A DNA stretch of 64,000 nt from the NCBI GenBank assembly GCA_965219105.1, contig OZ244728.1:3834180-3898179 (forward strand), given 5' to 3'. The position numbers and the translations under genes are program-made. Under the pieces are notes generated by a model. The model saw nothing but the letters and a program-made list of their open reading frames with translations. It made no database searches and was not told the origin of the DNA. Source of the DNA: Bryobacteraceae bacterium. Its GTDB lineage: Bacteria; Acidobacteriota; Terriglobia; Bryobacterales; Bryobacteraceae. Shown here one piece after another: positions 1-64,000 of the stretch (its first letter is position 1; each line of letters begins with the position of its first letter).

Positions 1-1
1 T

Positions 2-445
2 TTTCGCTTTGCCATGTTGACGACGGAAGAAGAGGACGGCTCGCTGCACAGCCGCCCGATGGCCACGCAGGAAGTGGAGTTCGACGGCGATCTTTGGTTT
101 TTCACGCGAGCGGATGCGCCGAAGGTGGAAGAAGCGCAACAGCACCGGCAGGTAAACGTGAGCTTTGCCGACCCAACAAAGAACAAGTTTGTTTCCGCAT
201 CCGGAACGGCCGTCATGGTGCGCGACCGTGCCAAGATCGAAGAGCTTTGGAAGTCTTCGTACAAGCTGTTTTTTCCGCAGGGGCTCGAAGATCCCGAGTT
301 GGCGCTGATGAAAGTGTCAGTTGAGAAGGCAGAGTACTGGGATTCTGCTCCGACAGCGGTAGGCCGGGCATTTAACTTTGCCAGAGCGCGTCTGACGAAC
401 GACCCGAGCAAGTTGGGCGACCACGCGAAGGTAAGCGTAAAGTAG
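2..445 (+). CDS. Pyridoxamine 5'-phosphate oxidase-like / general stress protein 26 family protein, 5' end cut by window edge
   Basis: The ORF is open back to base 2. The sequence 'DGSLHSRPM...DLWFFT...AEYWD' matches the pattern I recall for FMN-binding GSP26/Pnp-oxidase-like proteins. 'MLTT' looks internal to that family. Confidence 0.55.
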   Translation, partial: FRFAMLTTEEEDGSLHSRPMATQEVEFDGDLWFFTRADAPKVEEAQQHRQVNVSFADPTKNKFVSASGTAVMVRDRAKIEELWKSSYKLFFPQGLEDPELALMKVSVEKAEYWDSAPTAVGRAFNFARARLTNDPSKLGDHAKVSVK

Positions 446-485
446 CTTCGGCCGAAGAAAAACGGGCGCAGCTTAAGATGCAAGC

Positions 486-1331
486 ATGCGCCTTGTCACT
501 TACGAAGTCAGCGGGCACGCTCATGCGGGACTGCTGGTTGAAGATTCTGTAATCGACCTCGAACCAGCCGGATTTTCTTCGGTGCTGGGAGCTATCGAAA
601 ATCTGGATCTCTGGCAATCTAAGGTAGAGCGGCTCGTCGGCGAGGGAGCCCGGGCGAGCTTAACATCCGTCAAGCTGCTCGCCCCGATCCCGACTCCGCG
701 CAAGTTGATCTGCGTAGGGCTGAATTATCTGGATCATGTGAAAGAGACTGGCGCGGAAGTTCCAAAGGTTCCGGCGATCTTCAGTAAGTTTGCTACTTCG
801 GTAATTGGCCCGGAAGAACCGGTGGTTTTGCCGAAAGTCTCCAAGCAGGTCGACTACGAAGCCGAGTTGGCTTTCGTGATCGGCAAAGGTGGCCGTCACA
901 TCGCGGCTGAAGACTGGGAGCAGCATGTATTCGGGTACACAATCGTCAACGACGTTTCCGCGAGAGACTACCAGCTTGCAACCAGCCAATGGCTGATGGG
1001 GAAGACGTTCGACACGTTCGCTCCGATCGGCCCGGCTATTGTGACTGCCGATGAGGCTCCGGATCCCCACAATCTGAAGATCGGCCTGCGTTTGAATGGC
1101 AAGACGATGCAGGATTCGAATACGAAGGAGCTGATCTTCAAAATCCCGGAGCTCATCGCGTTTCTCTCGAGCGTTTTCACATTAGAGCCAGGAGACATTG
1201 TGTCGACGGGAACGCCCCCTGGCGTGGGATTCAGCCGCAAGCCGCCAGTCTACTTGCAGGACGGTGACGAGATGGTCGTATCGGTCGAGGGCTTGGGCGA
1301 GTTGAAGAACAGCGTCGTTGCGGAGCAGTGA
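486..1331 (+). CDS. Fumarylacetoacetate hydrolase (FAH) family protein
   Basis: 281 aa with 'GLNYLDHVKE', 'DYEAELAFVIG' and 'GDIVSTGTPPGVG', typical of FAH-fold hydratases/isomerases. Confidence 0.8.
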   Translation: MRLVTYEVSGHAHAGLLVEDSVIDLEPAGFSSVLGAIENLDLWQSKVERLVGEGARASLTSVKLLAPIPTPRKLICVGLNYLDHVKETGAEVPKVPAIFSKFATSVIGPEEPVVLPKVSKQVDYEAELAFVIGKGGRHIAAEDWEQHVFGYTIVNDVSARDYQLATSQWLMGKTFDTFAPIGPAIVTADEAPDPHNLKIGLRLNGKTMQDSNTKELIFKIPELIAFLSSVFTLEPGDIVSTGTPPGVGFSRKPPVYLQDGDEMVVSVEGLGELKNSVVAEQ

Positions 1332-1343
1332 GAGGGCTTCTTC

Positions 1344-2378
1344 ATGGCGACGTTTTCGTTGGGTGAGTTGGCCGGGCGCCTGGGTTGCGTGCTGCACGGC
1401 GATCCCGGCGTTGCAGTTAGCGGAGTGTCGACGCTCGACAAAGCCGATTCGCAAGAGATCACGTTTCTTGCGAATGCAAGGTATGCGCCGAAGGCGAAAC
1501 ACACGCGGGCTGCCGCGGTGATTGCGTCGGAGCCTCTCGACGGAGTAAACGCTGCGACATTGGTTTCGTCGAATCCCTACCTGGATTTTGCACGTGCTCT
1601 CGCGCTGTTCTATCAGGCGCCGAAGCAGTCTCCGGGAGTGCATCCGACAGCGATCATTGCACCGGACGCAATCGTCGGCCCGGAAGCATCGGTCGGCGCG
1701 TATGCGGTGGTCGAGAGCGGAACAGTCATCGGAGCTCGCGCCACGCTTTATCCGCACGTAGTCATCTATCAAGGCTGCCGGATTGGCGATGATTTTACGG
1801 CCCATGCGCACGTATCGGTACGTGAGTTTTGCGTGATCGGCAACCGAGTCACGCTGCAGAACGGCGTAACGGTGGGTGGGGACGGCTTTGGATTTGCCAA
1901 GGACAACGAAGGCCGGCAGCAGAAGATCGTGCAGAGCGGCCGGACTGTGATCGAAGATGACGTGGAAGTGCAGACGCTCACGTCGATTGACCGCGCCACG
2001 ATGGGCGAGACACGGATCAAGCGCGGGGCGAAGATCGACAGCCTCTGTCAGATCGGGCATAACTGCACGGTTGGGGAAGACAATATCATCTGCGGCCAGA
2101 CTGGACTTGCGGGCAGCACGACGCTCGAAGAGAACGTGATTATGGCTGGGCAAACCGGCTCGGCGGGTCACATCACGGTGCACAGGAATGCGACCGTGTG
2201 GGCGCAATCGGGGCTCAATCGGGACGTGCCGGAAGGAACAGTTGTCAGCGGGTATCCAGCGTTCGAAGCGAACGATTGGCTGCGTGCGTCGGCGGTGGTT
2301 CCGAAGCTGCCGGAGATGCTGAAAACTTTACGGGCGCTCGAGCGTAGGATCGTACAGCTTGAAAACGAACGGTCGTGA
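1344..2378 (+). CDS. lpxD: UDP-3-O-acylglucosamine N-acyltransferase (LpxD), copy 1
   Basis: 344 aa with an N-terminal uridine-binding-like domain, left-handed beta-helix hexapeptide repeats, 'GGDGFGF' and a C-terminal helix. Confidence 0.85.
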   Translation: MATFSLGELAGRLGCVLHGDPGVAVSGVSTLDKADSQEITFLANARYAPKAKHTRAAAVIASEPLDGVNAATLVSSNPYLDFARALALFYQAPKQSPGVHPTAIIAPDAIVGPEASVGAYAVVESGTVIGARATLYPHVVIYQGCRIGDDFTAHAHVSVREFCVIGNRVTLQNGVTVGGDGFGFAKDNEGRQQKIVQSGRTVIEDDVEVQTLTSIDRATMGETRIKRGAKIDSLCQIGHNCTVGEDNIICGQTGLAGSTTLEENVIMAGQTGSAGHITVHRNATVWAQSGLNRDVPEGTVVSGYPAFEANDWLRASAVVPKLPEMLKTLRALERRIVQLENERS

Positions 2379-2406
2379 CCTGCTCGCGCACGTGTAATCA
2401 TGTTCC

Positions 2407-3786
2407 ATGCGCAAATCTGCCCTGCTGGTGATGCTCGCCCTTCCAGCGTTTGCTACCGATACGATGCCGCCGGCAGCCGACCAACAGCTCGCTCATGATA
2501 TTTACAAGCAAATTGTCGAAATCAAGTCCGGATACACAACCGGCTCGACGACGCCAGTAGCAGAAGCCGTAGCCGCGCGGTTAAAGGCAGCAGGCTTCCC
2601 GGATTCTGACATCTTTGTTGGCGGAGTGATCCCGAACAAGGCCAACATTGTGGTTCGATACCACGGAACCGGCAAACGCAAACCGCTTTTGCTGCTCGCG
2701 CACACGGATGTGGTGGAAGCCAAGCGCGAGGACTGGAGCATGGACCCGTTTGTGCTCGCCGAAAAGGACGGTTACTTCTATGGCCGCGGCACTGCCGACG
2801 ACAAGGCGCAGGCGGCCATTTGGATAGCCAACCTGATCCGTTTCAAGCGCGAGGGGTTCACGCCGAACCGTGACATTATCGTGGCTCTGACGGCAGACGA
2901 AGAAGGCGGCGGTCCGTACAACGGGGCTCAGTGGCTCTCAGAGAAGCATCGCGATCTGATCGACGCCGAGTATGCGCTCAACGAGGGCGGATTCGCGGAA
3001 GAGGCAAATGGAAAGCGCATTTCGAACGATGTCGAGATTAGCGAAAAGTACGTCATCAACTACCGTTTGGAAGTTCACAACAAGGGTGGCCATAGTTCGG
3101 TACCGGTGGCGGATAATGCGATTTATCACTTGGCCGGGGCGCTGGAGCGGCTCTCGCGATTCGGGTTTCCTTTGAAGCCCAACGATGTTACTCGCGCTTA
3201 TTTCAGTCAAATGGCCAAGCTGCAACCGCAGCCGATTGCGGGCGATCTGGCTCAGGTGTCGAGCGGCTCTGAACCGGCTATGAAGAAAGTGGCAGCTGCT
3301 TCGCCCGCATGGAACTCTATGCTTCGCACGACTTGCGTTGCAACACAACTGGAAGGTGGGCATGCCAAGAATGCCTTGCCCCAACTCGCCGCAGCTAATG
3401 TAAATTGCCGCGTTCTGCCGGAGGATTCGGTCGAGTACGTCACAGACACTTTGAAGAAGGTCTTCGCCGATGACCAGGTGAGCGTAAAGATTGTGGGCGA
3501 CGTGGAACGCGGGCCGGCGTCGCCCTTGAACCCAGCGCTAATGAAAACGATTGCGCAGGTGACCGACACGCTTTGGCCCGGTGTCCCGATTTTGCCGGAG
3601 ATGCTGATGGCTGCGACAGATGGACTTTACTTGCGCAAGGCCGGCATTCCCTGCTACGGAGTGCAAGGGTTGTTTATGGACCGCAACGATCTCCGGATAC
3701 ACGGCCGTGATGAGCGAATGAGCGTGAAAAGCTTCTATGAAGGGCAGACGTTTCTCTACCGGTTGGTGAAGGCGCTTTCGTCGTAG
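2407..3786 (+). CDS. Secreted M20-family metallopeptidase
   Basis: Signal peptide 'MRKSALLVMLALPAFA'. 'LLLLAHTDVV' and 'TADEEGGG' are metal-ligand motifs of M20 peptidases. Confidence 0.75.
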   Translation: MRKSALLVMLALPAFATDTMPPAADQQLAHDIYKQIVEIKSGYTTGSTTPVAEAVAARLKAAGFPDSDIFVGGVIPNKANIVVRYHGTGKRKPLLLLAHTDVVEAKREDWSMDPFVLAEKDGYFYGRGTADDKAQAAIWIANLIRFKREGFTPNRDIIVALTADEEGGGPYNGAQWLSEKHRDLIDAEYALNEGGFAEEANGKRISNDVEISEKYVINYRLEVHNKGGHSSVPVADNAIYHLAGALERLSRFGFPLKPNDVTRAYFSQMAKLQPQPIAGDLAQVSSGSEPAMKKVAAASPAWNSMLRTTCVATQLEGGHAKNALPQLAAANVNCRVLPEDSVEYVTDTLKKVFADDQVSVKIVGDVERGPASPLNPALMKTIAQVTDTLWPGVPILPEMLMAATDGLYLRKAGIPCYGVQGLFMDRNDLRIHGRDERMSVKSFYEGQTFLYRLVKALSS

Positions 3787-3806
3787 AGCCGATACTGATA
3801 GGAGCG

Positions 3807-5342
3807 ATGTGGCACATTCTGCTTACGCTCTTACTCTTGGTGGGCGGAGCTGGTCAGCAAAACAAGCAGGCAAGTAAGCCTGCAGATTCGGCTGTGAAAG
3901 CGGGGGCGTCGAAAAGCGCTGCTCCGCAAGCGGACGCTGGTCCGGCACAGCCGAAAAGTAACGCCGCAGTGCCCGGCGGCGAGGTCTTGCCACCGCCGGC
4001 GATTCCGCTCGATCCGGAATTTTATCAGGCAAAGCCCGTGCCGCTGCCGATCTTGATCGCTCCGCCGCCTCCACCGCCCAAACCGGTTGAGCGACAACCT
4101 CCAGCGTTGCAATCGGCCTCGGAGGTGATCAAAGTCGTTCTCGGCCTTGTGTTCTTATTTGCGCTGGCTTATCTCGCGGGAACGGCGCAGGTGCAGGCCC
4201 TGGAGAAGAAGCTGCAGGTCACAAGCGTGGTGACAGCAGGGCTGCCGTTTGTGTTTCTCGGTGTCATCGCACACACGCGAGGGGTCGGGATTCTATCGGA
4301 GTCGGTGCTGTGGGAGCTTCGGCCTTTGTTGGCGCTCGGTTTGGGATGGATTGGTTTCACGACAGGGTTCCGGTTCGATTCAAAGCTGGGAGAGTCGCTG
4401 CTGCCGGGCACGAGCTCGGTGAGCCTCTTAACCGCTTCGGTTCCGTTCGCAACTGTGGTCGGGGCGTGTGCGCTTTTACTCAGGTATGTGGAGCACTCGC
4501 CGGCAAATGCCATCTTCTTGCGCGATGCATTGGTGCTCGGCACGGCGGGAGCAATGACCGCCTATAGCGCTCCGAAATTGATACGCGCGGGGGGCATGGC
4601 TGGCCGGTATAACGACCGGGTGGCGTCGGTTGTAACGCTCGAGCAGCTTGCCGGGTTTATCGGACTGCTAGTGGTCGCGGCTTATTTTCGGCCTCAGGAT
4701 AACTCTGTGACTTGGCGTCTGCCGGGAACAGCCTGGCTGTTCATCACGATCGGCATGGGCACGATGGTCGGAGGCGTGATCTGGGGCATGCTGGCCAAGA
4801 TTAAAGCTGGGCCGGAGTTCACGGTCTTGATTCTTGGCTCGGTTTGTTTTACGGCCGGAATGGCGAGTTTCCTGCGAATCTCTCCGCTTGTGGTGTGCTT
4901 TATTGTCGGTCTGATTCTGGTGAACTTGCCGGGAACGTCAAAGGATCAGATTCGCCAGACTCTGGAGCATATGGAGCGCCCGGTTTATTTGCTGTTTCTG
5001 CTGGTCGCGGGTTCGCTTTGGGACGTGACAAACTGGCAGGGTTGGGCGCTTATGATGCTCTTTGTGCCGGCCCGGCTTTTCGGTAAGTGGTTAGCGTTGC
5101 GGGCATGCCGGCAGGAGGTTCCCAGCGGATTATCGAACGAGGAGCAGCGCAGTCTTATCTTTGCTCCGATGGGAGCGCTGTCGATTGCGATTGTGGTGAA
5201 TGCGCAAGATCTGTATGTCGGGCCGGTGATCTCCTGGATGGTAACGGCGGTGATTGGAGGCGCGATCGTGACCGAGATTATTGTGCAGGTTGCTTCGCGC
5301 CGGGGCCGTCCGGAAGAGCAAGCGCTCGAATTTGCGTCGTAA
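3807..5342 (+). CDS. Cation/proton antiporter-like membrane protein with Pro-rich N-terminal extension
   Basis: 511 aa. Signal-like N-terminus, about 100 aa of low-complexity P/A-rich sequence ('APPPPPPKP'), then about 11 hydrophobic segments resembling the Na+/H+ exchanger fold. Confidence 0.55.
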   Translation: MWHILLTLLLLVGGAGQQNKQASKPADSAVKAGASKSAAPQADAGPAQPKSNAAVPGGEVLPPPAIPLDPEFYQAKPVPLPILIAPPPPPPKPVERQPPALQSASEVIKVVLGLVFLFALAYLAGTAQVQALEKKLQVTSVVTAGLPFVFLGVIAHTRGVGILSESVLWELRPLLALGLGWIGFTTGFRFDSKLGESLLPGTSSVSLLTASVPFATVVGACALLLRYVEHSPANAIFLRDALVLGTAGAMTAYSAPKLIRAGGMAGRYNDRVASVVTLEQLAGFIGLLVVAAYFRPQDNSVTWRLPGTAWLFITIGMGTMVGGVIWGMLAKIKAGPEFTVLILGSVCFTAGMASFLRISPLVVCFIVGLILVNLPGTSKDQIRQTLEHMERPVYLLFLLVAGSLWDVTNWQGWALMMLFVPARLFGKWLALRACRQEVPSGLSNEEQRSLIFAPMGALSIAIVVNAQDLYVGPVISWMVTAVIGGAIVTEIIVQVASRRGRPEEQALEFAS

Positions 5343-5347
5343 GCGGC

Positions 5348-6682
5348 ATGCGACTCGTTTACGTGCTGGTACTGGCCGGTTTGATGCACGCAGCGCGTTC
5401 GTTTTCGCCTGACGTAACCATCGGAGGCGGCGCGGCAGGCACGGCGCTCGCTTGCGGTTACCTGCTGCTTTCGGCGTTCCTGATGGGCAGTATATTCAAG
5501 TCTCTCCGGCTTCCGCGTTTGACCGGCTATCTGGCAACAGGCATTGTGGTCGGGCCGCAGGTGTTGAACCTTGTAAGCGGCCCCATGGTTTTAAACCTGC
5601 AGATCTTCAACGGAGTGGCGACGGCGCTGATTGCGCTCACAGCGGGTGTCGAACTTGATTTAGGCGCGATGCGGCCGCTGTTGCGAAGCATTTCCTGGCT
5701 CACTTCGCTCGCGGTTGGGGGAACGATCGTGATGATCAGCGCTGCCGTGTTTCTGCTGCGAGACCGGCTGCCGTTTTTGCAGCATCTGTCGGCCGTGCAG
5801 ATTGCCGCGGTTTCGCTGGTTCTGGGAGTGACGATGGCGGCGCAATCGCCCGCCGTGATAGTGGCGCTGCAGTCCGAGATGGCTGCCGATGGGCCGTTGA
5901 CGCGCACAGTGCTTGGAGTGGTGGTGCTCTCCGATCTCGTCGTAATTATTTTGTTCGGGATAGTGTCATCGCTGGCAAAGACTCTGCTTGGCTCGCGTAC
6001 GGATGCGCTGCATACGGCTGGCGCACTCGCATGGGAAGTGTTCGGTTCCGCCGCGATCGGCGTCTGCGTAGGCCTGATTATCGCGACTTACTTGCGATTC
6101 GTAAACGGACGGTCGTCGCTATTTACTTTGGCGGCGGCCTTTCTGGTAGCTGAGGTTGGACAACGGATCGATTTAGACCCGCTCCTGTTGGCTCTTGCGG
6201 CCGGCGTATTCATTCGAAACTTGACCGTTCAGGGCGCTCGTCTTCAGGAAGAGATCGAAACCTCCTCGCTGCCGGTGTACGTGGTCTTCTTTGCCGTAAC
6301 AGGAGCAAACGTTCACATCCGTGAGTTGATGGTGGTCGGCGTTCCTGCATTGATTCTGATTGCGACGCGGGCAGCGGGATTCGTCGGTCTCGGCAGGTTG
6401 GCGACGAACCTGGCGGACGCGCCTGCGGTAGTAAAGAAGTACATCGGCCTGGGACTGATGCCGCAAGCGGGGTTGGCACTCGCCTTAGCGATCCTGTTCG
6501 TGAAGACATTTCCCAAGATCGGCGGACAAGCGTCGGCGCTCGTGTTTGGCAGCGTAGCCATTAATGAGATGATTGCTCCGGTGCTGTACCGGTTTGCGCT
6601 CGTGGCGACTGGCGAAGCTGGACAGGCGGGGCAAAAGGCAAAGTTGGAGCCCCCCGTCGCCGTCCCAACCACAAGCATCTAG
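5348..6682 (+). CDS. Cation/proton antiporter (Na+/H+ exchanger family) membrane protein
   Basis: The ATG at 5348 ('MRLVYVLVLAGL') lies 6 nt after the upstream stop. The rest of the 5087 ORF is an out-of-context extension. Polytopic, with 'LTGYLATGIVVGPQVLNL' typical of CPA-type exchangers. Confidence 0.7.
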   Translation: MRLVYVLVLAGLMHAARSFSPDVTIGGGAAGTALACGYLLLSAFLMGSIFKSLRLPRLTGYLATGIVVGPQVLNLVSGPMVLNLQIFNGVATALIALTAGVELDLGAMRPLLRSISWLTSLAVGGTIVMISAAVFLLRDRLPFLQHLSAVQIAAVSLVLGVTMAAQSPAVIVALQSEMAADGPLTRTVLGVVVLSDLVVIILFGIVSSLAKTLLGSRTDALHTAGALAWEVFGSAAIGVCVGLIIATYLRFVNGRSSLFTLAAAFLVAEVGQRIDLDPLLLALAAGVFIRNLTVQGARLQEEIETSSLPVYVVFFAVTGANVHIRELMVVGVPALILIATRAAGFVGLGRLATNLADAPAVVKKYIGLGLMPQAGLALALAILFVKTFPKIGGQASALVFGSVAINEMIAPVLYRFALVATGEAGQAGQKAKLEPPVAVPTTSI

Positions 6683-6712
6683 CGGCGCTGGAATATTCTC
6701 GATAGAGCGGAT

Positions 6713-7861
6713 ATGCGCACGATTGGAATCTTGATGAATGGCGTCACAGGGCGGATGGGAACGAATCAGCACTTGAAGCGTTCGATCGCGGCTCTGCGGT
6801 ATGAAGGTGGACTCGCGCTGCGTGACGGTACGAGGGTGCTGCCCGACCCCGTCCTGATTGGCCGAAGCGAAGAAAAGCTGCGCGCGCTGGCGAACGAGTG
6901 CGGAATCGAGCGCTGGTCGACCGATCTGAACCGTTCGCTCCAAAACCCCGGTGACGTGATTTACTTCGATGCGCAGACCACATCCCGGCGGGCTGCGGAC
7001 GTGATGCGGGCGCTGAACGCAGGTAAGCACGTGTACTGCGAGAAGCCGCTCGCATCCTCGTTGGACGAGAGCCTGGCGCTGGCGCAGCTGGCCAAGAGCA
7101 AGGGCCTGAAGAACGGAATCGTGCAGGACAAACTGTTCCTTCCGGGATTGCTGAAGCTAAAGCGTTTGATCGACAGCAAATTTTTCGGACGCATATTGGC
7201 GGCGCGCGGCGAGTTCGGTTACTGGGTTTTTGAAGGCGAAGACCGGCCATCGCAGCGGCCGTCCTGGAACTACCGGAAGGAGGATGGCGGCGGTATTACG
7301 CTCGATATGTTCGGCCATTGGCAATACGTGCTGAGCGGTTTATTCGGGCCAATCGCTTCGGTATCCGCTCAGTGCGCGACGCATATCCCGACTCGTATCG
7401 ACGAGATGGGTCATCCGTACCAGGCAACGGCTGACGACGCAGTGTATGCGCTGTTTACCATGCAGAGTGGCATGGTGGTGCAGATGAACTCGTCCTGGGC
7501 AACGCGAGTGTATCGTGATGATCTGTTCACTCTGCAGGTGGACGGCACCGAAGGCAGCGCGATCGCCGGATTGCGCGAGTGTAAGATTCAGCCGCGTACC
7601 GCGACCCCGCGTGCTGTGTGGAATCCGGATTTGCCGGTGGGGCACGATTACTTTTCGAGCTGGCGGAAAGTGGAGGACGGACAAGTGTACGGGAACGCAT
7701 TTCGTGCCCAATGGGAGCTGTTTCTGCGGCACGTGCTCGAGGATGGTCCCTTCCCCTATGATTTTCTGGCAGGAGCGCGGGGCGTGCAATTGGCCGAACT
7801 CGGCGAAGCGTCTTCGGTTGCACGATGCACGCTCGCCATTCCGGAGCTAGAAGTTGAGTGA
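6713..7861 (+). CDS. Gfo/Idh/MocA family oxidoreductase
   Basis: N-terminal Rossmann 'IGILMNGVTGRMG' and a 'VYCEKPLA' motif. Confidence 0.8.
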   Translation: MRTIGILMNGVTGRMGTNQHLKRSIAALRYEGGLALRDGTRVLPDPVLIGRSEEKLRALANECGIERWSTDLNRSLQNPGDVIYFDAQTTSRRAADVMRALNAGKHVYCEKPLASSLDESLALAQLAKSKGLKNGIVQDKLFLPGLLKLKRLIDSKFFGRILAARGEFGYWVFEGEDRPSQRPSWNYRKEDGGGITLDMFGHWQYVLSGLFGPIASVSAQCATHIPTRIDEMGHPYQATADDAVYALFTMQSGMVVQMNSSWATRVYRDDLFTLQVDGTEGSAIAGLRECKIQPRTATPRAVWNPDLPVGHDYFSSWRKVEDGQVYGNAFRAQWELFLRHVLEDGPFPYDFLAGARGVQLAELGEASSVARCTLAIPELEVE

Positions 7862-9032
7862 AGCGGGAGGGCGGCTTCGTTTGCGATTGCCAGGGGCTGG
7901 AGGTGCGCTCGAAGAATACTGTGCCTCGACAGAAGAGCCGCTGAAAATACAAACGGGAGTGCGCTTCCAGTGCAGGGTCGCGTATGCGGCTGCTCATGTG
8001 GTCGCGGACCCGCTAGCGACGGTTGACCCGATTGCGCAGACAGCTATCGATTGGAAGGGAACGCTCGCTTTCCGCCGGCAGCTTTGGGCGCAAGGGTTTG
8101 GAGTCGCAGAGGCGATGGACACGGCGCAGCGAGGGATGGGACTCGATTGGGCCGGCGCAAGGGAGTTGATTCGGCACTCGTGCGGGGAGGCCCGGGCTGA
8201 GGGTGGCGCGATCGCCTGCGGAGCCAATACGGATCAACTGGACACACACACGCCGCCGACGCTTGAGAGGGTTACCGCTGCATATGAGGAGCAGTGCAGC
8301 TACATCGAGCGCTGCGGGGGCCGCATTATCCTGATGGCCAGCCGAGCACTTGCTCGATGTGCGCACTCGCCCGATGATTACCGGCGAGTCTACGGCGCGA
8401 TTCTTTCGCAGGTCGAGCAGCCGGTAATCTTGCACTGGTTAGGCGAGGCTTTCGATCCGCAACTGCGAGGCTATTGGGGAGCTGGTGAGGCGCGCGATGC
8501 AATGGAAGTATGCCTTTCGATCATCGGAGAGCACCGCGAGAAGATCGACGGCATAAAGATTTCCCTGCTCGACAGCCAACGGGAGATCGAAATGCGGCGT
8601 CTACTTCCGTCGGGCGTGCGCATGTACACGGGCGATGACTTCGACTATCCGAGACTCATTGCCGGTGACCAACTCGGGTTTAGCGACGCATTGCTCGGGA
8701 TTTTCGATGGGATTGCGCCTGCAGCAGCCGCTGCGCTTCAAGCTTTAGACGCTGGCGATATCGCGCAATACGAGCAGCTGCTGCACCCAACGGTGGCTCT
8801 GTCGCGGCATATTTTTCAACAGCCCACGTTTTACTACAAGACCGGGCTGGTCTTTCTCAGCTACCTCAACGGATACCAGGATCACTTTCACATGCTGGGC
8901 GGGCAGCAGAGCGCTCGCTCCATCACGCATCTGGCATTCTTGTTCCGGTATGCAGATGGAGCCCGCCTGCTACTCGACCGGGAGCTTGCTTTCGACCGCA
9001 TGCGAAGGGTTCTAAGTTTGGGCGGCGTTTAG
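7854..9032 (+). CDS. DUF993-family (TIM-barrel, DapA-like) protein
   Basis: 392 aa, overlaps the upstream oxidoreductase stop by 8 nt (TTG start). I recall DUF993 proteins being paired with Gfo/Idh/MocA genes. The family call is from memory only. Confidence 0.45.
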   Translation: MSEAGGRLRLRLPGAGGALEEYCASTEEPLKIQTGVRFQCRVAYAAAHVVADPLATVDPIAQTAIDWKGTLAFRRQLWAQGFGVAEAMDTAQRGMGLDWAGARELIRHSCGEARAEGGAIACGANTDQLDTHTPPTLERVTAAYEEQCSYIERCGGRIILMASRALARCAHSPDDYRRVYGAILSQVEQPVILHWLGEAFDPQLRGYWGAGEARDAMEVCLSIIGEHREKIDGIKISLLDSQREIEMRRLLPSGVRMYTGDDFDYPRLIAGDQLGFSDALLGIFDGIAPAAAAALQALDAGDIAQYEQLLHPTVALSRHIFQQPTFYYKTGLVFLSYLNGYQDHFHMLGGQQSARSITHLAFLFRYADGARLLLDRELAFDRMRRVLSLGGV

Positions 9033-9478
9033 CGGGGATCTGTAGCAGTATGTTGCGGGGCAGCGCCAGCAGGCAGCGCGGGAACGTCGATCCCTGCTTT
9101 GGGAAGAGTGCCCGCCAGCTCCTGACGCCAATGCGCCACGTCGCCCGCGGGTCCATAGCAGTACAGCATGCGGCATACAGCGTCACCCAGGTTGGTGAGC
9201 TGGTGAAACTCTTGCGGAGGGATGTAAACGGCCTGCCCAGCACGGAGAGTAAGCCTTTCCCCGCCGAGACACATTTCGGCCTCGCCTTCGAGGAGAAAGT
9301 AAATCTCTTCCTGCTCCTGGTTGTGCCAGGGCACTTGCCCGCCGTGTGGCTCGAGTGTGACGTGGCCCATGGAAAACTGCGAAGCCTGGATCGGGCTCGC
9401 GCCGCCTACTAAGTTCTGTGTCTTGCGCCGGGCTGGATACTCGCGGCCCGCAATTTCAGATAGGTCAGCAACGATCAT
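9029..9478 (-). CDS. Cupin domain protein
   Basis: 'PWHNQEQEEIYFLLEGE...YIPPQEFHQLTN' is a two-motif cupin signature. Confidence 0.75.
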   Translation of the reverse strand: MIVADLSEIAGREYPARRKTQNLVGGASPIQASQFSMGHVTLEPHGGQVPWHNQEQEEIYFLLEGEAEMCLGGERLTLRAGQAVYIPPQEFHQLTNLGDAVCRMLYCYGPAGDVAHWRQELAGTLPKAGIDVPALPAGAAPQHTATDPR

Positions 9479-9582
9479 CTAAAGACACCTGCCTTATTCT
9501 CGTTCTTGATGCGCTTCCTATGCTCTTCGCTTCAACAGAGCGCGGCTGCGGCTGTTTGTTGCAGTCGTACAATACGAGCTTG

Positions 9583-10875
9583 ATGACAGAGCAAGTCGCT
9601 CCGGCAAAGGCTATCCATGGAGTTGTCACAGTGCCGGGCGACAAATCGATTTCCCATCGTTTTGCGATGCTGACTTCGATCGCGGAAGGCGATTCGAAAA
9701 TCTACAATTACTCGACCGGCGCGGATTGCCAATCGACCCTGGCGTGCATGGAAGCGCTTGGTGTTTCGCACACGTTTGGCAACGACGAGGGAAGCCCGGT
9801 GCTGATTGTACACGGCAAGGGCATGGGCGGTTTAACGGCTCCTGTGGGGCCGCTCGACGCGGGCAACTCGGGTTCCACGATTCGCATGCTCTCCGGCATC
9901 CTGGCTGGCCAGTCTTTTACGACAACCATCGCCGGGGATGAATCGCTCGCCAAACGGCCCATGCGACGGATTTTGCAGCCGCTCGGCGAGATGGGCGCGC
10001 AGGTTGAGGCGAAAGACAATCAGTATCCGCCGCTCACTGTTCATGGCTCAAAATTGCGGTCGATTACGTACCGCCCGCCGGTGGCAAGCGCGCAAGTAAA
10101 GAGCTGCGTGTTGCTGGCCGGTTTATATGCCGACGGGGAGACCATTGTCGAGGAGCCTGTCGCCACGCGTGATCATACCGAAATTGCGCTGCGTGAGTTA
10201 GGCGCCGATATTTCGCTGGAGCCGCGGCGGGTTCGTCTGCGCGGCCCCGCTTCGCTTTCCGGCAAGACGCTGGTAGTGCCTGGGGATCTTTCAGGCGCCG
10301 CCTTCTTTATCGTTGCTGCTTTGCTGATACCGGGCTCGGACCTCATTGTGACCGGGGTTGGTTTAAACCCGACCAGGACAGCGCTGCTCGATGTGCTCGG
10401 CGGGATGGGCGCAGCGTTCAAGATACTGCACATCGAAGAGGTGAATGGCGAGCTGATCGGAAACCTTCAGGTGCGCTCCTCTCGCATGCGGGGAGGAGTG
10501 ATCGAGGGTGCTACGACCGCGGCGCTCATAGACGAAATTCCTATTCTGGCGGTTCTCGGTGCTGCCAGCCAGAACGGGCTAATTGTAAGGGACGCAGGCG
10601 AGTTGCGCGTGAAAGAAACCGACCGTATCGAGACGATCGCGCGCAATCTGCGAGCGATGCAGATCGCGGTGACTACCACGGCGGATACGCTCGAGATCCC
10701 GGGCCGGCAGAAGTTTCGCGCGGCCGCCATCGAAAGCTGCGGGGATCATCGGATTGCGATGGCTTTTGCAATTGCCGCGCTGCTGGCGGATGCGCCATCC
10801 ACCATTCAGGATGCCGGCGCTTCTGCTGTTTCCTTTCCCGGCTTCTTCGACGCGCTGCGTCAAGTGGCGCAGTAA
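9583..10875 (+). CDS. aroA: 3-phosphoshikimate 1-carboxyvinyltransferase (EPSP synthase)
   Basis: 'VTVPGDKSISHR' and 'DAGNSGSTIRML' are present. ATG at 9583 chosen because the upstream 55 codons of the ORF have no homology-like content. Confidence 0.9.
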   Translation: MTEQVAPAKAIHGVVTVPGDKSISHRFAMLTSIAEGDSKIYNYSTGADCQSTLACMEALGVSHTFGNDEGSPVLIVHGKGMGGLTAPVGPLDAGNSGSTIRMLSGILAGQSFTTTIAGDESLAKRPMRRILQPLGEMGAQVEAKDNQYPPLTVHGSKLRSITYRPPVASAQVKSCVLLAGLYADGETIVEEPVATRDHTEIALRELGADISLEPRRVRLRGPASLSGKTLVVPGDLSGAAFFIVAALLIPGSDLIVTGVGLNPTRTALLDVLGGMGAAFKILHIEEVNGELIGNLQVRSSRMRGGVIEGATTAALIDEIPILAVLGAASQNGLIVRDAGELRVKETDRIETIARNLRAMQIAVTTTADTLEIPGRQKFRAAAIESCGDHRIAMAFAIAALLADAPSTIQDAGASAVSFPGFFDALRQVAQ

Positions 10876-10886
10876 GGGGCTGCGCC

Positions 10887-11525
10887 ATGGAGGAAGCGAA
10901 CGACGCCGATCTTAGCCAAGAGAGTCTGATCCACGATCTGAACAACGTTTTCGAGACGATTACGGAAGCGGCTGAGCTGCTGAAGGCCGACAAGCGCTGG
11001 AAGCCGCTGGCCGCAACACTGTCTCGAAGCGTGCGGCGCGGCAAGAGGCTGCTTGGGGCAATTCCCGACGGAGCGCCTAACCTGGCGAGCATCGTCGATG
11101 ACGCGATTCAGTCGGTAAGCGATTACTGTCAAGCCGCGCGAAAGCCGCGCATGCGGTGGGTTCGGCGGCTCAGTCCTGAGATCCGGCTGCCTGGGTCATC
11201 GAAAGACTGGGAGCGAGTGTTCGCCAACATGTTTCTGAATACGGCCGAGATCATGCAGCGGCCCGGGCGCATCGAGATCGAATCGAAGAAAGATGCGGGG
11301 GGCCTATCGATCATCGTCTCGGACAACGGGCCGGGTATCGATCCGGAACTGTTGCCCTCGCTGTTTCGTCCGAATGTATCGACCAAGACCGGCACGAGTG
11401 TGCGATCGGGACTTGGCCTGCATATTGTGGCCTCGATTGTGAAGAAGTACTCCGGGCGAGTCTCGGCGGCCAATCGCGAGCGGGGCAAGGGCGCGGTTTT
11501 CACGATATTTATTCCCGAAAATTGA
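10887..11525 (+). CDS. Minimal cytoplasmic histidine kinase (DHp + HATPase_c, no sensor domain)
   Basis: H-box 'LIHDLNNVFETI', N-box 'FANMFLNTAEIM', G1 'SDNGPGID' and G2 'GLGLHIV'. Only 212 aa, with no TM or input domain. Confidence 0.7.
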   Translation: MEEANDADLSQESLIHDLNNVFETITEAAELLKADKRWKPLAATLSRSVRRGKRLLGAIPDGAPNLASIVDDAIQSVSDYCQAARKPRMRWVRRLSPEIRLPGSSKDWERVFANMFLNTAEIMQRPGRIEIESKKDAGGLSIIVSDNGPGIDPELLPSLFRPNVSTKTGTSVRSGLGLHIVASIVKKYSGRVSAANRERGKGAVFTIFIPEN

Positions 11526-11620
11526 GATAATCAAGGGTCTCCTGTCACGCTCTCGAAGAGAGACTGACCGCCAACAGTTGAGCTGGCGTCGCTCTAGACG
11601 GGAGTCCTCACCAATTTCGA

Positions 11621-14041
11621 ATGAGATTTCTTTGCATTCATTGCCATTTCTATCAGCCTCCGCGGGAGAACCCGTGGCTCGAAGAGATCGAGCTGCAAGA
11701 TTCGGCTTATCCGTACCACGATTGGAACGAACGGATTTCGGCCGAGTGCTACGGCCCCAACCTGGCCGCGCGAATTTTAGATGGCCAGCAGCGAATCAGC
11801 TCAATCGTCAACAACTATTCGAAGATCAGCTTCAATTTCGGGCCTACCTTGCTGTCCTGGGCAGCTGAACATGCGCCGGAGATGTATCGGGGATTGATTG
11901 AGGCCGACCGGCAGAGCCAACGGCACTTTTCCGGGCACGGTTCCGCGATTGCCCAGGCTTACAACCACATCATCATGCCGCTGGCGAACCGGCGTGACAA
12001 GGCCACTCAGATTCGCTGGGGAGTGGCCGATTTCTGCAGCCGTTTTGGACGCCATCCGGAAGGCATGTGGCTTCCAGAGACCGCAGTCGATATTGAGTCG
12101 CTCGATTTGCTGGCCGAGGCTGGCATTCGCTATACGATTCTCGCTCCACACCAGGCTCAAGCGATTCGTCCGATGGGCGGGGAGGAGTGGCAGGATGTGA
12201 CCGGGTCGAAAATTGACCCGACCCGAGCCTATCTTTTTCGCACTCCCAGCGGAAGGTCGATCAACATTTTCTTCTACGACGGGCCCATCTCACAGGCGGT
12301 GGCGTTTGAAAAGTTGCTGGATAATGGTGAGAAGTTCGCCTCCCGTCTCCTCGGCGGATTTTCAGATCAGCGGAACGGATCGCAGCTGGTTCATATCGCA
12401 ACCGACGGAGAGACTTACGGACATCATCATCGCTACGGCGAAATGGCGCTGGCTTACGCTCTCGACTACATCGAGCGGAACAAGTCCGCGCGGATCACCA
12501 ACTACGGAGAGTTTCTCGAGTTAAACCCGCCGACCTGGGAGGTGCAGATCTATGAGCGTACTGCCTGGAGCTGCGTGCATGGGGTCGAGCGATGGCAAAG
12601 CAACTGTGGGTGCAACTCGGGGCGTGCCGGCTGGCATCAAGGCTGGCGGGCCCCACTTCGGGCGGCACTGGATTTTCTACGCGACTGGGTGAGTCCTCGC
12701 TTTGAAGGCTTAGGCAAGAATCTCTTTCGGGATCCTTGGGCCGCTCGCGATGCTTACATCGACGTGGTGCTGAACCGAGCGCCGGAAACTCGGGAGCGGT
12801 TCGGGCGGGAACACTTCTCGCATGAACTCAAAGGCAACGAAGAAGTGCTCGCCTGGAAGCTGCTTGAGCTACAGCGGCACGCCATGCTCATGTATACGAG
12901 CTGCGGCTGGTTCTTCGATGATCTTTCCGGGATCGAAACCGTGCAGGTGATTGAGTATGCGGGGCGTGTGGTTCAGCTGGCGGAACAGCTGTTTGGCGAG
13001 CCTGTTGAAGCCAAGTTCCTGACGTTCTTGGAGGCGGCGCGAAGCAATCTCCCTGAGTACGGAAGCGGCGCGGACATTTACACCCGATACGTAAAACCGT
13101 CGATCGTGGATCTGGAAAAGGTGGGAGCGCATTACTCGATCAGTTCGCTTTTCGCTCCTTATGGCGAGCGCGCAGACATTTTCTCGTATTCGGTAAAGCG
13201 CCTCGACTATCACACGCGGGATGCGGGCAAGATGAGGATGGCGCTTGGCCGAGCCAGTTTCACTTCAAAGATTACCCAAGAGTGCGAGTTGCTTACGTTC
13301 TGGGTTGTGCACTTCGGCGACCATAACGTGGCGGGCGGAGTGAGGCGGTCGCAAGGCTGTTCAGAGTATGAAGATCTGATTGAGGCGCTCAGCGAATCTT
13401 TTTCGCGGGTCGACATCCCTGAAGTAGTCCGGCTGCTCGATCGCCGGTTTGGAGAAAAGACATACTCGCTGCGTTCACTTTTTCGCGATGAACAGCGCCG
13501 TATCGTGCGGACCATTCTTTCCAGCACGGTAGCGGAAGCCGAGGCAGCCTATTTGCAGATCTATGAACATCATGCGGCGCTGATGCGATTTATCTCCAGC
13601 CTGGGCACGCCGATGCCGCGCGAGTTTACAGCGGCAGTCGAGTATGCGCTCAATAGCTTGCTGAGGCGCGCCTGTTCGGCAGAGGAACTGGATGGGGAAC
13701 GCATCCGGAGTTTACTCCGCGAGGCGCAAACGAGCAGCACAAACCTGGACAAGACGACGCTCGAGTTTTTGCTCCGGCACAAGCTGGAAGGCATTGCCCG
13801 GCAGTTTGCGGCCGACACAGCGAACCTTCGTAAGCTGGAACATCTGGAGAACACGCTGTGTATCGTGCAGCAGATGCCGTTCCCAGTTAATCTCTGGTCG
13901 GTTCAGAACGAAGTGTATGCGCTGCAGGACACGGTTCACGCTCGCATCCGAAGACGGGCAAGCCGGGGCGATCTCAAAGCGCAAAATTGGAGTGACGCTT
14001 ATCTGCGGCTGAGCGAATTGCTTTCAATACGGGTTGCGTAG
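11621..14041 (+). CDS. Glycoside hydrolase family 57 protein with long C-terminal (DUF3536-like) domain
   Basis: The N-terminus 'MRFLCIHCHFYQPPRENPW' is the classic GH57 start. 806 aa. Confidence 0.8.
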   Translation: MRFLCIHCHFYQPPRENPWLEEIELQDSAYPYHDWNERISAECYGPNLAARILDGQQRISSIVNNYSKISFNFGPTLLSWAAEHAPEMYRGLIEADRQSQRHFSGHGSAIAQAYNHIIMPLANRRDKATQIRWGVADFCSRFGRHPEGMWLPETAVDIESLDLLAEAGIRYTILAPHQAQAIRPMGGEEWQDVTGSKIDPTRAYLFRTPSGRSINIFFYDGPISQAVAFEKLLDNGEKFASRLLGGFSDQRNGSQLVHIATDGETYGHHHRYGEMALAYALDYIERNKSARITNYGEFLELNPPTWEVQIYERTAWSCVHGVERWQSNCGCNSGRAGWHQGWRAPLRAALDFLRDWVSPRFEGLGKNLFRDPWAARDAYIDVVLNRAPETRERFGREHFSHELKGNEEVLAWKLLELQRHAMLMYTSCGWFFDDLSGIETVQVIEYAGRVVQLAEQLFGEPVEAKFLTFLEAARSNLPEYGSGADIYTRYVKPSIVDLEKVGAHYSISSLFAPYGERADIFSYSVKRLDYHTRDAGKMRMALGRASFTSKITQECELLTFWVVHFGDHNVAGGVRRSQGCSEYEDLIEALSESFSRVDIPEVVRLLDRRFGEKTYSLRSLFRDEQRRIVRTILSSTVAEAEAAYLQIYEHHAALMRFISSLGTPMPREFTAAVEYALNSLLRRACSAEELDGERIRSLLREAQTSSTNLDKTTLEFLLRHKLEGIARQFAADTANLRKLEHLENTLCIVQQMPFPVNLWSVQNEVYALQDTVHARIRRRASRGDLKAQNWSDAYLRLSELLSIRVA

Positions 14042-14373
14042 AGTTCGGTGGGACTCAGGACTGGTCGATCTCGGACAGAGAACCTACAATCTGGGAATCC
14101 TGGACGTGCAAGACGCCGTCCTTTGGCAGATATCGGTCGATTCCGTCGCTACCGCCCGCCCGGTGCTGCAATCCCTAGTGATGATTGAAAAGAAACCACA
14201 AGATGATCAAGAAGCCCGGAACACCGAGGAGCCATGCAAATAAGTATTTCATAAGTCGGCAGTCTACTAGCATCTTTGGGGCCAGACTCGGATTCTAGTG
14301 ATTTTGTGCAAGAAGCAGCACCGGCGCGTGTAACTTTGTCCTGCACGAGACGGCAAGATTTTCTGGTGCAAGA

Positions 14374-15408
14374 TCAAGCTTCGGCCATTGCCGCTTTGTC
14401 GATCTCGATGTCATCGACTTCGGCAGGCGTGATCTCGTTGAGCGAGAAGCCGAACCGCGCGGCAACATCGGGAGCGTAACGCAGCAGATCCTGGCGCAGT
14501 CGCAGGAGAGCAAGATCCTTCGTTTTCGCCTCGAGCATGACATCGGTTTCGAGATGGGCGATTGAGCGGAAAAAGGTAATGAACTCCCAGGGATGAATGA
14601 AGTCGGCGTGGCCGGTCCAGATTGGGGCCTGCAAGAAAGTTTTCTTGCGGCCGGTTTTGCGATCTTTGCGTTTTACTTCACGGAGCTCCGTTCGCGGGGA
14701 AGAAATGTGGATCTTGGGCCGAACGCCACGTGGCCAGGTTTGCAGGAAGCGCTCGAGTGTGGGGATTAGTTCCAGACCTGTCGGGTTCAGGCACCAGAAG
14801 TGCTGCAGATCAAATACCAGGCGAACTCCGGTGCGGTCATGAATGCCTAGAACGTCGGCTGCGCTATACCGGAGATCGTCGTGCTCGAGCACCAGACGCG
14901 AACGGACGGCCGCTGGCAGCTTATCCCAAGTCTGGCACCAGCGATCGATGCCGCTTGCGATGTCGCCGTATGTTCCGCCGACGTGGATCACGAGCACGGC
15001 TTCGGGGCCCAACTCCATCCGATCCAGGATTTCGGCCTGTACTCTTAGATCCCAGACGCTTCGTTCGCGCAGCGCGGCGTCGGGGCTATTTAACACGATG
15101 AACTGCGACGGATGGAACGAGAGGCGCAGATCGAGATCGGCGGCTCGCCGGCCGGCTGCTTTCAGCTCCTTGCGGCTCTCGGCTACCTGATTATGAAACT
15201 GGTGGAGGTCGGGATGAGTAGAGTAGGGCGCAAGGTCGGAGGCCATACGATACATGTGCAGGGAGTTTGCTTCCATGTAGTCGAAAATTGCGCTGAGGTG
15301 TTCGAGCGATGCCCGGAGGTGGGGGCTCGATTGCCAACGGCGCGTATCGTTGCTCTTTAAACCGGCTGCGCCGAGCACCTTCACAGGAAATCCAAGCCGT
15401 AGATTCAT
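14374..15408 (-). CDS. uvsE: UV damage endonuclease (UvsE/UVDE)
   Basis: 344 aa TIM-barrel nuclease-like sequence ('LRLGFPVKVLG', 'VLVIHVGG', 'LVLEHDD') matching my memory of UvsE. Confidence 0.7.
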   Translation of the reverse strand: MNLRLGFPVKVLGAAGLKSNDTRRWQSSPHLRASLEHLSAIFDYMEANSLHMYRMASDLAPYSTHPDLHQFHNQVAESRKELKAAGRRAADLDLRLSFHPSQFIVLNSPDAALRERSVWDLRVQAEILDRMELGPEAVLVIHVGGTYGDIASGIDRWCQTWDKLPAAVRSRLVLEHDDLRYSAADVLGIHDRTGVRLVFDLQHFWCLNPTGLELIPTLERFLQTWPRGVRPKIHISSPRTELREVKRKDRKTGRKKTFLQAPIWTGHADFIHPWEFITFFRSIAHLETDVMLEAKTKDLALLRLRQDLLRYAPDVAARFGFSLNEITPAEVDDIEIDKAAMAEA

Positions 15409-15598
15409 TTTGGGGAATGCGCTTCTTTCATCACTCGCAATGAGGATGCCTGGAAACGGAGAAGGCGTTCAAAATCGTACGGGGCGGTTCGAAGAAGATC
15501 AAGCCAAGGGATTGTTATTCTGAGAGAACGTTGTACCTTCGTTCTTCCGCGAGCGCGCCAGGCAGGCACTTCATCGGCTCTGGTCAATAAACGACAGC

Positions 15599-17941
15599 AT
15601 GCGGATACTTAGCAAGGCCATTTTCAAGGAAGTGTTTACCAGCGCGCTGATCGGCACGCTGCTGTTCATTTTCGTCCTGTTCCTGCGAACGATTGAACGT
15701 TTGTCGTCGCTGCTGGTGAAGACATCGGCGCCGGCTCCTGTGGTGGCGAAACTCCTGCTCTATGCGCTACCTTCTACGCTGCCGTTTGCGCTCCCGCTCG
15801 GCGTGCTGGTCGGAGTGCTGATCGGGCTCAGCCGCATGTCGGCGGACAGCGAGATTACGGCGATGCGGGCGGGCGGCGTTTCGAGTGCAAGCGTCCTGCG
15901 GCCAGTGCTCCTGTTTTCCACGCTGGCGCTGATTGTGACGGCCACGGCTTCGCTTTGGCTGACTCCGTTCTCGCTGCATCTGGAAACCAAGGTGGCGCGA
16001 AACTTTGCCGCTGCACAGTTGACAGGCAATATCGAATCACGGATCTTCGATGAAGATTTCCCAAACCTCGTACTCTATGTCGGCAATGTGAGTACCGTGG
16101 GTAAGCAAATTGTGTGGCGGCAGGTTTTGATGGCGGATACTACACCGGCCGGTCAGCTGCAGCAGGAGGGGAAAAACCGGGGTGCAGGACCGCGGATCAT
16201 GGTAGCCGAAGAAGCCATCCCGCATCCGGATTCGGGCAATAACCGTATCGTGCTCGAAATGCGGAATTTCCGTTCGACCGAGCGCGATAAAGACGGCAAC
16301 ATCGTGAACACAGCTGCGCCGGTGCAGGTGGAGTCGATCGAGGCGCAAAAGCAGGAAGATCTGCAGTTGAACAAAACGGTGCAGGAACTCGACACTGTGC
16401 CGCTGTATAAGCGCGTCTACCGGCACCACGATCTTTCGCGTGAAGATTACACCGATGCGGCGATCGAGCTACATCAACGTTTTGCTCTCCCGCTGGCTTG
16501 CATTCTTTTGTCGCTGGTTGGCATTCCACTCGGCATTTCTTCGCGCAAAGGCGGGAAGTCTACTGCCTTCGTCATGACAGTAGTGTTGGCGTTCGTTTAC
16601 TACTTGAGCTTTATCACGTTGATTGGATTGGCCAAAAAGGGCAGTCTGCCCGTACCTGTTGCCGTTTGGACGCCCGATGCCGTGTTCTTGCTTTGGGGTT
16701 TGTTTTTGACATCCCGGCTTGAGAAGCCTGGCGATGGGGACGTCATCTCCTGGGCCAGAGCTTCGATTCAGCGGCTCTACGGGCGAATGCGGACGATGCG
16801 AGCCACTCAGCCGGGCCAGCGTCAAGTGCGCGTCAGCGGGTCACGGCGGTTCGGCTGGCGGCCGCTGCTGATCGACGCCTACGTGCTAAACGGATTCATC
16901 TTCTACCTTGTGGTGCTGCTAGGAGCGCTCGTGGCGCTGATCGAGGTGTTTACGTTTTTCGAACTGCTGGGAGACATGGTCAAGAACGATATCAGCATGT
17001 CGATGATGCTCGATTACCTGTATCATCTTGCGCCGAGTTTGATATACCAGCTTGCGCCCATCGGCATCTTGATCGCCTCCCTGATCTGTTTCGGCATATT
17101 GACCAAGTACAACGAGGTCACCGCGTTCAAAGCCGGCGGTGTAAGCGTTCACAGGTTGGCGGCGCCTGTGTTGGCGGCAAGTTTCATCGTCAGCGCTCTC
17201 TTGTTCGCCTTCGACCACTACTACATTCCCGAGGCAAACAGGCGGCAGGAGATGCTGCGAGCCGTTATCCGGAAAAAGCCGGTAGCCACTTACTTGCGGC
17301 CTGACCGGCAATGGGTGTTTGGAGAGGGCTCGCGGGTCTACAATTACCGGCACTTCGATCCCAAGAAAGCAGTGATGTCGACGGTAAATGTGTACGAGCT
17401 AAACCCGGCCACATTCCAGATCGATCATCAGATATCGGCGAAACGGGCTGCCTGGGATCCGATGCTCCATAACTGGGTTTTCTCTGACGGAATTAGCATG
17501 GGGGAGGGTGACGATCTGATGTTCCACAACAGTACCCACGTGTTTCGTGAATTGACCGAGCCGCCATCGTGGTTTGCCAAGGAGGAGAAAGAGTACAAGG
17601 AGATGAACTTCCAGGAGCTCGGGAAGTACATCAATGAACTGCGCACCATGGGGCTGAATACCGTACCCCTTCAGGTGCAGTATTACAAGAAGTTTTCAGT
17701 CCCGCTCTTCGCGTTGATCATGGCGCTGTTGAGCATTCCGTTCGCTTTCGTCGCCGGGAACCGCGGAGCCATGACTGGCGTGGGAATCAGTCTAGCTATT
17801 GCCATTGCCTACTGGACTGTGAGTACGGTATTCGAGCAGATCGGTGATTTGAATCAGTTGCCGGCGGCGATGGCGGCCTGGTCCCCGGATGTCATCTTTT
17901 CGCTAGCCGGTTTGTACCTCATGGCGCGAATGAAGACTTGA
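15599..17941 (+). CDS. Fused LptF-LptG LPS export permease (two YjgP/YjgQ modules in one polypeptide)
   Basis: 780 aa. The N-terminal half starts 'MRILSKAIFKEV...' with 'EITAMRAGGVS'. The second half restarts near residue 420 with 'LIDAYVLNGFIFYL...' and 'EVTAFKAGGVS'. Confidence 0.8.
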   Translation: MRILSKAIFKEVFTSALIGTLLFIFVLFLRTIERLSSLLVKTSAPAPVVAKLLLYALPSTLPFALPLGVLVGVLIGLSRMSADSEITAMRAGGVSSASVLRPVLLFSTLALIVTATASLWLTPFSLHLETKVARNFAAAQLTGNIESRIFDEDFPNLVLYVGNVSTVGKQIVWRQVLMADTTPAGQLQQEGKNRGAGPRIMVAEEAIPHPDSGNNRIVLEMRNFRSTERDKDGNIVNTAAPVQVESIEAQKQEDLQLNKTVQELDTVPLYKRVYRHHDLSREDYTDAAIELHQRFALPLACILLSLVGIPLGISSRKGGKSTAFVMTVVLAFVYYLSFITLIGLAKKGSLPVPVAVWTPDAVFLLWGLFLTSRLEKPGDGDVISWARASIQRLYGRMRTMRATQPGQRQVRVSGSRRFGWRPLLIDAYVLNGFIFYLVVLLGALVALIEVFTFFELLGDMVKNDISMSMMLDYLYHLAPSLIYQLAPIGILIASLICFGILTKYNEVTAFKAGGVSVHRLAAPVLAASFIVSALLFAFDHYYIPEANRRQEMLRAVIRKKPVATYLRPDRQWVFGEGSRVYNYRHFDPKKAVMSTVNVYELNPATFQIDHQISAKRAAWDPMLHNWVFSDGISMGEGDDLMFHNSTHVFRELTEPPSWFAKEEKEYKEMNFQELGKYINELRTMGLNTVPLQVQYYKKFSVPLFALIMALLSIPFAFVAGNRGAMTGVGISLAIAIAYWTVSTVFEQIGDLNQLPAAMAAWSPDVIFSLAGLYLMARMKT

Positions 17942-17953
17942 AAAAGGGAGGGA

Positions 17954-18030
17954 TGGTGCGCCCGGACAGATTCGAACTGCCGGCCTTCTGGTTCGTAGCC
18001 AGACGCTCTATCCAGCTGAGCTACGGGCGC
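17954..18030 (-). tRNA. tRNA-Arg (anticodon ACG)
   Basis: The reverse complement GCGCCCGTAGCTCAGCTGGATAGAGCGTCTGGCTACGAACCAGAAGGCCGGCAGTTCGAATCTGTCCGGGCGCACCA folds by hand into a cloverleaf: 7-bp acceptor, TTCGAAT T-loop, anticodon loop CT-ACG-AA, encoded CCA. Confidence 0.9.
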
Positions 18031-18037
18031 ACAACTC

Positions 18038-19000
18038 TTACAGTGTATCAGCCGGGCCGCTCTCCGGCGGTGGAGCGCCCAGAAGGGAATTCTCCAGGGA
18101 GAGGCACGTTACGCAGTTACGCCCGCTGGCTTTCGAGCGATAAAGTGCTTCATCGGCTACGCGGACGTAAGCGCCCGGGTCGCGATCGGTGCCGTCCGAG
18201 ACAGTGACGCCGAAACTCGCCGAAACGCGGATCTCGATGCCGTCCACGATCATCGAACTGGCGTTCAGCCGCTCACGCATACGTTCAGCCTGATGGGTCG
18301 CCTGTTCCAAGTCGCAATTGGGTAATACGACCAGAAACTCCTCGCCGCCATAGCGCCCCACCTGATCGTAGGTCCGCATATTTGCGCGCAACCTGGATGC
18401 GGCTTCGCGCAGCACGCCGTCGCCGGCGAAGTGACCGTGAGTGTCGTTGATTTTCTTAAAGTGATCGATGTCCAGCAGAATGATTCCGACCGAGCGATGG
18501 TCACGGTGACAGCGAATGAGCTCATTGTCGAGCGCGGTCGTAATGGCCGGGCGGTTCGGCAGCGTGGTAAGCAGATCTTTATTGGCGCGGTCGCGAAGTT
18601 CTTCACGCGCTTGCAGCAACTCCATCTGGAGATCGACAATCCGTTTACCGACCCGCAGCCGTCCGTGCAACTCGTGCTGATCGAATGGTTTGACGATGTA
18701 ATCGTCAGCGCCGGCATCCAATCCTTCCACCGTTTCGCCCTTGGTGTTCTTAGAAGTAAGAAGCAGGATGTAAGTGTAGGGCTCGCGGTGCAGTTCGCGA
18801 ACCCGGCGGCATACTTCAGGCCCAGTCATCTGCGGCATGACCCAGTCCAAAATTGCCAGGGGCGGCGCATCGGGTTGGGCCAAAATTTCCCAAGCCGCGC
18901 CACCGTGTTCGGCAACTATGACCTCATAACCCCAACTCGATAATGCTTTCCGTAGAATCAGACGCGATTGCGCGCTGTCATCTGCAATCAGTACTTTCAT
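18038..19000 (-). CDS. Response regulator with GGDEF output (PleD-like diguanylate cyclase)
   Basis: REC domain ('VLIADDS', 'LAILDWVMPQMTG'), GGDEF domain with an intact 'GGEEF', and an RxxD I-site ('RTYD') 5 residues upstream. Confidence 0.85.
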   Translation of the reverse strand: MKVLIADDSAQSRLILRKALSSWGYEVIVAEHGGAAWEILAQPDAPPLAILDWVMPQMTGPEVCRRVRELHREPYTYILLLTSKNTKGETVEGLDAGADDYIVKPFDQHELHGRLRVGKRIVDLQMELLQAREELRDRANKDLLTTLPNRPAITTALDNELIRCHRDHRSVGIILLDIDHFKKINDTHGHFAGDGVLREAASRLRANMRTYDQVGRYGGEEFLVVLPNCDLEQATHQAERMRERLNASSMIVDGIEIRVSASFGVTVSDGTDRDPGAYVRVADEALYRSKASGRNCVTCLSLENSLLGAPPPESGPADTL

Positions 19001-19278
19001 ACCTTGCCGTGCTCTTGCCTCTAAAAGCTACGTCGGCTGCGCAACGCCGAAACATTAGCACACAGGTTGAAATATTTTTGGATCTCTGGGATTGAAGACG
19101 TAATCACAGCCCTGCAGCAAAAGATAGTGACGGCCGCGTCTGAATGATCTCATTCCGTCATCGCCCAAAGCGCTAGGCAGCGCCGCGCTCCAGGATCAGC
19201 GAACGTCATCCTATATTATGGGTGTGCCGCCCCACTATTGTTGAGAAATACGCAAGGCGTTGTTTTATAAGGAGCTTT

Positions 19279-19896
19279 ATGCAGAATTCAGTACTGGTGC
19301 CTATGGTTGTGGAGCAGACCTCTCGGGGTGAGCGTGCTTACGACATATACTCCCGTCTGCTCAAAGAGAACATCATTTTTCTCGGCACGCCGATTGACGA
19401 TAACGTCGCGAATTTGATCATGGCCCAGATGTTATTCTTAGCCGCAGAGGATCCGGAACGGGATATATCCTTATACATCAACTCGCCCGGCGGGTCGATT
19501 ACCGCCGGGCTGGCTATCCTGGACACGATGAGGCTGATTGAGCCGGACATCGTGACCTATTGCCTGGGGCAAGCCGCCTCGATGGCCGCAGTACTTCTGG
19601 CATGCGGGACAAAAGGCAAGCGGTTCAGCCTGCCCAACTCGCGCATTTTAATTCACCAGCCGTCTATGAGTGGATTAGGCGGACAAGCCGCGGACATCGA
19701 CATTTATGCCCGCGAGATTCTTCGGATGCGGCAGTCCTTGAACGAGATTTTGGCCGATGCAACCGGGCAACCGGTGGAGAAAATCGCTCGCGATGTGGAC
19801 CGCGACTATATTCTTGAACCCGATGCGGCGCTCGAGTACGGAATGATCGACAAAATCATTGCCAACCGGGCGGTTACCCCAGGTCCCGGGCGCTAA
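19279..19896 (+). CDS. clpP: ATP-dependent Clp protease proteolytic subunit
   Basis: '[19 protein letters not shown]', Ser motif '[11 protein letters not shown]' and 'IHQP'. AAGGAG lies 5 nt upstream of the ATG at 19279. No clpX or tig adjacent. Confidence 0.9.
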
Positions 19897-19918
19897 ATCT
19901 TTCGGTTAATTGGGCTAA

Positions 19919-19947
19919 GGGCCGTCTTCTGATCATCTGGACGGCCC
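19919..19947 (+). terminator. Possible stem-loop downstream of clpP
   Basis: GGGCCGTC (19919-19926) pairs with GACGGCCC (19940-19947) around a 13-nt loop. No good T-tract follows. Confidence 0.25.
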
Positions 19948-20100
19948 GTGCTGTCTCAGGCAAGCGTCCTATGAGATTTGGAATGGTGGGCGAGACTAAT
20001 TCTTTGGTTTGAGGCAAGTTGCGCTTGACCTTGTGGTAAATCGTGAGATAGAGTGATACTTCCGCAGAAGATTTACAAAGGCATAAACTTTGCTTATCTA

Positions 20101-21711
20101 ATGAGTTCACGACTTCGGCTGTTTTTCGGTGGATTTGCGCTTCTGGCAGGCGCTTCGTTTGGTAATTGTCAGGCCAACCCGGCCTCTCAAGATTTACCGT
20201 CCCGCTCTTCGAGCGATGCGGCCGGTGCGAATGCCCGGCATTCGACAACTGCCGCGCCTCAGGTGGAATCGAGCGAGGCTAGTAAGATTTTGCAAAACGC
20301 CCAGACCCACTTGGACAACGGACGCCAGTTCTATTTCAAGGGCGACACCGTAGGCGCTAAACGCGAGTTCGATTCTGCCGTGAACGTCCTACTCGCGGCA
20401 CCGGACTCTCTTCCGGATCATCAGCGAATAGAGCGCCGTCTGGATGAGATGTGCGACCTGATCTACCGGTTCGATATTGAGAAACTCGGGGCGGGCCAGC
20501 GCGAGGAAGAAGCCGCAGTCACGTACGATAAAGCGCCGATTGACGAAGTGAGTCACATGACTTTTCCCGTCGATGCATCGCTTGCGCCGAAATTGAAGGC
20601 GGAATTGGATCAGACTGCCTCAGCGATTCCTTTGGAGCTGTCCGAACCGGTCTTAAGCTACGTCCATTTCTTCTCCAGTGAGCGCGGCCGCAGCATCCTC
20701 TTGTCCGGGTTTAAGCGATCAGGCCGTTATCGGCCTTTGATTCAGCGTATATTCGCCGAAGAGGGCGTACCGCAGGAACTTGTTTACCTGGCGCAAGCTG
20801 AATCGGGATTCTTGCCGCGAGCAGTTTCGAGCAAAGCCGCAGTGGGTATGTGGCAGTTCATCTCCGGTACCGGATCGACTTACGATCTGGTGCGCACGTC
20901 CGCTCTCGATGAGCGTCTAGACCCGGAAAAAGCGACCCGCGCGGCCGCGAAGTTCTTGAAGGACCTGCACACGCGCTATGGCGATTGGTACCTTGCGATG
21001 GCTGCTTATAATTGCGGTCCAGGAGCAGTTGACCGTGCGATTGAGCGGACGGGCTATGCGGACTTCTGGGAGCTGCTAAAGCGGCATGCGCTGCCGCGGG
21101 AGACCGCCAATTACGTGCCGATCATCGTTGCTATGACGATCATGGCCAAGAATCCTCAGGATTACGGGTTACAGAATATTGAAGTCGATCAGCCGGTAGA
21201 GTACGATTCGCTGCAGCTCACGGCCTCGACGAGTCTCGACCTAGTGGCCGATGCCACTTTGCAGCCCGTCTCGGTGATCCGCGATCTGAATCCTTCTTTG
21301 TTGCGTACAGTGGTGCCTGCGGGCTTTCAAGTTCACGTTCCGAAGGGCACTCAAGCCTCTGCGCAAGCGGCGCTCGAAAGCGTGCCGGCGGAGAATCGCA
21401 AAGCTTGGCGAATCCATCACGTCGAAGCGGGCGACACTCTCGAGGCCATTGCGCGTTCTTATCATCTTGCTAAAGGGCGCATCGCTGCGGTGAATCCGTC
21501 GACCGATTCGATGGAAGCTGGAGATTTCCTCTTGATCCCGGCCGAGTATCACGAAGAGAAACTGGTGGTAAAGCGAAGTTTGCGAGCTCGTAAAAGTCGA
21601 TCTTCGAGAACGACCCACGCGGCGGCCCTGCATCGTACAGGCGTAGCCTCTTCACGACACATCTCTAGTTCAAGCGTTCGGCATACCACCGCCTTGCACC
21701 CGTCAGCATAG
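20101..21711 (+). CDS. Lytic transglycosylase (SLT domain) with C-terminal LysM, MltD-like
   Basis: Signal-like 'MSSRLRLFFGGFALLAGASFG'. SLT motifs 'AQAESGF' and 'AYNCGPGAV'. LysM 'HHVEAGDTLEAIARSY'. Confidence 0.8.
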   Translation: MSSRLRLFFGGFALLAGASFGNCQANPASQDLPSRSSSDAAGANARHSTTAAPQVESSEASKILQNAQTHLDNGRQFYFKGDTVGAKREFDSAVNVLLAAPDSLPDHQRIERRLDEMCDLIYRFDIEKLGAGQREEEAAVTYDKAPIDEVSHMTFPVDASLAPKLKAELDQTASAIPLELSEPVLSYVHFFSSERGRSILLSGFKRSGRYRPLIQRIFAEEGVPQELVYLAQAESGFLPRAVSSKAAVGMWQFISGTGSTYDLVRTSALDERLDPEKATRAAAKFLKDLHTRYGDWYLAMAAYNCGPGAVDRAIERTGYADFWELLKRHALPRETANYVPIIVAMTIMAKNPQDYGLQNIEVDQPVEYDSLQLTASTSLDLVADATLQPVSVIRDLNPSLLRTVVPAGFQVHVPKGTQASAQAALESVPAENRKAWRIHHVEAGDTLEAIARSYHLAKGRIAAVNPSTDSMEAGDFLLIPAEYHEEKLVVKRSLRARKSRSSRTTHAAALHRTGVASSRHISSSSVRHTTALHPSA

Positions 21712-21869
21712 CCGAGTTAGACACACTCGCCCGCTCGTTCCAACACCAATAGTGGCGTGATCTATACGGGCGCTTTGAGCCTTATACAAAACAAAGCTAC
21801 GTATTGTGAAATAATTTGGCATCGCGTATCATCTCGATGCATAGTTAAGAAAGCGCAAGAGGAGTCTGA

Positions 21870-22457
21870 GTGAGTTTCACATACAAGCTGAAAGCGGACG
21901 AAGAAGACGATTTCGACTACGAAGACGAGCATGTAGAACTCGAGTCGGATAAAGACGAGTATGGGACCGGGGATGAAGAGGATGAGGGCGATGCGGATGA
22001 AGGCAAGCCGTCCAAACCGGCGAGTGTGAAGCCTGCGAAATCCTCGAAAGCGGAAGAGCTTTCCTCTGCTAACGAGACTACCTCCGGCGATGACTCAGCT
22101 CCGGAAGAGGACGCACGTCTTCCTGAAGACTCGGAGTTGGAAGAAGCGGATGAGGCCAAGCCCGTAAAACCGGCGCGCAAAGCTCCGGCCGCGAAGAAGA
22201 AGACGCCAGCGCCAGTAAAGAAGGCGACTAAGAGCATAGCCAAGAAGGTTCTCGCCAAAAAAGCTCCGGCTAAGAAGGTAGCAGCCAAAAAGGCCACGCC
22301 GAAAAAGGCAGCTAAGAAAATGCCTCCAAAAAAAGCGGCGCCCAAGAAGGCCGCCAAAAAAGTCGCCGCTAAAACTCCTGTGAAGAAAATGCCCCTGAAG
22401 AAGTCAGTGGCGAAGAAAGTTCCCGCGAAGAAGTCGGCTGCTAAGAAGAGACGTTAG
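21870..22457 (+). CDS. Charge-block protein: acidic N-terminal half, histone H1-like K/A/P-repeat C-terminal half
   Basis: GTG start. Residues 1-95 are D/E-rich. Residues 100-195 are AKKA/PKKA repeats ('KKAPAKKVAAKKATPKKAAKK'). Confidence 0.65.
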   Translation: MSFTYKLKADEEDDFDYEDEHVELESDKDEYGTGDEEDEGDADEGKPSKPASVKPAKSSKAEELSSANETTSGDDSAPEEDARLPEDSELEEADEAKPVKPARKAPAAKKKTPAPVKKATKSIAKKVLAKKAPAKKVAAKKATPKKAAKKMPPKKAAPKKAAKKVAAKTPVKKMPLKKSVAKKVPAKKSAAKKRR

Positions 22458-22465
22458 CGAAAAGC

Positions 22466-22504
22466 AAGGCCGGGTATGATTCTAGGGCGATCATTCCCGG
22501 CCTT
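22466..22504. terminator. Bidirectional stem-loop between convergent genes
   Basis: AAGGCCGGG (22466-22474) pairs with CCCGGCCTT (22496-22504), with inner ATGAT/ATCAT pairing. Flanked by ATTTGAATT on the plus strand and GCTTTTCG on the minus strand. Confidence 0.5.
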
Positions 22505-22519
22505 ATTTGAATTGCCTTA

Positions 22520-22735
22520 TTACTTGGAAGCTTTACGAACCACAGAGCGGCAACGCTCGAAGAGTTCGAGAAGAGAGTCGGCGTACTCTTCAGAAGAACG
22601 TGGGCCTTTGCCTCCGAAGCCGGTGTTAGACGAACCCTTACCGTATCCGGTTGTCACCGCAATAAACTTCATGAGTTCTAAAGCAACTTCGTCCGGATTG
22701 CTTGGGTGTGTCTTTTCAGGAACTTCTTCTGGCAT
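22520..22735 (-). CDS. Small hypothetical protein (71 aa)
   Basis: ORF with ordinary-looking composition, followed by the 22466-22504 hairpin. No family recognised. Confidence 0.35.
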   Translation of the reverse strand: MPEEVPEKTHPSNPDEVALELMKFIAVTTGYGKGSSNTGFGGKGPRSSEEYADSLLELFERCRSVVRKASK

Positions 22736-22823
22736 TTGTCGGGTCTGCTCCTTGTGTTTGAATCATCGATCTAGCCTGATTCTCGCATTGAGCTGAAGGA
22801 ACACCCAGGATCTCAGGCGGTAA

Positions 22824-23657
22824 ATGCCCGTACGCGCGAGAAAAATGATCCGGAAGATGCGTGGCGGTGCGCAAGCGCACTTGATGGAAGGCGACGATGG
22901 GGCTTTCTACGTCGTAAAGTTCACCAACAATCCTCAGCACCGGCGCATCCTGGTGAATGAATGGCTGGCCTGTTCGTTTTTGCGCTTCCTGCAGGTGCAT
23001 GTGCCGGAGACTGCTCTGATCGAGTTGACCGAAGACTTTCTGGCAGAGAACCCGGATGTGTACCTGTCGATCGGGCCGCGCAGAGAGACCATTCCGCCCG
23101 GCATTCACTTCGGATCACGGCTATCGGTTCACCCAGACCGGGTCGCCATTTTCGATTTTCTACCCGACAAGCTTTTGCACAAAGTGGAAAACCGGGTCGA
23201 CTTCCTGGGCACTCTGATCTTCGACAAGTGGGTGGGCAACACGGACTCGCGACAGGCGGTTTTCTTTCGAGCCAAGGCCAAGACCTGGACGCCCATACGC
23301 GGCGAAGCTCCTGCCCGGATCGGTTTCTTCGCCCAGATGATCGACCATGGGTATGCCTTTAACGGTCCCCACTGGCAGTTTCAAGACTCGCCTTTGCAAG
23401 GTTTGTATTTCCGGACATCGGTCTACAGCGAGGTGCGCTCGCTCGATTCGTTTCAGCCCTGGCTGGAGATGGTGGAGAACTTTCCCGTTAACGTCGTCGA
23501 TTCGGCTTGGAAAGAAATTCCGAGGCAATGGCTACACGGTGACGAAGAAGATTTGGAGCGGATGCTGGAAGCGCTGCTGCGTAGACGGTCACAGGTTCCC
23601 CGGCTACTTTCGGAGATGCGTCAGCAACACGCTAAGGCGTTCCTAAGCTGGCAGTAA
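22824..23657 (+). CDS. HipA-like kinase family protein (no HipB partner seen)
   Basis: 'RGGAQAHLMEGDDGAFYVVKFTNNPQ' and a catalytic-loop-like 'FDKWVGNTDSRQAVFF' resemble HipA/PI3-4 kinase-like proteins. Assignment is from memory. Confidence 0.45.
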   Translation: MPVRARKMIRKMRGGAQAHLMEGDDGAFYVVKFTNNPQHRRILVNEWLACSFLRFLQVHVPETALIELTEDFLAENPDVYLSIGPRRETIPPGIHFGSRLSVHPDRVAIFDFLPDKLLHKVENRVDFLGTLIFDKWVGNTDSRQAVFFRAKAKTWTPIRGEAPARIGFFAQMIDHGYAFNGPHWQFQDSPLQGLYFRTSVYSEVRSLDSFQPWLEMVENFPVNVVDSAWKEIPRQWLHGDEEDLERMLEALLRRRSQVPRLLSEMRQQHAKAFLSWQ

Positions 23658-24699
23658 GATCGTCTGCGATCATCGCCGCCGTTACAGGCGCTAGTAAGAT
23701 GCCGTTCCGGTAGTGGCCGTAGGCAAGATAGATGTGGGGCGAGCCCCAAGCGCCGATGTGAAGAGCGTCACCGCCCGGACGGAAACCCATCCAACTCTCA
23801 GAAGGACTCGTCTCGGCTAAGTGCGGCAGAACGAACGCTGCCTGCTGCGCCAGCGACTCGGTGACCGACGGCTCAACCGTGCGATCCCAACCGGCATCCT
23901 CGACCGATGCGCCCGCTATCAACAAACCGCTGGAGCGCTGAAGCAGGTACGTGTGACCGTGCCGGAGAATGGTGTTGCAGGTCTGATCGGGTTGGTGAAA
24001 TCCGATGAGCTGGCCTTTCACCGGTTTTGCAGCAGGCAACGGATCTCCACCGCCGATGCGAATCGAACTGCTCCATGGTCCTGCCGCCACTACCAACCCG
24101 TCGAAGTTGTCCGCCGAGCCAGTTGTCTCCACGCCCACAACGTTTCCCTTCAATTCCGCAGCTTCTACCGGGGCGTGTTCACGGATAGCGACGCCCGACC
24201 TGTGGCAGGCTGCCGAGAGAGCTTGCATTACATCTCGTGGATTAACGATCGCGTCACCGGCATAAAAGAGAGAGCCATGTAAGTTGAAGGTGCTCACACG
24301 CGGCCAGAACGTTGCTACCTGCTCGTTCGTGAGTTGTTTGGAGAGTATTCCTAACGACTGTTGTAGCTGGGCGCGAGCCTGGAGCGCCTGCCACTCCCCA
24401 TCGTTATAGGCTAAGTCCAGCGCGCCGCACTCCTGGTAATCGATGGCAAGCCCGGATTCGGCCTCTAGCTCACGTACAAACCCGGCATAGAGCAATCTCG
24501 ACTTCAAGGCCAGTTCAGCGAGAGGCGACGGTCCATCTACCTCTCCGCCCGGCGCAAGCATTCCGGCGCCAGCCCAGCTTGCTTCCGCCCCGACTTGGCC
24601 TTTCTCGAAAACAGTAACGGTAAAGCCACGCTTGGCCAGACGCCAGGCAATCGACATCCCGATGATGCCGCCGCCGGCTACTGCAACCGATTTACTCAC
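23632..24699 (-). CDS. FAD-dependent oxidoreductase, glycine oxidase (ThiO)/D-amino-acid oxidase family
   Basis: N-terminal 'VAVAGGGIIGMSIAWRLAKRG' dinucleotide fold, 355 aa, DAO-like throughout. No thiS, thiG or TPP riboswitch nearby, so not named thiO. Confidence 0.7.
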   Translation of the reverse strand: MSKSVAVAGGGIIGMSIAWRLAKRGFTVTVFEKGQVGAEASWAGAGMLAPGGEVDGPSPLAELALKSRLLYAGFVRELEAESGLAIDYQECGALDLAYNDGEWQALQARAQLQQSLGILSKQLTNEQVATFWPRVSTFNLHGSLFYAGDAIVNPRDVMQALSAACHRSGVAIREHAPVEAAELKGNVVGVETTGSADNFDGLVVAAGPWSSSIRIGGGDPLPAAKPVKGQLIGFHQPDQTCNTILRHGHTYLLQRSSGLLIAGASVEDAGWDRTVEPSVTESLAQQAAFVLPHLAETSPSESWMGFRPGGDALHIGAWGSPHIYLAYGHYRNGILLAPVTAAMIADDLTASLGTP

Positions 24700-25613
24700 G
24701 CAGATTCCGGCAGAGTCTCCGAATCGGCTGTCGTGCGTTTCACTACTTCCAAGAACGCCTTGGCAGCATGGCTCAATGCACGACGCGCAGGATATACCAG
24801 GCGAATCTTCCGCTCGAGATTCAACTCCTTCACCCGGATCTCGCGTAGCATGCCCTGCTTAAGTTCCTGCTCGACACACATCCGCGGTAAAAAGGAGACA
24901 CCCTCGTTGTCTTGCACGAGCCGGCGGATCGTTTCGATGGTTGGCATTTCCACGTCCATGTTCAATGGAACTTTGAACCGCTGAAATTCGCGCAACACAG
25001 CCTCACGATAAGGCGAGATGACGTTGTGAGCGATGAAGGTCTCCATGTCTAACTCGTTTATCGAGATTTCGGGACGATTCGCAAACCGGTGCTGGGGCGA
25101 GACAATCAGTGTCAACCGATCCGTATAGATTACTTCCGAGAGCAGATGATCGTCATTGGGATCGTAGCTGATCACGCCGAGTTCGAGCTGTCCATCCAGA
25201 AGCTGGGATGGAATTTTACTTGACTCCGATCGCCGGACTTGAATCTTAACCTTAGGAAACACCCTTCGATACTTCTCGATGTGCTGGATCAAATAGAGCG
25301 ACATTGATTCGTTCGCTCCGATGGATAATCTACCCGCATAGTTGTCCTTCAACTCACGCAGGGAGTTTTCCAAATCCGATTCAAGGTTCTGGAAACGGCG
25401 CGCGTATTCAAGAACTACCCGGCCGGCATCGGTCAATAAGAGTTCGCGGCCCGAGCGATCAATGAGCTTTTCTTTGAGGTCGCTTTCGAGACGCTGAATA
25501 GCGATTGAAATCGCCGGTTGGGTACGCAGCAGCTTTTCGCCAGCACGAGAGAAGCTCCGCTCTGTGGCGACGGTGAGAAAGACCTTAAGAGGGTATAGTT
25601 CCATAACGCCCAC
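24696..25613 (-). CDS. LysR-family transcriptional regulator
   Basis: wHTH 'FSRAGEKLLRTQPAISIAIQRLE' plus a LysR substrate-binding domain. Its stop overlaps the downstream oxidase start by 4 nt. Confidence 0.85.
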   Translation of the reverse strand: MGVMELYPLKVFLTVATERSFSRAGEKLLRTQPAISIAIQRLESDLKEKLIDRSGRELLLTDAGRVVLEYARRFQNLESDLENSLRELKDNYAGRLSIGANESMSLYLIQHIEKYRRVFPKVKIQVRRSESSKIPSQLLDGQLELGVISYDPNDDHLLSEVIYTDRLTLIVSPQHRFANRPEISINELDMETFIAHNVISPYREAVLREFQRFKVPLNMDVEMPTIETIRRLVQDNEGVSFLPRMCVEQELKQGMLREIRVKELNLERKIRLVYPARRALSHAAKAFLEVVKRTTADSETLPESA

Positions 25614-25637
25614 TCCGACTGAGGCGTTTATGTCATC

Positions 25638-25649
25638 ATTATATCTAAT
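25638..25649. promoter_or_regulatory. Candidate LysR-type T-N11-A box in the lysR/leuA divergent spacer
   Basis: ATTATATCTAAT is a near-palindrome with T-N11-A architecture in the 116-bp AT-rich divergent intergenic region. Confidence 0.3.
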
Positions 25650-25729
25650 AACAAGTGACCGTACTATAAATTTGCATAATCGGTCGCATTAATTTAGCAT
25701 TGAGGAAAGTTGGACGCTGAGGAGCCGTT

Positions 25730-26923
25730 ATGAGCCGAGTCTACATCTTCGACACTACGCTGAGAGACGGTGAACAGTCGCCTGGCTGCAGCATGACCAC
25801 CCTGGAGAAGTTAACCACTGCGGGTGCGTTAGTCGATTTGGGAGTGGACATCTTAGAGGCAGGATTTCCGATCGCCTCAGAGGGAGACTTTGAAGCGGTT
25901 GACGCGGTCAGCCGGCAATTTCCATGGGTGCAGGTTGCAGCTCTTGCGCGAGCTTGCACGTTAGATGTTGAGCGAGCGGCGAAAGCGCTCGAGCGCGCCA
26001 AGCGACCGCGTATTCATACGTTTATCGCCACCAGCGACATTCACCTGAAGTACAAATTGCGCAAGAGCCGGCAACAGGTGCTCGACACTGCTGTTGCGGC
26101 GGTTTCACTCGCCCGGAGCTACACCGACGATGTCGAATTTTCCGCCGAGGACGCCACTCGAACCGAAGCCGATTATCTGGAGCAGGTGTGCCGGGCCGTG
26201 GTCGAGGCCGGAGCTCGCACGGTGAACCTGCCGGACACTGTCGGCTACTCAACGCCTGACGAGTATGGAGAGCTGATTGGCCGGATGTGTAGCATCTTAG
26301 GCGATCGCGCCGTGGTGAGCGTGCATTGTCACGACGATCTGGGCTTGGCAGTAGCCAATTCGCTCGCGGCTGTGAAGGCGGGAGCGCGGCAAATAGAGTG
26401 CACCATAAACGGCATCGGCGAGCGGGCAGGGAATGCGGCGCTCGAGGAAGTAGTCGTAGCCATGAAAACCCGGCACGACCGCCTGCCGTTTGAAACCAAG
26501 ATCAACACGGAAAAGCTCTATCACGCCAGCCAGACGTTAACGCAGTTCATTAGCTTTGGCCCGCAACCGAACAAAGCGATCGTCGGCGAGAATGCGTTCG
26601 CGCACGAGGCGGGCATTCATCAGGACGGATACTTGAAGGAGAAGTCCACTTACGAGATCATCGATCCGGCGAGCGTGGGCGTTCCGCAGTCCCGCATCGT
26701 ACTCGGAAAGCACAGCGGACGTCATGCATTGAAACAGCGGGCGCAAGATCTTGGATTTACGCTCTCACAGGTCGAGCTCGATGAAGTTTACCAGCGGTTT
26801 ACTCAAATGGCAGACAACAAGAAGGGCTTACGCAACGACGAGATTGTTGCGCTTATCGAGCTGGTAGTCGGCAGCGACTCGACGCGGGAGCACGCCCACG
26901 CAGCCGTTGGAGTGGAGCGCTGA
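25730..26923 (+). CDS. 2-isopropylmalate synthase / homocitrate-citramalate synthase family enzyme, short form lacking the C-terminal regulatory domain
   Basis: 'TLRDGEQSPG' and 'HCHDDLGLAVANSLAAVKAGA'. 397 aa, ending right after the linker subdomains. First gene of a leuB-leuC-leuD operon. Confidence 0.8.
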   Translation: MSRVYIFDTTLRDGEQSPGCSMTTLEKLTTAGALVDLGVDILEAGFPIASEGDFEAVDAVSRQFPWVQVAALARACTLDVERAAKALERAKRPRIHTFIATSDIHLKYKLRKSRQQVLDTAVAAVSLARSYTDDVEFSAEDATRTEADYLEQVCRAVVEAGARTVNLPDTVGYSTPDEYGELIGRMCSILGDRAVVSVHCHDDLGLAVANSLAAVKAGARQIECTINGIGERAGNAALEEVVVAMKTRHDRLPFETKINTEKLYHASQTLTQFISFGPQPNKAIVGENAFAHEAGIHQDGYLKEKSTYEIIDPASVGVPQSRIVLGKHSGRHALKQRAQDLGFTLSQVELDEVYQRFTQMADNKKGLRNDEIVALIELVVGSDSTREHAHAAVGVER

Positions 26924-26942
26924 AAGGCCGGCCCTAGAGAAT

Positions 26943-28049
26943 ATGGATCTCAAAGTACTGTTGTTGCCGGGAGATGGAATCGGCCAGGAGGTCACAGAGC
27001 AGGCGGTCAAGGTTCTTCATCAGATAGAAAGCGATTTTGGACATCGGGCGATATTTAGCGAAGGTTTGCTCGGCGGAATCGCGATTCAGAAAACGGGTGA
27101 TCCCTTCCCGGCCAAGACGCGCGAGCTGGCGGCGGAAGCGGACGCGACACTTATGGGCGCGGTTGGGCTTCCTGAGTTCGACAACGCGCCTCCGGAGAAA
27201 CGTCCTGAGCGCGGCTTGCTGGGTATTCGAAAAGCGCTCGGGGTTTACAGCAATCTGCGTCCCGTTCGATCTTACCGGGCCTTGCTCGATTCTTCGCCGC
27301 TCAAGAATGAGCTTGTTGACGGCGTCGACATGATCATTGTGAGAGAGCTGACGGGCGGCTTGTACTACGGAACCCCTCGCGGCATCTCAGGCTCCGGGGC
27401 CGAAGAACGCGCTGTGAACACAATGGTTTATACGCGCCCGGAGATCGAGCGCATCGCTCACATGGCATTTCAGCTGGCGCGTAAGCGGCGCAAGAAGGTC
27501 ACCAGCGTAGATAAGTCGAATGTGCTCGAAAACTCGCAGCTCTGGCGGCGCGTTGTGACCGAAATTGCAGGCGGCTACCCGGACGTCACGCTCGATCATC
27601 TTCTGGTAGATAACTGCGCGATGCAGCTGGTGCTTAGTCCTAAACGCTTCGATGTGGTTCTTACCGAGAATCTGTTCGGTGATATTTTGAGTGACGAAGC
27701 CGCCGTGCTGGCAGGTTCGATCGGCATGCTTCCCTCGGCATCGATTGGTGCTCAGAAGCCTTCAGGGGTCTGGGTTGGCTTATATGAGCCAGTGCATGGT
27801 TCGGCTCCGGACATCGCAGGTCAGAACAAGGCGAATCCACTGGGCGCGATTGGCTCGGTCGCTGCGATGCTTGAATATAGTTTTGGGTTGACGCGAGAGG
27901 CACAAGCGGTGTACGAGGCCATTGAAGAAGTGTTGAACAGCGGACGGGTCACAGCAGATTTAAAGCCGTCCGGAAAACCTGCAACCACAAGCGAAGTCGG
28001 AGACGCCGTTTGTAAGGCGGTTGCGGCGCGTGCGGCAGCGCACGCTTAA
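26943..28049 (+). CDS. leuB: 3-isopropylmalate dehydrogenase
   Basis: 'LLPGDGIGQEV' and 'NLFGDILSDEA'. ATG at 26943. Confidence 0.9.
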   Translation: MDLKVLLLPGDGIGQEVTEQAVKVLHQIESDFGHRAIFSEGLLGGIAIQKTGDPFPAKTRELAAEADATLMGAVGLPEFDNAPPEKRPERGLLGIRKALGVYSNLRPVRSYRALLDSSPLKNELVDGVDMIIVRELTGGLYYGTPRGISGSGAEERAVNTMVYTRPEIERIAHMAFQLARKRRKKVTSVDKSNVLENSQLWRRVVTEIAGGYPDVTLDHLLVDNCAMQLVLSPKRFDVVLTENLFGDILSDEAAVLAGSIGMLPSASIGAQKPSGVWVGLYEPVHGSAPDIAGQNKANPLGAIGSVAAMLEYSFGLTREAQAVYEAIEEVLNSGRVTADLKPSGKPATTSEVGDAVCKAVAARAAAHA

Positions 28050-28064
28050 AAGACGGGAAAAAGA

Positions 28065-29492
28065 ATGTCAGAGCAACACGGTGCGGCGGCGAAACCGCGC
28101 ACAATCATCGAGAAGGTTTGGGACAATCACATTGTTAGCGAGCAGCCGGGCGCTCCCACGCTGCTTTACATTGACCTCCACTTAGTGCATGAAGTCACGT
28201 CGCCTCAGGCCTTTTCAGGACTGCGTGCGCGTGGCCTGAAAGTACGGCGGCCGGATCTGACGATCGGCACAACCGATCACAGTATCCCAACACATGATCG
28301 GAACTTGCCCATACTCGACAAAATCGCCGAGGCGCAAATTACGCAGTTCGAGCAGAACTGCCGCGAGTTTGGCATCCCGTTTTTCGGTCCGCGCAGCAAG
28401 GACCAGGGCATCGTTCACATTATTGGACCGGAGCAAGGGTTGACGCAACCCGGCATGACGGTCGTGTGTGGAGACAGTCACACGGCAACGCATGGCGCCT
28501 TCGGTGCTCTCGCCTTCGGCATCGGAACCAGCCAGGTAGAGGACGTACTTGCGACGCAGTGCCTGCTTCAGCAGCCATCGAGAACCTTTGAAGTGCGTGT
28601 GGAGGGCAGCTTAAAGCAGGGCGTGGGCGCGAAGGACATCATTCTGAATCTGATCTCGCGCATCGGGATTGGCGGTGGAGCGGGTTGCGTGATGGAGTAT
28701 GCCGGTTCCACGATTCGTTCGCTTTCCATGGAGGAGCGAATGACGATCTGCAATATGTCGATCGAAGGCGGCGCGCGAGCAGGCCTGGTTGCCCCGGACG
28801 ACACGACCTATCAATACCTTGCCGGGCGCCCGCATGCGCCAAAGGGACCGGAGTGGGACCGTGCGGTGGGCTTGTGGCGCGCTCTGCCTACCGATCCGGG
28901 AGCTGCCTTCGACAAACGCATCGACATCGATGCGAGCTCTCTCGAACCAATGATTACGTTTGGAACCAATCCGGGCATGGGCATTCCGATTACTGCGTCG
29001 GTTCCCGATCCGTCGCGCTTAACGGACCCGCTCGAGCGTGACTCGCTCGGCAAGGCGCTCACTTATATGGATCTGCCTTCGGGCAAGCCTCTGCTGGGGC
29101 ATCCGGTCAACGTGGTCTTCATCGGCAGCTGCACCAATTCGCGGATCTCCGATCTTCGCGCGGCCGCGGCCATTTTCAAGGGACGCAAAGTGAGTCCTAA
29201 CGTGCGCGTGATGGTGGTTCCGGGTTCACAGCAGGTAAAGGAGCAGGCGCAGGCGGAAGGCTTGGATCGGATCTTTCGGGAAGCCGGCGCCGATTGGCGG
29301 GAAGCCGGTTGCTCGATGTGCATTGCCATGAACGGGGATCAGCTTCAGCCTGGTGAATACAGCGTTTCAACGAGCAACCGGAACTTTGAAGGGAGGCAAG
29401 GGAAGGGCGGGCGCACGTTCCTCGCAAGTCCCTTGACCGCCGCCGCGAGTGCAATCAACGGCGTTGTCACTGACGTTCGCACGATGCTCTAG
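28065..29492 (+). CDS. leuC: 3-isopropylmalate dehydratase large subunit
   Basis: Aconitase-type Cys ligand motifs 'VCGDSHT', '[12 protein letters not shown]' and '[10 protein letters not shown]'. Confidence 0.9.
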
Positions 29493-29501
29493 GAGATCCG
29501 C

Positions 29502-30116
29502 ATGGAGAAATTTACTTCGCTTACAAGCCGGCTTGCGCCGCTCCCGCTCGATAACATCGATACCGACCAAATCCTCCCGGCACGTTTTCTGAAAATTACT
29601 TCCAAAACCGGACTGGGCGACTTGCTCTTTCACGATTGGCGCTATCACGAGGACGGCTCACCAAACGCGGACTTCATCCTAAACCGCCCCGAAAGTCAGG
29701 GCTCACACATTCTTTTAGCGGGTAATCACTTTGGATGCGGAAGTTCCCGCGAACATGCACCCTGGGCACTGGTTCAATATGGCTTTCGTGCGGTGATCAG
29801 CACCTCGTTTGGCGACATCTTTACAGGAAATGCACTTAAGAATTCATTGCTGCCGGTGGTGATTGGAGCGGAAGAGCACAAGCGTCTCCTCGATGCCGCT
29901 TCTGCCGATCCGGCTACGACGGTCAGTATCGATCTGGAGAGTCAGACGGCGCACTTGCCGGGTGGCGTCACCGTCACATTTCCCATTGACGAGTTTGCGA
30001 AGCACTGCATGCTCGAAGGCGTGGACGAGCTGGGCTTCATTCTTCAGCAGGAAGATGCAATCAGCCAATTTGAAGCACGGCGGCCTTTGTCCGTAGATAC
30101 GCGCGAGACCGCTTAA
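29502..30116 (+). CDS. leuD: 3-isopropylmalate dehydratase small subunit
   Basis: 'NHFGCGSSREHAPWAL'. Confidence 0.9.
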   Translation: MEKFTSLTSRLAPLPLDNIDTDQILPARFLKITSKTGLGDLLFHDWRYHEDGSPNADFILNRPESQGSHILLAGNHFGCGSSREHAPWALVQYGFRAVISTSFGDIFTGNALKNSLLPVVIGAEEHKRLLDAASADPATTVSIDLESQTAHLPGGVTVTFPIDEFAKHCMLEGVDELGFILQQEDAISQFEARRPLSVDTRETA

Positions 30117-30182
30117 GCGAGGCCGCAAGTGCGGTTCGCCATGTGGCGAACCGGGGTGTTTTTGCATGTTACTGTGAAGCTA

Positions 30183-30968
30183 ATGTCGTCGCCCCTGAAC
30201 TTTCACCTCGAGCAGTACGAGGGGCCGCTCGATCTGCTCCTGGATCTCATCCGCAAGCAGCAGATCAACATCTACGACATCCCGATTGCAAAAATAACGG
30301 CGCAGTATCTGGAGTTCATGCAGAAGGCGATGGAGCTCGACATCGAGCTTAGCTCGGACTTTGTATACATGGCCGCTACCCTGATCCACATCAAGAGCAA
30401 GCTACTGCTGCCGCGAGATCCGGAACTTGAAAAACTCGAGCCGGAGGAGGATCCTAGGAAAGAGCTTGTCGAGCGGCTCATCGAGCATGAGCGCTTCAAG
30501 AATGCGGCAGAGATGCTGCATCAGAAGCGCATCATTGAAGAGGCAGTCTGGTCCCATCCGCAGATTCAACACTTCCTGGACCAAGACGAAGGCCCTGGTT
30601 ATGCCGCTACGATATTCGATCTGGTGAAGACGTTTCAGGGCGTGCTCGAGCGCACGAAGAACCGGCCGATTTACGAGATAGGCAAAGAGACAGTCAACGT
30701 GGGAGACATGGTGTTTTACTTGCGCGACCGCCTTTCTTCCTCTCGCAGAAAAGGACCGCTGCTAGCGAGCGAGTTGTTCGATTCGCAGCACAGCCGCAGG
30801 GCAATGATTTGTTTGTTTCTGGCAATTCTTGAGCTCGTGAAGTCGCAAGCGGTCCAGCTGATCCAGGGCGAGGCATTCGGAGAAATCGGATTGCAGCGCG
30901 GCCCTGAGTTTGAAATCCAAAGCGACACCTCTGAAGAGCTGGCGGCTGTCGAGCAGGACTATCGTTGA
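30183..30968 (+). CDS. scpA: Segregation and condensation protein A
   Basis: 'YEGPLDLLLDLIRKQQINIYDIPIAKIT'. ATG at 30183. Confidence 0.85.
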   Translation: MSSPLNFHLEQYEGPLDLLLDLIRKQQINIYDIPIAKITAQYLEFMQKAMELDIELSSDFVYMAATLIHIKSKLLLPRDPELEKLEPEEDPRKELVERLIEHERFKNAAEMLHQKRIIEEAVWSHPQIQHFLDQDEGPGYAATIFDLVKTFQGVLERTKNRPIYEIGKETVNVGDMVFYLRDRLSSSRRKGPLLASELFDSQHSRRAMICLFLAILELVKSQAVQLIQGEAFGEIGLQRGPEFEIQSDTSEELAAVEQDYR

Positions 30969-30976
30969 AGTTGAGC

Positions 30977-31753
30977 ATGACGGAAATGGAAGAACTGCTC
31001 GAGAGCGGATCCGTTGATGAACCCCGCACTCAAAGCGAAGCCGGCGCCGGGCAGGAGGAAGCGATCATCGCGGAAGCCGTTACGCAGCCCGCCGTCTCCT
31101 TTGACCGGGACGCCGCGGTCAAGGCTGTCATAGAAGCCGCAATCTACATTACGGAAGATCCGCTCCCTGTCGAGCAAATTGCTGTAGCCGTGGATGAGCC
31201 TGTCGAGCGAGTAAGAGAACTGTTGGCGAGATTGGTGCAAGAGTACGCAGCGCCGGACCGCGGTCTTTCCATTCGGGAAGTCGCCGGCGGGTACAAGATG
31301 GCTACCAAGCCGGAGCATCATGAGGCGATTCGCCGTTTTGTCCGCAAACTGCAAGCTCCGTTGAAGCTGTCGCTGGCTGCTCTGGAGACGCTGGCGGTGG
31401 TCGCTTATAAACAGCCGATTACTGCACCGGAAATCATGGAAGTACGCGGAGTGCAGGGCGCGGGCGTTCTCAAGACTTTGCTCGATCGGAAGCTTATCGC
31501 GGCGGCGGGGCGAAAGGATGTGCTCGGTAAGCCGATCCTGTATAAGACAACTCGTGAGTTTCTGATTCAGTTCGGTTTGAACTCGCTCGCGGAGTTGCCC
31601 ACCCTCAAAGAGTTTGAAGAACTCGGGCGATTTGCCTTGGACGAGACGCCGGTAGCAGTGGAGAATGCTCAATTGACCCTGCCCGAAGCGGACAGCCGGT
31701 TGCCCCAATCGGAAGAGGACCTTGTTCCGCAGCGAGAAGAAGCACATGGCTGA
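30977..31753 (+). CDS. scpB: Segregation and condensation protein B
   Basis: 'AVIEAAIYITEDPL' and the wHTH repeat 'ETLAVVAYKQPITAPEIMEVRGV'. The start could also be the TTG at 30965. Confidence 0.8.
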   Translation: MTEMEELLESGSVDEPRTQSEAGAGQEEAIIAEAVTQPAVSFDRDAAVKAVIEAAIYITEDPLPVEQIAVAVDEPVERVRELLARLVQEYAAPDRGLSIREVAGGYKMATKPEHHEAIRRFVRKLQAPLKLSLAALETLAVVAYKQPITAPEIMEVRGVQGAGVLKTLLDRKLIAAAGRKDVLGKPILYKTTREFLIQFGLNSLAELPTLKEFEELGRFALDETPVAVENAQLTLPEADSRLPQSEEDLVPQREEAHG

Positions 31754-32546
31754 AGAACGTCTGCAAAAGATCCTCGCCCATGCCGGTATCGCGAGCCGCC
31801 GAAAGGCGGAAGAACTCATCGTAGGCGGGCGCGTGTCTGTCAATGGAAAGACTGTGACCGAACTGGGTTCGAAGGCGGACCTGGAAGTCGATAAGGTGAA
31901 GGTCGACGGGCAGATACTGGCCGCGCCCAAGCACCACTTGTACATCGCTCTCCACAAGCCGAAGAATTGCGTGACGACCGCGAGCGATCCCGAGGGGCGG
32001 CAAACCGTCATGTCGTTCTTCAAAGGCTTGCAGCAGCGTATCTACCCGATCGGACGGCTCGATTACGCCAGCGAAGGACTTCTTCTCCTGACCAACGATG
32101 GAGATTTTGCCAACCGTCTAACCTCGCCCGCGAGCCACGTAACCAAGACCTACCTGGTCAAATCCAACGGGGCGCTCACGGCGGAGCAGGAAGGGCAATT
32201 TCGTACTGGCATACCCATGCACGGACGCCGCACGGCTCCCGCTGGAATCAAATTGATTCGACCCGGCCAGAATCCCTGGTACGAGGTGCGGTTGGTGGAA
32301 GGAAGGCAGAACCAGATCCGCATCATGTTCAAACATTTCGGGCGGCTGGTGGAAAAGCTAAAGCGGGTCAAGATTGGCTTTCTTGAACTGGGCGCCTTAA
32401 AGCCCGGTGCGTATCGGACACTCACAAACAGTGAAGTCGCTCGTTTCCGCAAATTATTAAAGATCGACGAGCCCGACGAAGCCCAGCATGCGAGTATAAA
32501 GCGTGATGGACGACACACAAATCGCCGCACTTCTGAAGTCGGCTAA
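31746..32546 (+). CDS. rluB: rRNA pseudouridine synthase (RluB/RsuA family)
   Basis: S4 domain 'RLQKILAHAGIASRRKAEELI' and catalytic 'GRLDYASEGLLLLTNDG'. Confidence 0.85.
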   Translation: MAEERLQKILAHAGIASRRKAEELIVGGRVSVNGKTVTELGSKADLEVDKVKVDGQILAAPKHHLYIALHKPKNCVTTASDPEGRQTVMSFFKGLQQRIYPIGRLDYASEGLLLLTNDGDFANRLTSPASHVTKTYLVKSNGALTAEQEGQFRTGIPMHGRRTAPAGIKLIRPGQNPWYEVRLVEGRQNQIRIMFKHFGRLVEKLKRVKIGFLELGALKPGAYRTLTNSEVARFRKLLKIDEPDEAQHASIKRDGRHTNRRTSEVG

Positions 32547-32910
32547 AACCATCGCCGTAGTAGGGCTGTCGAGCAATCCGGCGCGCCCCAGCTTTGGAGT
32601 CTCGCGCTTCTTGCAGAGGCAAGGTTTTCGGATCATCCCGGTCAATCCGCAAGAGACTGAAGTATTGGGAGAGAAAGCTTATCCATCCGTTACGGCCCTG
32701 CCCGGGCCAGTCGATATCGTGAATATCTTCCGGCGGCCCGCCCGAGTTCCTGAGGTAGTGGATGAGGTGATTGAAAAAGGCGGGGCGCAATGCATCTGGA
32801 TGCAGGAAGGCGTCGTGAGTCCGGAAGGAGCCGCGAAGGCGGAGTCGGCTGGCATTCCCGTAGTGATGGATCGATGTATTTTGAAAGAGCTGGCGCGGCT
32901 CGTTCCCTAA
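32503..32910 (+). CDS. CoA-binding domain protein (YccU/YneT-like)
   Basis: 'KTIAVVGLSSNPARPSF' and 'VDIVNIFRR'. Confidence 0.75.
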   Translation: MMDDTQIAALLKSAKTIAVVGLSSNPARPSFGVSRFLQRQGFRIIPVNPQETEVLGEKAYPSVTALPGPVDIVNIFRRPARVPEVVDEVIEKGGAQCIWMQEGVVSPEGAAKAESAGIPVVMDRCILKELARLVP

Positions 32911-32937
32911 ATCCTCGACCGTTCTCCCGTTAGGTTT

Positions 32938-34206
32938 ATGCCTGCAGGCTTTCTGCTGAAATGCGCAGACAAGCGCTCGATTGTCACGCTGCTGGCGCTC
33001 GTGCTTGGGTTGACCTGTTCGTGTGTTCCCGATAGCGAGCCGACTCTTCCTCAGGCGTTTATCGCGCCCGCAACAGTCAACCTCCGCTCGGAACTCAATC
33101 AGAAGAACAGCACCGTGGCGGTCCTTAAGCACGGCAATCAGGTCAGCATCGTGGACGTGAGGCGGCGCTACGTTCGGGTAAAAACGAGCCGCGGCGCAGA
33201 GGGTTGGGTGGATTCCGCCGACCTTCTTCGCCCGCAAGATATGCAGCGCATACGGAAAGAGCATCAGGATGCGCTCAAGCTGCCCTCGGAGGCCGTTGCA
33301 AGCGCTTATGAAAACCTGAATGTACATCTCGAGCCGAGCCGCGCCTCGCCTGCCTTCGCGCAAGTCCCGGAGGGCGGAGCGGTAAACGTATTGGCTCGCA
33401 GCATCACGCCGAAGGTGAGCGCGGCGGCACGTCCTCCTGTCCTTTTCGAACGGCCGAAACCGTTGCCGAGACGCCGGAAAAAAGAGAAGAAGCGCAACCC
33501 TCAGCAGCCCCCAATGCCGCTACCCCCTAAGCCGCCGGGCGATTGGACTGCAGCATGGGGAAAAGCGGAACAGGTGGAAAGCGTATCAGCGCCTGCTAAG
33601 AAACCGGACAAGAAAGAGGCCCCGCCGCCGGTTCTGGAGTCCTGGAGCCTGGTCCGAACAAAAGAGAATCAGACCGGTTGGGTGCTCTCTCGAAATTTGA
33701 TGATGTCCATTCCGGATGATGTAGCGCAATATGCCGAGGGCAAGCACATCACCTCCTACTTCGACCTCGGGACGGTGAATGATGAAGAGCGAGGCCCCAA
33801 GCATAATTGGCTCTGGACTACTGCCTCGAGCGCTGAGAATCTCGACTTCGATTCCTGGCGTGTGTTCCTTTGGAATCGCCGCCGTCATCGCTTTGAGACC
33901 TCTTATCGCCAGCGCGATGTCGAAGGATATTTCCCGGTGCACGTCGATCCGGCTGTTTCGGGTTCACTCAACCGCACCTTCGACCTGATCCTGAAGAACG
34001 ATAACGGGCAACTTGAACGGCGCACTTACGTATTCGATGGAACTCGCGTGCATCTTACCGCGGTGGCTTCGTATGACCCCAACGCCGCCGCGAGATCAGC
34101 CCGGGAAGCTGCAACGAAAGCCGCGCAGCAGCGGACAGCGAACGAGAGCTGGCTCAAGAAAGAGTGGAACGCCTTTGTTGCCCGGATTACCGCCGCGCGC
34201 CATTAG
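32938..34206 (+). CDS. Exported SH3-domain protein with K/P-rich linker
   Basis: Hydrophobic N-terminus. SH3b-like 'ATVNLRSELNQKNSTVAVLKHGNQVSIVDV...GWVDSADL'. Basic Pro-rich linker 'RRRKKEKKRNPQQPPMPLPPKPP'. Confidence 0.55.
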   Translation: MPAGFLLKCADKRSIVTLLALVLGLTCSCVPDSEPTLPQAFIAPATVNLRSELNQKNSTVAVLKHGNQVSIVDVRRRYVRVKTSRGAEGWVDSADLLRPQDMQRIRKEHQDALKLPSEAVASAYENLNVHLEPSRASPAFAQVPEGGAVNVLARSITPKVSAAARPPVLFERPKPLPRRRKKEKKRNPQQPPMPLPPKPPGDWTAAWGKAEQVESVSAPAKKPDKKEAPPPVLESWSLVRTKENQTGWVLSRNLMMSIPDDVAQYAEGKHITSYFDLGTVNDEERGPKHNWLWTTASSAENLDFDSWRVFLWNRRRHRFETSYRQRDVEGYFPVHVDPAVSGSLNRTFDLILKNDNGQLERRTYVFDGTRVHLTAVASYDPNAAARSAREAATKAAQQRTANESWLKKEWNAFVARITAARH

Positions 34207-34979
34207 GTCTCCTCGATCTTGCCTGAGATCTCTACGCGGTCCATTGCAAGGAACTGCTTTACGTGCGGATTCTGCGATTCTCCCAGTTTGCTGACCGGTC
34301 CAAAATAGATCGCTTCGCCCTTGTAAAGGAACATTACGGAATCGGCTACTTTCCACATCAGGTCGAGGTCGTGAGTAACCACAACCGCGGTCAGCTTCAT
34401 GTTCTTCTTCAGACGTAGCATCAGATTGCCGATATGATCCGACATGATCGGGTCAACCATCGTCGTTGGCTCGTCATAAAGAATGCACTGCGGACCGGAA
34501 GCCAGCGCTCGCGCAATAGCTACTGCCCGCTTGTATCCAGTCGCCAAGTCGCCTGGAAAGGAGTCTCGAACGTTTTCAAGATCCACGCGGCGGAGAAGAT
34601 CGTTCACCAGCTTTTCTTTACTCTCTTCGCTTTTGTCTTCGCGAGTTTCTAATGAGAACTCGACGTTCTCTCCCACCGTGAGCGAATCGAAAAGAGCTCC
34701 CGATTGAAAGACCATCGTCACCTTCCGGCGAATTGCCCGAAGATTGTCCTCGGACATGTGGGTAATATCGGTGCGCGCCACGATGACCTGCCCGCTATCC
34801 GGTTTGAGAAAACCCATGATATGACCGAGACTGACCGACTTGCCCACGCCGCTGCGGCCGATGATGGCAAGCGTTTGTCCTTCGTCCACATAGAAATTGA
34901 CGTCCTTCAACACGGGATGATCGAACGTCTTGCACACATTACGAAACTCAATGTAATGCGGAAACTCTTCGGAAGCCAT
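34203..34979 (-). CDS. ABC transporter ATP-binding protein, MlaF/Mkl-like, atypical signature motif
   Basis: Walker A 'GRSGVGKS', Walker B 'ILYDEPT' and H-loop 'VTHDL'. The C-loop reads 'LATGYKR' instead of LSGGxxx. Confidence 0.75.
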   Translation of the reverse strand: MASEEFPHYIEFRNVCKTFDHPVLKDVNFYVDEGQTLAIIGRSGVGKSVSLGHIMGFLKPDSGQVIVARTDITHMSEDNLRAIRRKVTMVFQSGALFDSLTVGENVEFSLETREDKSEESKEKLVNDLLRRVDLENVRDSFPGDLATGYKRAVAIARALASGPQCILYDEPTTMVDPIMSDHIGNLMLRLKKNMKLTAVVVTHDLDLMWKVADSVMFLYKGEAIYFGPVSKLGESQNPHVKQFLAMDRVEISGKIEET

Positions 34980-35581
34980 TAGGGGCGCCCGGCTGCGTTT
35001 TCACGGTAAAGCAGCCAGGAGTTCCATTCTCCGGGAGTGTTGACATTCAAAATCGATTCAGGAACCGTTGTGTAACTTGCCTGAAGATCATCGAGCACGT
35101 CAAATAGCCGATGCCGTCCCTTTTTAAGCGCAGACTCGACCGTCGTCAAGCTGCCGGCCTGCCAAATACCACAGAGCGGGTGCGCTTGGCCGCTTGCATC
35201 GCGGCAGACAATGCATTGCGCACCGCCGTTGCAAGAAGCTGCGGCGGAAACTAGCTGTTCGAGCCAAGCCGTCCTGAGCCCCGGGATGTCGCAGGAAACG
35301 ATAAGATTCCAAGCCGCTTGACGGCTGGCCAGGGCAGCGTGAATTCCGCTCAATGGACCCGCGCCGGCGTGTAAGTCGTCAATGGAAGCGTAGGGAAGAT
35401 CCTGGTAACGGTGCGATTGGCCAACCAGAGTTGCACTTCCCGTGAGCGAAGCGACAGATGCCGCCACTTCTTCTACAAGAAGATGAGACCCTACCGGCAA
35501 CCGCGCTTTATCTGTTCCCATTCGGGTGCTGTGACCCCCGACAAGAACAAAGCCCGCCGTTTGCATTCCCAATTGTCGCAT
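34979..35581 (-). CDS. mobA: Molybdenum cofactor guanylyltransferase
   Basis: 'FVLVGGHSTRMGTDKA'. 200 aa. Confidence 0.75.
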   Translation of the reverse strand: MRQLGMQTAGFVLVGGHSTRMGTDKARLPVGSHLLVEEVAASVASLTGSATLVGQSHRYQDLPYASIDDLHAGAGPLSGIHAALASRQAAWNLIVSCDIPGLRTAWLEQLVSAAASCNGGAQCIVCRDASGQAHPLCGIWQAGSLTTVESALKKGRHRLFDVLDDLQASYTTVPESILNVNTPGEWNSWLLYRENAAGRP

Positions 35582-35720
35582 TTGGGTAGCCCGATTCCGG
35601 GTATAATCGAGAGAACTACCAAAGGGTCTATAGAGGTATGCGGCTCGACGTATTGCCGATTAGGAAGGTCGGGATGACCGGCTTGGCGATCAGGCAGGAA
35701 GCGTAAATTCCCGGAAGCGT

Positions 35721-37283
35721 ATGCGCCGCATCCTCCCACGTATTGCCGCGGTTTATATTGCGGCCTGGTCGCTCTGCTCACACGCCGGAGCTGGCACGAC
35801 CTTGCCCCCCGGCATCCAGGCAATCCGCTTCTGGTCCTTCGGCGACGTGACACGAATCGCCATTCAGACGAACGGCGACTACAAATTCTTTTCCGATCAA
35901 ATCGAGAAGCCGGCTCGCGTCTACTTCGACCTTACCGGGCTTCGGTCTCCGTCGGGCGCACATCGCAAGTTCCAAGCCATAGAGGTCAACGACAAGCTTC
36001 TGAAGCAGATACGCGTCGCGGAAGTGAGTCGCGGCCGGACCAGAATCGTGTTCGATTTGGAGTGCCCTGTCGAGGTGGTGTCTTCGCAACTGGTAAATCC
36101 AGACCGCCTCATGATTGAACTCCGGCAGAAGAGCGAACCCAAGCCAAGCGTGTCTTTAGCGCGGAGCATAACCCGGTCGCACAACGTTGACTTCGCTTCT
36201 GCTGAGCGGGAGCCGAAGCGGCCAAACGGTCTAGCTGGAGCCCAGCCGCCAACTTCATCGAGCGCAAGTCATCTCGGCTCTCCCGTCGTTGTCCTTGAGA
36301 ACCGGAAGTCTACTCCGCCTGACGTAAAGCAGCGTGAGCCGGCGCGAGAACAAGTCGCGCCGGGAACGAATGCAGAACCTTTACTCGTGAAGGTCGATAA
36401 GGTAAGCGGAAGTGAACGAGTGGCGGAAAGAGCAGCTGTTGTCTCGTCACCGCCGGAATCCGTGCCAAGCCCGGCTCTGGGTACACACGAAAGAGCGCCA
36501 GCGATAAAGCTGGATGGAAGCGCCGCCCCAGCCAAGCGCGATAGCGAAGGCGATCGCTCGCTGGTCCGCGTCCTTGGCCTGAAGCTCGGTCGAGTGGTGA
36601 TCGATGCTGGACATGGCGGTCACGATACCGGCACCATCGGGCCAAACGGGCTGATGGAAAAGGATCTGGTGCTCGACGTTGCTCTCCGCCTGGGTAAGCT
36701 CATCACCAAACAGCTCGGCGCAGAGGTCGTTTATACGCGATCCGCGGACATCTTTATTCCCCTCGAGCAACGCACCAAAATCGCTAACAATGCGAAAGCG
36801 GACCTGTTCATTTCGATCCACGCGAACTCGTCTCCTGACCCGAGAGCAAGCGGCGTCGAAACTTTTTACTTCAACCTAACTTCGGACCGCGTCGGGATCG
36901 ATCTTGCGACGCGCGAGAATGCTACTTCACTCAGCTCTATCTCCGATCTCGGCGATCTCCTCCACAAAGCAGTTCTTGAAAATAAGCTCGAGGAATCCAG
37001 AGAGTTCGCGCAGAAGGTGCAATCGGCATTGTGGTCCACTTCATTGAAAATGGACTCGCACTCACGCGATCGCGGCGTTCGTCAGGCGCCGTTCGTAGTT
37101 CTGATCGGCGCAACCATGCCATCCATCCTGGCCGAGATCGGCTTTGTCTCAAACCCGCGCGACGAGCGGCTGTTGCGACGAGTGGATGAGCGGCAAAAAA
37201 TCGCCGAAGCCCTTCTGAAGGGCATTTCGCAATACGCCAGCACGCTCAGTCATCTGCAGCTTGCACGCGCTGGCGCGGAGTAA
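35721..37283 (+). CDS. N-acetylmuramoyl-L-alanine amidase (AMIN domain + Amidase_3)
   Basis: Signal peptide, AMIN-like 'IQAIRFWSFGDVTRIAIQ', low-complexity linker, then 'VVIDAGHGGHDTGTIG' and 'ISIHANS'. Confidence 0.85.
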   Translation: MRRILPRIAAVYIAAWSLCSHAGAGTTLPPGIQAIRFWSFGDVTRIAIQTNGDYKFFSDQIEKPARVYFDLTGLRSPSGAHRKFQAIEVNDKLLKQIRVAEVSRGRTRIVFDLECPVEVVSSQLVNPDRLMIELRQKSEPKPSVSLARSITRSHNVDFASAEREPKRPNGLAGAQPPTSSSASHLGSPVVVLENRKSTPPDVKQREPAREQVAPGTNAEPLLVKVDKVSGSERVAERAAVVSSPPESVPSPALGTHERAPAIKLDGSAAPAKRDSEGDRSLVRVLGLKLGRVVIDAGHGGHDTGTIGPNGLMEKDLVLDVALRLGKLITKQLGAEVVYTRSADIFIPLEQRTKIANNAKADLFISIHANSSPDPRASGVETFYFNLTSDRVGIDLATRENATSLSSISDLGDLLHKAVLENKLEESREFAQKVQSALWSTSLKMDSHSRDRGVRQAPFVVLIGATMPSILAEIGFVSNPRDERLLRRVDERQKIAEALLKGISQYASTLSHLQLARAGAE

Positions 37284-38076
37284 GTTTCCAGCAAATCCCG
37301 CGCTTACTGCTTCGCACAAATTCCACCAGGTGAAGCGTGTACGGCGATGGCCATTCGATCTCAATAAGGCGCAACGATTCGTTCTGAGGAAGCCCGGATC
37401 GATAGAGCAGGCGATACGCGGCCTTGAGTATACGGATATCTTCAGGCGAAACACCAGCCCGCGTAAGCCCCACCAGATTTATGCCTCGCGGAGCAGCGTT
37501 GAAATCGGTGTATAAAAAATAGGGCGGCAGATCTTTGTTGACGCGAGTGTTGCCACCCACCATCGCCATGCGCCCGATCTTGGAATGCTGATGAACAACT
37601 ACTCCGCCCGAGATGAACGCTTGATCTTCAATCGAGGCATGGCCGGCTATCAAGGCGCAGCTTGCCACGACAATATTGTTTCCGAGAACACAGTTATGCG
37701 CAATGTGCCCGGAGGTCATGATGTAGTTGTCATCTCCGATTTGCGTGACCGATTCAGGTTGTGTGCCACGCGAGATCGTGTAATGTTCGCGGATCCGATT
37801 GCGGTGACCGATCCGCAGATAACTACGCTCCCCGGTGAATTGCTTATCGAGCGGATCGGTACCGAGCACCGTGCCGGCAGAGATTTCGTTGTTGTCGCCG
37901 ATCATGGTCCAGCGCTTTACATATACGTAGGGTTCCAACCGGCAGCGAGCGCCAATCGTAACGTCCGCCTCCACAATGCAGTACTCGCCAATGCTTGTCC
38001 CCGGTCCAATGCTTGCTTCCGGATGAACACGCGCAGTCGACGCGATACGGCTGGATAGGTCTACGGACATTGCCAT
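37246..38076 (-). CDS. lpxA: Acyl-ACP--UDP-N-acetylglucosamine O-acyltransferase
   Basis: Hexapeptide beta-helix followed by the LpxA C-terminal helical domain ('NLVGLTRAGVSPEDIRILKAAYRLLY'). Its 3' end overlaps the convergent amidase gene by 38 nt. Confidence 0.85.
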   Translation of the reverse strand: MAMSVDLSSRIASTARVHPEASIGPGTSIGEYCIVEADVTIGARCRLEPYVYVKRWTMIGDNNEISAGTVLGTDPLDKQFTGERSYLRIGHRNRIREHYTISRGTQPESVTQIGDDNYIMTSGHIAHNCVLGNNIVVASCALIAGHASIEDQAFISGGVVVHQHSKIGRMAMVGGNTRVNKDLPPYFLYTDFNAAPRGINLVGLTRAGVSPEDIRILKAAYRLLYRSGLPQNESLRLIEIEWPSPYTLHLVEFVRSSKRGICWKLTPRQRVQAADD

Positions 38077-38131
38077 TTCAGTATGGCTGGGCTTCCTCCA
38101 ATGCTGCTGTCGGTCATGCTACCTATGGGGC

Positions 38132-39172
38132 ATGCCCTCGAAAACTGTTGCTGAACTGGCGAACGCTTGCGAAGGCGCGATAGAAGGCGATCGGGCGCTC
38201 GTTATTTCCGGCGCGAACTCGCTGGAGGAAGCGGAAGCCGACCAACTCTCCTTCGTCTCCGGTGCGAAGCTCCACGCTGCGGCGCTCAGGTCTCAAGCCG
38301 GATGTCTGATTGTCGATCAGGACTTCACCAGCAGCGGTCACCGGTCCCTTATTCGAGTGCCGCGTCCCCGTGTTGCCTTTGCATCTGCGCTAAAACTGCT
38401 TTATCCAAATCCAAGCTGGCTGCCGCACATCTCTCCTGCCGCGAGTATTTCTCCAAGCGCCCGTTTGGCGGCCGATTGCTTCATCGGCGCTTACACAACC
38501 GTTGGAGACGACTCCGAAATCGGCAGCGGTTGCTACTTAGCGGAAGGCGTGCATGTCGGCAATCGCGTTTCACTCGGCGAAGGTTGTGTCCTGCATCCCG
38601 GCGTGACTATCTACGACGGGGTGACCGTGGGCGCGAGGGTGATTCTTCACGCCGGTTGCGTGCTAGGCGCGGATGGGTTTGGATTTACTCCTACAAGTAC
38701 CGGGTACGAGAAATTTCCTCAAGTAGGAAGCGTTTCAATCGGCAATGACGTCGAGATCGGAGCCAATAGCTGCGTGGACCGTGCGTCGCTCGGAACGACT
38801 CGTATCGGCGCAGGGACGAAGCTGGACAACCTGGTGCATGTCGCCCATAACTGCACGGTCGGAGAACACGTTGTGATCGCTGCGCAGACGGGTTTAGCCG
38901 GTGGGGTCGTGATTGGAGACGGTGCTGTGTTGGGCGGTCAAGTAGGGGCTGCGGACAAGGCTCAGATTGAGGCCGGAGCTGTGGTCGGCGCCAAGAGTGG
39001 CATCGTGAGCAGGCAAAGAATCTCGGCTGGTGAGCCAGTCTGGGGAATTCCAGCCAGGCCTATTCGGCAGCATCTGAAAGGCCTGGCTAATGTGGGAAAA
39101 ATTGACGATTTAAAGCAAGCGGTTCGCCTGCTTGAAAAGAGGCTGGAGATTTTAGAACGCGGGGACTCTTAG
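38132..39172 (+). CDS. lpxD: UDP-3-O-acylglucosamine N-acyltransferase (LpxD), copy 2
   Basis: 346 aa with the same architecture as copy 1 ('GADGFGFTP', hexapeptide repeats, C-terminal helix). Divergent from lpxA across a 55-bp spacer. Confidence 0.85.
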   Translation: MPSKTVAELANACEGAIEGDRALVISGANSLEEAEADQLSFVSGAKLHAAALRSQAGCLIVDQDFTSSGHRSLIRVPRPRVAFASALKLLYPNPSWLPHISPAASISPSARLAADCFIGAYTTVGDDSEIGSGCYLAEGVHVGNRVSLGEGCVLHPGVTIYDGVTVGARVILHAGCVLGADGFGFTPTSTGYEKFPQVGSVSIGNDVEIGANSCVDRASLGTTRIGAGTKLDNLVHVAHNCTVGEHVVIAAQTGLAGGVVIGDGAVLGGQVGAADKAQIEAGAVVGAKSGIVSRQRISAGEPVWGIPARPIRQHLKGLANVGKIDDLKQAVRLLEKRLEILERGDS

Positions 39173-39425
39173 ATTCTTGAGCATTCCTCGCGAGACGCCC
39201 GCTCGAGAATGAGGCTGGCGCGATTGACCATGTGACGAATCTGCTCCAAGTGGTGACAGACGCTGTCGTCCGGAGATCGTAATTCCAAATAATAGGCCAG
39301 CGATTCAATTGCGCCTAATGGCTGGCGCAAGTCGTGTGCAAGCTCGTCTATAGAGACCGGGCGAGCACCTATCTGCGAACGTTCGTCCTTGATATCGCGG
39401 CTTAGCAGGTGAGTATTTTGCACGA
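39169..39425 (-). CDS. Possible DHp-only (HisKA-like) mini-protein or histidine kinase remnant
   Basis: 'SIDELAHDLRQPLGAIESLAYYLE...LEQIRHMVNRASLILE' is a clear H-box/DHp helix pair with no ATPase domain after it. A GTG at 39425 is the only plausible start, because the long ORF to 39804 runs through tRNA-Ala. Confidence 0.3.
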
Positions 39426-39621
39426 AAGTACCAGTGGGAAGAACCGGGAAGTGCAGCTTGCCCAACACATTGCGGCGAGTTGCTCTTCGAAGCCCAACGG
39501 TTCTGATTGTGAAGCCGAACGGCCTTCGAGTCAAGCGGTATAAATCCGTATTTGAAGGCGCAGTCCGAAACAGCAGGCTAGTACTAGATTGTGCTATTCT
39601 CAGGACGTAAAACACCAGAAG

Positions 39622-39697
39622 GGGCCTGTGGCGCAGTTGGGAGCGCGCTTCCATGGCATGGAAGAGGTCGACGGTTCGAACCCGTCCAGGTCCACCA
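39622..39697 (+). tRNA. tRNA-Ala (anticodon GGC)
   Basis: GGGCCTGTGGCGCAGTTGGGAGCGCGCTTCCATGGCATGGAAGAGGTCGACGGTTCGAACCCGTCCAGGTCCACCA folds into a cloverleaf. It has the G3:U70 Ala identity pair, anticodon loop AT-GGC-AT and an encoded CCA. Confidence 0.9.
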
Positions 39698-39779
39698 AAT
39701 TCCCGGCAGATTACGGACGCTGCACTAACCCCTAAAACAGCTTTGGCGCGTGCGCACCTCAGTGCCGGCCCTACCCATT

Positions 39780-40139
39780 TCAGGTGTGAATTCGCCTGTT
39801 CCACTTCGGCGCGAACGTTCCGCAGTGGACCCGTAAGACTTGACTCGGCTTGACTTTATGCAAGGCTTCGGCAATGGTGGGCAGATGATTGCGGACGATC
39901 TTGCAATGATTATCCGACAGGGCCACCAGACCGATCTTGCGACCGGCGATCACATTCTCATCGGGAATCGACTTGTCGGCCGTGAGGACCGCGCCGAAAT
40001 CCGCGTCTTCGGCAGCATCCAGCAGCTTGCCGTTCCGCAGTTGCGCCCACCCACGTTTTTCAGCTGTCGTGATATTAAACGCTGTCAGCACCCGCAGCAG
40101 CGGCCGAGGGGCGTTATGATCCGCGAGGACGCGCTTCAA
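39780..40139 (-). CDS. DUF5615-family (PIN/Mut7-C-like) putative toxin
   Basis: 119 aa, 'MKRVLADHNAP...GKLLDAAEDADFGAVLTADKS' resembles DUF5615. Overlaps the upstream DUF433 gene by 4 nt. Confidence 0.5.
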   Translation of the reverse strand: MKRVLADHNAPRPLLRVLTAFNITTAEKRGWAQLRNGKLLDAAEDADFGAVLTADKSIPDENVIAGRKIGLVALSDNHCKIVRNHLPTIAEALHKVKPSQVLRVHCGTFAPKWNRRIHT

Positions 40140-40369
40140 CGCGAGGACATCGGTTCGGGTTGATGGGCGTGATAATAGGTTAGGATTGATCGCACCTTGT
40201 CGAGCGGGAGCCTGTAGTCATCAGCAATTTCCTCGGATGTTTCGCCGAGTTCATCGCTTTCAACAACGGTGCGCACAGCGACGCGGTACGGACCGACCGT
40301 AGGCTCGCCGTGAAGTTTCTCGGAATCCACTTCCACATCCGGACAGTCGCGCCAGAATTCCGCTTCCAT
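40136..40369 (-). CDS. DUF433-family putative antitoxin
   Basis: 77 aa, with 'HGEPTVGPYRVAVRTVVE...EIADDYRLPLDKVRSILTYY' typical of DUF433. Confidence 0.55.
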   Translation of the reverse strand: MEAEFWRDCPDVEVDSEKLHGEPTVGPYRVAVRTVVESDELGETSEEIADDYRLPLDKVRSILTYYHAHQPEPMSSR

Positions 40370-40458
40370 ACCCCTATTCTATCGACTTTCTGGAAGCTGG
40401 GTTTCACTCACATCTGCGCATCTCGCTTGTGATATCGTGACCAGTGCGACGCTGACAC

Positions 40459-41043
40459 ATGACCCAGAATTCTTTACCGCCACCCTACAGTGGAATGTCA
40501 TGGGGCGAACTGGTCGCTCGCCTCGCAGACGAACTCACCGAGGCTAAATTCAAAGCCGAGGGCGACGCAAGCCAACTGCAGCAGCTCTTTGGGCAATCGC
40601 CTGAGGCCTTGATCAAAGCGCAAGCCGACTACACGGCTGCGGCGGCAAGCAATAACGGTGTTTCCGCTTATCTACAGGTCTTATTGCGCAGCGGCAAGAC
40701 TCCTCAAGCTCAAACTCCAAATCTCGATCAGTCGCGTGCTCTTTTCGCAACCTTTGAAGACGACGTTGTACAGCTGCGTGACCGGGCAAGCGACGCGCGC
40801 GGTTTCGCGTCGTCAGATACCGGTTTGATTCCCTCCTTGCTGGACATCACAAAAGTCTTCGACGTCATTCTCAAGGCTATCGAGTGGTTCAAGGAACGGC
40901 ATGATAAGCAGCGCGAAGAAGTAGCTCAGCTGCTGCAGAGCACAATGTGGAGACAGTGGGCCAATGCTGGGGATTTCCCACCGCCTGCCGCTCCGGAAAA
41001 GTCGAGCGAGCCTCAGCCTCTAGTCAGGAAGCACGAAGCCTGA
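40459..41043 (+). CDS. Hypothetical protein
   Basis: 194-aa ORF with normal composition. No family recognised. Confidence 0.4.
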   Translation: MTQNSLPPPYSGMSWGELVARLADELTEAKFKAEGDASQLQQLFGQSPEALIKAQADYTAAAASNNGVSAYLQVLLRSGKTPQAQTPNLDQSRALFATFEDDVVQLRDRASDARGFASSDTGLIPSLLDITKVFDVILKAIEWFKERHDKQREEVAQLLQSTMWRQWANAGDFPPPAAPEKSSEPQPLVRKHEA

Positions 41044-41073
41044 CGCGTGTCGCGGGCAGTGCGCCGAAAACTC

Positions 41074-42039
41074 TTAAACCCAACGCAGCCGGATATTTTC
41101 AACGCTATGCTGCGTGCCTTTCTCGAGAATTAGATGAGCGCGGTCCCGCGTGGGTAGGATGTTCTCGCGCAAATTCACCTGGTTGATCTCGCGCCAGATC
41201 TCACGCGCGGTCTCAACGGCCTCCTCTTCGCTCAAACTGGCGTAACGATGAAAGTAGGAATTCTCGTCCTGAAATACTGTCTCGCGAAGCCGGAGAAACC
41301 TTTGCACGTACCAGTCCCGAACCGTGTGCTGGTCGGCGTCGAGATAGATCGAAAAGTCGAAAAAGTCCGATACGAAAACGCGGGAAGACTCGCGCGGTGA
41401 AACAGGGGATTGCAATACATTGAGCCCCTCGAGAATCAGAATGTCAGGTTGCTCAATCGGGTGACTGGCGCCGGGCACAATGTCGTAGTGCAAATGCGAG
41501 TAAACTGGCGCGGAGACGGCCGGAGCTCCTGCCTTTACGTCCGCCAGAAAACGCAGCAAGCGCTTCTGATCGTAGCTCTCCGGAAAGCCCTTTCGCCGCA
41601 TGAGGCCGCGCTCTTCCAGCACGCGGTTTGGATACAGAAAGCCGTCTGTGGTTACTAGATCGACCTTTGCGTGATCGGCCCACTGTGCAAGGCAGGCGCG
41701 TAGCACCCGGGAGAAAGTACTCTTGCCGACAGCGACGCTTCCTGCCAAACCGATGACGTAAGTCACCTTCTGTGGCGTCGATGAGCCAAGAAACAAACGC
41801 CTTGCTTGATTCAAGTGTTGAACCGCCGCTACCTGCAAATTCAGCAGACGCGAGAGCGGAACAAAGATATCTTCCACCTCGCGCAGTGACACCTGCTCGT
41901 TGATCCCGCGCAAATTACTAAGATCCTGTTCCGTCAACAGGAGCGGAGTGTTGGCGCGAAGGCGTTTCCACTCGTCCCGCGTGAAGGTTGCATAGCGGCT
42001 GATTGGCGCCGCAGATTCGAGCGTCGCGTTCACTTTCAC
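41074..42039 (-). CDS. coaA: Type I pantothenate kinase
   Basis: P-loop '[17 protein letters not shown]' and 'TTDGFLYPN'. Confidence 0.85.
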
Positions 42040-42092
42040 ACTTCGTCTCTACCTATTCTGGCAAGACCGGCGAGAGGCTTGGACTATGTGTG

Positions 42093-42788
42093 TCAGGGAT
42101 CGCGCCGGCGGAAGAAGATCATGTGCTGCCACGGTAGCGTCTCCACGGACTTCTCGAACGCAAAGCCCTCAGGAGTGACCTCCGCTTTTACCTCCGCCAA
42201 ACTCATCTTGTGCGCTGGGAGAATGGGCACCGAATCGTCCTCCTTCCTAAACTCTAAAAGCACCAGCTCTCCATCCGGTGATAAGCTTTCGCGGATACGA
42301 TCGAGCATACGCTGCGGCTCAGAAAACTCGTGATAGACATCGACCAGCAAAACACGGTCGAGTTTGCCTTGAGGCAGCTTTGGATCCGACTCCGTGCCTA
42401 GAATCTCGACGATGTTTTTGATGCGATTCTTGCTTGCGTTCGTTTTCAGGCGAGCCAGCATTCCCGGCTGTATATCTTCCGCGAAAACGGTTCCGTTCGG
42501 CGCAACAGCGCGCGCCAGTCTTAAGCTATAGAAACCGGTACCTGCGCCGACGTCCCCGACCATCATGCCCGGTTTAAGATGGAGTTGGGCAATTGCTTGA
42601 TCCGGTTTCTCTTCTCTCGCCCGCTCCTCCCGATCCAGCCAGTCTGCGCCGCCTACACCCATTACCGGAGCAATGTGACGCCCGGTCGCGGGATGCACAG
42701 CCTGCGCTGTAACAGGACGAACCGAAGCGCACGAACCAAGCCAGACGAGAATCGCTGCGCTCATCAATTTGGCAATCTTGCTTTGCAT
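42093..42788 (-). CDS. Class I SAM-dependent methyltransferase with N-terminal signal-like peptide
   Basis: Start chosen at 'MQSKIAKLMSAAILVWLGSCASV'. Motif I is 'VGDVGAGTGFYS'. Confidence 0.65.
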   Translation of the reverse strand: MQSKIAKLMSAAILVWLGSCASVRPVTAQAVHPATGRHIAPVMGVGGADWLDREERAREEKPDQAIAQLHLKPGMMVGDVGAGTGFYSLRLARAVAPNGTVFAEDIQPGMLARLKTNASKNRIKNIVEILGTESDPKLPQGKLDRVLLVDVYHEFSEPQRMLDRIRESLSPDGELVLLEFRKEDDSVPILPAHKMSLAEVKAEVTPEGFAFEKSVETLPWQHMIFFRRRDP

Positions 42789-42818
42789 CACAAAATATTT
42801 CACCGAACGTTGGAACTG

Positions 42819-43718
42819 ATGACAATGCTCAAGCGCTTTGATGCCGGCGTCTTGGGGAGAGCTTCTCTTTCCTTGCTCTACTTGTTTGCGGCCTTTCTGG
42901 CTCCGGCACATGCGCAATCGGCCGAAAACTCGCTCGCCGTGGTAAACGCCGGCGTGTCAGCTGCTGAAGATGCGCCCTTCGTCCCAAATGACTATCGGTT
43001 CTTGCCGGGAGACTACGTGTATGTCGCTTTCGAGATTACCGGGTTTGCGGTTCATTCGTCTAAGGGCGATGAGACAAGGACAATCTCACTTTCGTTCGAC
43101 GTAACGCCGCAAGACAACCAGGGGAAATCTCTCGCTCCGGCAAAAACCGGTGAAATCAAAACTGAGTTAGCTCCGGAAGACAAGAATTGGGTTCCAAAAC
43201 GGCGTGTCTCTTTTCTTCTCCCGTCCTTTCTTGCTGCCGGTCCCTTCCGCATACACATTGGCGTCAAGGATCTCATTGCCAACACCGAATCCAGTCGTGA
43301 TGTTTCGTTTCTCGTGGGCGGAACGAAAATCGAAACCTCCACGTCCCTGACGGTTGAGAACTTCCACTTCTTCCGTACAGAAAACGACAGAGTCCCTTTG
43401 GAAGTTGCGGCTTACAGTCCGGGCGATACCGTCTACGCGCATTTCGACATGGCCGGATATGGTAACGGCCCGCAAAACCGGCATCATCTCGCGTATAGCG
43501 TGCGCGTGCTTGCACCCGATGGCAAGCCGTACATCGATAATCCCGATGCTGCGGACCTCGACGAGGGCGGCTTCTATCCCGCTCAGTTCATTCCTGCTGA
43601 CATTGCGTTGAAGACCGGTAAGGACAGCCTTCACGGCTCGTACGTGTTGATCCTTACCGTGCGCGATTTGATTGGAAATCAGCGGTTCGAGCTTAAGCAG
43701 TCGTTTAGTATCGAGTAG
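42819..43718 (+). CDS. Secreted hypothetical protein with two tandem homologous domains
   Basis: Signal peptide '...LFAAFLAPAHAQS'. There is an internal repeat ('PGDYVYVAFEITGF...IHIGVKDLIANTES' versus 'PGDTVYAHFDMAGY...LILTVRDLIGNQRF'). Confidence 0.5.
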   Translation: MTMLKRFDAGVLGRASLSLLYLFAAFLAPAHAQSAENSLAVVNAGVSAAEDAPFVPNDYRFLPGDYVYVAFEITGFAVHSSKGDETRTISLSFDVTPQDNQGKSLAPAKTGEIKTELAPEDKNWVPKRRVSFLLPSFLAAGPFRIHIGVKDLIANTESSRDVSFLVGGTKIETSTSLTVENFHFFRTENDRVPLEVAAYSPGDTVYAHFDMAGYGNGPQNRHHLAYSVRVLAPDGKPYIDNPDAADLDEGGFYPAQFIPADIALKTGKDSLHGSYVLILTVRDLIGNQRFELKQSFSIE

Positions 43719-44894
43719 TCAACAGCGGCTCATGACAAAACTCTTGATCCGTTCGATCCCTTCTGAAAACTGCGCCGTTGGAGTGAGGAGACTGGCTACA
43801 GCGTATGCGCCACCCTGCAAATCGAAAAAGAATCCTGGCTGAAGAACAACATTTTCATCTTGCAGCAATTCCGCAATCCACTGCTCTTCGGGCTGTGTTT
43901 CGGGTAACCGCAGAATGATTGACCAGCCGCCCTCCGTGTGAAGAGCGGTGACCGGGGTTCCAGCAAATGCTTCGACCGCGTAGCGTAGATTGTTGCGAGT
44001 GAGTTGCCGAACCGAGGCTCTCACATCTGTTCCAATGTCCAGGAGCGAAGACGCCGCGAGTTGAATGGGAGTGTTTACCGACAGGTAAGTATCCATCAGC
44101 AATTCAAGCCGCCTCTCAGCCTGTTCGCGCTGTTCCGATGGCCCGTTAATTACGATCCAGCCGAGTTTCATCTGCGGCATTCCGGCCAGTTTTGAAAAGC
44201 CGTTTAAGGAGAAGCTCAATACGCGCTCGTCGCCCGTTAAGCTGCAGATCCGCGCCGGATCGTCACGAAACGGATAGGGCATAAACACCTCATCCGCGAT
44301 AACGGGAATGTCATGACTTTGCGCCAAAGCGGCCACCTTCTCCCACTCGTCCCTTTTTAGAAATGAACCGGTCGGATTGTTCGGATTCACAACCAGGATG
44401 GCTCGCGAGCGAGCAGACAAGCGGGCGCGCAAGTCGTGGAGATCGAGACTCCAGCTTCCGTCGTAGCGCAACTGATAAGGCACAATCCGAACCGCTTCGG
44501 AGGCGGCAAGATAATCGAAGAGCGGGTAAGACGGAGCCGGCGTTAGAATCTCGTCGCCAGGGTCGCACAGCAGCTTAAACAGAAGGCCGTAAGCCTCGCT
44601 AGTGCTTGCGGTGAGCAAGATGCGCGAGGGTGGCGCTGTAAAACCCTCGTCCGCGTAGAAGTTCGAAATCGCTTGGCGAGCGCGAAGGCTTCCCCGAGGT
44701 TCTGGATGGTAAGTGAAGTTTTGTAACAACCCCAGCGCATCCCGTATCCGATCGTGCGGGTAGTCTTCGAGCAATGTCGGATTGGAATTCGTCAGGTCAA
44801 GGAGAGCAGTGCCGGCCCGCTGTTTTTCCAGCAGCAGTACTGCGTGCGCATTTGCCGACAGAGAGCACGAAACTCGCTTCGAAAAGGTAGGCAA
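43719..44894 (-). CDS. Class I/II PLP-dependent aminotransferase
   Basis: 'LVVNPNNPTG' and the Lys motif 'SFSLNGFSKLAGMPQMKLGW'. Confidence 0.8.
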   Translation of the reverse strand: MPTFSKRVSCSLSANAHAVLLLEKQRAGTALLDLTNSNPTLLEDYPHDRIRDALGLLQNFTYHPEPRGSLRARQAISNFYADEGFTAPPSRILLTASTSEAYGLLFKLLCDPGDEILTPAPSYPLFDYLAASEAVRIVPYQLRYDGSWSLDLHDLRARLSARSRAILVVNPNNPTGSFLKRDEWEKVAALAQSHDIPVIADEVFMPYPFRDDPARICSLTGDERVLSFSLNGFSKLAGMPQMKLGWIVINGPSEQREQAERRLELLMDTYLSVNTPIQLAASSLLDIGTDVRASVRQLTRNNLRYAVEAFAGTPVTALHTEGGWSIILRLPETQPEEQWIAELLQDENVVLQPGFFFDLQGGAYAVASLLTPTAQFSEGIERIKSFVMSRC

Positions 44895-45098
44895 TTCGTT
44901 ACTCTGCCATTTTGCCTTGCGCTTGGCAACCGGTAGTCGAAACTTGATTGGAACAGGCGCATCACCTGCCCAGGATGATGCGCCCGCGAGCGCCGAGATT
45001 ACTCTCTACGCTCTCCTCCACGCCGCTAAGCCATGTTCTCCAGACGGTAAACGCCCATTCACCGCCCGGCCGAAGCGCGCCCACACGCGCGAACATCT

Positions 45099-45698
45099 CT
45101 AGCGAACGTGGAAACTTAAACTTTTTGCCTTTGCGGCCGGATCGAGAGCCGTTGCAAACATCGTGCGCTCCACACACGAACCCGCGTCCAATACGAGTGC
45201 AGGCTCCAACACCTCCGCTTCAAACTTCTCGACCTGATCGCTACTCAAGACCGGCTTGAGATTAGAGAGAAGCTGTTGAGCCGAGATCGCTCCCAGCGCA
45301 GAGCCAGTCACCACTCCGCGCGGAGGACTGTATTTTGACGAGCTCAGAATCGAGAGTATCCCGGTAATCGAATTGAGAGTCAACGTCAATATCGTGCCGG
45401 AACTGCGATTCTGGTTTCTCAAGATCGAGGCGAGCATGATCTGCTTCCCGATCGGTTGCAAACCTACCGTCGATTGAGCCACAGCTTGAAAGATTTCACT
45501 GCTGACCAGGGATTGTTTGCTCGGACTCACGTTACAAACGTTCAAGTCATAGGCTGTGATCCCCTTTGGGATCCTTCCAAAGTTCTGCTGGACCAATTCG
45601 GCCGGAATAGCAGTTCCGGTTATCGTAAAGGTGTTCTGCGCCGAAGCCGCGCCGCAAAACACCGCAAAGCTCATAAAGAGCCCGTTCAAACGCCTCAT
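45099..45698 (-). CDS. Secreted hypothetical protein
   Basis: Signal peptide 'MRRLNGLFMSFAVFCGAASAQ'. S/T/L-rich, no family recognised. Confidence 0.4.
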   Translation of the reverse strand: MRRLNGLFMSFAVFCGAASAQNTFTITGTAIPAELVQQNFGRIPKGITAYDLNVCNVSPSKQSLVSSEIFQAVAQSTVGLQPIGKQIMLASILRNQNRSSGTILTLTLNSITGILSILSSSKYSPPRGVVTGSALGAISAQQLLSNLKPVLSSDQVEKFEAEVLEPALVLDAGSCVERTMFATALDPAAKAKSLSFHVR

Positions 45699-46014
45699 AC
45701 TGTCTCCGTTATTGGCCAGCTAGTCGGCCTCGAATCTAACCGGTCCCTGAACAGGGACCGGGGCAACCGGATGCTGGTTCTTAGAATCCGAAAAGCAGGC
45801 CGACAACGGTCTTGACGAAATCGATGATTACGGGTGGGTGCATGTGCCAGGAAGTCCTTTCGCACACGAAGGTACCGGCGTCACCCCTCCACGCGGTCTA
45901 TCTTTTTTGGCCTAAATAGATGAAAAGAAAGTGGAAATTTATTTTTTGGTTTTTGTCACCCAGAGGGAAAGATGTCCGTTTTCCCGTTGAAAAAGGAACG
46001 GCTCGCGACAGGGA

Positions 46015-46762
46015 TCAAGCAGCCGAATGAGCGGCTGCTGCGATCTCGTTCAGGTTACAGCGTAGCTGGTAGGCACGTTGCAAGCTATGCAGGAGCGAAG
46101 GCAGTCGAGGATAGCCATGTAGCCAATTCCAGCGCGTTTCGGCATACAGGAGGGCCGAGGCGATCCAACCTAGCCGGTGATCGCTTCCCTGCCAACGTTT
46201 AACGCGGCGGCATATTGTCTCCACAACCGAGAAGCTGGATTCAATGCCATTGGGGTGGGTGATGCTGAGAGATCGCCGCAACCGGGCATGCACTTGCAAT
46301 TGATGCAAGGTGAGTGTCTCCTCCAGTCCCTCCATCAAACTGGCCGCCGCGCTTGGATTCAACTGGTTGAGCTCATCGTGCAGCCGATAGAGTGCCTGCC
46401 GCGCATCGCTGGCATCGGCATGGGCATACGCCAATCGCCGCTTGTAATCGCGCATGCTCAGCCCACGCATGATGTTGCTGCACAGGTTTCTTCCGCTGGC
46501 GATACCCGCTGAACCAGTTGATAAGCGCCGAGCGGCAATTCTTTGCCGTCGCACTGACGCACGAGCGGCCGGGCGATAGAACGCGCTGACCATCAATGAG
46601 GCAGGAGCCTTGCTCCACTCCCCAGCAGTAAGCCTGCCGGCTTTGCACGCGTTGTGAGCGCGCGCCGGCCATTCGTTCCACCTCCGATTCGATAAACATC
46701 CGGCCCACTTTGCGGACTAGCTCTCCCAAGCCTTGCTCTAGGCTCGTCAGCACTTCTGCCAT
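46015..46762 (-). mobile_element. IS256/Mutator-like transposase remnant: frameshifted and missing the DDE core
   Basis: Two overlapping frames. The N-terminal piece is 'FIESEVERMAGARSQR...IDGQRV'. The second piece has 'RGLSMRDY' and the C-terminal 'NGIESSFSVV...RW...ETRW' pattern of IS256-type transposases. Only about 250 codons in total. Confidence 0.45.
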
Positions 46763-46861
46763 CGGCAGCGTGATCTGTATCGCCTACTCCGGCACCGCCT
46801 GTGCGGCTTCCGCTTCTTCCTTCTTCTGATATGCTCTTTCAAAAACGACTCTCCGTTTCTG

Positions 46862-46896
46862 GCAAGAAAAATTTACCGGAGCGCATCACGCTCCGG
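46862..46896 (-). terminator. Rho-independent-type terminator after the Uma2-like gene
   Basis: Perfect 8-bp stem CCGGAGCG/CGCTCCGG (46876-46896) with a 5-nt loop, followed on the minus strand by TAAATTTTTCTT. Confidence 0.45.
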
Positions 46897-46912
46897 TTGA
46901 GTTGTTCCTTTT

Positions 46913-47242
46913 CTACGATCTTGGGGACATCCTCATTAGTACGTCATTGTGCTCGTCGTGAAAAATCGGCTGCCCGCAACAGATCGAGAAATCCGGATAG
47001 CAGTACACGCAATCGCCGCGCAGGTACACTCTCATGTCCGCGATGAATGCAGTACACGAAGAAGCCCTCAATTTGCGACGGGAGAAGAAATCCGAAAGAT
47101 TCTTCACCAATGCATTGTGGGTGAGGGAAGCTCCGGCCCTAGCGAATACTTCGCCGTTGACATACTCGCTCTTCGACTCGGCAAGCCGCTCCCTCTGCAA
47201 ATATTCGTCCGGAGTAAGCCCTTGTTTTGGTTGCGTCGCCAT
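46913..47242 (-). pseudogene. Uma2-family (DUF820) endonuclease, C-terminally truncated
   Basis: 'EYVNGEVFARAGASLTHNALVKNL...YPDFSICCG' matches the N-terminal half of Uma2 proteins. It ends at 109 aa, where the family normally continues with the EVLSxST motif. Confidence 0.5.
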
Positions 47243-47283
47243 CCCTGTCCACGATTATCGGACAAATTGATAGCTACGTGGCG

Positions 47284-48033
47284 TCAACCTTCGTACTCAA
47301 CAGACACCAAATGCAAACCGCTAGCCGGCGCCGTAGGACCGGGTCGGATCCCTGATTGCGGCTCCAGTCGCGCCATCACCTCCGCGGTTCCTAGATTCCG
47401 CTTGCCGACCTCAAGCAAGACGCCGACTACGTTCCGGACCATGTGCTTGAGAAAGCCCGAACCCGTTACCGAGTACACGAGCGCTTGGCCTCTGCGCGAA
47501 AAACTTGAAGCGTAAATGGTGCGCCGCTTCGAAGCGTTAGCTGTATCGGCATAGTCATGCGCCGCAAACGCGGTGAAGTCATGCTCGCCGATCAACAAGG
47601 GCGCGGCTTCGCACATCGCGCTTTCCTGCAGCGGAAAAGGATGATGGTACACGTAAAGGCGCTCGAACGGCGAACAGACTTCCTCGCGAAAGATCCTGTA
47701 TTCGTAAGTTTTCTTTTTGGCATCGAATCGCGGATGAAAAGCAGGATCCGCCTCCTCGACGCGCGAAACCCGAATCGAGCGAGGCAAAAGGCGATTTACC
47801 GCACGCCGGAAGTTGTCCGCAGGAATCGGATTGCTCAGGCTCACTGCCGCCACTTGCGCCAGAGCATGTACACCGGCATCGGTGCGGCCCGAACCAATCA
47901 CTTGAACCGGTCTGCCCTCAATACCGCCGATCACCGACTCCAACGCCCCTTGAATGGTGGGCAAGCCGGGCTGAACCTGCCAGCCATGGAACTCGGTGCC
48001 ATCGTAAGCGACTTGAAAGCGTAGCCTTCTCAT
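47284..48033 (-). CDS. truA: tRNA pseudouridine(38-40) synthase
   Basis: 'RLRFQVAYDGTEFHGWQVQ' and catalytic 'GSGRTDAGVHA'. ATG at 48033. Confidence 0.85.
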   Translation of the reverse strand: MRRLRFQVAYDGTEFHGWQVQPGLPTIQGALESVIGGIEGRPVQVIGSGRTDAGVHALAQVAAVSLSNPIPADNFRRAVNRLLPRSIRVSRVEEADPAFHPRFDAKKKTYEYRIFREEVCSPFERLYVYHHPFPLQESAMCEAAPLLIGEHDFTAFAAHDYADTANASKRRTIYASSFSRRGQALVYSVTGSGFLKHMVRNVVGVLLEVGKRNLGTAEVMARLEPQSGIRPGPTAPASGLHLVSVEYEG

Positions 48034-48053
48034 GACCAGGGCGATCTGGCGCC

Positions 48054-48638
48054 CTAAACTTTGCGCGAGCCTGGCTTTACAACCGGCGTGCCCTCGCGGC
48101 AAAGCGGACACTCGGCGGGATCGTACGTCACCGGATGCAGGGTCTCGAGCGCCACGCGCGGCACGCCCACATCCGCGCTCCCCCCGCTCCGGTCGATGAT
48201 CGAACCTGCAGCCAAAACGTGAGCGCCGCTCTCCTGAAGCAACCGTATTACGTCGCGCGTGCTCCCACCCGTTGTAATCACGTCCTCCACCACCACCACG
48301 GGTTCGCCCACTGCGATTTCAAACCCTCGCCGCAGCGTCATCGCGTTTGTGGCGGCGTCTCGCTCGGTGAAAAACGCTCGAACCCCCAGTGCCCGTCCTA
48401 CTTCGTGCCCAATTACAATGCCGCCGATCGCTGGAGAGACCACCACCGCGGCAGGCGCTTGCAGCAGTGCCCGCACTTTCCCAGCCAGCTGTTCCCCCAG
48501 CTGCGCCGCATAAGAAGGATACGCGAGCACCTTGGCGCACTGCAGATACTCCGGGCTGTGCAAACCGCTCGTCAGCCGAAAGTGACCTCGCAAATATGCG
48601 CCTGTTTGCTCAAACAACTCCATGACCGATTGCGGCAT
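48054..48638 (-). CDS. pyrE: Orotate phosphoribosyltransferase (complete copy)
   Basis: 194 aa with the PRPP motif 'VVVVEDVITTGGS'. Confidence 0.85.
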   Translation of the reverse strand: MPQSVMELFEQTGAYLRGHFRLTSGLHSPEYLQCAKVLAYPSYAAQLGEQLAGKVRALLQAPAAVVVSPAIGGIVIGHEVGRALGVRAFFTERDAATNAMTLRRGFEIAVGEPVVVVEDVITTGGSTRDVIRLLQESGAHVLAAGSIIDRSGGSADVGVPRVALETLHPVTYDPAECPLCREGTPVVKPGSRKV

Positions 48639-49270
48639 TTCAGCCGAAAGAATAACAGGCCCCGCTTATTTTCCTTACCCTAGAGGCTCAACTCTTCTCT
48701 AAAGAACTGCGCCTGGCGACGCGACACTTCCAGCTTCTGACCGCCTCTCAAGGTGAGTTCCAGCCCTCCTGAAACTGCTGGCGCCGCTTCGGTGATCCAT
48801 TGCAGGTTTACGATTTGACTGCGGTTTGCACGAAAAAAGATGGCGGGGTCTAAGCGAGATTCCAGATAGTTGAGTGTTTTGAGAACAAGAGGCCGCTCGG
48901 CTCCGAAGTAAACGGTTGTATAGTTGCCTGAAACTTCGAAGAGCCGAACGTCCTTGAGGGCGACGAACCAGCACTTCTCGCCGTCGCGCACGAACACACG
49001 ATCGGCAGGCCCGAGCCGGTCAGGACGTTTGGCTGCCCCGGCCTTGCTTAGTTCAAGTATTCGTCGTGCCCGTTCAAGAGATAGCGCCAAACGGAAAGGC
49101 TCTACAGGCTTTACTAAATAGTCCAGCGCATTTTGTTCAAACGCTCGAACTGCGAACTCGCTGTAGGCGGTGCAAAAGATCACCAGCGGCGCGCGATCCA
49201 GGCTTTCGAGCAGATCGAAGCCGTCCCGCCCCGGCATTTGTATGTCCAAAAACATGAGATCCGGCGAACA
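48291..49270. repeat. Direct repeat copy A (980 bp): pyrE 5' part, spacer, LytTR regulator 3' part
   Basis: Collinear with 58959-59938 at a constant offset of 10668. I found only two mismatches (48374 and 48378). Confidence 0.9.
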
Positions 49271-49321
49271 GTTTCTGATGAGGGTGACGGCTTGTCGGCT
49301 GCGGCGAAGGCGGGTCTTCAT
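48680..49321 (-). pseudogene. LytTR response regulator, N-terminally truncated duplicate
   Basis: Identical to residues 46-240 of the 59348-60070 protein. The first ~30 receiver-domain codons (including the acidic pocket 'ILIEDS') are absent and replaced by the unrelated 'MKTRLRRS'. Confidence 0.7.
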
Positions 49322-49356
49322 CTTGATCGTAGTGTCTCCAGTTCAGAGTGCTGTTC

Positions 49357-49394
49357 GGGGCTTTGGTTGAGTGGATTTCCGCGTCACGTGATGT
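49357..49394 (+). repeat. Candidate Tn3-family 38-bp terminal inverted repeat (outer GGGG end facing left)
   Basis: GGGGCTTTGGTTGAGTGGATTTCCGCGTCACGTGATGT compared with the Tn3 IR as I remember it (GGGGTCTGACGCTCAGTGGAACGAAAACTCACGTTAAG). GGGG, AGTGGA and TCACGT line up with one 1-nt gap, about 22 of 37 positions. Confidence 0.3.
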
Positions 49395-49404
49395 TGTTTC
49401 GGCC

Positions 49405-49824
49405 TCACAGGCCCTTGATAGCACGTTCTGTTTTGTCGAAATCCTGCTGGCTAATCTTGAACGTGCCTCTCCGGAATGCCATCCCCCAGCTGCTGCGACC
49501 TTGCGTAAACGACAGTTCTTCAAGCAGCGAATGGATTGAGGCTTCCTTTACGTCAAGGTAGTGCACCTTCCGGCGGAATGGATGAACAGCGTTGTCCTGC
49601 CTGACCTGGAAGGGAGCATCATCGAGAATCTGTCCTAAGGCAGTGAAGGCCTGCACCGGTTTCCCGCCGCCAAGCCGCTCACGCGGTGAGTAGAAAACCA
49701 GGTGGTCGCCGCGTTTGAGTTTCCGGACGGGACCTTGCTTGCCGTGACTGAGCTGGCAAAAGGCTCCCTCCACCGCTGCCCGTACATGTTCACGGCTTGC
49801 GACACCAACCCAGTAGCTCTCCAC
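49405..49824 (-). CDS. EVE (PUA-like) domain protein
   Basis: 139 aa. 'YWVGVASREHV...GDHLVFYSP' resembles stand-alone EVE/DUF55 proteins. Confidence 0.55.
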   Translation of the reverse strand: MESYWVGVASREHVRAAVEGAFCQLSHGKQGPVRKLKRGDHLVFYSPRERLGGGKPVQAFTALGQILDDAPFQVRQDNAVHPFRRKVHYLDVKEASIHSLLEELSFTQGRSSWGMAFRRGTFKISQQDFDKTERAIKGL

Positions 49825-49910
49825 GGTTTTTAACCGGCAAGCACGACATCCCGAAGTTCGTAATCAACCGGATCGAAGGACGTGGCCAAGGACGCCGCTT
49901 TTTTCATATG

Positions 49911-50195
49911 TTATTGGACGTCGGGCTTCTTGCTCATGGCCTGATAGTCCTCCTTTGCTCTCCACTGTGCATAGTTGATCACCCTGCGCCGGTCCAAGCT
50001 CATGTGAAGACTCGCGGAGATGAAGCCCGGTTCGTAACGGAAGATGTCTTGCGTAGCGGTCTTGAGCACCTCCAGAAGACGCTCCGCGTTCTCCGGCTCC
50101 ACCATGAACGTATTGATGAAGGTGAGGTAACCGCCTTGCGGGTCGAGTGTGACGCCGGGAGTGGGGGACGGGGACGTGCGAGATGATGTTGTCAT
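49911..50195 (-). CDS. Antibiotic biosynthesis monooxygenase (ABM) family protein
   Basis: 'LTFINTFMVEPENAERLLEVL...INYAQWRAKEDYQAM' is ABM-like. The start is uncertain (50195, 50207 or 50243). Confidence 0.6.
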   Translation of the reverse strand: MTTSSRTSPSPTPGVTLDPQGGYLTFINTFMVEPENAERLLEVLKTATQDIFRYEPGFISASLHMSLDRRRVINYAQWRAKEDYQAMSKKPDVQ

Positions 50196-50231
50196 GGACC
50201 AGATCATAATATAAGGAGCCTTATATGTCAA

Positions 50232-50693
50232 ATGAGCGTGCATGAAGGAAAGCGGAACGAAAGAACACCCACAAGCGCATCGATTGGCCTAGTGCTGAAA
50301 GGTGCACAGCACGCACTGCGATTGATGATGGACAAACAACTTGAATCTCTTGGCCTTACCACGCCCCAGTACAACGTTCTCGCCGCAGTGCAGTCAGAAC
50401 CCGGCATCTCCAATGCCACACTTGCCCGCGCCGCCTTCGTTACAGCTCAGAGCATGGTGGGGATCGTGGTCAACCTGGAGCGCGAAGGTTTGCTCCGCCG
50501 GGAAGCTCACCCTACACATGGACGAATCCGGCGAAGCGAGCTGACCGAGAGGGGCAAAGAAGTTGTGGATAGTGCCCATGTCCTACTTAGCGGCGTCGAG
50601 GCCAGGATGACCGCAGGCTTCAGCGGGCGCGAGATCAAGACTCTTGAGCTTCTACTGCGTCGCAGCACTGAAAACATGCGTGCGCGGCGATAG
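50232..50693 (+). CDS. MarR-family transcriptional regulator
   Basis: 'LGLTTPQYNVLAAV...SNATLARAAFVTAQSMVGIVVNLEREGLLRR'. Confidence 0.8.
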   Translation: MSVHEGKRNERTPTSASIGLVLKGAQHALRLMMDKQLESLGLTTPQYNVLAAVQSEPGISNATLARAAFVTAQSMVGIVVNLEREGLLRREAHPTHGRIRRSELTERGKEVVDSAHVLLSGVEARMTAGFSGREIKTLELLLRRSTENMRARR

Positions 50694-50792
50694 CAGCCGC
50701 ACTGTTTCGCATCACTGTCGCGACCTGTTTAGGCGCCATCTTCCGCGATGATCGCTGAGCGCATCGCGCACGCTGCCCGTAATGGCATGTGA

Positions 50793-51795
50793 CTAATTCT
50801 CTTCCAGGATTGCCATAGCTAGGGCATGCTCGGGCTGCCATCCCTCCACCGACTGAACTGCCAGCTTTTGCCACTGTAACCCTTCGTTTTCCGATCTGTA
50901 GACTGCGCCCTCAGCAGAACAGTAGAAAACTTTGGATTCAATATCGCTGGCTGCCAAGACCGGGATGCGCACTCCCCGGGGCTGAGGCAAACCGTTCTGT
51001 ACTCGTTGCCACGAATCACTTCCGGTACGCCGATAAACGGTGGAATTAGCTGAAGCTTTGAAATGCGCCTCGTACGCGCTCTTTGCAGCTGAAAGCAATA
51101 AGAGTCGGCGGATCTCCCCGGCTGGCAGCGATGCTCCAGCAATAGCCATGCTCTAGGCCATCGTCTCTGCGTCGCCAGCTCTCGCCGCCATCCAGGCTTT
51201 CGAAGTATCCGTCGCCAGCGGCGGAGAATAGCTGGGTGGGACTCTGTGGATGAACGGCAAGGGCATGGGTATCTCTAGGGCTGCTCGGACGCCGGTCCCG
51301 CCAGGTAGCCCCTGCATCGTCGCTTTGAAGCAGCGCTCCGGCTTCGATGGCAACATGCAAGCGATCCGGCATCGCCAGATCTGGAAGTATTGACTGGACG
51401 TGATGCGTCTCTGGCCGTGGCGGAAAACTCCATTCTCCTGCTGACGGCAGGTTGGATAGTGTCTCGAGTGCACGCCACCTTTCACATCCGTCATCGGAGC
51501 AATAGATGGCGCTCAACTCTGTCCCTGCGTAAAGGATGCCCGAGCGACAGGCGGCAAGCGCCGTTACGTTAGGTTCAGCAAGGCCCAGACACGGCTTCCA
51601 AGTAGCGCCACCATCGTCACTTTTAAACATGCCGTCGCCTAACGTTCCACAATAAGCAACGCGCCTCTGATGACGGTCAATGGCTACACACTGAACCTGC
51701 TTACCCACGAGAAGAGTTTCGCCGCGCCAGTTGCTCCCGGCACCTGCGATCACTGCTAGGCCAGAAGGCGTAGCCAAAAAGATTGTCGTCTTCAT
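50793..51795 (-). pseudogene. BNR/Asp-box beta-propeller protein, frameshifted
   Basis: Repeated 'SDDGGATW', 'SDDAGATW' and 'SLDGGESW' Asp-boxes. The reading frame switches between ORFs 51046-51795 and 50793-51149, which overlap near 51080. Confidence 0.6.
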
Positions 51796-51974
51796 TCAAG
51801 CACCTCCTGTCTTGGTGTACAAAAATGGTGCAGCCCGAAAGTTGATTATGAACGGTGGTGTCGCTTCCTTCCGCTCACCTGCCGAGCAAACGCTCGGCAG
51901 GTGAGAAGAGCCATCCGGTCGCATGAATGCCGTCGGACCATAGACCGGCGCTACTGTCTGATTCGACGAAGAAC

Positions 51975-52838
51975 TCACGCGCTGAAGAAGTCCCCAAGCG
52001 CCTGGGCGACGAACGCCGGGTTTTCATCGCCGATCCAGTGTCCGGCTTCGGGGATTACCTTAGTGGTTACGTCAATGCCTACGGGTTTCCAGGCAGCGTC
52101 GACAAACGGCCCGATCGACGCCTCGCCAGCCATCGCCAAGACCGGCATGGTCAGCGGCTTCTTGTGAAGGATGGCAAAATCCTCGGCATCCTTCCAGACC
52201 GCGGCATAGTAGTTGATGCCAGCACGGAGGGCGCCGGGTTTCGAGATCTCCCGGGCATAGGCTTCGAAGTGCTCGGCACTCAGGTGGACATTGCCAGAGT
52301 AAGCAATGTGATAGAACCACCACGACAGCATCTCGCGCTCCTTGCCGCGGATCAGGAACTCGGCTGCATCCGGCACCGTGAACAGCGAGAGATGCCAGTT
52401 TGAGTTGAGGGACCAATCCTTGGTCGGCGCCATGTTCTGCTCGTATCCAAAGCTCGGCAGCGCGAACTCAATGAACGCGACTCGCTCCACCCGGTCGGGG
52501 TAGTCTCGCGCGAAGGCCGCCGCGGTGCGCGCTCCGAGATCATATCCAGCAATGAAAGCCTTTTCGACGCCGATAGCATCGAGCAAACCCTTTAAGTCTG
52601 AAGCCATCGTGGTTCCGTCGTACCCGTCGGCGGTAATCGACGACATGCCCACTCCTCGCTGGTCGAGTGCGATGACGGTGAACCGTTCCGCAAGAAGAGG
52701 ACCTATCGCGTGCCACATCAGCGAATGCTGGGGAAAGCCATGGAGAAGCACGACAACTGGTCCCGTTCCCGAGGTCCGGTAGTGGAGGTTGACGAGGCCG
52801 ACCTGAATCCGCCTGCTGCTCCAATTCTTGAATTCCAT
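51975..52838 (-). CDS. Alpha/beta hydrolase, epoxide hydrolase/haloalkane dehalogenase-like
   Basis: 'VVLLHGFPQHSLMW' and an Asp-nucleophile elbow 'IAGYDLGA'. Confidence 0.75.
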   Translation of the reverse strand: MEFKNWSSRRIQVGLVNLHYRTSGTGPVVVLLHGFPQHSLMWHAIGPLLAERFTVIALDQRGVGMSSITADGYDGTTMASDLKGLLDAIGVEKAFIAGYDLGARTAAAFARDYPDRVERVAFIEFALPSFGYEQNMAPTKDWSLNSNWHLSLFTVPDAAEFLIRGKEREMLSWWFYHIAYSGNVHLSAEHFEAYAREISKPGALRAGINYYAAVWKDAEDFAILHKKPLTMPVLAMAGEASIGPFVDAAWKPVGIDVTTKVIPEAGHWIGDENPAFVAQALGDFFSA

Positions 52839-52903
52839 TTTATTTACTCCCTTAGCGCATCAGCGATGCTCATTCTTGATAACTTATCGGCTGCGTCTGG
52901 AGG

Positions 52904-53254
52904 TCAGGCGGGCCGGAAAACGAAATTCTCCTGCGACACGATGAAATCGCAGTGTTCCAGGTCGATGAAACTCGCCTCGTCTGGCCGGATCACTTTCATA
53001 TACTCGGCGTCGGAGAAGAGCGTTCCGATCGCTTCGACGTCGTCGAACCAAAGCTCGGTGATGCCGTCATACTTCGGCGGTGGCATGCCTGGCAACTCGA
53101 CAGGCAGCGCGTGCTGCTGGACGTAGCGGCGCACAGTGTCCTTGACGACCGGCACCGACATGAACAGCGCCGCGTGCGAGTTGCGGTGGTAATCGACGAA
53201 CTGCTCGTGCGTGAGTGAAGCTTTTCGCTTTAGCAGAATGCTGAACTTGATCAT
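52904..53254 (-). CDS. EthD domain protein
   Basis: 116 aa. 'MIKFSILLKRKASLTHEQFVDYHRNSHAALF' is typical of the EthD family. Confidence 0.65.
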   Translation of the reverse strand: MIKFSILLKRKASLTHEQFVDYHRNSHAALFMSVPVVKDTVRRYVQQHALPVELPGMPPPKYDGITELWFDDVEAIGTLFSDAEYMKVIRPDEASFIDLEHCDFIVSQENFVFRPA

Positions 53255-53586
53255 GACAGCTCCTTTGCTGATGGCCGAGCGTGGCAGGATATTCGAGCCC
53301 GCTCCCCAGATTTGTCGTTGTTGGTTGCGGCTGCATAGTTACTATGGGTCGCTGGTAATTTGAACTGAGGCGCTTTCAGCTCCCTCAAAAACATCTTCTG
53401 GCTTTGCGAGCTCTCCTTCACGTCATGTTGCACCTGCTACTTTCCCTCGATTTCTGGCTGCGGCCACCGTGCAGACATGCTGAATGCAAATTCCTCAACC
53501 CTTTCAGAGCCTCGCAACAACTCGGCATTCCTGCGCCGAGTCACTCCAGATAGAGTGCCCGGTACGATTTCGAATCGAGTGCCCAT

Positions 53587-53871
53587 TTAGCACACGATGA
53601 CGTCTGTGAGCAGAACGGCTGCGATGGCGAGAGCGGCAATACGCACGCGATGTCTCTTGTCCCAAATCCGATGAATCCGCTGGCAATCAGCAGCACCTTC
53701 GGCGACGCGACTATTCATGAAGTCGGCGATTCCATCCTCCACATCGGCCGGAAGAACGCTCCTCCGTGCTGACAACTCTCGTACCATCGCTCTAACCGGC
53801 ACATCCATGGGCGCAAGCCGCTTAAGAATCTCTCTTCCGTTGTTTCCGGTCGCGCCTGTAGTAAGAATCAG
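53587..53871 (-). pseudogene. NmrA/SDR-like NAD(P)-binding protein fragment
   Basis: 'LILTTGATGNNGREILKRL...VRAMVRE' is a Rossmann N-terminus with no start codon. It terminates after about 95 codons, and about 330 bp of non-coding-looking sequence follows. Confidence 0.35.
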
Positions 53872-53913
53872 GGATTGGTTTCCTCAAAGATGAATCGTTA
53901 GCCCGTTCGTATT

Positions 53914-55191
53914 TCACGGCTTACCTGCAAGAACATCATCGATCCATGCGTAGACTATGTCCTCCGCACCGGGATTGCCCATGTGTTGGCGATTTCCTCT
54001 TGTTACAAGATCCTTCTGATCGCCTCTGGTCGCGACAATAACGCTGTCTTCGATGGGAAAGATCGAGTCTTCCGTGCCGTTGATGATCAAAAGCTTGCAA
54101 CTTGGTTGATCCAGTATTCCTGTCTCCAAAAGACTGAACTTGAGCGCCTGCCGTGAGTAGGTACCGACAGGATCGAAATCGCGGTAGCCAAACTTATAGG
54201 CAAGAGCTTCGGCGAGAGCGAAAGGATACTCCATCTGGTTCTGTGCGCGAATCCACTCGGGAGCGAACATGTAGTGGCAACCGCCGCCTTGCGCCACAGC
54301 GGCAAACAACCGGTCCGCGTGCGTGTGAGCAATCCGCATTGCATAGTATCCGCCCGTACTGATTCCACGTGCGACTATCTTGCGTAAGTCAAAGCCATAC
54401 TGCAAAGCGTTTGCCGCGACCCAATCCAAGACGCTAGACATGAGGCGGTCCGGAGAAGACGGATCGTTGGGTGATGCTGGGCAATCACCCGTGCCTGGAA
54501 TTTCGAAACTGAGGGTTACAAACCCACGGTCCACATGTTCCTGTGTACGTGGCGTATGGTCAGTCTTAAGCGTCGAGGCCGCAGATGAACAAAAGTACGG
54601 GCCAGCCCTCTTTAGGTTTGTCTTGCTCAGGTATTCTCAAGTAGGCCTGAATGTTAGAAACGGAGTCCCCGGCGAAAGATCTGCGTGCGCAAACGGCACT
54701 TCGACCTTCACGCTAGCGGGACAGAGGTACTGTCCCGCTTTCTCATACGCCGATTTTCCGCGCTCCCAAGCTTCCTCGCTAACCGGAGATCGATTGATTG
54801 GAAATCTTGCTATCCGGTAGACTGCGGCGGCTCGCAGGAACAGGTCTCGAGCGCGCGATGTGTCCCCAATCGCTTCCGCCTGTTCAGCAAGCACGACCAG
54901 GCTCTCTCCGATTGAAAAGAACGGCTTCGCATAATCGTCCGGACGGTAGAGAATGTCAGAACTGTCTTTAGACAAACGCACAAGTTCACCGAAGACTGGA
55001 TCAAAGTCTTCGACATTCGCGTCTGTGAATGGATAAATTCCATGCTGGCAGGCCGGTCGCCACTTGTCAGACCAAAGCTGCGAAACGGACTCGTGATACG
55101 CGAAATATGGAAAGCCGTTCCGTAGGTCAGCCGCCGTCGATTGAACGTGATATGGAGGCGAAACGATCGAAGTTGTTCTGTTCATAGCCAC
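53914..55191 (-). pseudogene. Alpha/beta hydrolase of the FrsA/DUF1100 type, two frameshifts
   Basis: The N-terminal ORF is 54637-55191 and the C-terminal ORF is 53914-54534 (nucleophile 'GISTGGYYA'). The bridging segment reads 'AYLRIPEQDKPKEGWPVLLFICGLD' in a third frame. Confidence 0.6.
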
Positions 55192-55205
55192 GTTGACTTA
55201 CGGAT

Positions 55206-55736
55206 TCAAGCCTCTTTTAGCATCTCGGTTTTGTATTTCGGGGCAAGTGCCTGGGCCTTCTGCATGAATTCCGCTTGCTGCTTTTCGTCCAGCTTCGGAG
55301 GAGGAGTCGTACGAGTGGCGACCGGGATGCCGACCTCGATAAAGAATTTCTCCTGGCCCGAAGGGGAGCAGATACACAGCAGGCGGACCGGTTTGGACGA
55401 GGTGTTACGGAACTGGTGAGGGGCATTACGGGGAACATTCACGCTATCGCCGGCACGAACGGTGGATTTGTCTCCTCGGAAAGTCGCTTCAATCTCACCT
55501 TCCAGGAGTATGAACGTTTCCTCAAAAGCATGACGGTGCGGGGGAGGACCACCCCCGGGCGGAATGTGCATGTCGATCACGCAGAACTGTCCGGCCGTAT
55601 CATCTCCGTTTATTGTTATCGTGTATGTGTCTCCCACCAAACCTATATGCGGAAGAGATTGGTCTCTGTCGGGACTGGCGGTCGCGAGTTTGCGTTTCAG
55701 GTCGTCGGGCTGTAGCGGCGGTGTCGTTTGGGGCAT
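55206..55736 (-). CDS. Cupin domain protein
   Basis: 'PPHRHAFEETFILLEGE' and 'VNVPRNAPHQFRN'. ATG at 55736. Confidence 0.75.
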   Translation of the reverse strand: MPQTTPPLQPDDLKRKLATASPDRDQSLPHIGLVGDTYTITINGDDTAGQFCVIDMHIPPGGGPPPHRHAFEETFILLEGEIEATFRGDKSTVRAGDSVNVPRNAPHQFRNTSSKPVRLLCICSPSGQEKFFIEVGIPVATRTTPPPKLDEKQQAEFMQKAQALAPKYKTEMLKEA

Positions 55737-55749
55737 TGCTATTCTCCTT

Positions 55750-56331
55750 CTAAACTGTTGTTTTCCACTCGAGAAATTGTCGGCGTTGAGATGCACGATG
55801 AGGTGCTCGGTAATCGCAACAAGCGTGGAAGGCATCTGAACTACCTGCCTTGTTCGCAGCGAGAGCTTCTCGTCGCGAAACGTCGCCTCGATTCAAGATC
55901 AGGAAAGCAAAAGCTATGGTGAGGAGCACAACCCGCCAGCGGTGAAGCAGGTCCCATCTCCTCCGAAATGTCTTCCAATCAGCAGGTGGGGTGACCTCCT
56001 GCCAGGACGAAATACGGTTGTTAATCGGCACCAAAGCAGTAAGCGAAAACAAGATCGCCAAAGCCCACAACGTGGCCGACGTAACAACCCAGATCGGAAA
56101 GCGGCCGGATCGGTGCCACTGGATGTAGGCCTCAGCTAAGGTAAGCAAGAACACAAGGCCGTACCAAAATGGCGTAAATTTACCTAGCACGCGGGCTAGG
56201 GCGCTTGCCACTGGCAGATGAACATTGTCTGGAAGCCGATTCAGAGTTGGGTGAACAAAAGCGGCGATGGCCAGTTCACTTCCAACCATCAATCCAGCTA
56301 CGATAATCGCGATGAGATCCAAGGCTTCCAT
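55750..56331 (-). CDS. DUF1772 (anthrone-oxygenase-like) membrane protein
   Basis: Start 'MEALDLIAIIVAGLMVGSELAIAAFVHP'. Four hydrophobic segments. The long 5' extension of ORF 55750-56712 overlaps the next gene and is Arg/His-rich. Confidence 0.55.
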   Translation of the reverse strand: MEALDLIAIIVAGLMVGSELAIAAFVHPTLNRLPDNVHLPVASALARVLGKFTPFWYGLVFLLTLAEAYIQWHRSGRFPIWVVTSATLWALAILFSLTALVPINNRISSWQEVTPPADWKTFRRRWDLLHRWRVVLLTIAFAFLILNRGDVSRREALAANKAGSSDAFHACCDYRAPHRASQRRQFLEWKTTV

Positions 56332-56357
56332 CGTCAACTCCTTGATAAGCGGGCAAG

Positions 56358-56771
56358 TTATGGTTTCTTCCTCTTCAGAAGAAACGCAGCAACGATCATC
56401 ATGTAAAGCGCAGTTCCCCAGTGGATATAGATGGGCGGCGCAAAGCCGAGATGTCTCAGAATGACCAAGCCATCGCAAAACGGGATGAAAATTGCTATGG
56501 CGAAGATGATCGCGGTGCTGCGCCGGTCTCCTCTCCAGAGGAATGACAGGACTGCCAACCCCGAAAAGATGTCGCGAATTCCCTTGATCCACATGAAAGG
56601 GAAAGCAGCGGGATCGTGAATCGGAATGCCGTACGCTGTCGAGGCCCCAACTGGGTTGAGTATGAAGTTGATGCCGGTGCCGATAATCGCGACCGGAATC
56701 ACGAGAGTGCACCAGAAAAGCAGCGAATTCTTTCTCAGAGTTGGATTGTCTAAGCTCGTTATCGTATTCAT
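56358..56771 (-). CDS. DUF4267 membrane protein
   Basis: 137 aa with four TM-like segments. 'GINFILNPVGASTAYGIP...KGIRDIFSGL' matches my memory of DUF4267. Confidence 0.5.
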   Translation of the reverse strand: MNTITSLDNPTLRKNSLLFWCTLVIPVAIIGTGINFILNPVGASTAYGIPIHDPAAFPFMWIKGIRDIFSGLAVLSFLWRGDRRSTAIIFAIAIFIPFCDGLVILRHLGFAPPIYIHWGTALYMMIVAAFLLKRKKP

Positions 56772-56789
56772 TCGTTTTGTCTGTTCCCG

Positions 56790-57197
56790 TTACTTGAGCG
56801 GAGAACTTCTGGTGGGTATGAGAACCGTCGATTCAACGCCAACGATATCGGAAAGATTAAAGTCCCTGGTGTCACTAGCAAATTCAGCGCTTCCCATGTA
56901 ACGCTGAGCGACCTCGCCGGGATCTTCACCCGCTGCATAAGAGGCCAGCACGAAGAGCCGCGGCTCAACATCTTCCTTGGCCGTCCAGAAGCCGTGGGCC
57001 TCAATCCCGAACAGCGGAAAGCTGTTGAGATGACGGGGATAAATTTGCTCCATGTAGAAATTGAGCGCCTCTTTCGTGCGCAGCTTGTACACGCGAAGTT
57101 CAAAAGGTTCGCAATGTCGTCTCCTCCGCTCCGGATAAAAATATATCACAACTAGTAACACTAGCAATGCTATAGTCGATTCAAAAGCATTTGACAA
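56790..57197 (-). CDS. NIPSNAP-family protein
   Basis: 'FELRVYKLRTKEALNFYMEQ...GIEAHGFWTA' is NIPSNAP-like. The N-terminal ~25 residues and the start codon are doubtful. Confidence 0.5.
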   Translation of the reverse strand: MSNAFESTIALLVLLVVIYFYPERRRRHCEPFELRVYKLRTKEALNFYMEQIYPRHLNSFPLFGIEAHGFWTAKEDVEPRLFVLASYAAGEDPGEVAQRYMGSAEFASDTRDFNLSDIVGVESTVLIPTRSSPLK

Positions 57198-57236
57198 AGA
57201 TTTAGCAGTTGAAAATCCTGTAGTTCTAGCAGCGCT

Positions 57237-57839
57237 ATGCTTTCTGTCATGGCGAAGACGCTGTCGGCCAACCGAATTGCGGAACGAAAACTGCGGGACA
57301 AGGAGGCCCGCCGAGCACAGATTATCAATGCGGCACGGAGAATCGCGGAGCTTGAGGGCTGGTCTAACGTGACTGTTCGGCGGCTGTCCGACGAAATCTC
57401 ATACAGCCAACCGGTCTTGTACGCGCATTTTGAAAGCCGCGAAAGAATTCTCGCCGCAGTTGCTATTGAAGCTTTCCAGGAGATCGGCCTGGCCTTGGAG
57501 AAGGCACGGAAACGGCCTAAGCGTGGAAATCTAGTCGAATCGGTTGCGGACGCATACTTGGAATTTGCCGCTTCTTCACCAGCACTGTACGAAGTGATGT
57601 TTTCGCTCAGCCTGAGCGTACCATTCGATGACCCAGCTACTCCTCGGGAGCTGCGATTCGCGTTTGCCCAACTTCTGGAGTTGTTTGAGGGACAGGGCTC
57701 GAAATCGCTGGTTTTATCAGAAGTGTTCTGGGCGGCCCTTCACGGTGTCGCCGAGCTCACAAGGACCAAGCGATTTCCGCCCAGCCGTCAGAGAGCGCGC
57801 GTGAGGGCGCTCGTCGAGCTCTTCACTTTCCCAGGATGA
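57237..57839 (+). CDS. TetR/AcrR-family transcriptional regulator
   Basis: HTH 'VTVRRLSDEISYSQPVLYAHF'. Divergent from the NIPSNAP-to-hydrolase gene array. Confidence 0.85.
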   Translation: MLSVMAKTLSANRIAERKLRDKEARRAQIINAARRIAELEGWSNVTVRRLSDEISYSQPVLYAHFESRERILAAVAIEAFQEIGLALEKARKRPKRGNLVESVADAYLEFAASSPALYEVMFSLSLSVPFDDPATPRELRFAFAQLLELFEGQGSKSLVLSEVFWAALHGVAELTRTKRFPPSRQRARVRALVELFTFPG

Positions 57840-58129
57840 AATGCCTCAGTTGGTGAAGGCGCGATACAGATCCCGAAAACCCTGAGAGGCGGACTTATTG
57901 CGAGTGCGGTTCCAGTATTTGTTGCGCTAGCCACCCGAGCGTAGAACGCGCGTTCCTCTCTTCTGCCTACGCCCGGCACCGCACACAGCGCCCAGTCTAC
58001 GCAACGCCGACAACACGGCAAGGTGGGTTACTCTAGGCCAGACTGGACCGATCGGCAAAAAAACAACGCTAACGCTGAGAGCGCTCGCAAAACGCCTCTG
58101 AAAGAGCGAGGCTGGGTACGCTGGCCGGT

Positions 58130-58958
58130 ATGTCAGCGCCTCAGCAGCTTACGCAAGCCCAAAGAGACCGGTTACAAACCGCTCATCATCTACTTAGCCG
58201 GCGGGAGATGGTCCGGCATTGGTTGGTTATCTAAAGAGGATTGGAACCGCATTGACGAGAAACGCCGGAGCATAACCGGCTGGGGTTTGCCATTCAGCTT
58301 TGCCTGCTCCGCTATCCAGGCTGGCCAGTCGGGCCAGGCGAGAACCCGCCGCAAAATCTGTTGAGGTTTGTCACCGAGCAACTCGCTGTCGATGCAGCTG
58401 AGGTGGCCGAGTACTCCCGGCGCCCGCAGACCCGAACCGACCACGCCCAGGAATTAGCCCGGCTGTACCGGTTTCGTCAGTACGTCTCTCCTTTTCCGGC
58501 TATGCTGCGCGAGCACCTTCGTGCCGAAGCGATCAGCAACGAATCGGCCTACACCCTCATGGAGAGCGCCCTAGAATGGCTCCGGAGCCAACATGTCATG
58601 GTCCCCGCTCTGACCACTTTAGAGTTCCTTGTGAGGAGAGTGCGGAGTGAGGTCGAACATCGGGTCTATGAGCGGATCGAGAAAGCGCTCACCGCGGAGC
58701 AGAAGAAGACGCTGGACGGTCTTCTGGAGGTGAGCCCCAGACGTGGCAGCATGTTGGGCTGGATGCGCCGAGTTCCCGGCTCTTGTTCTACTGCCGGCAT
58801 TCAAGATTTGATCCGCCGGCTCAACTGGGTTCGCAGCTTGTATTCCCGTGATTCGGCTGCAGCAGTTAGCCGCGCGCGGCGCACGACATAGCCTCAGCCA
58901 CTTCCGGCGATTTCCCAATCCCAAGCGCCACGCTATGTTGACCGCGTTTCTGATCTAT
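58130..58958 (+). mobile_element. Tn3-family transposase (tnpA) N-terminal remnant, at least 3 frameshifts, truncated at 58958
   Basis: Pieced across frames: 'MSAPQQLTQAQRDRL...REMVRHW', 'LSKEDWNRIDEKRR', 'NRLGFAIQLCLLRYPGWP...YSRRPQTRTDHAQEL...LEWLR...' and 'RLQQLAARGARHSLSHFRRFPNPKRHAMLTAFL'. This is the DUF4158 N-terminal region pattern. About 275 of about 1000 codons remain. Confidence 0.7.
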
Positions 58959-59306
58959 CACCACCACGGGTTCGCCCACTGCGATTTCAAACCCTCGCCG
59001 CAGCGTCATCGCGTTTGTGGCGGCGTCTCGCTCGGTGAAAAGCGCCCGAACCCCCAGTGCCCGTCCTACTTCGTGCCCAATTACAATGCCGCCGATCGCT
59101 GGAGAGACCACCACCGCGGCAGGCGCTTGCAGCAGTGCCCGCACTTTCCCAGCCAGCTGTTCCCCCAGCTGCGCCGCATAAGAAGGATACGCGAGCACCT
59201 TGGCGCACTGCAGATACTCCGGGCTGTGCAAACCGCTCGTCAGCCGAAAGTGACCTCGCAAATATGCGCCTGTTTGCTCAAACAACTCCATGACCGATTG
59301 CGGCAT
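58959..59306 (-). pseudogene. pyrE duplicate, only the first ~116 codons
   Basis: Same as pyrE residues 1-116 with one F-to-L change. It loses the PRPP motif at the junction with the tnpA remnant ('GEPVVV|IDQKRG'). Confidence 0.85.
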
Positions 59307-59938
59307 TTCAGCCGAAAGAATAACAGGCCCCGCTTATTTTCCTTACCCTAGAGGCTCAACTCTTCTCTAAAGAACTGCGCCTGGCGACGCGACACTTCCA
59401 GCTTCTGACCGCCTCTCAAGGTGAGTTCCAGCCCTCCTGAAACTGCTGGCGCCGCTTCGGTGATCCATTGCAGGTTTACGATTTGACTGCGGTTTGCACG
59501 AAAAAAGATGGCGGGGTCTAAGCGAGATTCCAGATAGTTGAGTGTTTTGAGAACAAGAGGCCGCTCGGCTCCGAAGTAAACGGTTGTATAGTTGCCTGAA
59601 ACTTCGAAGAGCCGAACGTCCTTGAGGGCGACGAACCAGCACTTCTCGCCGTCGCGCACGAACACACGATCGGCAGGCCCGAGCCGGTCAGGACGTTTGG
59701 CTGCCCCGGCCTTGCTTAGTTCAAGTATTCGTCGTGCCCGTTCAAGAGATAGCGCCAAACGGAAAGGCTCTACAGGCTTTACTAAATAGTCCAGCGCATT
59801 TTGTTCAAACGCTCGAACTGCGAACTCGCTGTAGGCGGTGCAAAAGATCACCAGCGGCGCGCGATCCAGGCTTTCGAGCAGATCGAAGCCGTCCCGCCCC
59901 GGCATTTGTATGTCCAAAAACATGAGATCCGGCGAACA
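58959..59938. repeat. Direct repeat copy B (980 bp)
   Basis: See copy A. The left edge is a sharp breakpoint and the right edge grades into lower identity. Confidence 0.9.
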
Positions 59939-60070
59939 ACTTTTGATGAGGGTGATAGCTTGGTCGGAGTTGGCCGCCTCGCCAGCAACTTCAATATCGG
60001 TTTCGGCGGCCAGCAAGCGGCGCATCTCCGCGCGAGCCAGGCGGGAATCTTCGATGAGGATAACCTTCAC
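59348..60070 (-). CDS. LytTR-family response regulator (complete)
   Basis: REC domain ('KVILIEDS', 'FLDIQMPGRDG') plus a LytTR DNA-binding domain. Its start overlaps the kinase stop by 4 nt. Confidence 0.85.
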   Translation of the reverse strand: MKVILIEDSRLARAEMRRLLAAETDIEVAGEAANSDQAITLIKSCSPDLMFLDIQMPGRDGFDLLESLDRAPLVIFCTAYSEFAVRAFEQNALDYLVKPVEPFRLALSLERARRILELSKAGAAKRPDRLGPADRVFVRDGEKCWFVALKDVRLFEVSGNYTTVYFGAERPLVLKTLNYLESRLDPAIFFRANRSQIVNLQWITEAAPAVSGGLELTLRGGQKLEVSRRQAQFFREELSL

Positions 60071-61101
60071 GCGTGGCTAGGAATTTCGGCGGTTGCCGCG
60101 ACTCTTCCCTTTGCTATGTCTTCCAACCGCAACGTCGAATTCGCTCCGCATAAGAGCTGGAGGCGCTCTCGAGCGTTGGCGATGCCAAAGCCCGGGCTAA
60201 GCGGTTCCACTAATCGCCCGGTGTTCTCTACTTTCACTTCCAGCCGTCCGCTGTGCATCCTGGCGCGGATCAGAACTTCGCCGTCTCCGGGTTGCTTTGA
60301 AATCCCATGCTTGATGGCGTTTTCAACAAGTTGCTGCACCAACATCGGAGGAACTAAAGCGCGCATTGCCTCGTCGTCCGCCTCGATTGCCCAACTCAGC
60401 CGCGATTCGAAATGCAGTTTCTCCAGTTCGAGGTAAGCCCGCACGATGCTTAGTTCCTGATCCAAAGTGACTTTCTCTTCGCGCCCGGCTTCGAGCGAAT
60501 AGCGCAGCAACCCGGAAAGGCGGAGTAGCATCTCGCGAGCTTTTTCCGAATCTTCCGCCACCAACGACCGTACATTATTGAGGCAGTTGAAAAGGAAGTG
60601 TGGATTGACCTGAGACTTCAAGGCCCGCAACTCGGCCTCTTGCAGGCTGGCTTCGAGTTGTAGAGATTGCCAACTCTTAGCTCGATAGCGCACGAATGCT
60701 ATGTAGCAAAACGACCAGAGACTCAGCAGAATAAACGAGGCGAGAACGTAATACCAATACATGGAGGCCTGCTCACGATAAGTGGCGATTCCCGCCGCGA
60801 TTGCCGCGGGTGACACACAAAGGTCGACTGCCATCGCCAGCAGTGCCACGGTGGGCAGAAGGCGGGCAGTCAACTTTGGACCGGGCAGCGACAACCACCG
60901 ATTCCGCCTCATAATCAGGCGCAGTGCGTGAGAGCCGGCCAGGTGGCCCAGCATGATCACCAGCCAGACCGCCAGCACTACCAGCCGCTTGCTGACTGCG
61001 TACATCTCCACGGCAGCCACCGAAAAGTAGCCGCCCCAACTTATAGCTTGCAGACTCCAGTAAAGGAGCATTCGTCCGGTGCCGGGCCTGTCGCTACTCA
61101 T
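60067..61101 (-). CDS. LytS/YehU-type sensor histidine kinase
   Basis: About 5 N-terminal TM segments, the His_kinase motif 'NPHFLFNCLNNV', and an HATPase_c domain. Confidence 0.85.
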   Translation of the reverse strand: MSSDRPGTGRMLLYWSLQAISWGGYFSVAAVEMYAVSKRLVVLAVWLVIMLGHLAGSHALRLIMRRNRWLSLPGPKLTARLLPTVALLAMAVDLCVSPAAIAAGIATYREQASMYWYYVLASFILLSLWSFCYIAFVRYRAKSWQSLQLEASLQEAELRALKSQVNPHFLFNCLNNVRSLVAEDSEKAREMLLRLSGLLRYSLEAGREEKVTLDQELSIVRAYLELEKLHFESRLSWAIEADDEAMRALVPPMLVQQLVENAIKHGISKQPGDGEVLIRARMHSGRLEVKVENTGRLVEPLSPGFGIANARERLQLLCGANSTLRLEDIAKGRVAATAEIPSHA

Positions 61102-61102
61102 G

Positions 61103-61984
61103 TCAGTCCTTTCCGAGGAACTGGTCGATTTGGCTATAGAACCATTCCGGCGCGTCCAATTGAATGAAATGCCGCGAGGTTTCGCTTACCACGATTTTGG
61201 CACTCGGCAGGCGCTCAAATTGTTTCTTGTAAGCCACTATTTGACTCGCGCGCGTGACCCCGTAGTCTTTATAGGCAATCCAGGTTCCGAGCACCAAGAC
61301 CGGCGCTTTGATCTTGGCCATGTCGGCGCGCAGGTCGGCGCTCATAAGTTCGAGCATCGCTTCGGCCACCGTGCGTTGATCGGATCTGACATCTACTTTC
61401 GTCTCGCGGTCGATGTTTTCGGGCGACGTTATCATGCTGGCGAGCGATTCCCGAGTCGTTTGCTCTCGTTTCTCCTTGGTCTGCGGCGTTAACATCTGCG
61501 CTTTGATACCGGCGGCCATGTTACGCGCCCCTTCCGGCGTAATCGCCGGATTGATCATAGCCGGCAAGAATGGCAGCCCGTCCACGCTGATCACTTTGCC
61601 CGGCAAGTCTGGAAACTTCGCTGCCAGGGACAAAGCGATAAAGCCTCCGAGGCTATGCCCGATCAACACTGGATGGTTGAGTCCGTTCTGCCTGATATAG
61701 GCCGCGAGATCGTCACGAACAGTTGCGAGCAGATAATCGGTCGCGATCGGTTTTGTGTCCCCGAAGCCCGCAATGGTCAAGGCGTGGGTCTGAAATCCTT
61801 CTCCATTCAGATGAGCCACGGTCTCACGCCAAACCTCCGATGAGCAGGCTAATCCAGGGATGAGAACCACTGGCGCGCCTTTGCCTTCCACATCCACTTT
61901 GAACGACGGCGTTTGCCGTTCCCCGGCTGTTGCCAACACGGCGCTGCAGGAGAGTAAGACGCTTAGAAATAGCTTCTTTGTCAT
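61103..61984 (-). CDS. Secreted alpha/beta hydrolase
   Basis: Signal peptide 'MTKKLFLSVLLSCSAVLATA', 'VVLIPGLA' and the nucleophile elbow 'LIGHSLGGF'. Its stop lies 1 nt before the kinase start. Confidence 0.8.
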   Translation of the reverse strand: MTKKLFLSVLLSCSAVLATAGERQTPSFKVDVEGKGAPVVLIPGLACSSEVWRETVAHLNGEGFQTHALTIAGFGDTKPIATDYLLATVRDDLAAYIRQNGLNHPVLIGHSLGGFIALSLAAKFPDLPGKVISVDGLPFLPAMINPAITPEGARNMAAGIKAQMLTPQTKEKREQTTRESLASMITSPENIDRETKVDVRSDQRTVAEAMLELMSADLRADMAKIKAPVLVLGTWIAYKDYGVTRASQIVAYKKQFERLPSAKIVVSETSRHFIQLDAPEWFYSQIDQFLGKD

Positions 61985-62462
61985 GCAGTCAGGTTAGGGC
62001 CGTCTGGCCGCGGGCTGTGCAGATTTTGATGAGCGGTTAGGACGGCACTGTGAAAGGTCTTGCACCGGGATTTGCGCTATGAATTCTGATCGTTTGGACC
62101 TGACTCTCCGGCCACTGACTGTTGAACTCCGGTGCAGCGCATCCCAAAAGCGGACACTCCATTTCCGTTGCATTAGTCGATGCTGCCCTTAAGCCATTGC
62201 AAGCAAAAGACTCCACGCACCGCTAAGCAATGGTCAGCCGCTTGCAGAGTTCAAGCAAGCAACCCGGAATTGCGGTTGAGATGAGTGGAACCGGAACTGC
62301 TTTCCTGCGTTACCATGAGGATTCGTCAAATTAAAGGGGAACTCAGCCGCAGTGCGATCCGTTCTCATTAGCACTGGGTGGAGTTGCGCGATGGAAAGAT
62401 GCCGAACAGCAGCCTGAGGCGAAGTGCGGCTATCGACCGGTAAGGATTTCTGAACGATATTG

Positions 62463-64000
62463 ATGCGACGTCTGAAAGTTTCTTTGTCTTTGTTGTGCAG
62501 CTATCTTGTGCTAGCTGGGAGTTTACCCGCACAGGAGAACGCGATCCGGGTGGAGCGGCCTCACGGAGCGTTGGGATGGCTGACTCGGCCCTACCAGCAG
62601 CCTTATATTCCTCCTGTCAACCTGGCAAATACAAGCCGCCTGGAAGCGCTAGTGAAAGCAGGAAATCTCTATCTGTCCGCACAGGATGTGATCGATCTGA
62701 CGCTCGAAAACAATCTAGACATAGAGATTCAACGCTATGGTCCGCTGCTGAACCAGGAAGTGACCCTGCGCGCTTTGAGCGGCGGTATCTTGCGAGACGT
62801 GGGAGTCGGCATAGCACCGGGGCCGACGAGTGTAAGCACCACCGGCGTCTCCACTAACGCAAGCGGCGGCGCAACCACGGTCGCCGGATCCAACGCCACC
62901 TCGAGCGGAGGCCTGATTACTTCTCTGGGTCCAACCGTGCCGAGTTTAGATCCTGCTATCTCGCTTTTTGGGCAATGGGGGCATTTCACAAGCCCCCAAG
63001 GAAACACCTTTCTATCCGGCACTACCTCCCTAACTCAAGCCGTTCGCACCTATCAGGCGTCGTACAGCCAGAGTACGGATTTTGGGCTTACCGGGCAGCT
63101 GTCTTACTCCAGTACTTACAGCAGATTCAACAGCAGCAACTTCCTGGTAAACCCGTTCGATCAAGGCAATATCACCCTGTCGCTTTCTCAAAACCTCCTG
63201 AACGGCTTCGGACGGCCGGTGCTCAGACGATTTATTTATAACGCCAGAAACAACGAGAAAGCCTCCGTGCTGCAATTCAAGCAACAGGTGATCACGACGG
63301 TATCCGCCGTCTTGAATCTTTACTGGGACCTAGTCAGCTTCAACGAGGATTTAAGAGCCAGAAAAGCCGAACTTGCTACGGCACAGGCGCTCTTTGAAGA
63401 CAACAAGAAGCAGGTTCAGATCGGAACCCTTGCGCCGATTGAGGTCACGCGGGCCGAAGCGCAGGTGTACTCGAGCCAGCAGGATCTCCTGATTTCCCAA
63501 ACCAACCTGCTTCAACAGGAGACCGTACTCAAGAATGCACTGAGCAGGAATGGGGTTGCAAGCCCGCTGCTCGCCGACGTCCATGTCATACCGCTCGATA
63601 TTATTCAGGTCCCAGAGAAGGACGAGATGAAACCGCTCGGCGAGCTGATCCAAACCGCCATGTCTAATCGCACTGAACTTGCACAGGACAGCTTGAACAT
63701 CGACAGTCAAAAAATTCAGCTTCGAGGAATCAAGAGCGAACTCTTGCCGACTCTCCAGGCTTTTACGACTCTAACCAACAATGGGCTGTCGGGCGTAAAC
63801 GCTCGGAACGCCGATGCCTTTGTTGTGGGCGGTTACGATAATTTACTTGGTCAAATATTCCGCCGCAATTACCCAAGTTACTCGGCCGGGCTCTCTCTAA
63901 ATATCCCGCTTCGAAACCGGGCGGCGCAGTCCGATTACGCAACAAACGCGTTACAGCTGCGGCAACTGGAACTGCAGTATCAGAAGGCAGTCAATCAGGT
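62463..64000 (+). CDS. TolC-family outer membrane efflux protein, 3' end beyond window (not in supplied ORF track)
   Basis: Hand translation from the ATG at 62463 stays open to the window end. It gives 'MRRLKVSLSLLCSYLVLAGSLPAQ...' (signal peptide), 'LSAQDVIDLTLENNLDIEIQRY', 'AELATAQALFEDNKKQVQIGTLAPIEVTRAEAQVYSSQQDLL' and 'LSLNIPLRNRAAQSDY', all typical OEP/TolC repeats. Confidence 0.8.
   Translation, partial: MRRLKVSLSLLCSYLVLAGSLPAQENAIRVERPHGALGWLTRPYQQPYIPPVNLANTSRLEALVKAGNLYLSAQDVIDLTLENNLDIEIQRYGPLLNQEVTLRALSGGILRDVGVGIAPGPTSVSTTGVSTNASGGATTVAGSNATSSGGLITSLGPTVPSLDPAISLFGQWGHFTSPQGNTFLSGTTSLTQAVRTYQASYSQSTDFGLTGQLSYSSTYSRFNSSNFLVNPFDQGNITLSLSQNLLNGFGRPVLRRFIYNARNNEKASVLQFKQQVITTVSAVLNLYWDLVSFNEDLRARKAELATAQALFEDNKKQVQIGTLAPIEVTRAEAQVYSSQQDLLISQTNLLQQETVLKNALSRNGVASPLLADVHVIPLDIIQVPEKDEMKPLGELIQTAMSNRTELAQDSLNIDSQKIQLRGIKSELLPTLQAFTTLTNNGLSGVNARNADAFVVGGYDNLLGQIFRRNYPSYSAGLSLNIPLRNRAAQSDYATNALQLRQLELQYQKAVNQ

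Follow-up and report, generated by a model that had tools for sequence, protein, structure and literature searches.

In Campbell integrants, such as suicide-plasmid merodiploids and Hfr-type plasmid integrations, the insert is bracketed by direct copies of a fragment, each copy is continuous with one flank, and RecA can resolve the structure to a scarless single copy. The locus described here lies in a 64,000-nucleotide stretch of a Bryobacteraceae contig (hereafter the window) and has the same arrangement. Unlike Campbell integrants, however, it is natural, its insert lacks a replicon, a marker and transfer functions, no circular donor is known, and the joints between fragment and cargo appear illegitimate and cut genes. 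The locus would also resemble the join points left by formation and remodelling of tandem duplications and template-switch rearrangements of the MMBIR/FoSTeS type, in that staggered novel joints duplicate the target, microhomology at the left joint amounts to 0-3 bp and single-copy changes lie beside the joints. It differs from them in that the insert is 9.7 kb long and has its relatives in other lineages rather than in nearby host sequence. Enzyme-free integration of foreign chromosomal DNA likewise proceeds through joints with little or no homology and involves no element-encoded enzyme, but the events described usually remove recipient DNA or substitute for it, and a 1-kb duplication like the present one is not known to be typical of them.

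Classical genomic islands, ICEs and IMEs share with this locus an accessory block that is missing from a close relative and is flanked by direct repeats. In contrast to them, the present locus has no integrase, relaxase or excisionase, its repeats are 1 kb long and made of parts of two genes instead of short att sites, its site is neither a tRNA nor a gene 3' end, and ordinary chromosomal DNA from other soil bacteria makes up its cargo. Tn3-family IS-like elements with the order IR-tnpA-IR (L087-L092) carry a 40-bp IR ending in ACGCTAA(G/C), followed by the DUF4158 N-terminus of tnpA, and one edge of the island shows these same two features; here, only one IR and ~28% of tnpA are left, apparently as a passenger broken by the junction and not as the cause of the insertion. 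Our literature search on natural Campbell-type islands and duplicative illegitimate integration found nothing directly comparable.

Direct repeats at the pyrE/regulator locus

Self-alignment of the window revealed direct repeats at 48291-49270 and 58959-59938 with an offset of 10668, which differ at 2 positions in 980 bp, 48374/59042 (A/G) and 48378/59046 (T/C). This near-identity cannot be due to chance. An earlier sequence-only reading had reported the same coordinates, constant offset and two differences, including an F-to-L exchange between the pyrE copies (RAFFTERD versus RALFTERD), and the alignment reproduced all of them. Its extent of 980 bp holds for the near-identical part, but the left copy continues into a diverged tail of regulator sequence (49271-49300), where the duplication ends according to three-way alignments and to the alignment with a close relative, L081, which reaches 49299. 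The true length of the duplication is thus ~1,010 bp, which is also the length over which both window segments cover L081 (11134-12143).

In the near-identical part of the left copy, a 41-bp spacer separates pyrE codons 1-116 from the 3'-terminal 591 bp of the regulator gene. At both mismatches the left copy has the L081 state; the states of the right copy at 59042 and 59046 occur neither in the left copy nor in L081. Relative to the right copy, the tail shows 5 substitutions and a 1-bp deletion. Five of its positions carry the L081 state where the right copy differs, and one substitution (49275) and the 1-bp deletion are unique to it. The changes found in a single copy are concentrated towards the junctions, at 59042 and 59046 on the right and at 49275 with the 1-bp deletion on the left. 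Over the 980 bp, L081 differs from the repeats at 18-20 sites and the copies differ from each other at 2.

Gene calls and Pfam searches demonstrated that the two copies are reciprocally intact and truncated, as had been proposed. The left copy adjoins truA (47284-48111, minus strand; PseudoU_synth_1), which is single-copy and collinear with L081, and contains a complete pyrE of 194 aa (48054-48638, minus; Pribosyltran) with the length of the L081 gene. It ends in a truncated LytTR regulator gene (48680-49321, minus), which lacks ~33 N-terminal codons, matches Response_reg from profile position 30 on and retains the full LytTR domain; its translated reading frame starts at a new ATG within the cargo DNA. 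On the right, a LytS/His_kinase sensor kinase gene (60067-61101, minus), 99% identical in amino acids to its L081 orthologue, is followed by an intact LytTR response regulator of 240 aa (59348-60070, minus; Response_reg 1-107 plus LytTR), whose L081 orthologue also has 240 aa. The adjacent pyrE fragment (58866-59306, minus) keeps 116 native codons (59306 down to 58959) and then reads through into antisense tnpA sequence; its translation is broken within the PRPP-binding motif, where GEPVVV is followed by IDQKRG, versus VVVVEDVITTGGS in the intact pyrE. Promoter and terminator scans around pyrE and the truncated regulator gene gave nothing informative.

The unoccupied site in a close relative

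L081 (96-98.5% nucleotide identity) carries the locus in single copy without the island, in the contiguous gene order abhydrolase, kinase, regulator (240 aa), pyrE (194 aa) and truA. Its positions 7101-12143 align with window positions 64000-58959 at 98.55% identity, and 11134-13502 with 49299-46933 at 96.2%. Compared with L081, the one close relative available for the empty-site comparison, which holds one undivided pyrE/regulator locus, the interval in the window is an insertion. A contig search of genomes with the regulator as query returned no close relative and mostly Bacteroidota-type matches (50-58% identity), and the best match in a metagenome contig search with the kinase was 70%. One occupied site is known.

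The inserted DNA

The ~9.66 kb between the repeats (49301-58958) contain accessory chromosomal genes. In the left half (49301-53364), which has nucleotide matches to L094 and L095, all genes except marR are on the minus strand, and Pfam identified EVE (49405-49824), ABM (49911-50243), MarR (50232-50693, plus), a BNR-like pseudogene (50793-51795), an alpha/beta hydrolase (51975-52838) and EthD (52904-53254). The right half (53365-58033), on the minus strand except tetR, begins with remnant patches (53393-53717) that match L095 in short stretches, followed by genes assigned by Pfam to a split FrsA-like esterase (53914-54534 and 54637-55191), a cupin (55206-55835), a DUF1772/anthrone-oxygenase-like protein (55750-56331), DUF4267 (56358-56771), NIPSNAP (56790-57197) and TetR (57237-57839, plus), the last being 80% identical in nucleotides to L095.

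L094 and L095 are contigs of other soil bacteria, the latter 1.69 Mb long. The left ~4 kb of the cargo (49297-53364) are syntenic with both, with nucleotide identities of 92-93% to L094 and 89-91% to L095, and homology to L094 starts exactly at the left junction. Several cargo genes are in decay; compared with L094, the reading frame is shifted by +1 at 51099, and single-base indels occur at 49417 and 49384. In clusters at 90% identity, the cargo hydrolase has 30 members and EthD 18, across many contigs, and ten host proteins and pyrE fall into clusters of 1-3 members confined to one or two sister strains. Cluster membership and the synteny with L094 and L095 thus place the closest relatives of the cargo in other lineages, in agreement with the earlier view that the inserted DNA is foreign. 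On the other hand, we looked for a foreign compositional signature in the cargo and found none (composition rank 7/45, GC3 host-like), which counts against a foreign origin and leaves room for an intragenomic source.

Pfam scans of the sense and antisense ORFs of at least 100 aa in 49301-58958 detected no integrase, resolvase, rep or mob domain, consistent with the lack of a site-specific recombinase noted before, and the 9.66-kb cargo showed no plasmid, phage or integrative-element features. Short direct repeats of the att type at a tRNA or gene 3' end were not found, the repeats being 980-1,010 bp long and composed of parts of two genes; the nearest tRNA (39622-39697) is ~8.6 kb away. A plasmid origin of the cargo was considered and rejected, as megablast gave no match in a plasmid database and distant-mode matches were weak (66-75%), among them the TetR/DUF4267 region of a Granulicella plasmid. 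A laboratory suicide-vector integrant at pyrE was also rejected, because the inserted DNA is that of natural soil bacteria, contains pseudogenes and the remnant of an IS, and lacks any vector component.

Junctions and the Tn3-family remnant

At the left junction (49300/49301), regulator codon ~33 is joined to DNA ~20 bp past the EVE stop in the native context of the cargo. Homology to L081 ends at 49299 and that to L094 starts at 49297, leaving at most 3 bp of microhomology, and as far as these alignments can tell, the joint is illegitimate. At the right junction (58958/58959), tnpA codon ~276 is joined to pyrE codon 116, with no evident homology between native pyrE and tnpA, although the nearest native tnpA relative is only ~70% identical there. 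Both junctions, read from a single assembly, fall within genes or just beyond one.

The sequence-only reading was right that the island has no recombinase but overlooked that its right junction is formed by the remnant of a Tn3-family IS, with one IR and a decayed tnpA. The terminal inverted repeat (58034-58073, plus strand) ends in ACGCTAAC, with the element body to its right. Matches to it were found at either end of the L087 element, with 90.7% identity over 54 bp for the inverted copy, as well as in the 3' flank of DDE_Tnp_Tn3 genes in L088-L092. The tnpA pseudogene (58130-58958, plus) encodes the N-terminal DUF4158 domain, is truncated at codon ~276 and has no DDE domain; its homologues are 52-81% identical. 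Reading in three frames showed in-frame stops at 58232 and 58253 and a frameshift, the first reading frame ending at 58889.

This remnant is what would suggest that a Tn3-family element delivered the cargo by two-ended or one-ended transposition, given an IR and the 5' part of tnpA at the right edge of the island. However, the IR faces the cargo from 885 bp inside the right junction, so that the cargo lies outside the element; no second Tn3-family IR and no inverted repeat were found in the region; and the junction cuts a tnpA that is itself decayed. Moreover, the Tn3 family generates 5-bp target duplications (PMC8116780), versus 1,010 bp here. On this anatomy, Tn3-mediated insertion was rejected and is given almost no chance.

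Origin of the island

We consider it probable that the locus is a passive genomic island built by general recombination and repair of the host, and not by an element-encoded recombinase or transposase. It looks like a product of ordinary recombination, apparently a one-off, and nothing about it points to a novel type of mobile element. As to how it formed, we tentatively favor a single duplicative insertion, although we hold this route to be somewhat short of an even chance. The repeat, the empty site, the origin and synteny of the cargo, the positions of both joints and the lack of a recombinase can be read from the sequences, and from these we infer the order of events. The insert is a ~9.66 kb chromosomal, TetR/MarR-associated accessory block that has the dead remnant of a Tn3-family IS at one edge, and its two joints, one at regulator codon ~33 and one at pyrE codon 116, lie 1,010 bp apart in the target. 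Because the joints are staggered, the target was duplicated and not interrupted, one intact pyrE being kept beside truA with ~630 bp of native upstream sequence and one intact regulator beside its kinase. Replication may have switched template onto foreign DNA and returned 1 kb upstream, or the ends of a fragment may have joined staggered positions on sister chromosomes. The five tail positions with the L081 allele count against a single duplicative insertion. To explain them, the functional regulator would have to have imported sequence later by recombination, or the fragment would have to stem from a different strain.

The sequence-only reading had instead mainly proposed the Campbell-type integration of a circular DNA carrying an internal pyrE-regulator fragment. 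On this view, a non-replicating circle with the 9.66-kb cargo and a captured fragment of 1,010 bp would have integrated by a single RecA crossover, the same homology permitting excision and re-entry. Its topology stands: the insert lies between two direct copies of the fragment, either of which runs on into its own flank, and with the reciprocal truncations and the unoccupied single-copy site in L081 this is exactly the structure of a single-crossover integrant. The left-copy tail and the two right-copy changes, all island-proximal, would also suit a fragment of slightly different ancestry. The circle, however, is one of several routes, and there is no evidence of a replicon, a function for mobilisation or a circular form. 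Both illegitimate joints would have to form earlier in a conspecific cell, which adds steps and removes none; the cargo has no replication, partition, transfer or recombinase function and no plasmid relative; no more than one occupied site is known; and if the fragment stemmed from another strain, differences should occur throughout the 980 bp, as in L081, rather than at two sites. The topology fits a Campbell integrant and a one-step duplicative insertion equally, and sequence alone does not separate them, but a single duplicative insertion accounts for the observed joints at least as economically, and we regard the Campbell route as possible but rather unlikely. In an intragenomic origin, the cargo and the IS would be located, now or formerly, elsewhere on the same chromosome and would have come here through a large tandem duplication, with endpoints at pyrE/regulator and at tnpA/beside EVE, later trimmed by deletion to leave the order A-B-cargo-B-D. 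The host-like composition and GC3 of the cargo speak for it, as do the resemblance of both joints to illegitimate join points of duplications and deletions and a further breakpoint relative to L081 at 46933, just 1.36 kb away, which indicates a region rearranged more than once. It would nevertheless need two independent illegitimate events and a prior acquisition, the closest relatives of the cargo are in other lineages, and no second cargo copy occurs in the window, which covers 47 kb on the left and 4 kb on the right, or in a further 7 kb in L081; this origin is therefore improbable.

Poorer still is the case for a recombinase-free, homology-dependent mobile unit, in which RecA would release a circle of cargo plus one pyrE-regulator copy, this circle or a linear repeat-cargo-repeat molecule would re-enter conspecifics with the empty site, and gene conversion would keep the repeats near-identical in the long term. 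If it were true, the captured host homology would be the attachment site of the element. The earlier suggestion that the island is maintained and mobilised purely by such homology was speculation from topology, with one occupied site and several cargo genes decaying, and we give it very little credence. An assembly artefact, that is, a chimeric join or misplaced contig producing a false duplication, could be suspected since the structure comes from one assembly and a 1-kb repeat can mislead short-read assemblers. Yet 2 internal differences and the 30-bp tail unique to one of them, with its 1-bp deletion, make the copies distinguishable, two false joins would need exactly reciprocal positions, and the source is a single 5.56-Mb contig. 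In addition, L081 and L094 independently validate the left joint on both sides and the right joint on its host side, the tnpA side being supported by diverged homologues only. We thus consider an artefact highly improbable.

Implications

The locus, as a passive island, provides a clean natural example of a bacterium gaining ~10 kb of chromosomal DNA of another lineage without mobile-element machinery. Had the DNA simply been inserted at one of the two joints, pyrE or the regulator gene would have been broken; with staggered joints, 1 kb of the target was duplicated, which left a gene of pyrimidine biosynthesis and a two-component regulator intact. RecA recombination between the 1-kb repeats is expected to be able to delete the island scarlessly, so that, barring selection or a recent origin, the island should be unstable. 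Near-identical flanking repeats need not imply a recent origin. With repeats of this size, the acquisition should be scarlessly reversible, leading to presence/absence polymorphism within a species, with L081 representing the empty state. Having no integrase, tRNA site or compositional skew, islands of this kind will be missed by island-prediction tools.

A duplicated pyrE/regulator segment flanks the island

Foreign-type chromosomal DNA of ~9.66 kb (49301-58958) lies between the two copies of a 1,010-bp target duplication, without a dedicated recombinase, and the corresponding site is empty in a close relative. Constant-offset comparison (offset 10668) of 48291-49270 with 58959-59938 gave 2 mismatches in 980 bp, at 48374/59042 (A/G) and 48378/59046 (T/C), in agreement with the near-perfect direct repeat and its two differences claimed by the sequence-only reading. 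The left edge of the repeat is sharp, at 48290/48291, and its right edge is soft: left-copy regulator sequence is still recognisable from 49271 to ~49300, with five substitutions and a 1-bp deletion relative to the right copy. ORF translation and Pfam analysis also reproduced the claimed reciprocal pattern of intact and truncated genes, all of which lie on the minus strand. On the left side, truA (47284-48111) and an intact pyrE (48054-48638) are accompanied by RR' (48680-49321), a truncated LytTR response regulator whose receiver domain matches the Pfam profile only from position 30. On the right side, an intact regulator of 240 aa (59348-60070) and a LytS-type kinase (60067-61101) are accompanied by pyrE', which retains 116 native codons and breaks off within the PRPP-binding motif.

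Comparison with a close relative, which the sequence-only reading had proposed, revealed a single-copy site without the island. A 99%-identical cluster mate of the window kinase sits on L081, the 60.8-kb ENA metagenome contig ERZ25071669 ctg8532, in the uninterrupted order abhydrolase-kinase-regulator (240 aa)-pyrE (194 aa)-truA, with the regulator directly adjoining pyrE. L081 7101-12143 aligns with window 64000-58959 at 98.55% identity and L081 11134-13502 with window 49299-46933 at 96.2% identity, and the two alignments share 1,010 bp on L081, which is the duplicated segment. In L093, a more distant relative (kinase 57% identical), one intact regulator follows the kinase. Because both relatives carry a single undivided regulator, the split, duplicated arrangement is derived. 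The empty state of L081 would result if its lineage never had the island or lost it by scarless excision, and these two cannot be told apart.

Content and origin of the cargo

Pfam assigned the cargo ORFs to EVE, ABM monooxygenase, MarR, BNR-like (two ORFs), alpha/beta hydrolase, EthD, a split FrsA-like esterase, cupin, DUF1772/anthrone-oxygenase-like, DUF4267, NIPSNAP and TetR. Neither these ORFs nor the antisense ORFs contained an integrase, resolvase, replication or transfer domain, in keeping with the sequence-only reading, which saw no site-specific recombinase. No plasmid or phage features were seen in the cargo, for which the plasmid database gave a weak Granulicella match only. This match hints at an acidobacterial setting, as do the names given to distant homologues (Bryobacteraceae, Acidobacteriaceae, Acidicapsa).

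Window 49297-53364 is fully syntenic with L094, a 131.7-kb ENA contig, at 92-93% identity, in the common order EthD-hydrolase-BNR-MarR-ABM-EVE. The same stretch is 89-91% identical to L095, on a 1.69-Mb contig, which additionally matches the cargo TetR gene at 80% and short remnant patches. More distant versions of the EthD and hydrolase genes (~80% nucleotide identity) occur in chromosomal and IS-rich surroundings. At 90% identity, the clusters of the cargo hydrolase and EthD proteins have 30 and 18 members, respectively, across many different contigs, and those of pyrE and ten host proteins across the window have 1-3 members, from one or two sister strains. Since the L094-like part of the cargo is 92-93% identical to DNA of organisms with no housekeeping proteins within 90%, these data indicate that it has probably been shared horizontally with other lineages. 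The cargo is no outlier in tetranucleotide composition or GC3, and therefore its donor would have been similar in composition; an intragenomic source is also possible.

The module TetR/DUF4267 ... EthD-hydrolase-(ABA4-like)-BNR-like-MarR-ABM-EVE is found again in many soil long-read contigs from ENA (L082-L086, L094 and L095), with variable insertions between its genes (IS66, IS110, IS3, IS630 and an AraC-NmrA pair). The module appears to be an accessory block that is often exchanged, and the cargo is ordinary accessory chromosomal DNA such as these soil bacteria carry. A 44-nt direct repeat of 70% identity between a distant host region (9812-9855) and the cargo BNR-like gene (51254-51297) is probably a chance match.

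Junctions and the Tn3-family remnant

The final 925 bp of the island, on which the sequence-only reading was silent, derive from a Tn3-family IS-like element, of which they form the left end. Its inverted repeat (IR) at 58034-58073 (TAGGCCAGACTGGACCGATCGGCAAAAAAACAACGCTAAC) has counterparts at both ends of a small element on contig L087, one of them in inverted orientation (90.7% over 54 bp), and also matches sequence just 3' of the DDE_Tnp_Tn3 genes in contigs L088-L092. The tnpA frame (DUF4158) begins at 58130, contains in-frame stops at 58232 and 58253 and a frame change near 58840-58889, and ends '...AMLTAFLIY' exactly at 58958, at ~codon 276 of a ~1,000-codon gene. The IR is turned towards the cargo, which therefore lies outside the element; a second IR for this remnant was not found. 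Related elements with a ~40-bp IR ending ACGCTAAG occur in L087-L089, L091 and L092 (JGI metagenome) and in L090 (ENA). L087 747-2145 is an internally deleted remnant of ~1.4 kb, and in L088-L092 a cassette of Y2_Tnp and phage-integrase fragments interrupts tnpA.

At the left junction, the host side lies inside the regulator gene (...GGCTTG-TCGGC), which is fused to the cargo ~20 bp beyond the EVE stop codon according to the cargo's native context, where L094 reads ...GGGGT and, past the junction point, TGCGGCGAAG... The L081 and L094 homologies overlap here by at most 3 bp, and the left joint is illegitimate. The right junction lies inside genes on both the host and cargo sides, with tnpA (...TTTCTGATCTAT) running into pyrE (CACCACCACGGG...). 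The joint has no evident homology to native pyrE (...CGTCCTCCAC), and the closest native tnpA relative is too diverged for base-level placement. The right junction is a break within tnpA, not a transposon end. On the target, the two joints are staggered by 1,010 bp.

History of the repeat and route of formation

Copy-specific changes were polarised with L081 as a third sequence. Within the 980 bp, 18 differences from L081 are common to both copies, and unique changes number 0 in the left copy and 2 in the right copy (59042 and 59046, at a distance of 84-88 bp from the right junction). The left copy has the L081 state at five positions of the 30-bp tail where the right copy departs; its own unique changes there are one at 49275 and the loss of 1 bp, 5 bp away from the junction. 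Beyond the repeat, the next ~160 bp of the right copy (59939-60127) show an unusually high divergence of ~10% from L081, and this patch starts exactly where identity between the repeats ends. Other diverged patches lie at 46997-47311 (~13%) and 61998-62172 (~8%), with 0.2-2.7% elsewhere; all three resemble stretches imported from more distant strains by homologous recombination. In the simplest reading of these patterns, an L081-like allele would have been copied by duplication, homologous recombination would later have brought the divergent patch into the functional regulator, ending 30 bp within the repeat, and a few late single-copy changes would then have arisen beside the novel joints. 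If these changes are treated as two events, a rough estimate puts the probability of both landing within the 118 bp nearest the junctions, out of 2,020 bp, at ~0.003. Possible causes of this clustering are error-prone synthesis at joint formation, or gene conversion that homogenised the interior but spared the edges. Whichever applies, the insertion event is not brand new, which fits the decay of the island, where the BNR-like gene has a +1 frameshift at 51099 when compared with L094, the 3' end of EVE has 1-bp indels, the esterase is split and tnpA is dead.

We infer the formation route, and three routes yield the observed topology. Tentatively, at somewhat less than even probability, we favour a single duplicative insertion, which needs only two joints, both of them the observed ones. 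Replication would have exited the regulator at ~49300, copied a foreign template starting immediately beyond EVE and ending within tnpA, and re-entered the host locus in pyrE, 1,010 bp upstream. In another version, both ends of a fragment may have joined staggered positions on sister chromosomes. The Campbell-type integration proposed by the sequence-only reading agrees with the topology but is only one of the three routes that give it. It is possible, if rather unlikely, that a circle in which the 1,010-bp fragment was already linked to both ends of the cargo entered by such a crossover; the same two illegitimate joints must then have predated it in a conspecific cell, with the RecA crossover following. 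It is improbable that the cargo was native to another part of the chromosome and that a large tandem duplication, later trimmed by deletion, produced the structure. An assembly artefact is very unlikely, as the repeat copies are distinguishable and the joins exactly reciprocal. Tn3 transposition was rejected as the maker of the structure, which differs from a Tn3-family insertion in every feature tested: the only IR is internal and faces the cargo, tnpA is dead and truncated, and the duplication is 1 kb long.

The island likewise differs in every feature tested from a site-specific island, having here neither a recombinase nor a short att site. Its topology is that of a Campbell integrant or merodiploid, to which it is a candidate likeness, a circular donor being the defining feature of that class. 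Its structure resembles duplication join points, template-switch insertions and illegitimate foreign-DNA integration. We judge the island to be one more case of known recombination outcomes, if an unusually clean one, and saw nothing that points to an element of a new kind. Taken as a whole, the sequence-only reading was right in its observation and is supported in part in its interpretation.

Consequences for the locus and neighbouring variable regions

Collinearity with L081 ends at 46933, inside a Uma2-family gene (46913-47242) that is a 109-aa ORF in the window and 167 aa in L081. Past this second rearrangement breakpoint, 1.36 kb from the repeat, L081 carries accC/accB and the window unrelated hypothetical genes. 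A tRNA-Ala(GGC) gene (39622-39697) precedes a ~7-kb stretch (39.7-46.9 kb) absent from the L081 contig, which encodes hypothetical proteins, a PRK-like kinase, a methyltransferase and an aminotransferase, with no integrase seen, and may be another variable region. Orthologues of the genes at 2-39 kb lie on a different ENA contig, of 88,259 bp.

RecA acts well on direct repeats of ~1 kb that are 99.8% identical, and scarless deletion or amplification of the island is generally expected. The suggestion of the sequence-only reading that captured homology by itself mobilises the island, for which topology is the sole support, is very improbable. The RR' ORF takes a new ATG at 49321 from cargo DNA (MKTRLRRSRQAV...) and lies directly downstream of, and co-directional with, the cargo EVE/ABM genes. 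An N-terminally truncated LytTR protein could be expressed, together with read-through into pyrE-truA; RR' would then be a DNA-binding LytTR protein whose receiver domain is crippled. With 632 bp of its own upstream DNA (48639-49270) still attached to the intact pyrE, and the kinase still next to the regulator, the insertion is probably phenotypically mild. Had the DNA simply inserted at either joint, pyrE or the regulator would have been disrupted.
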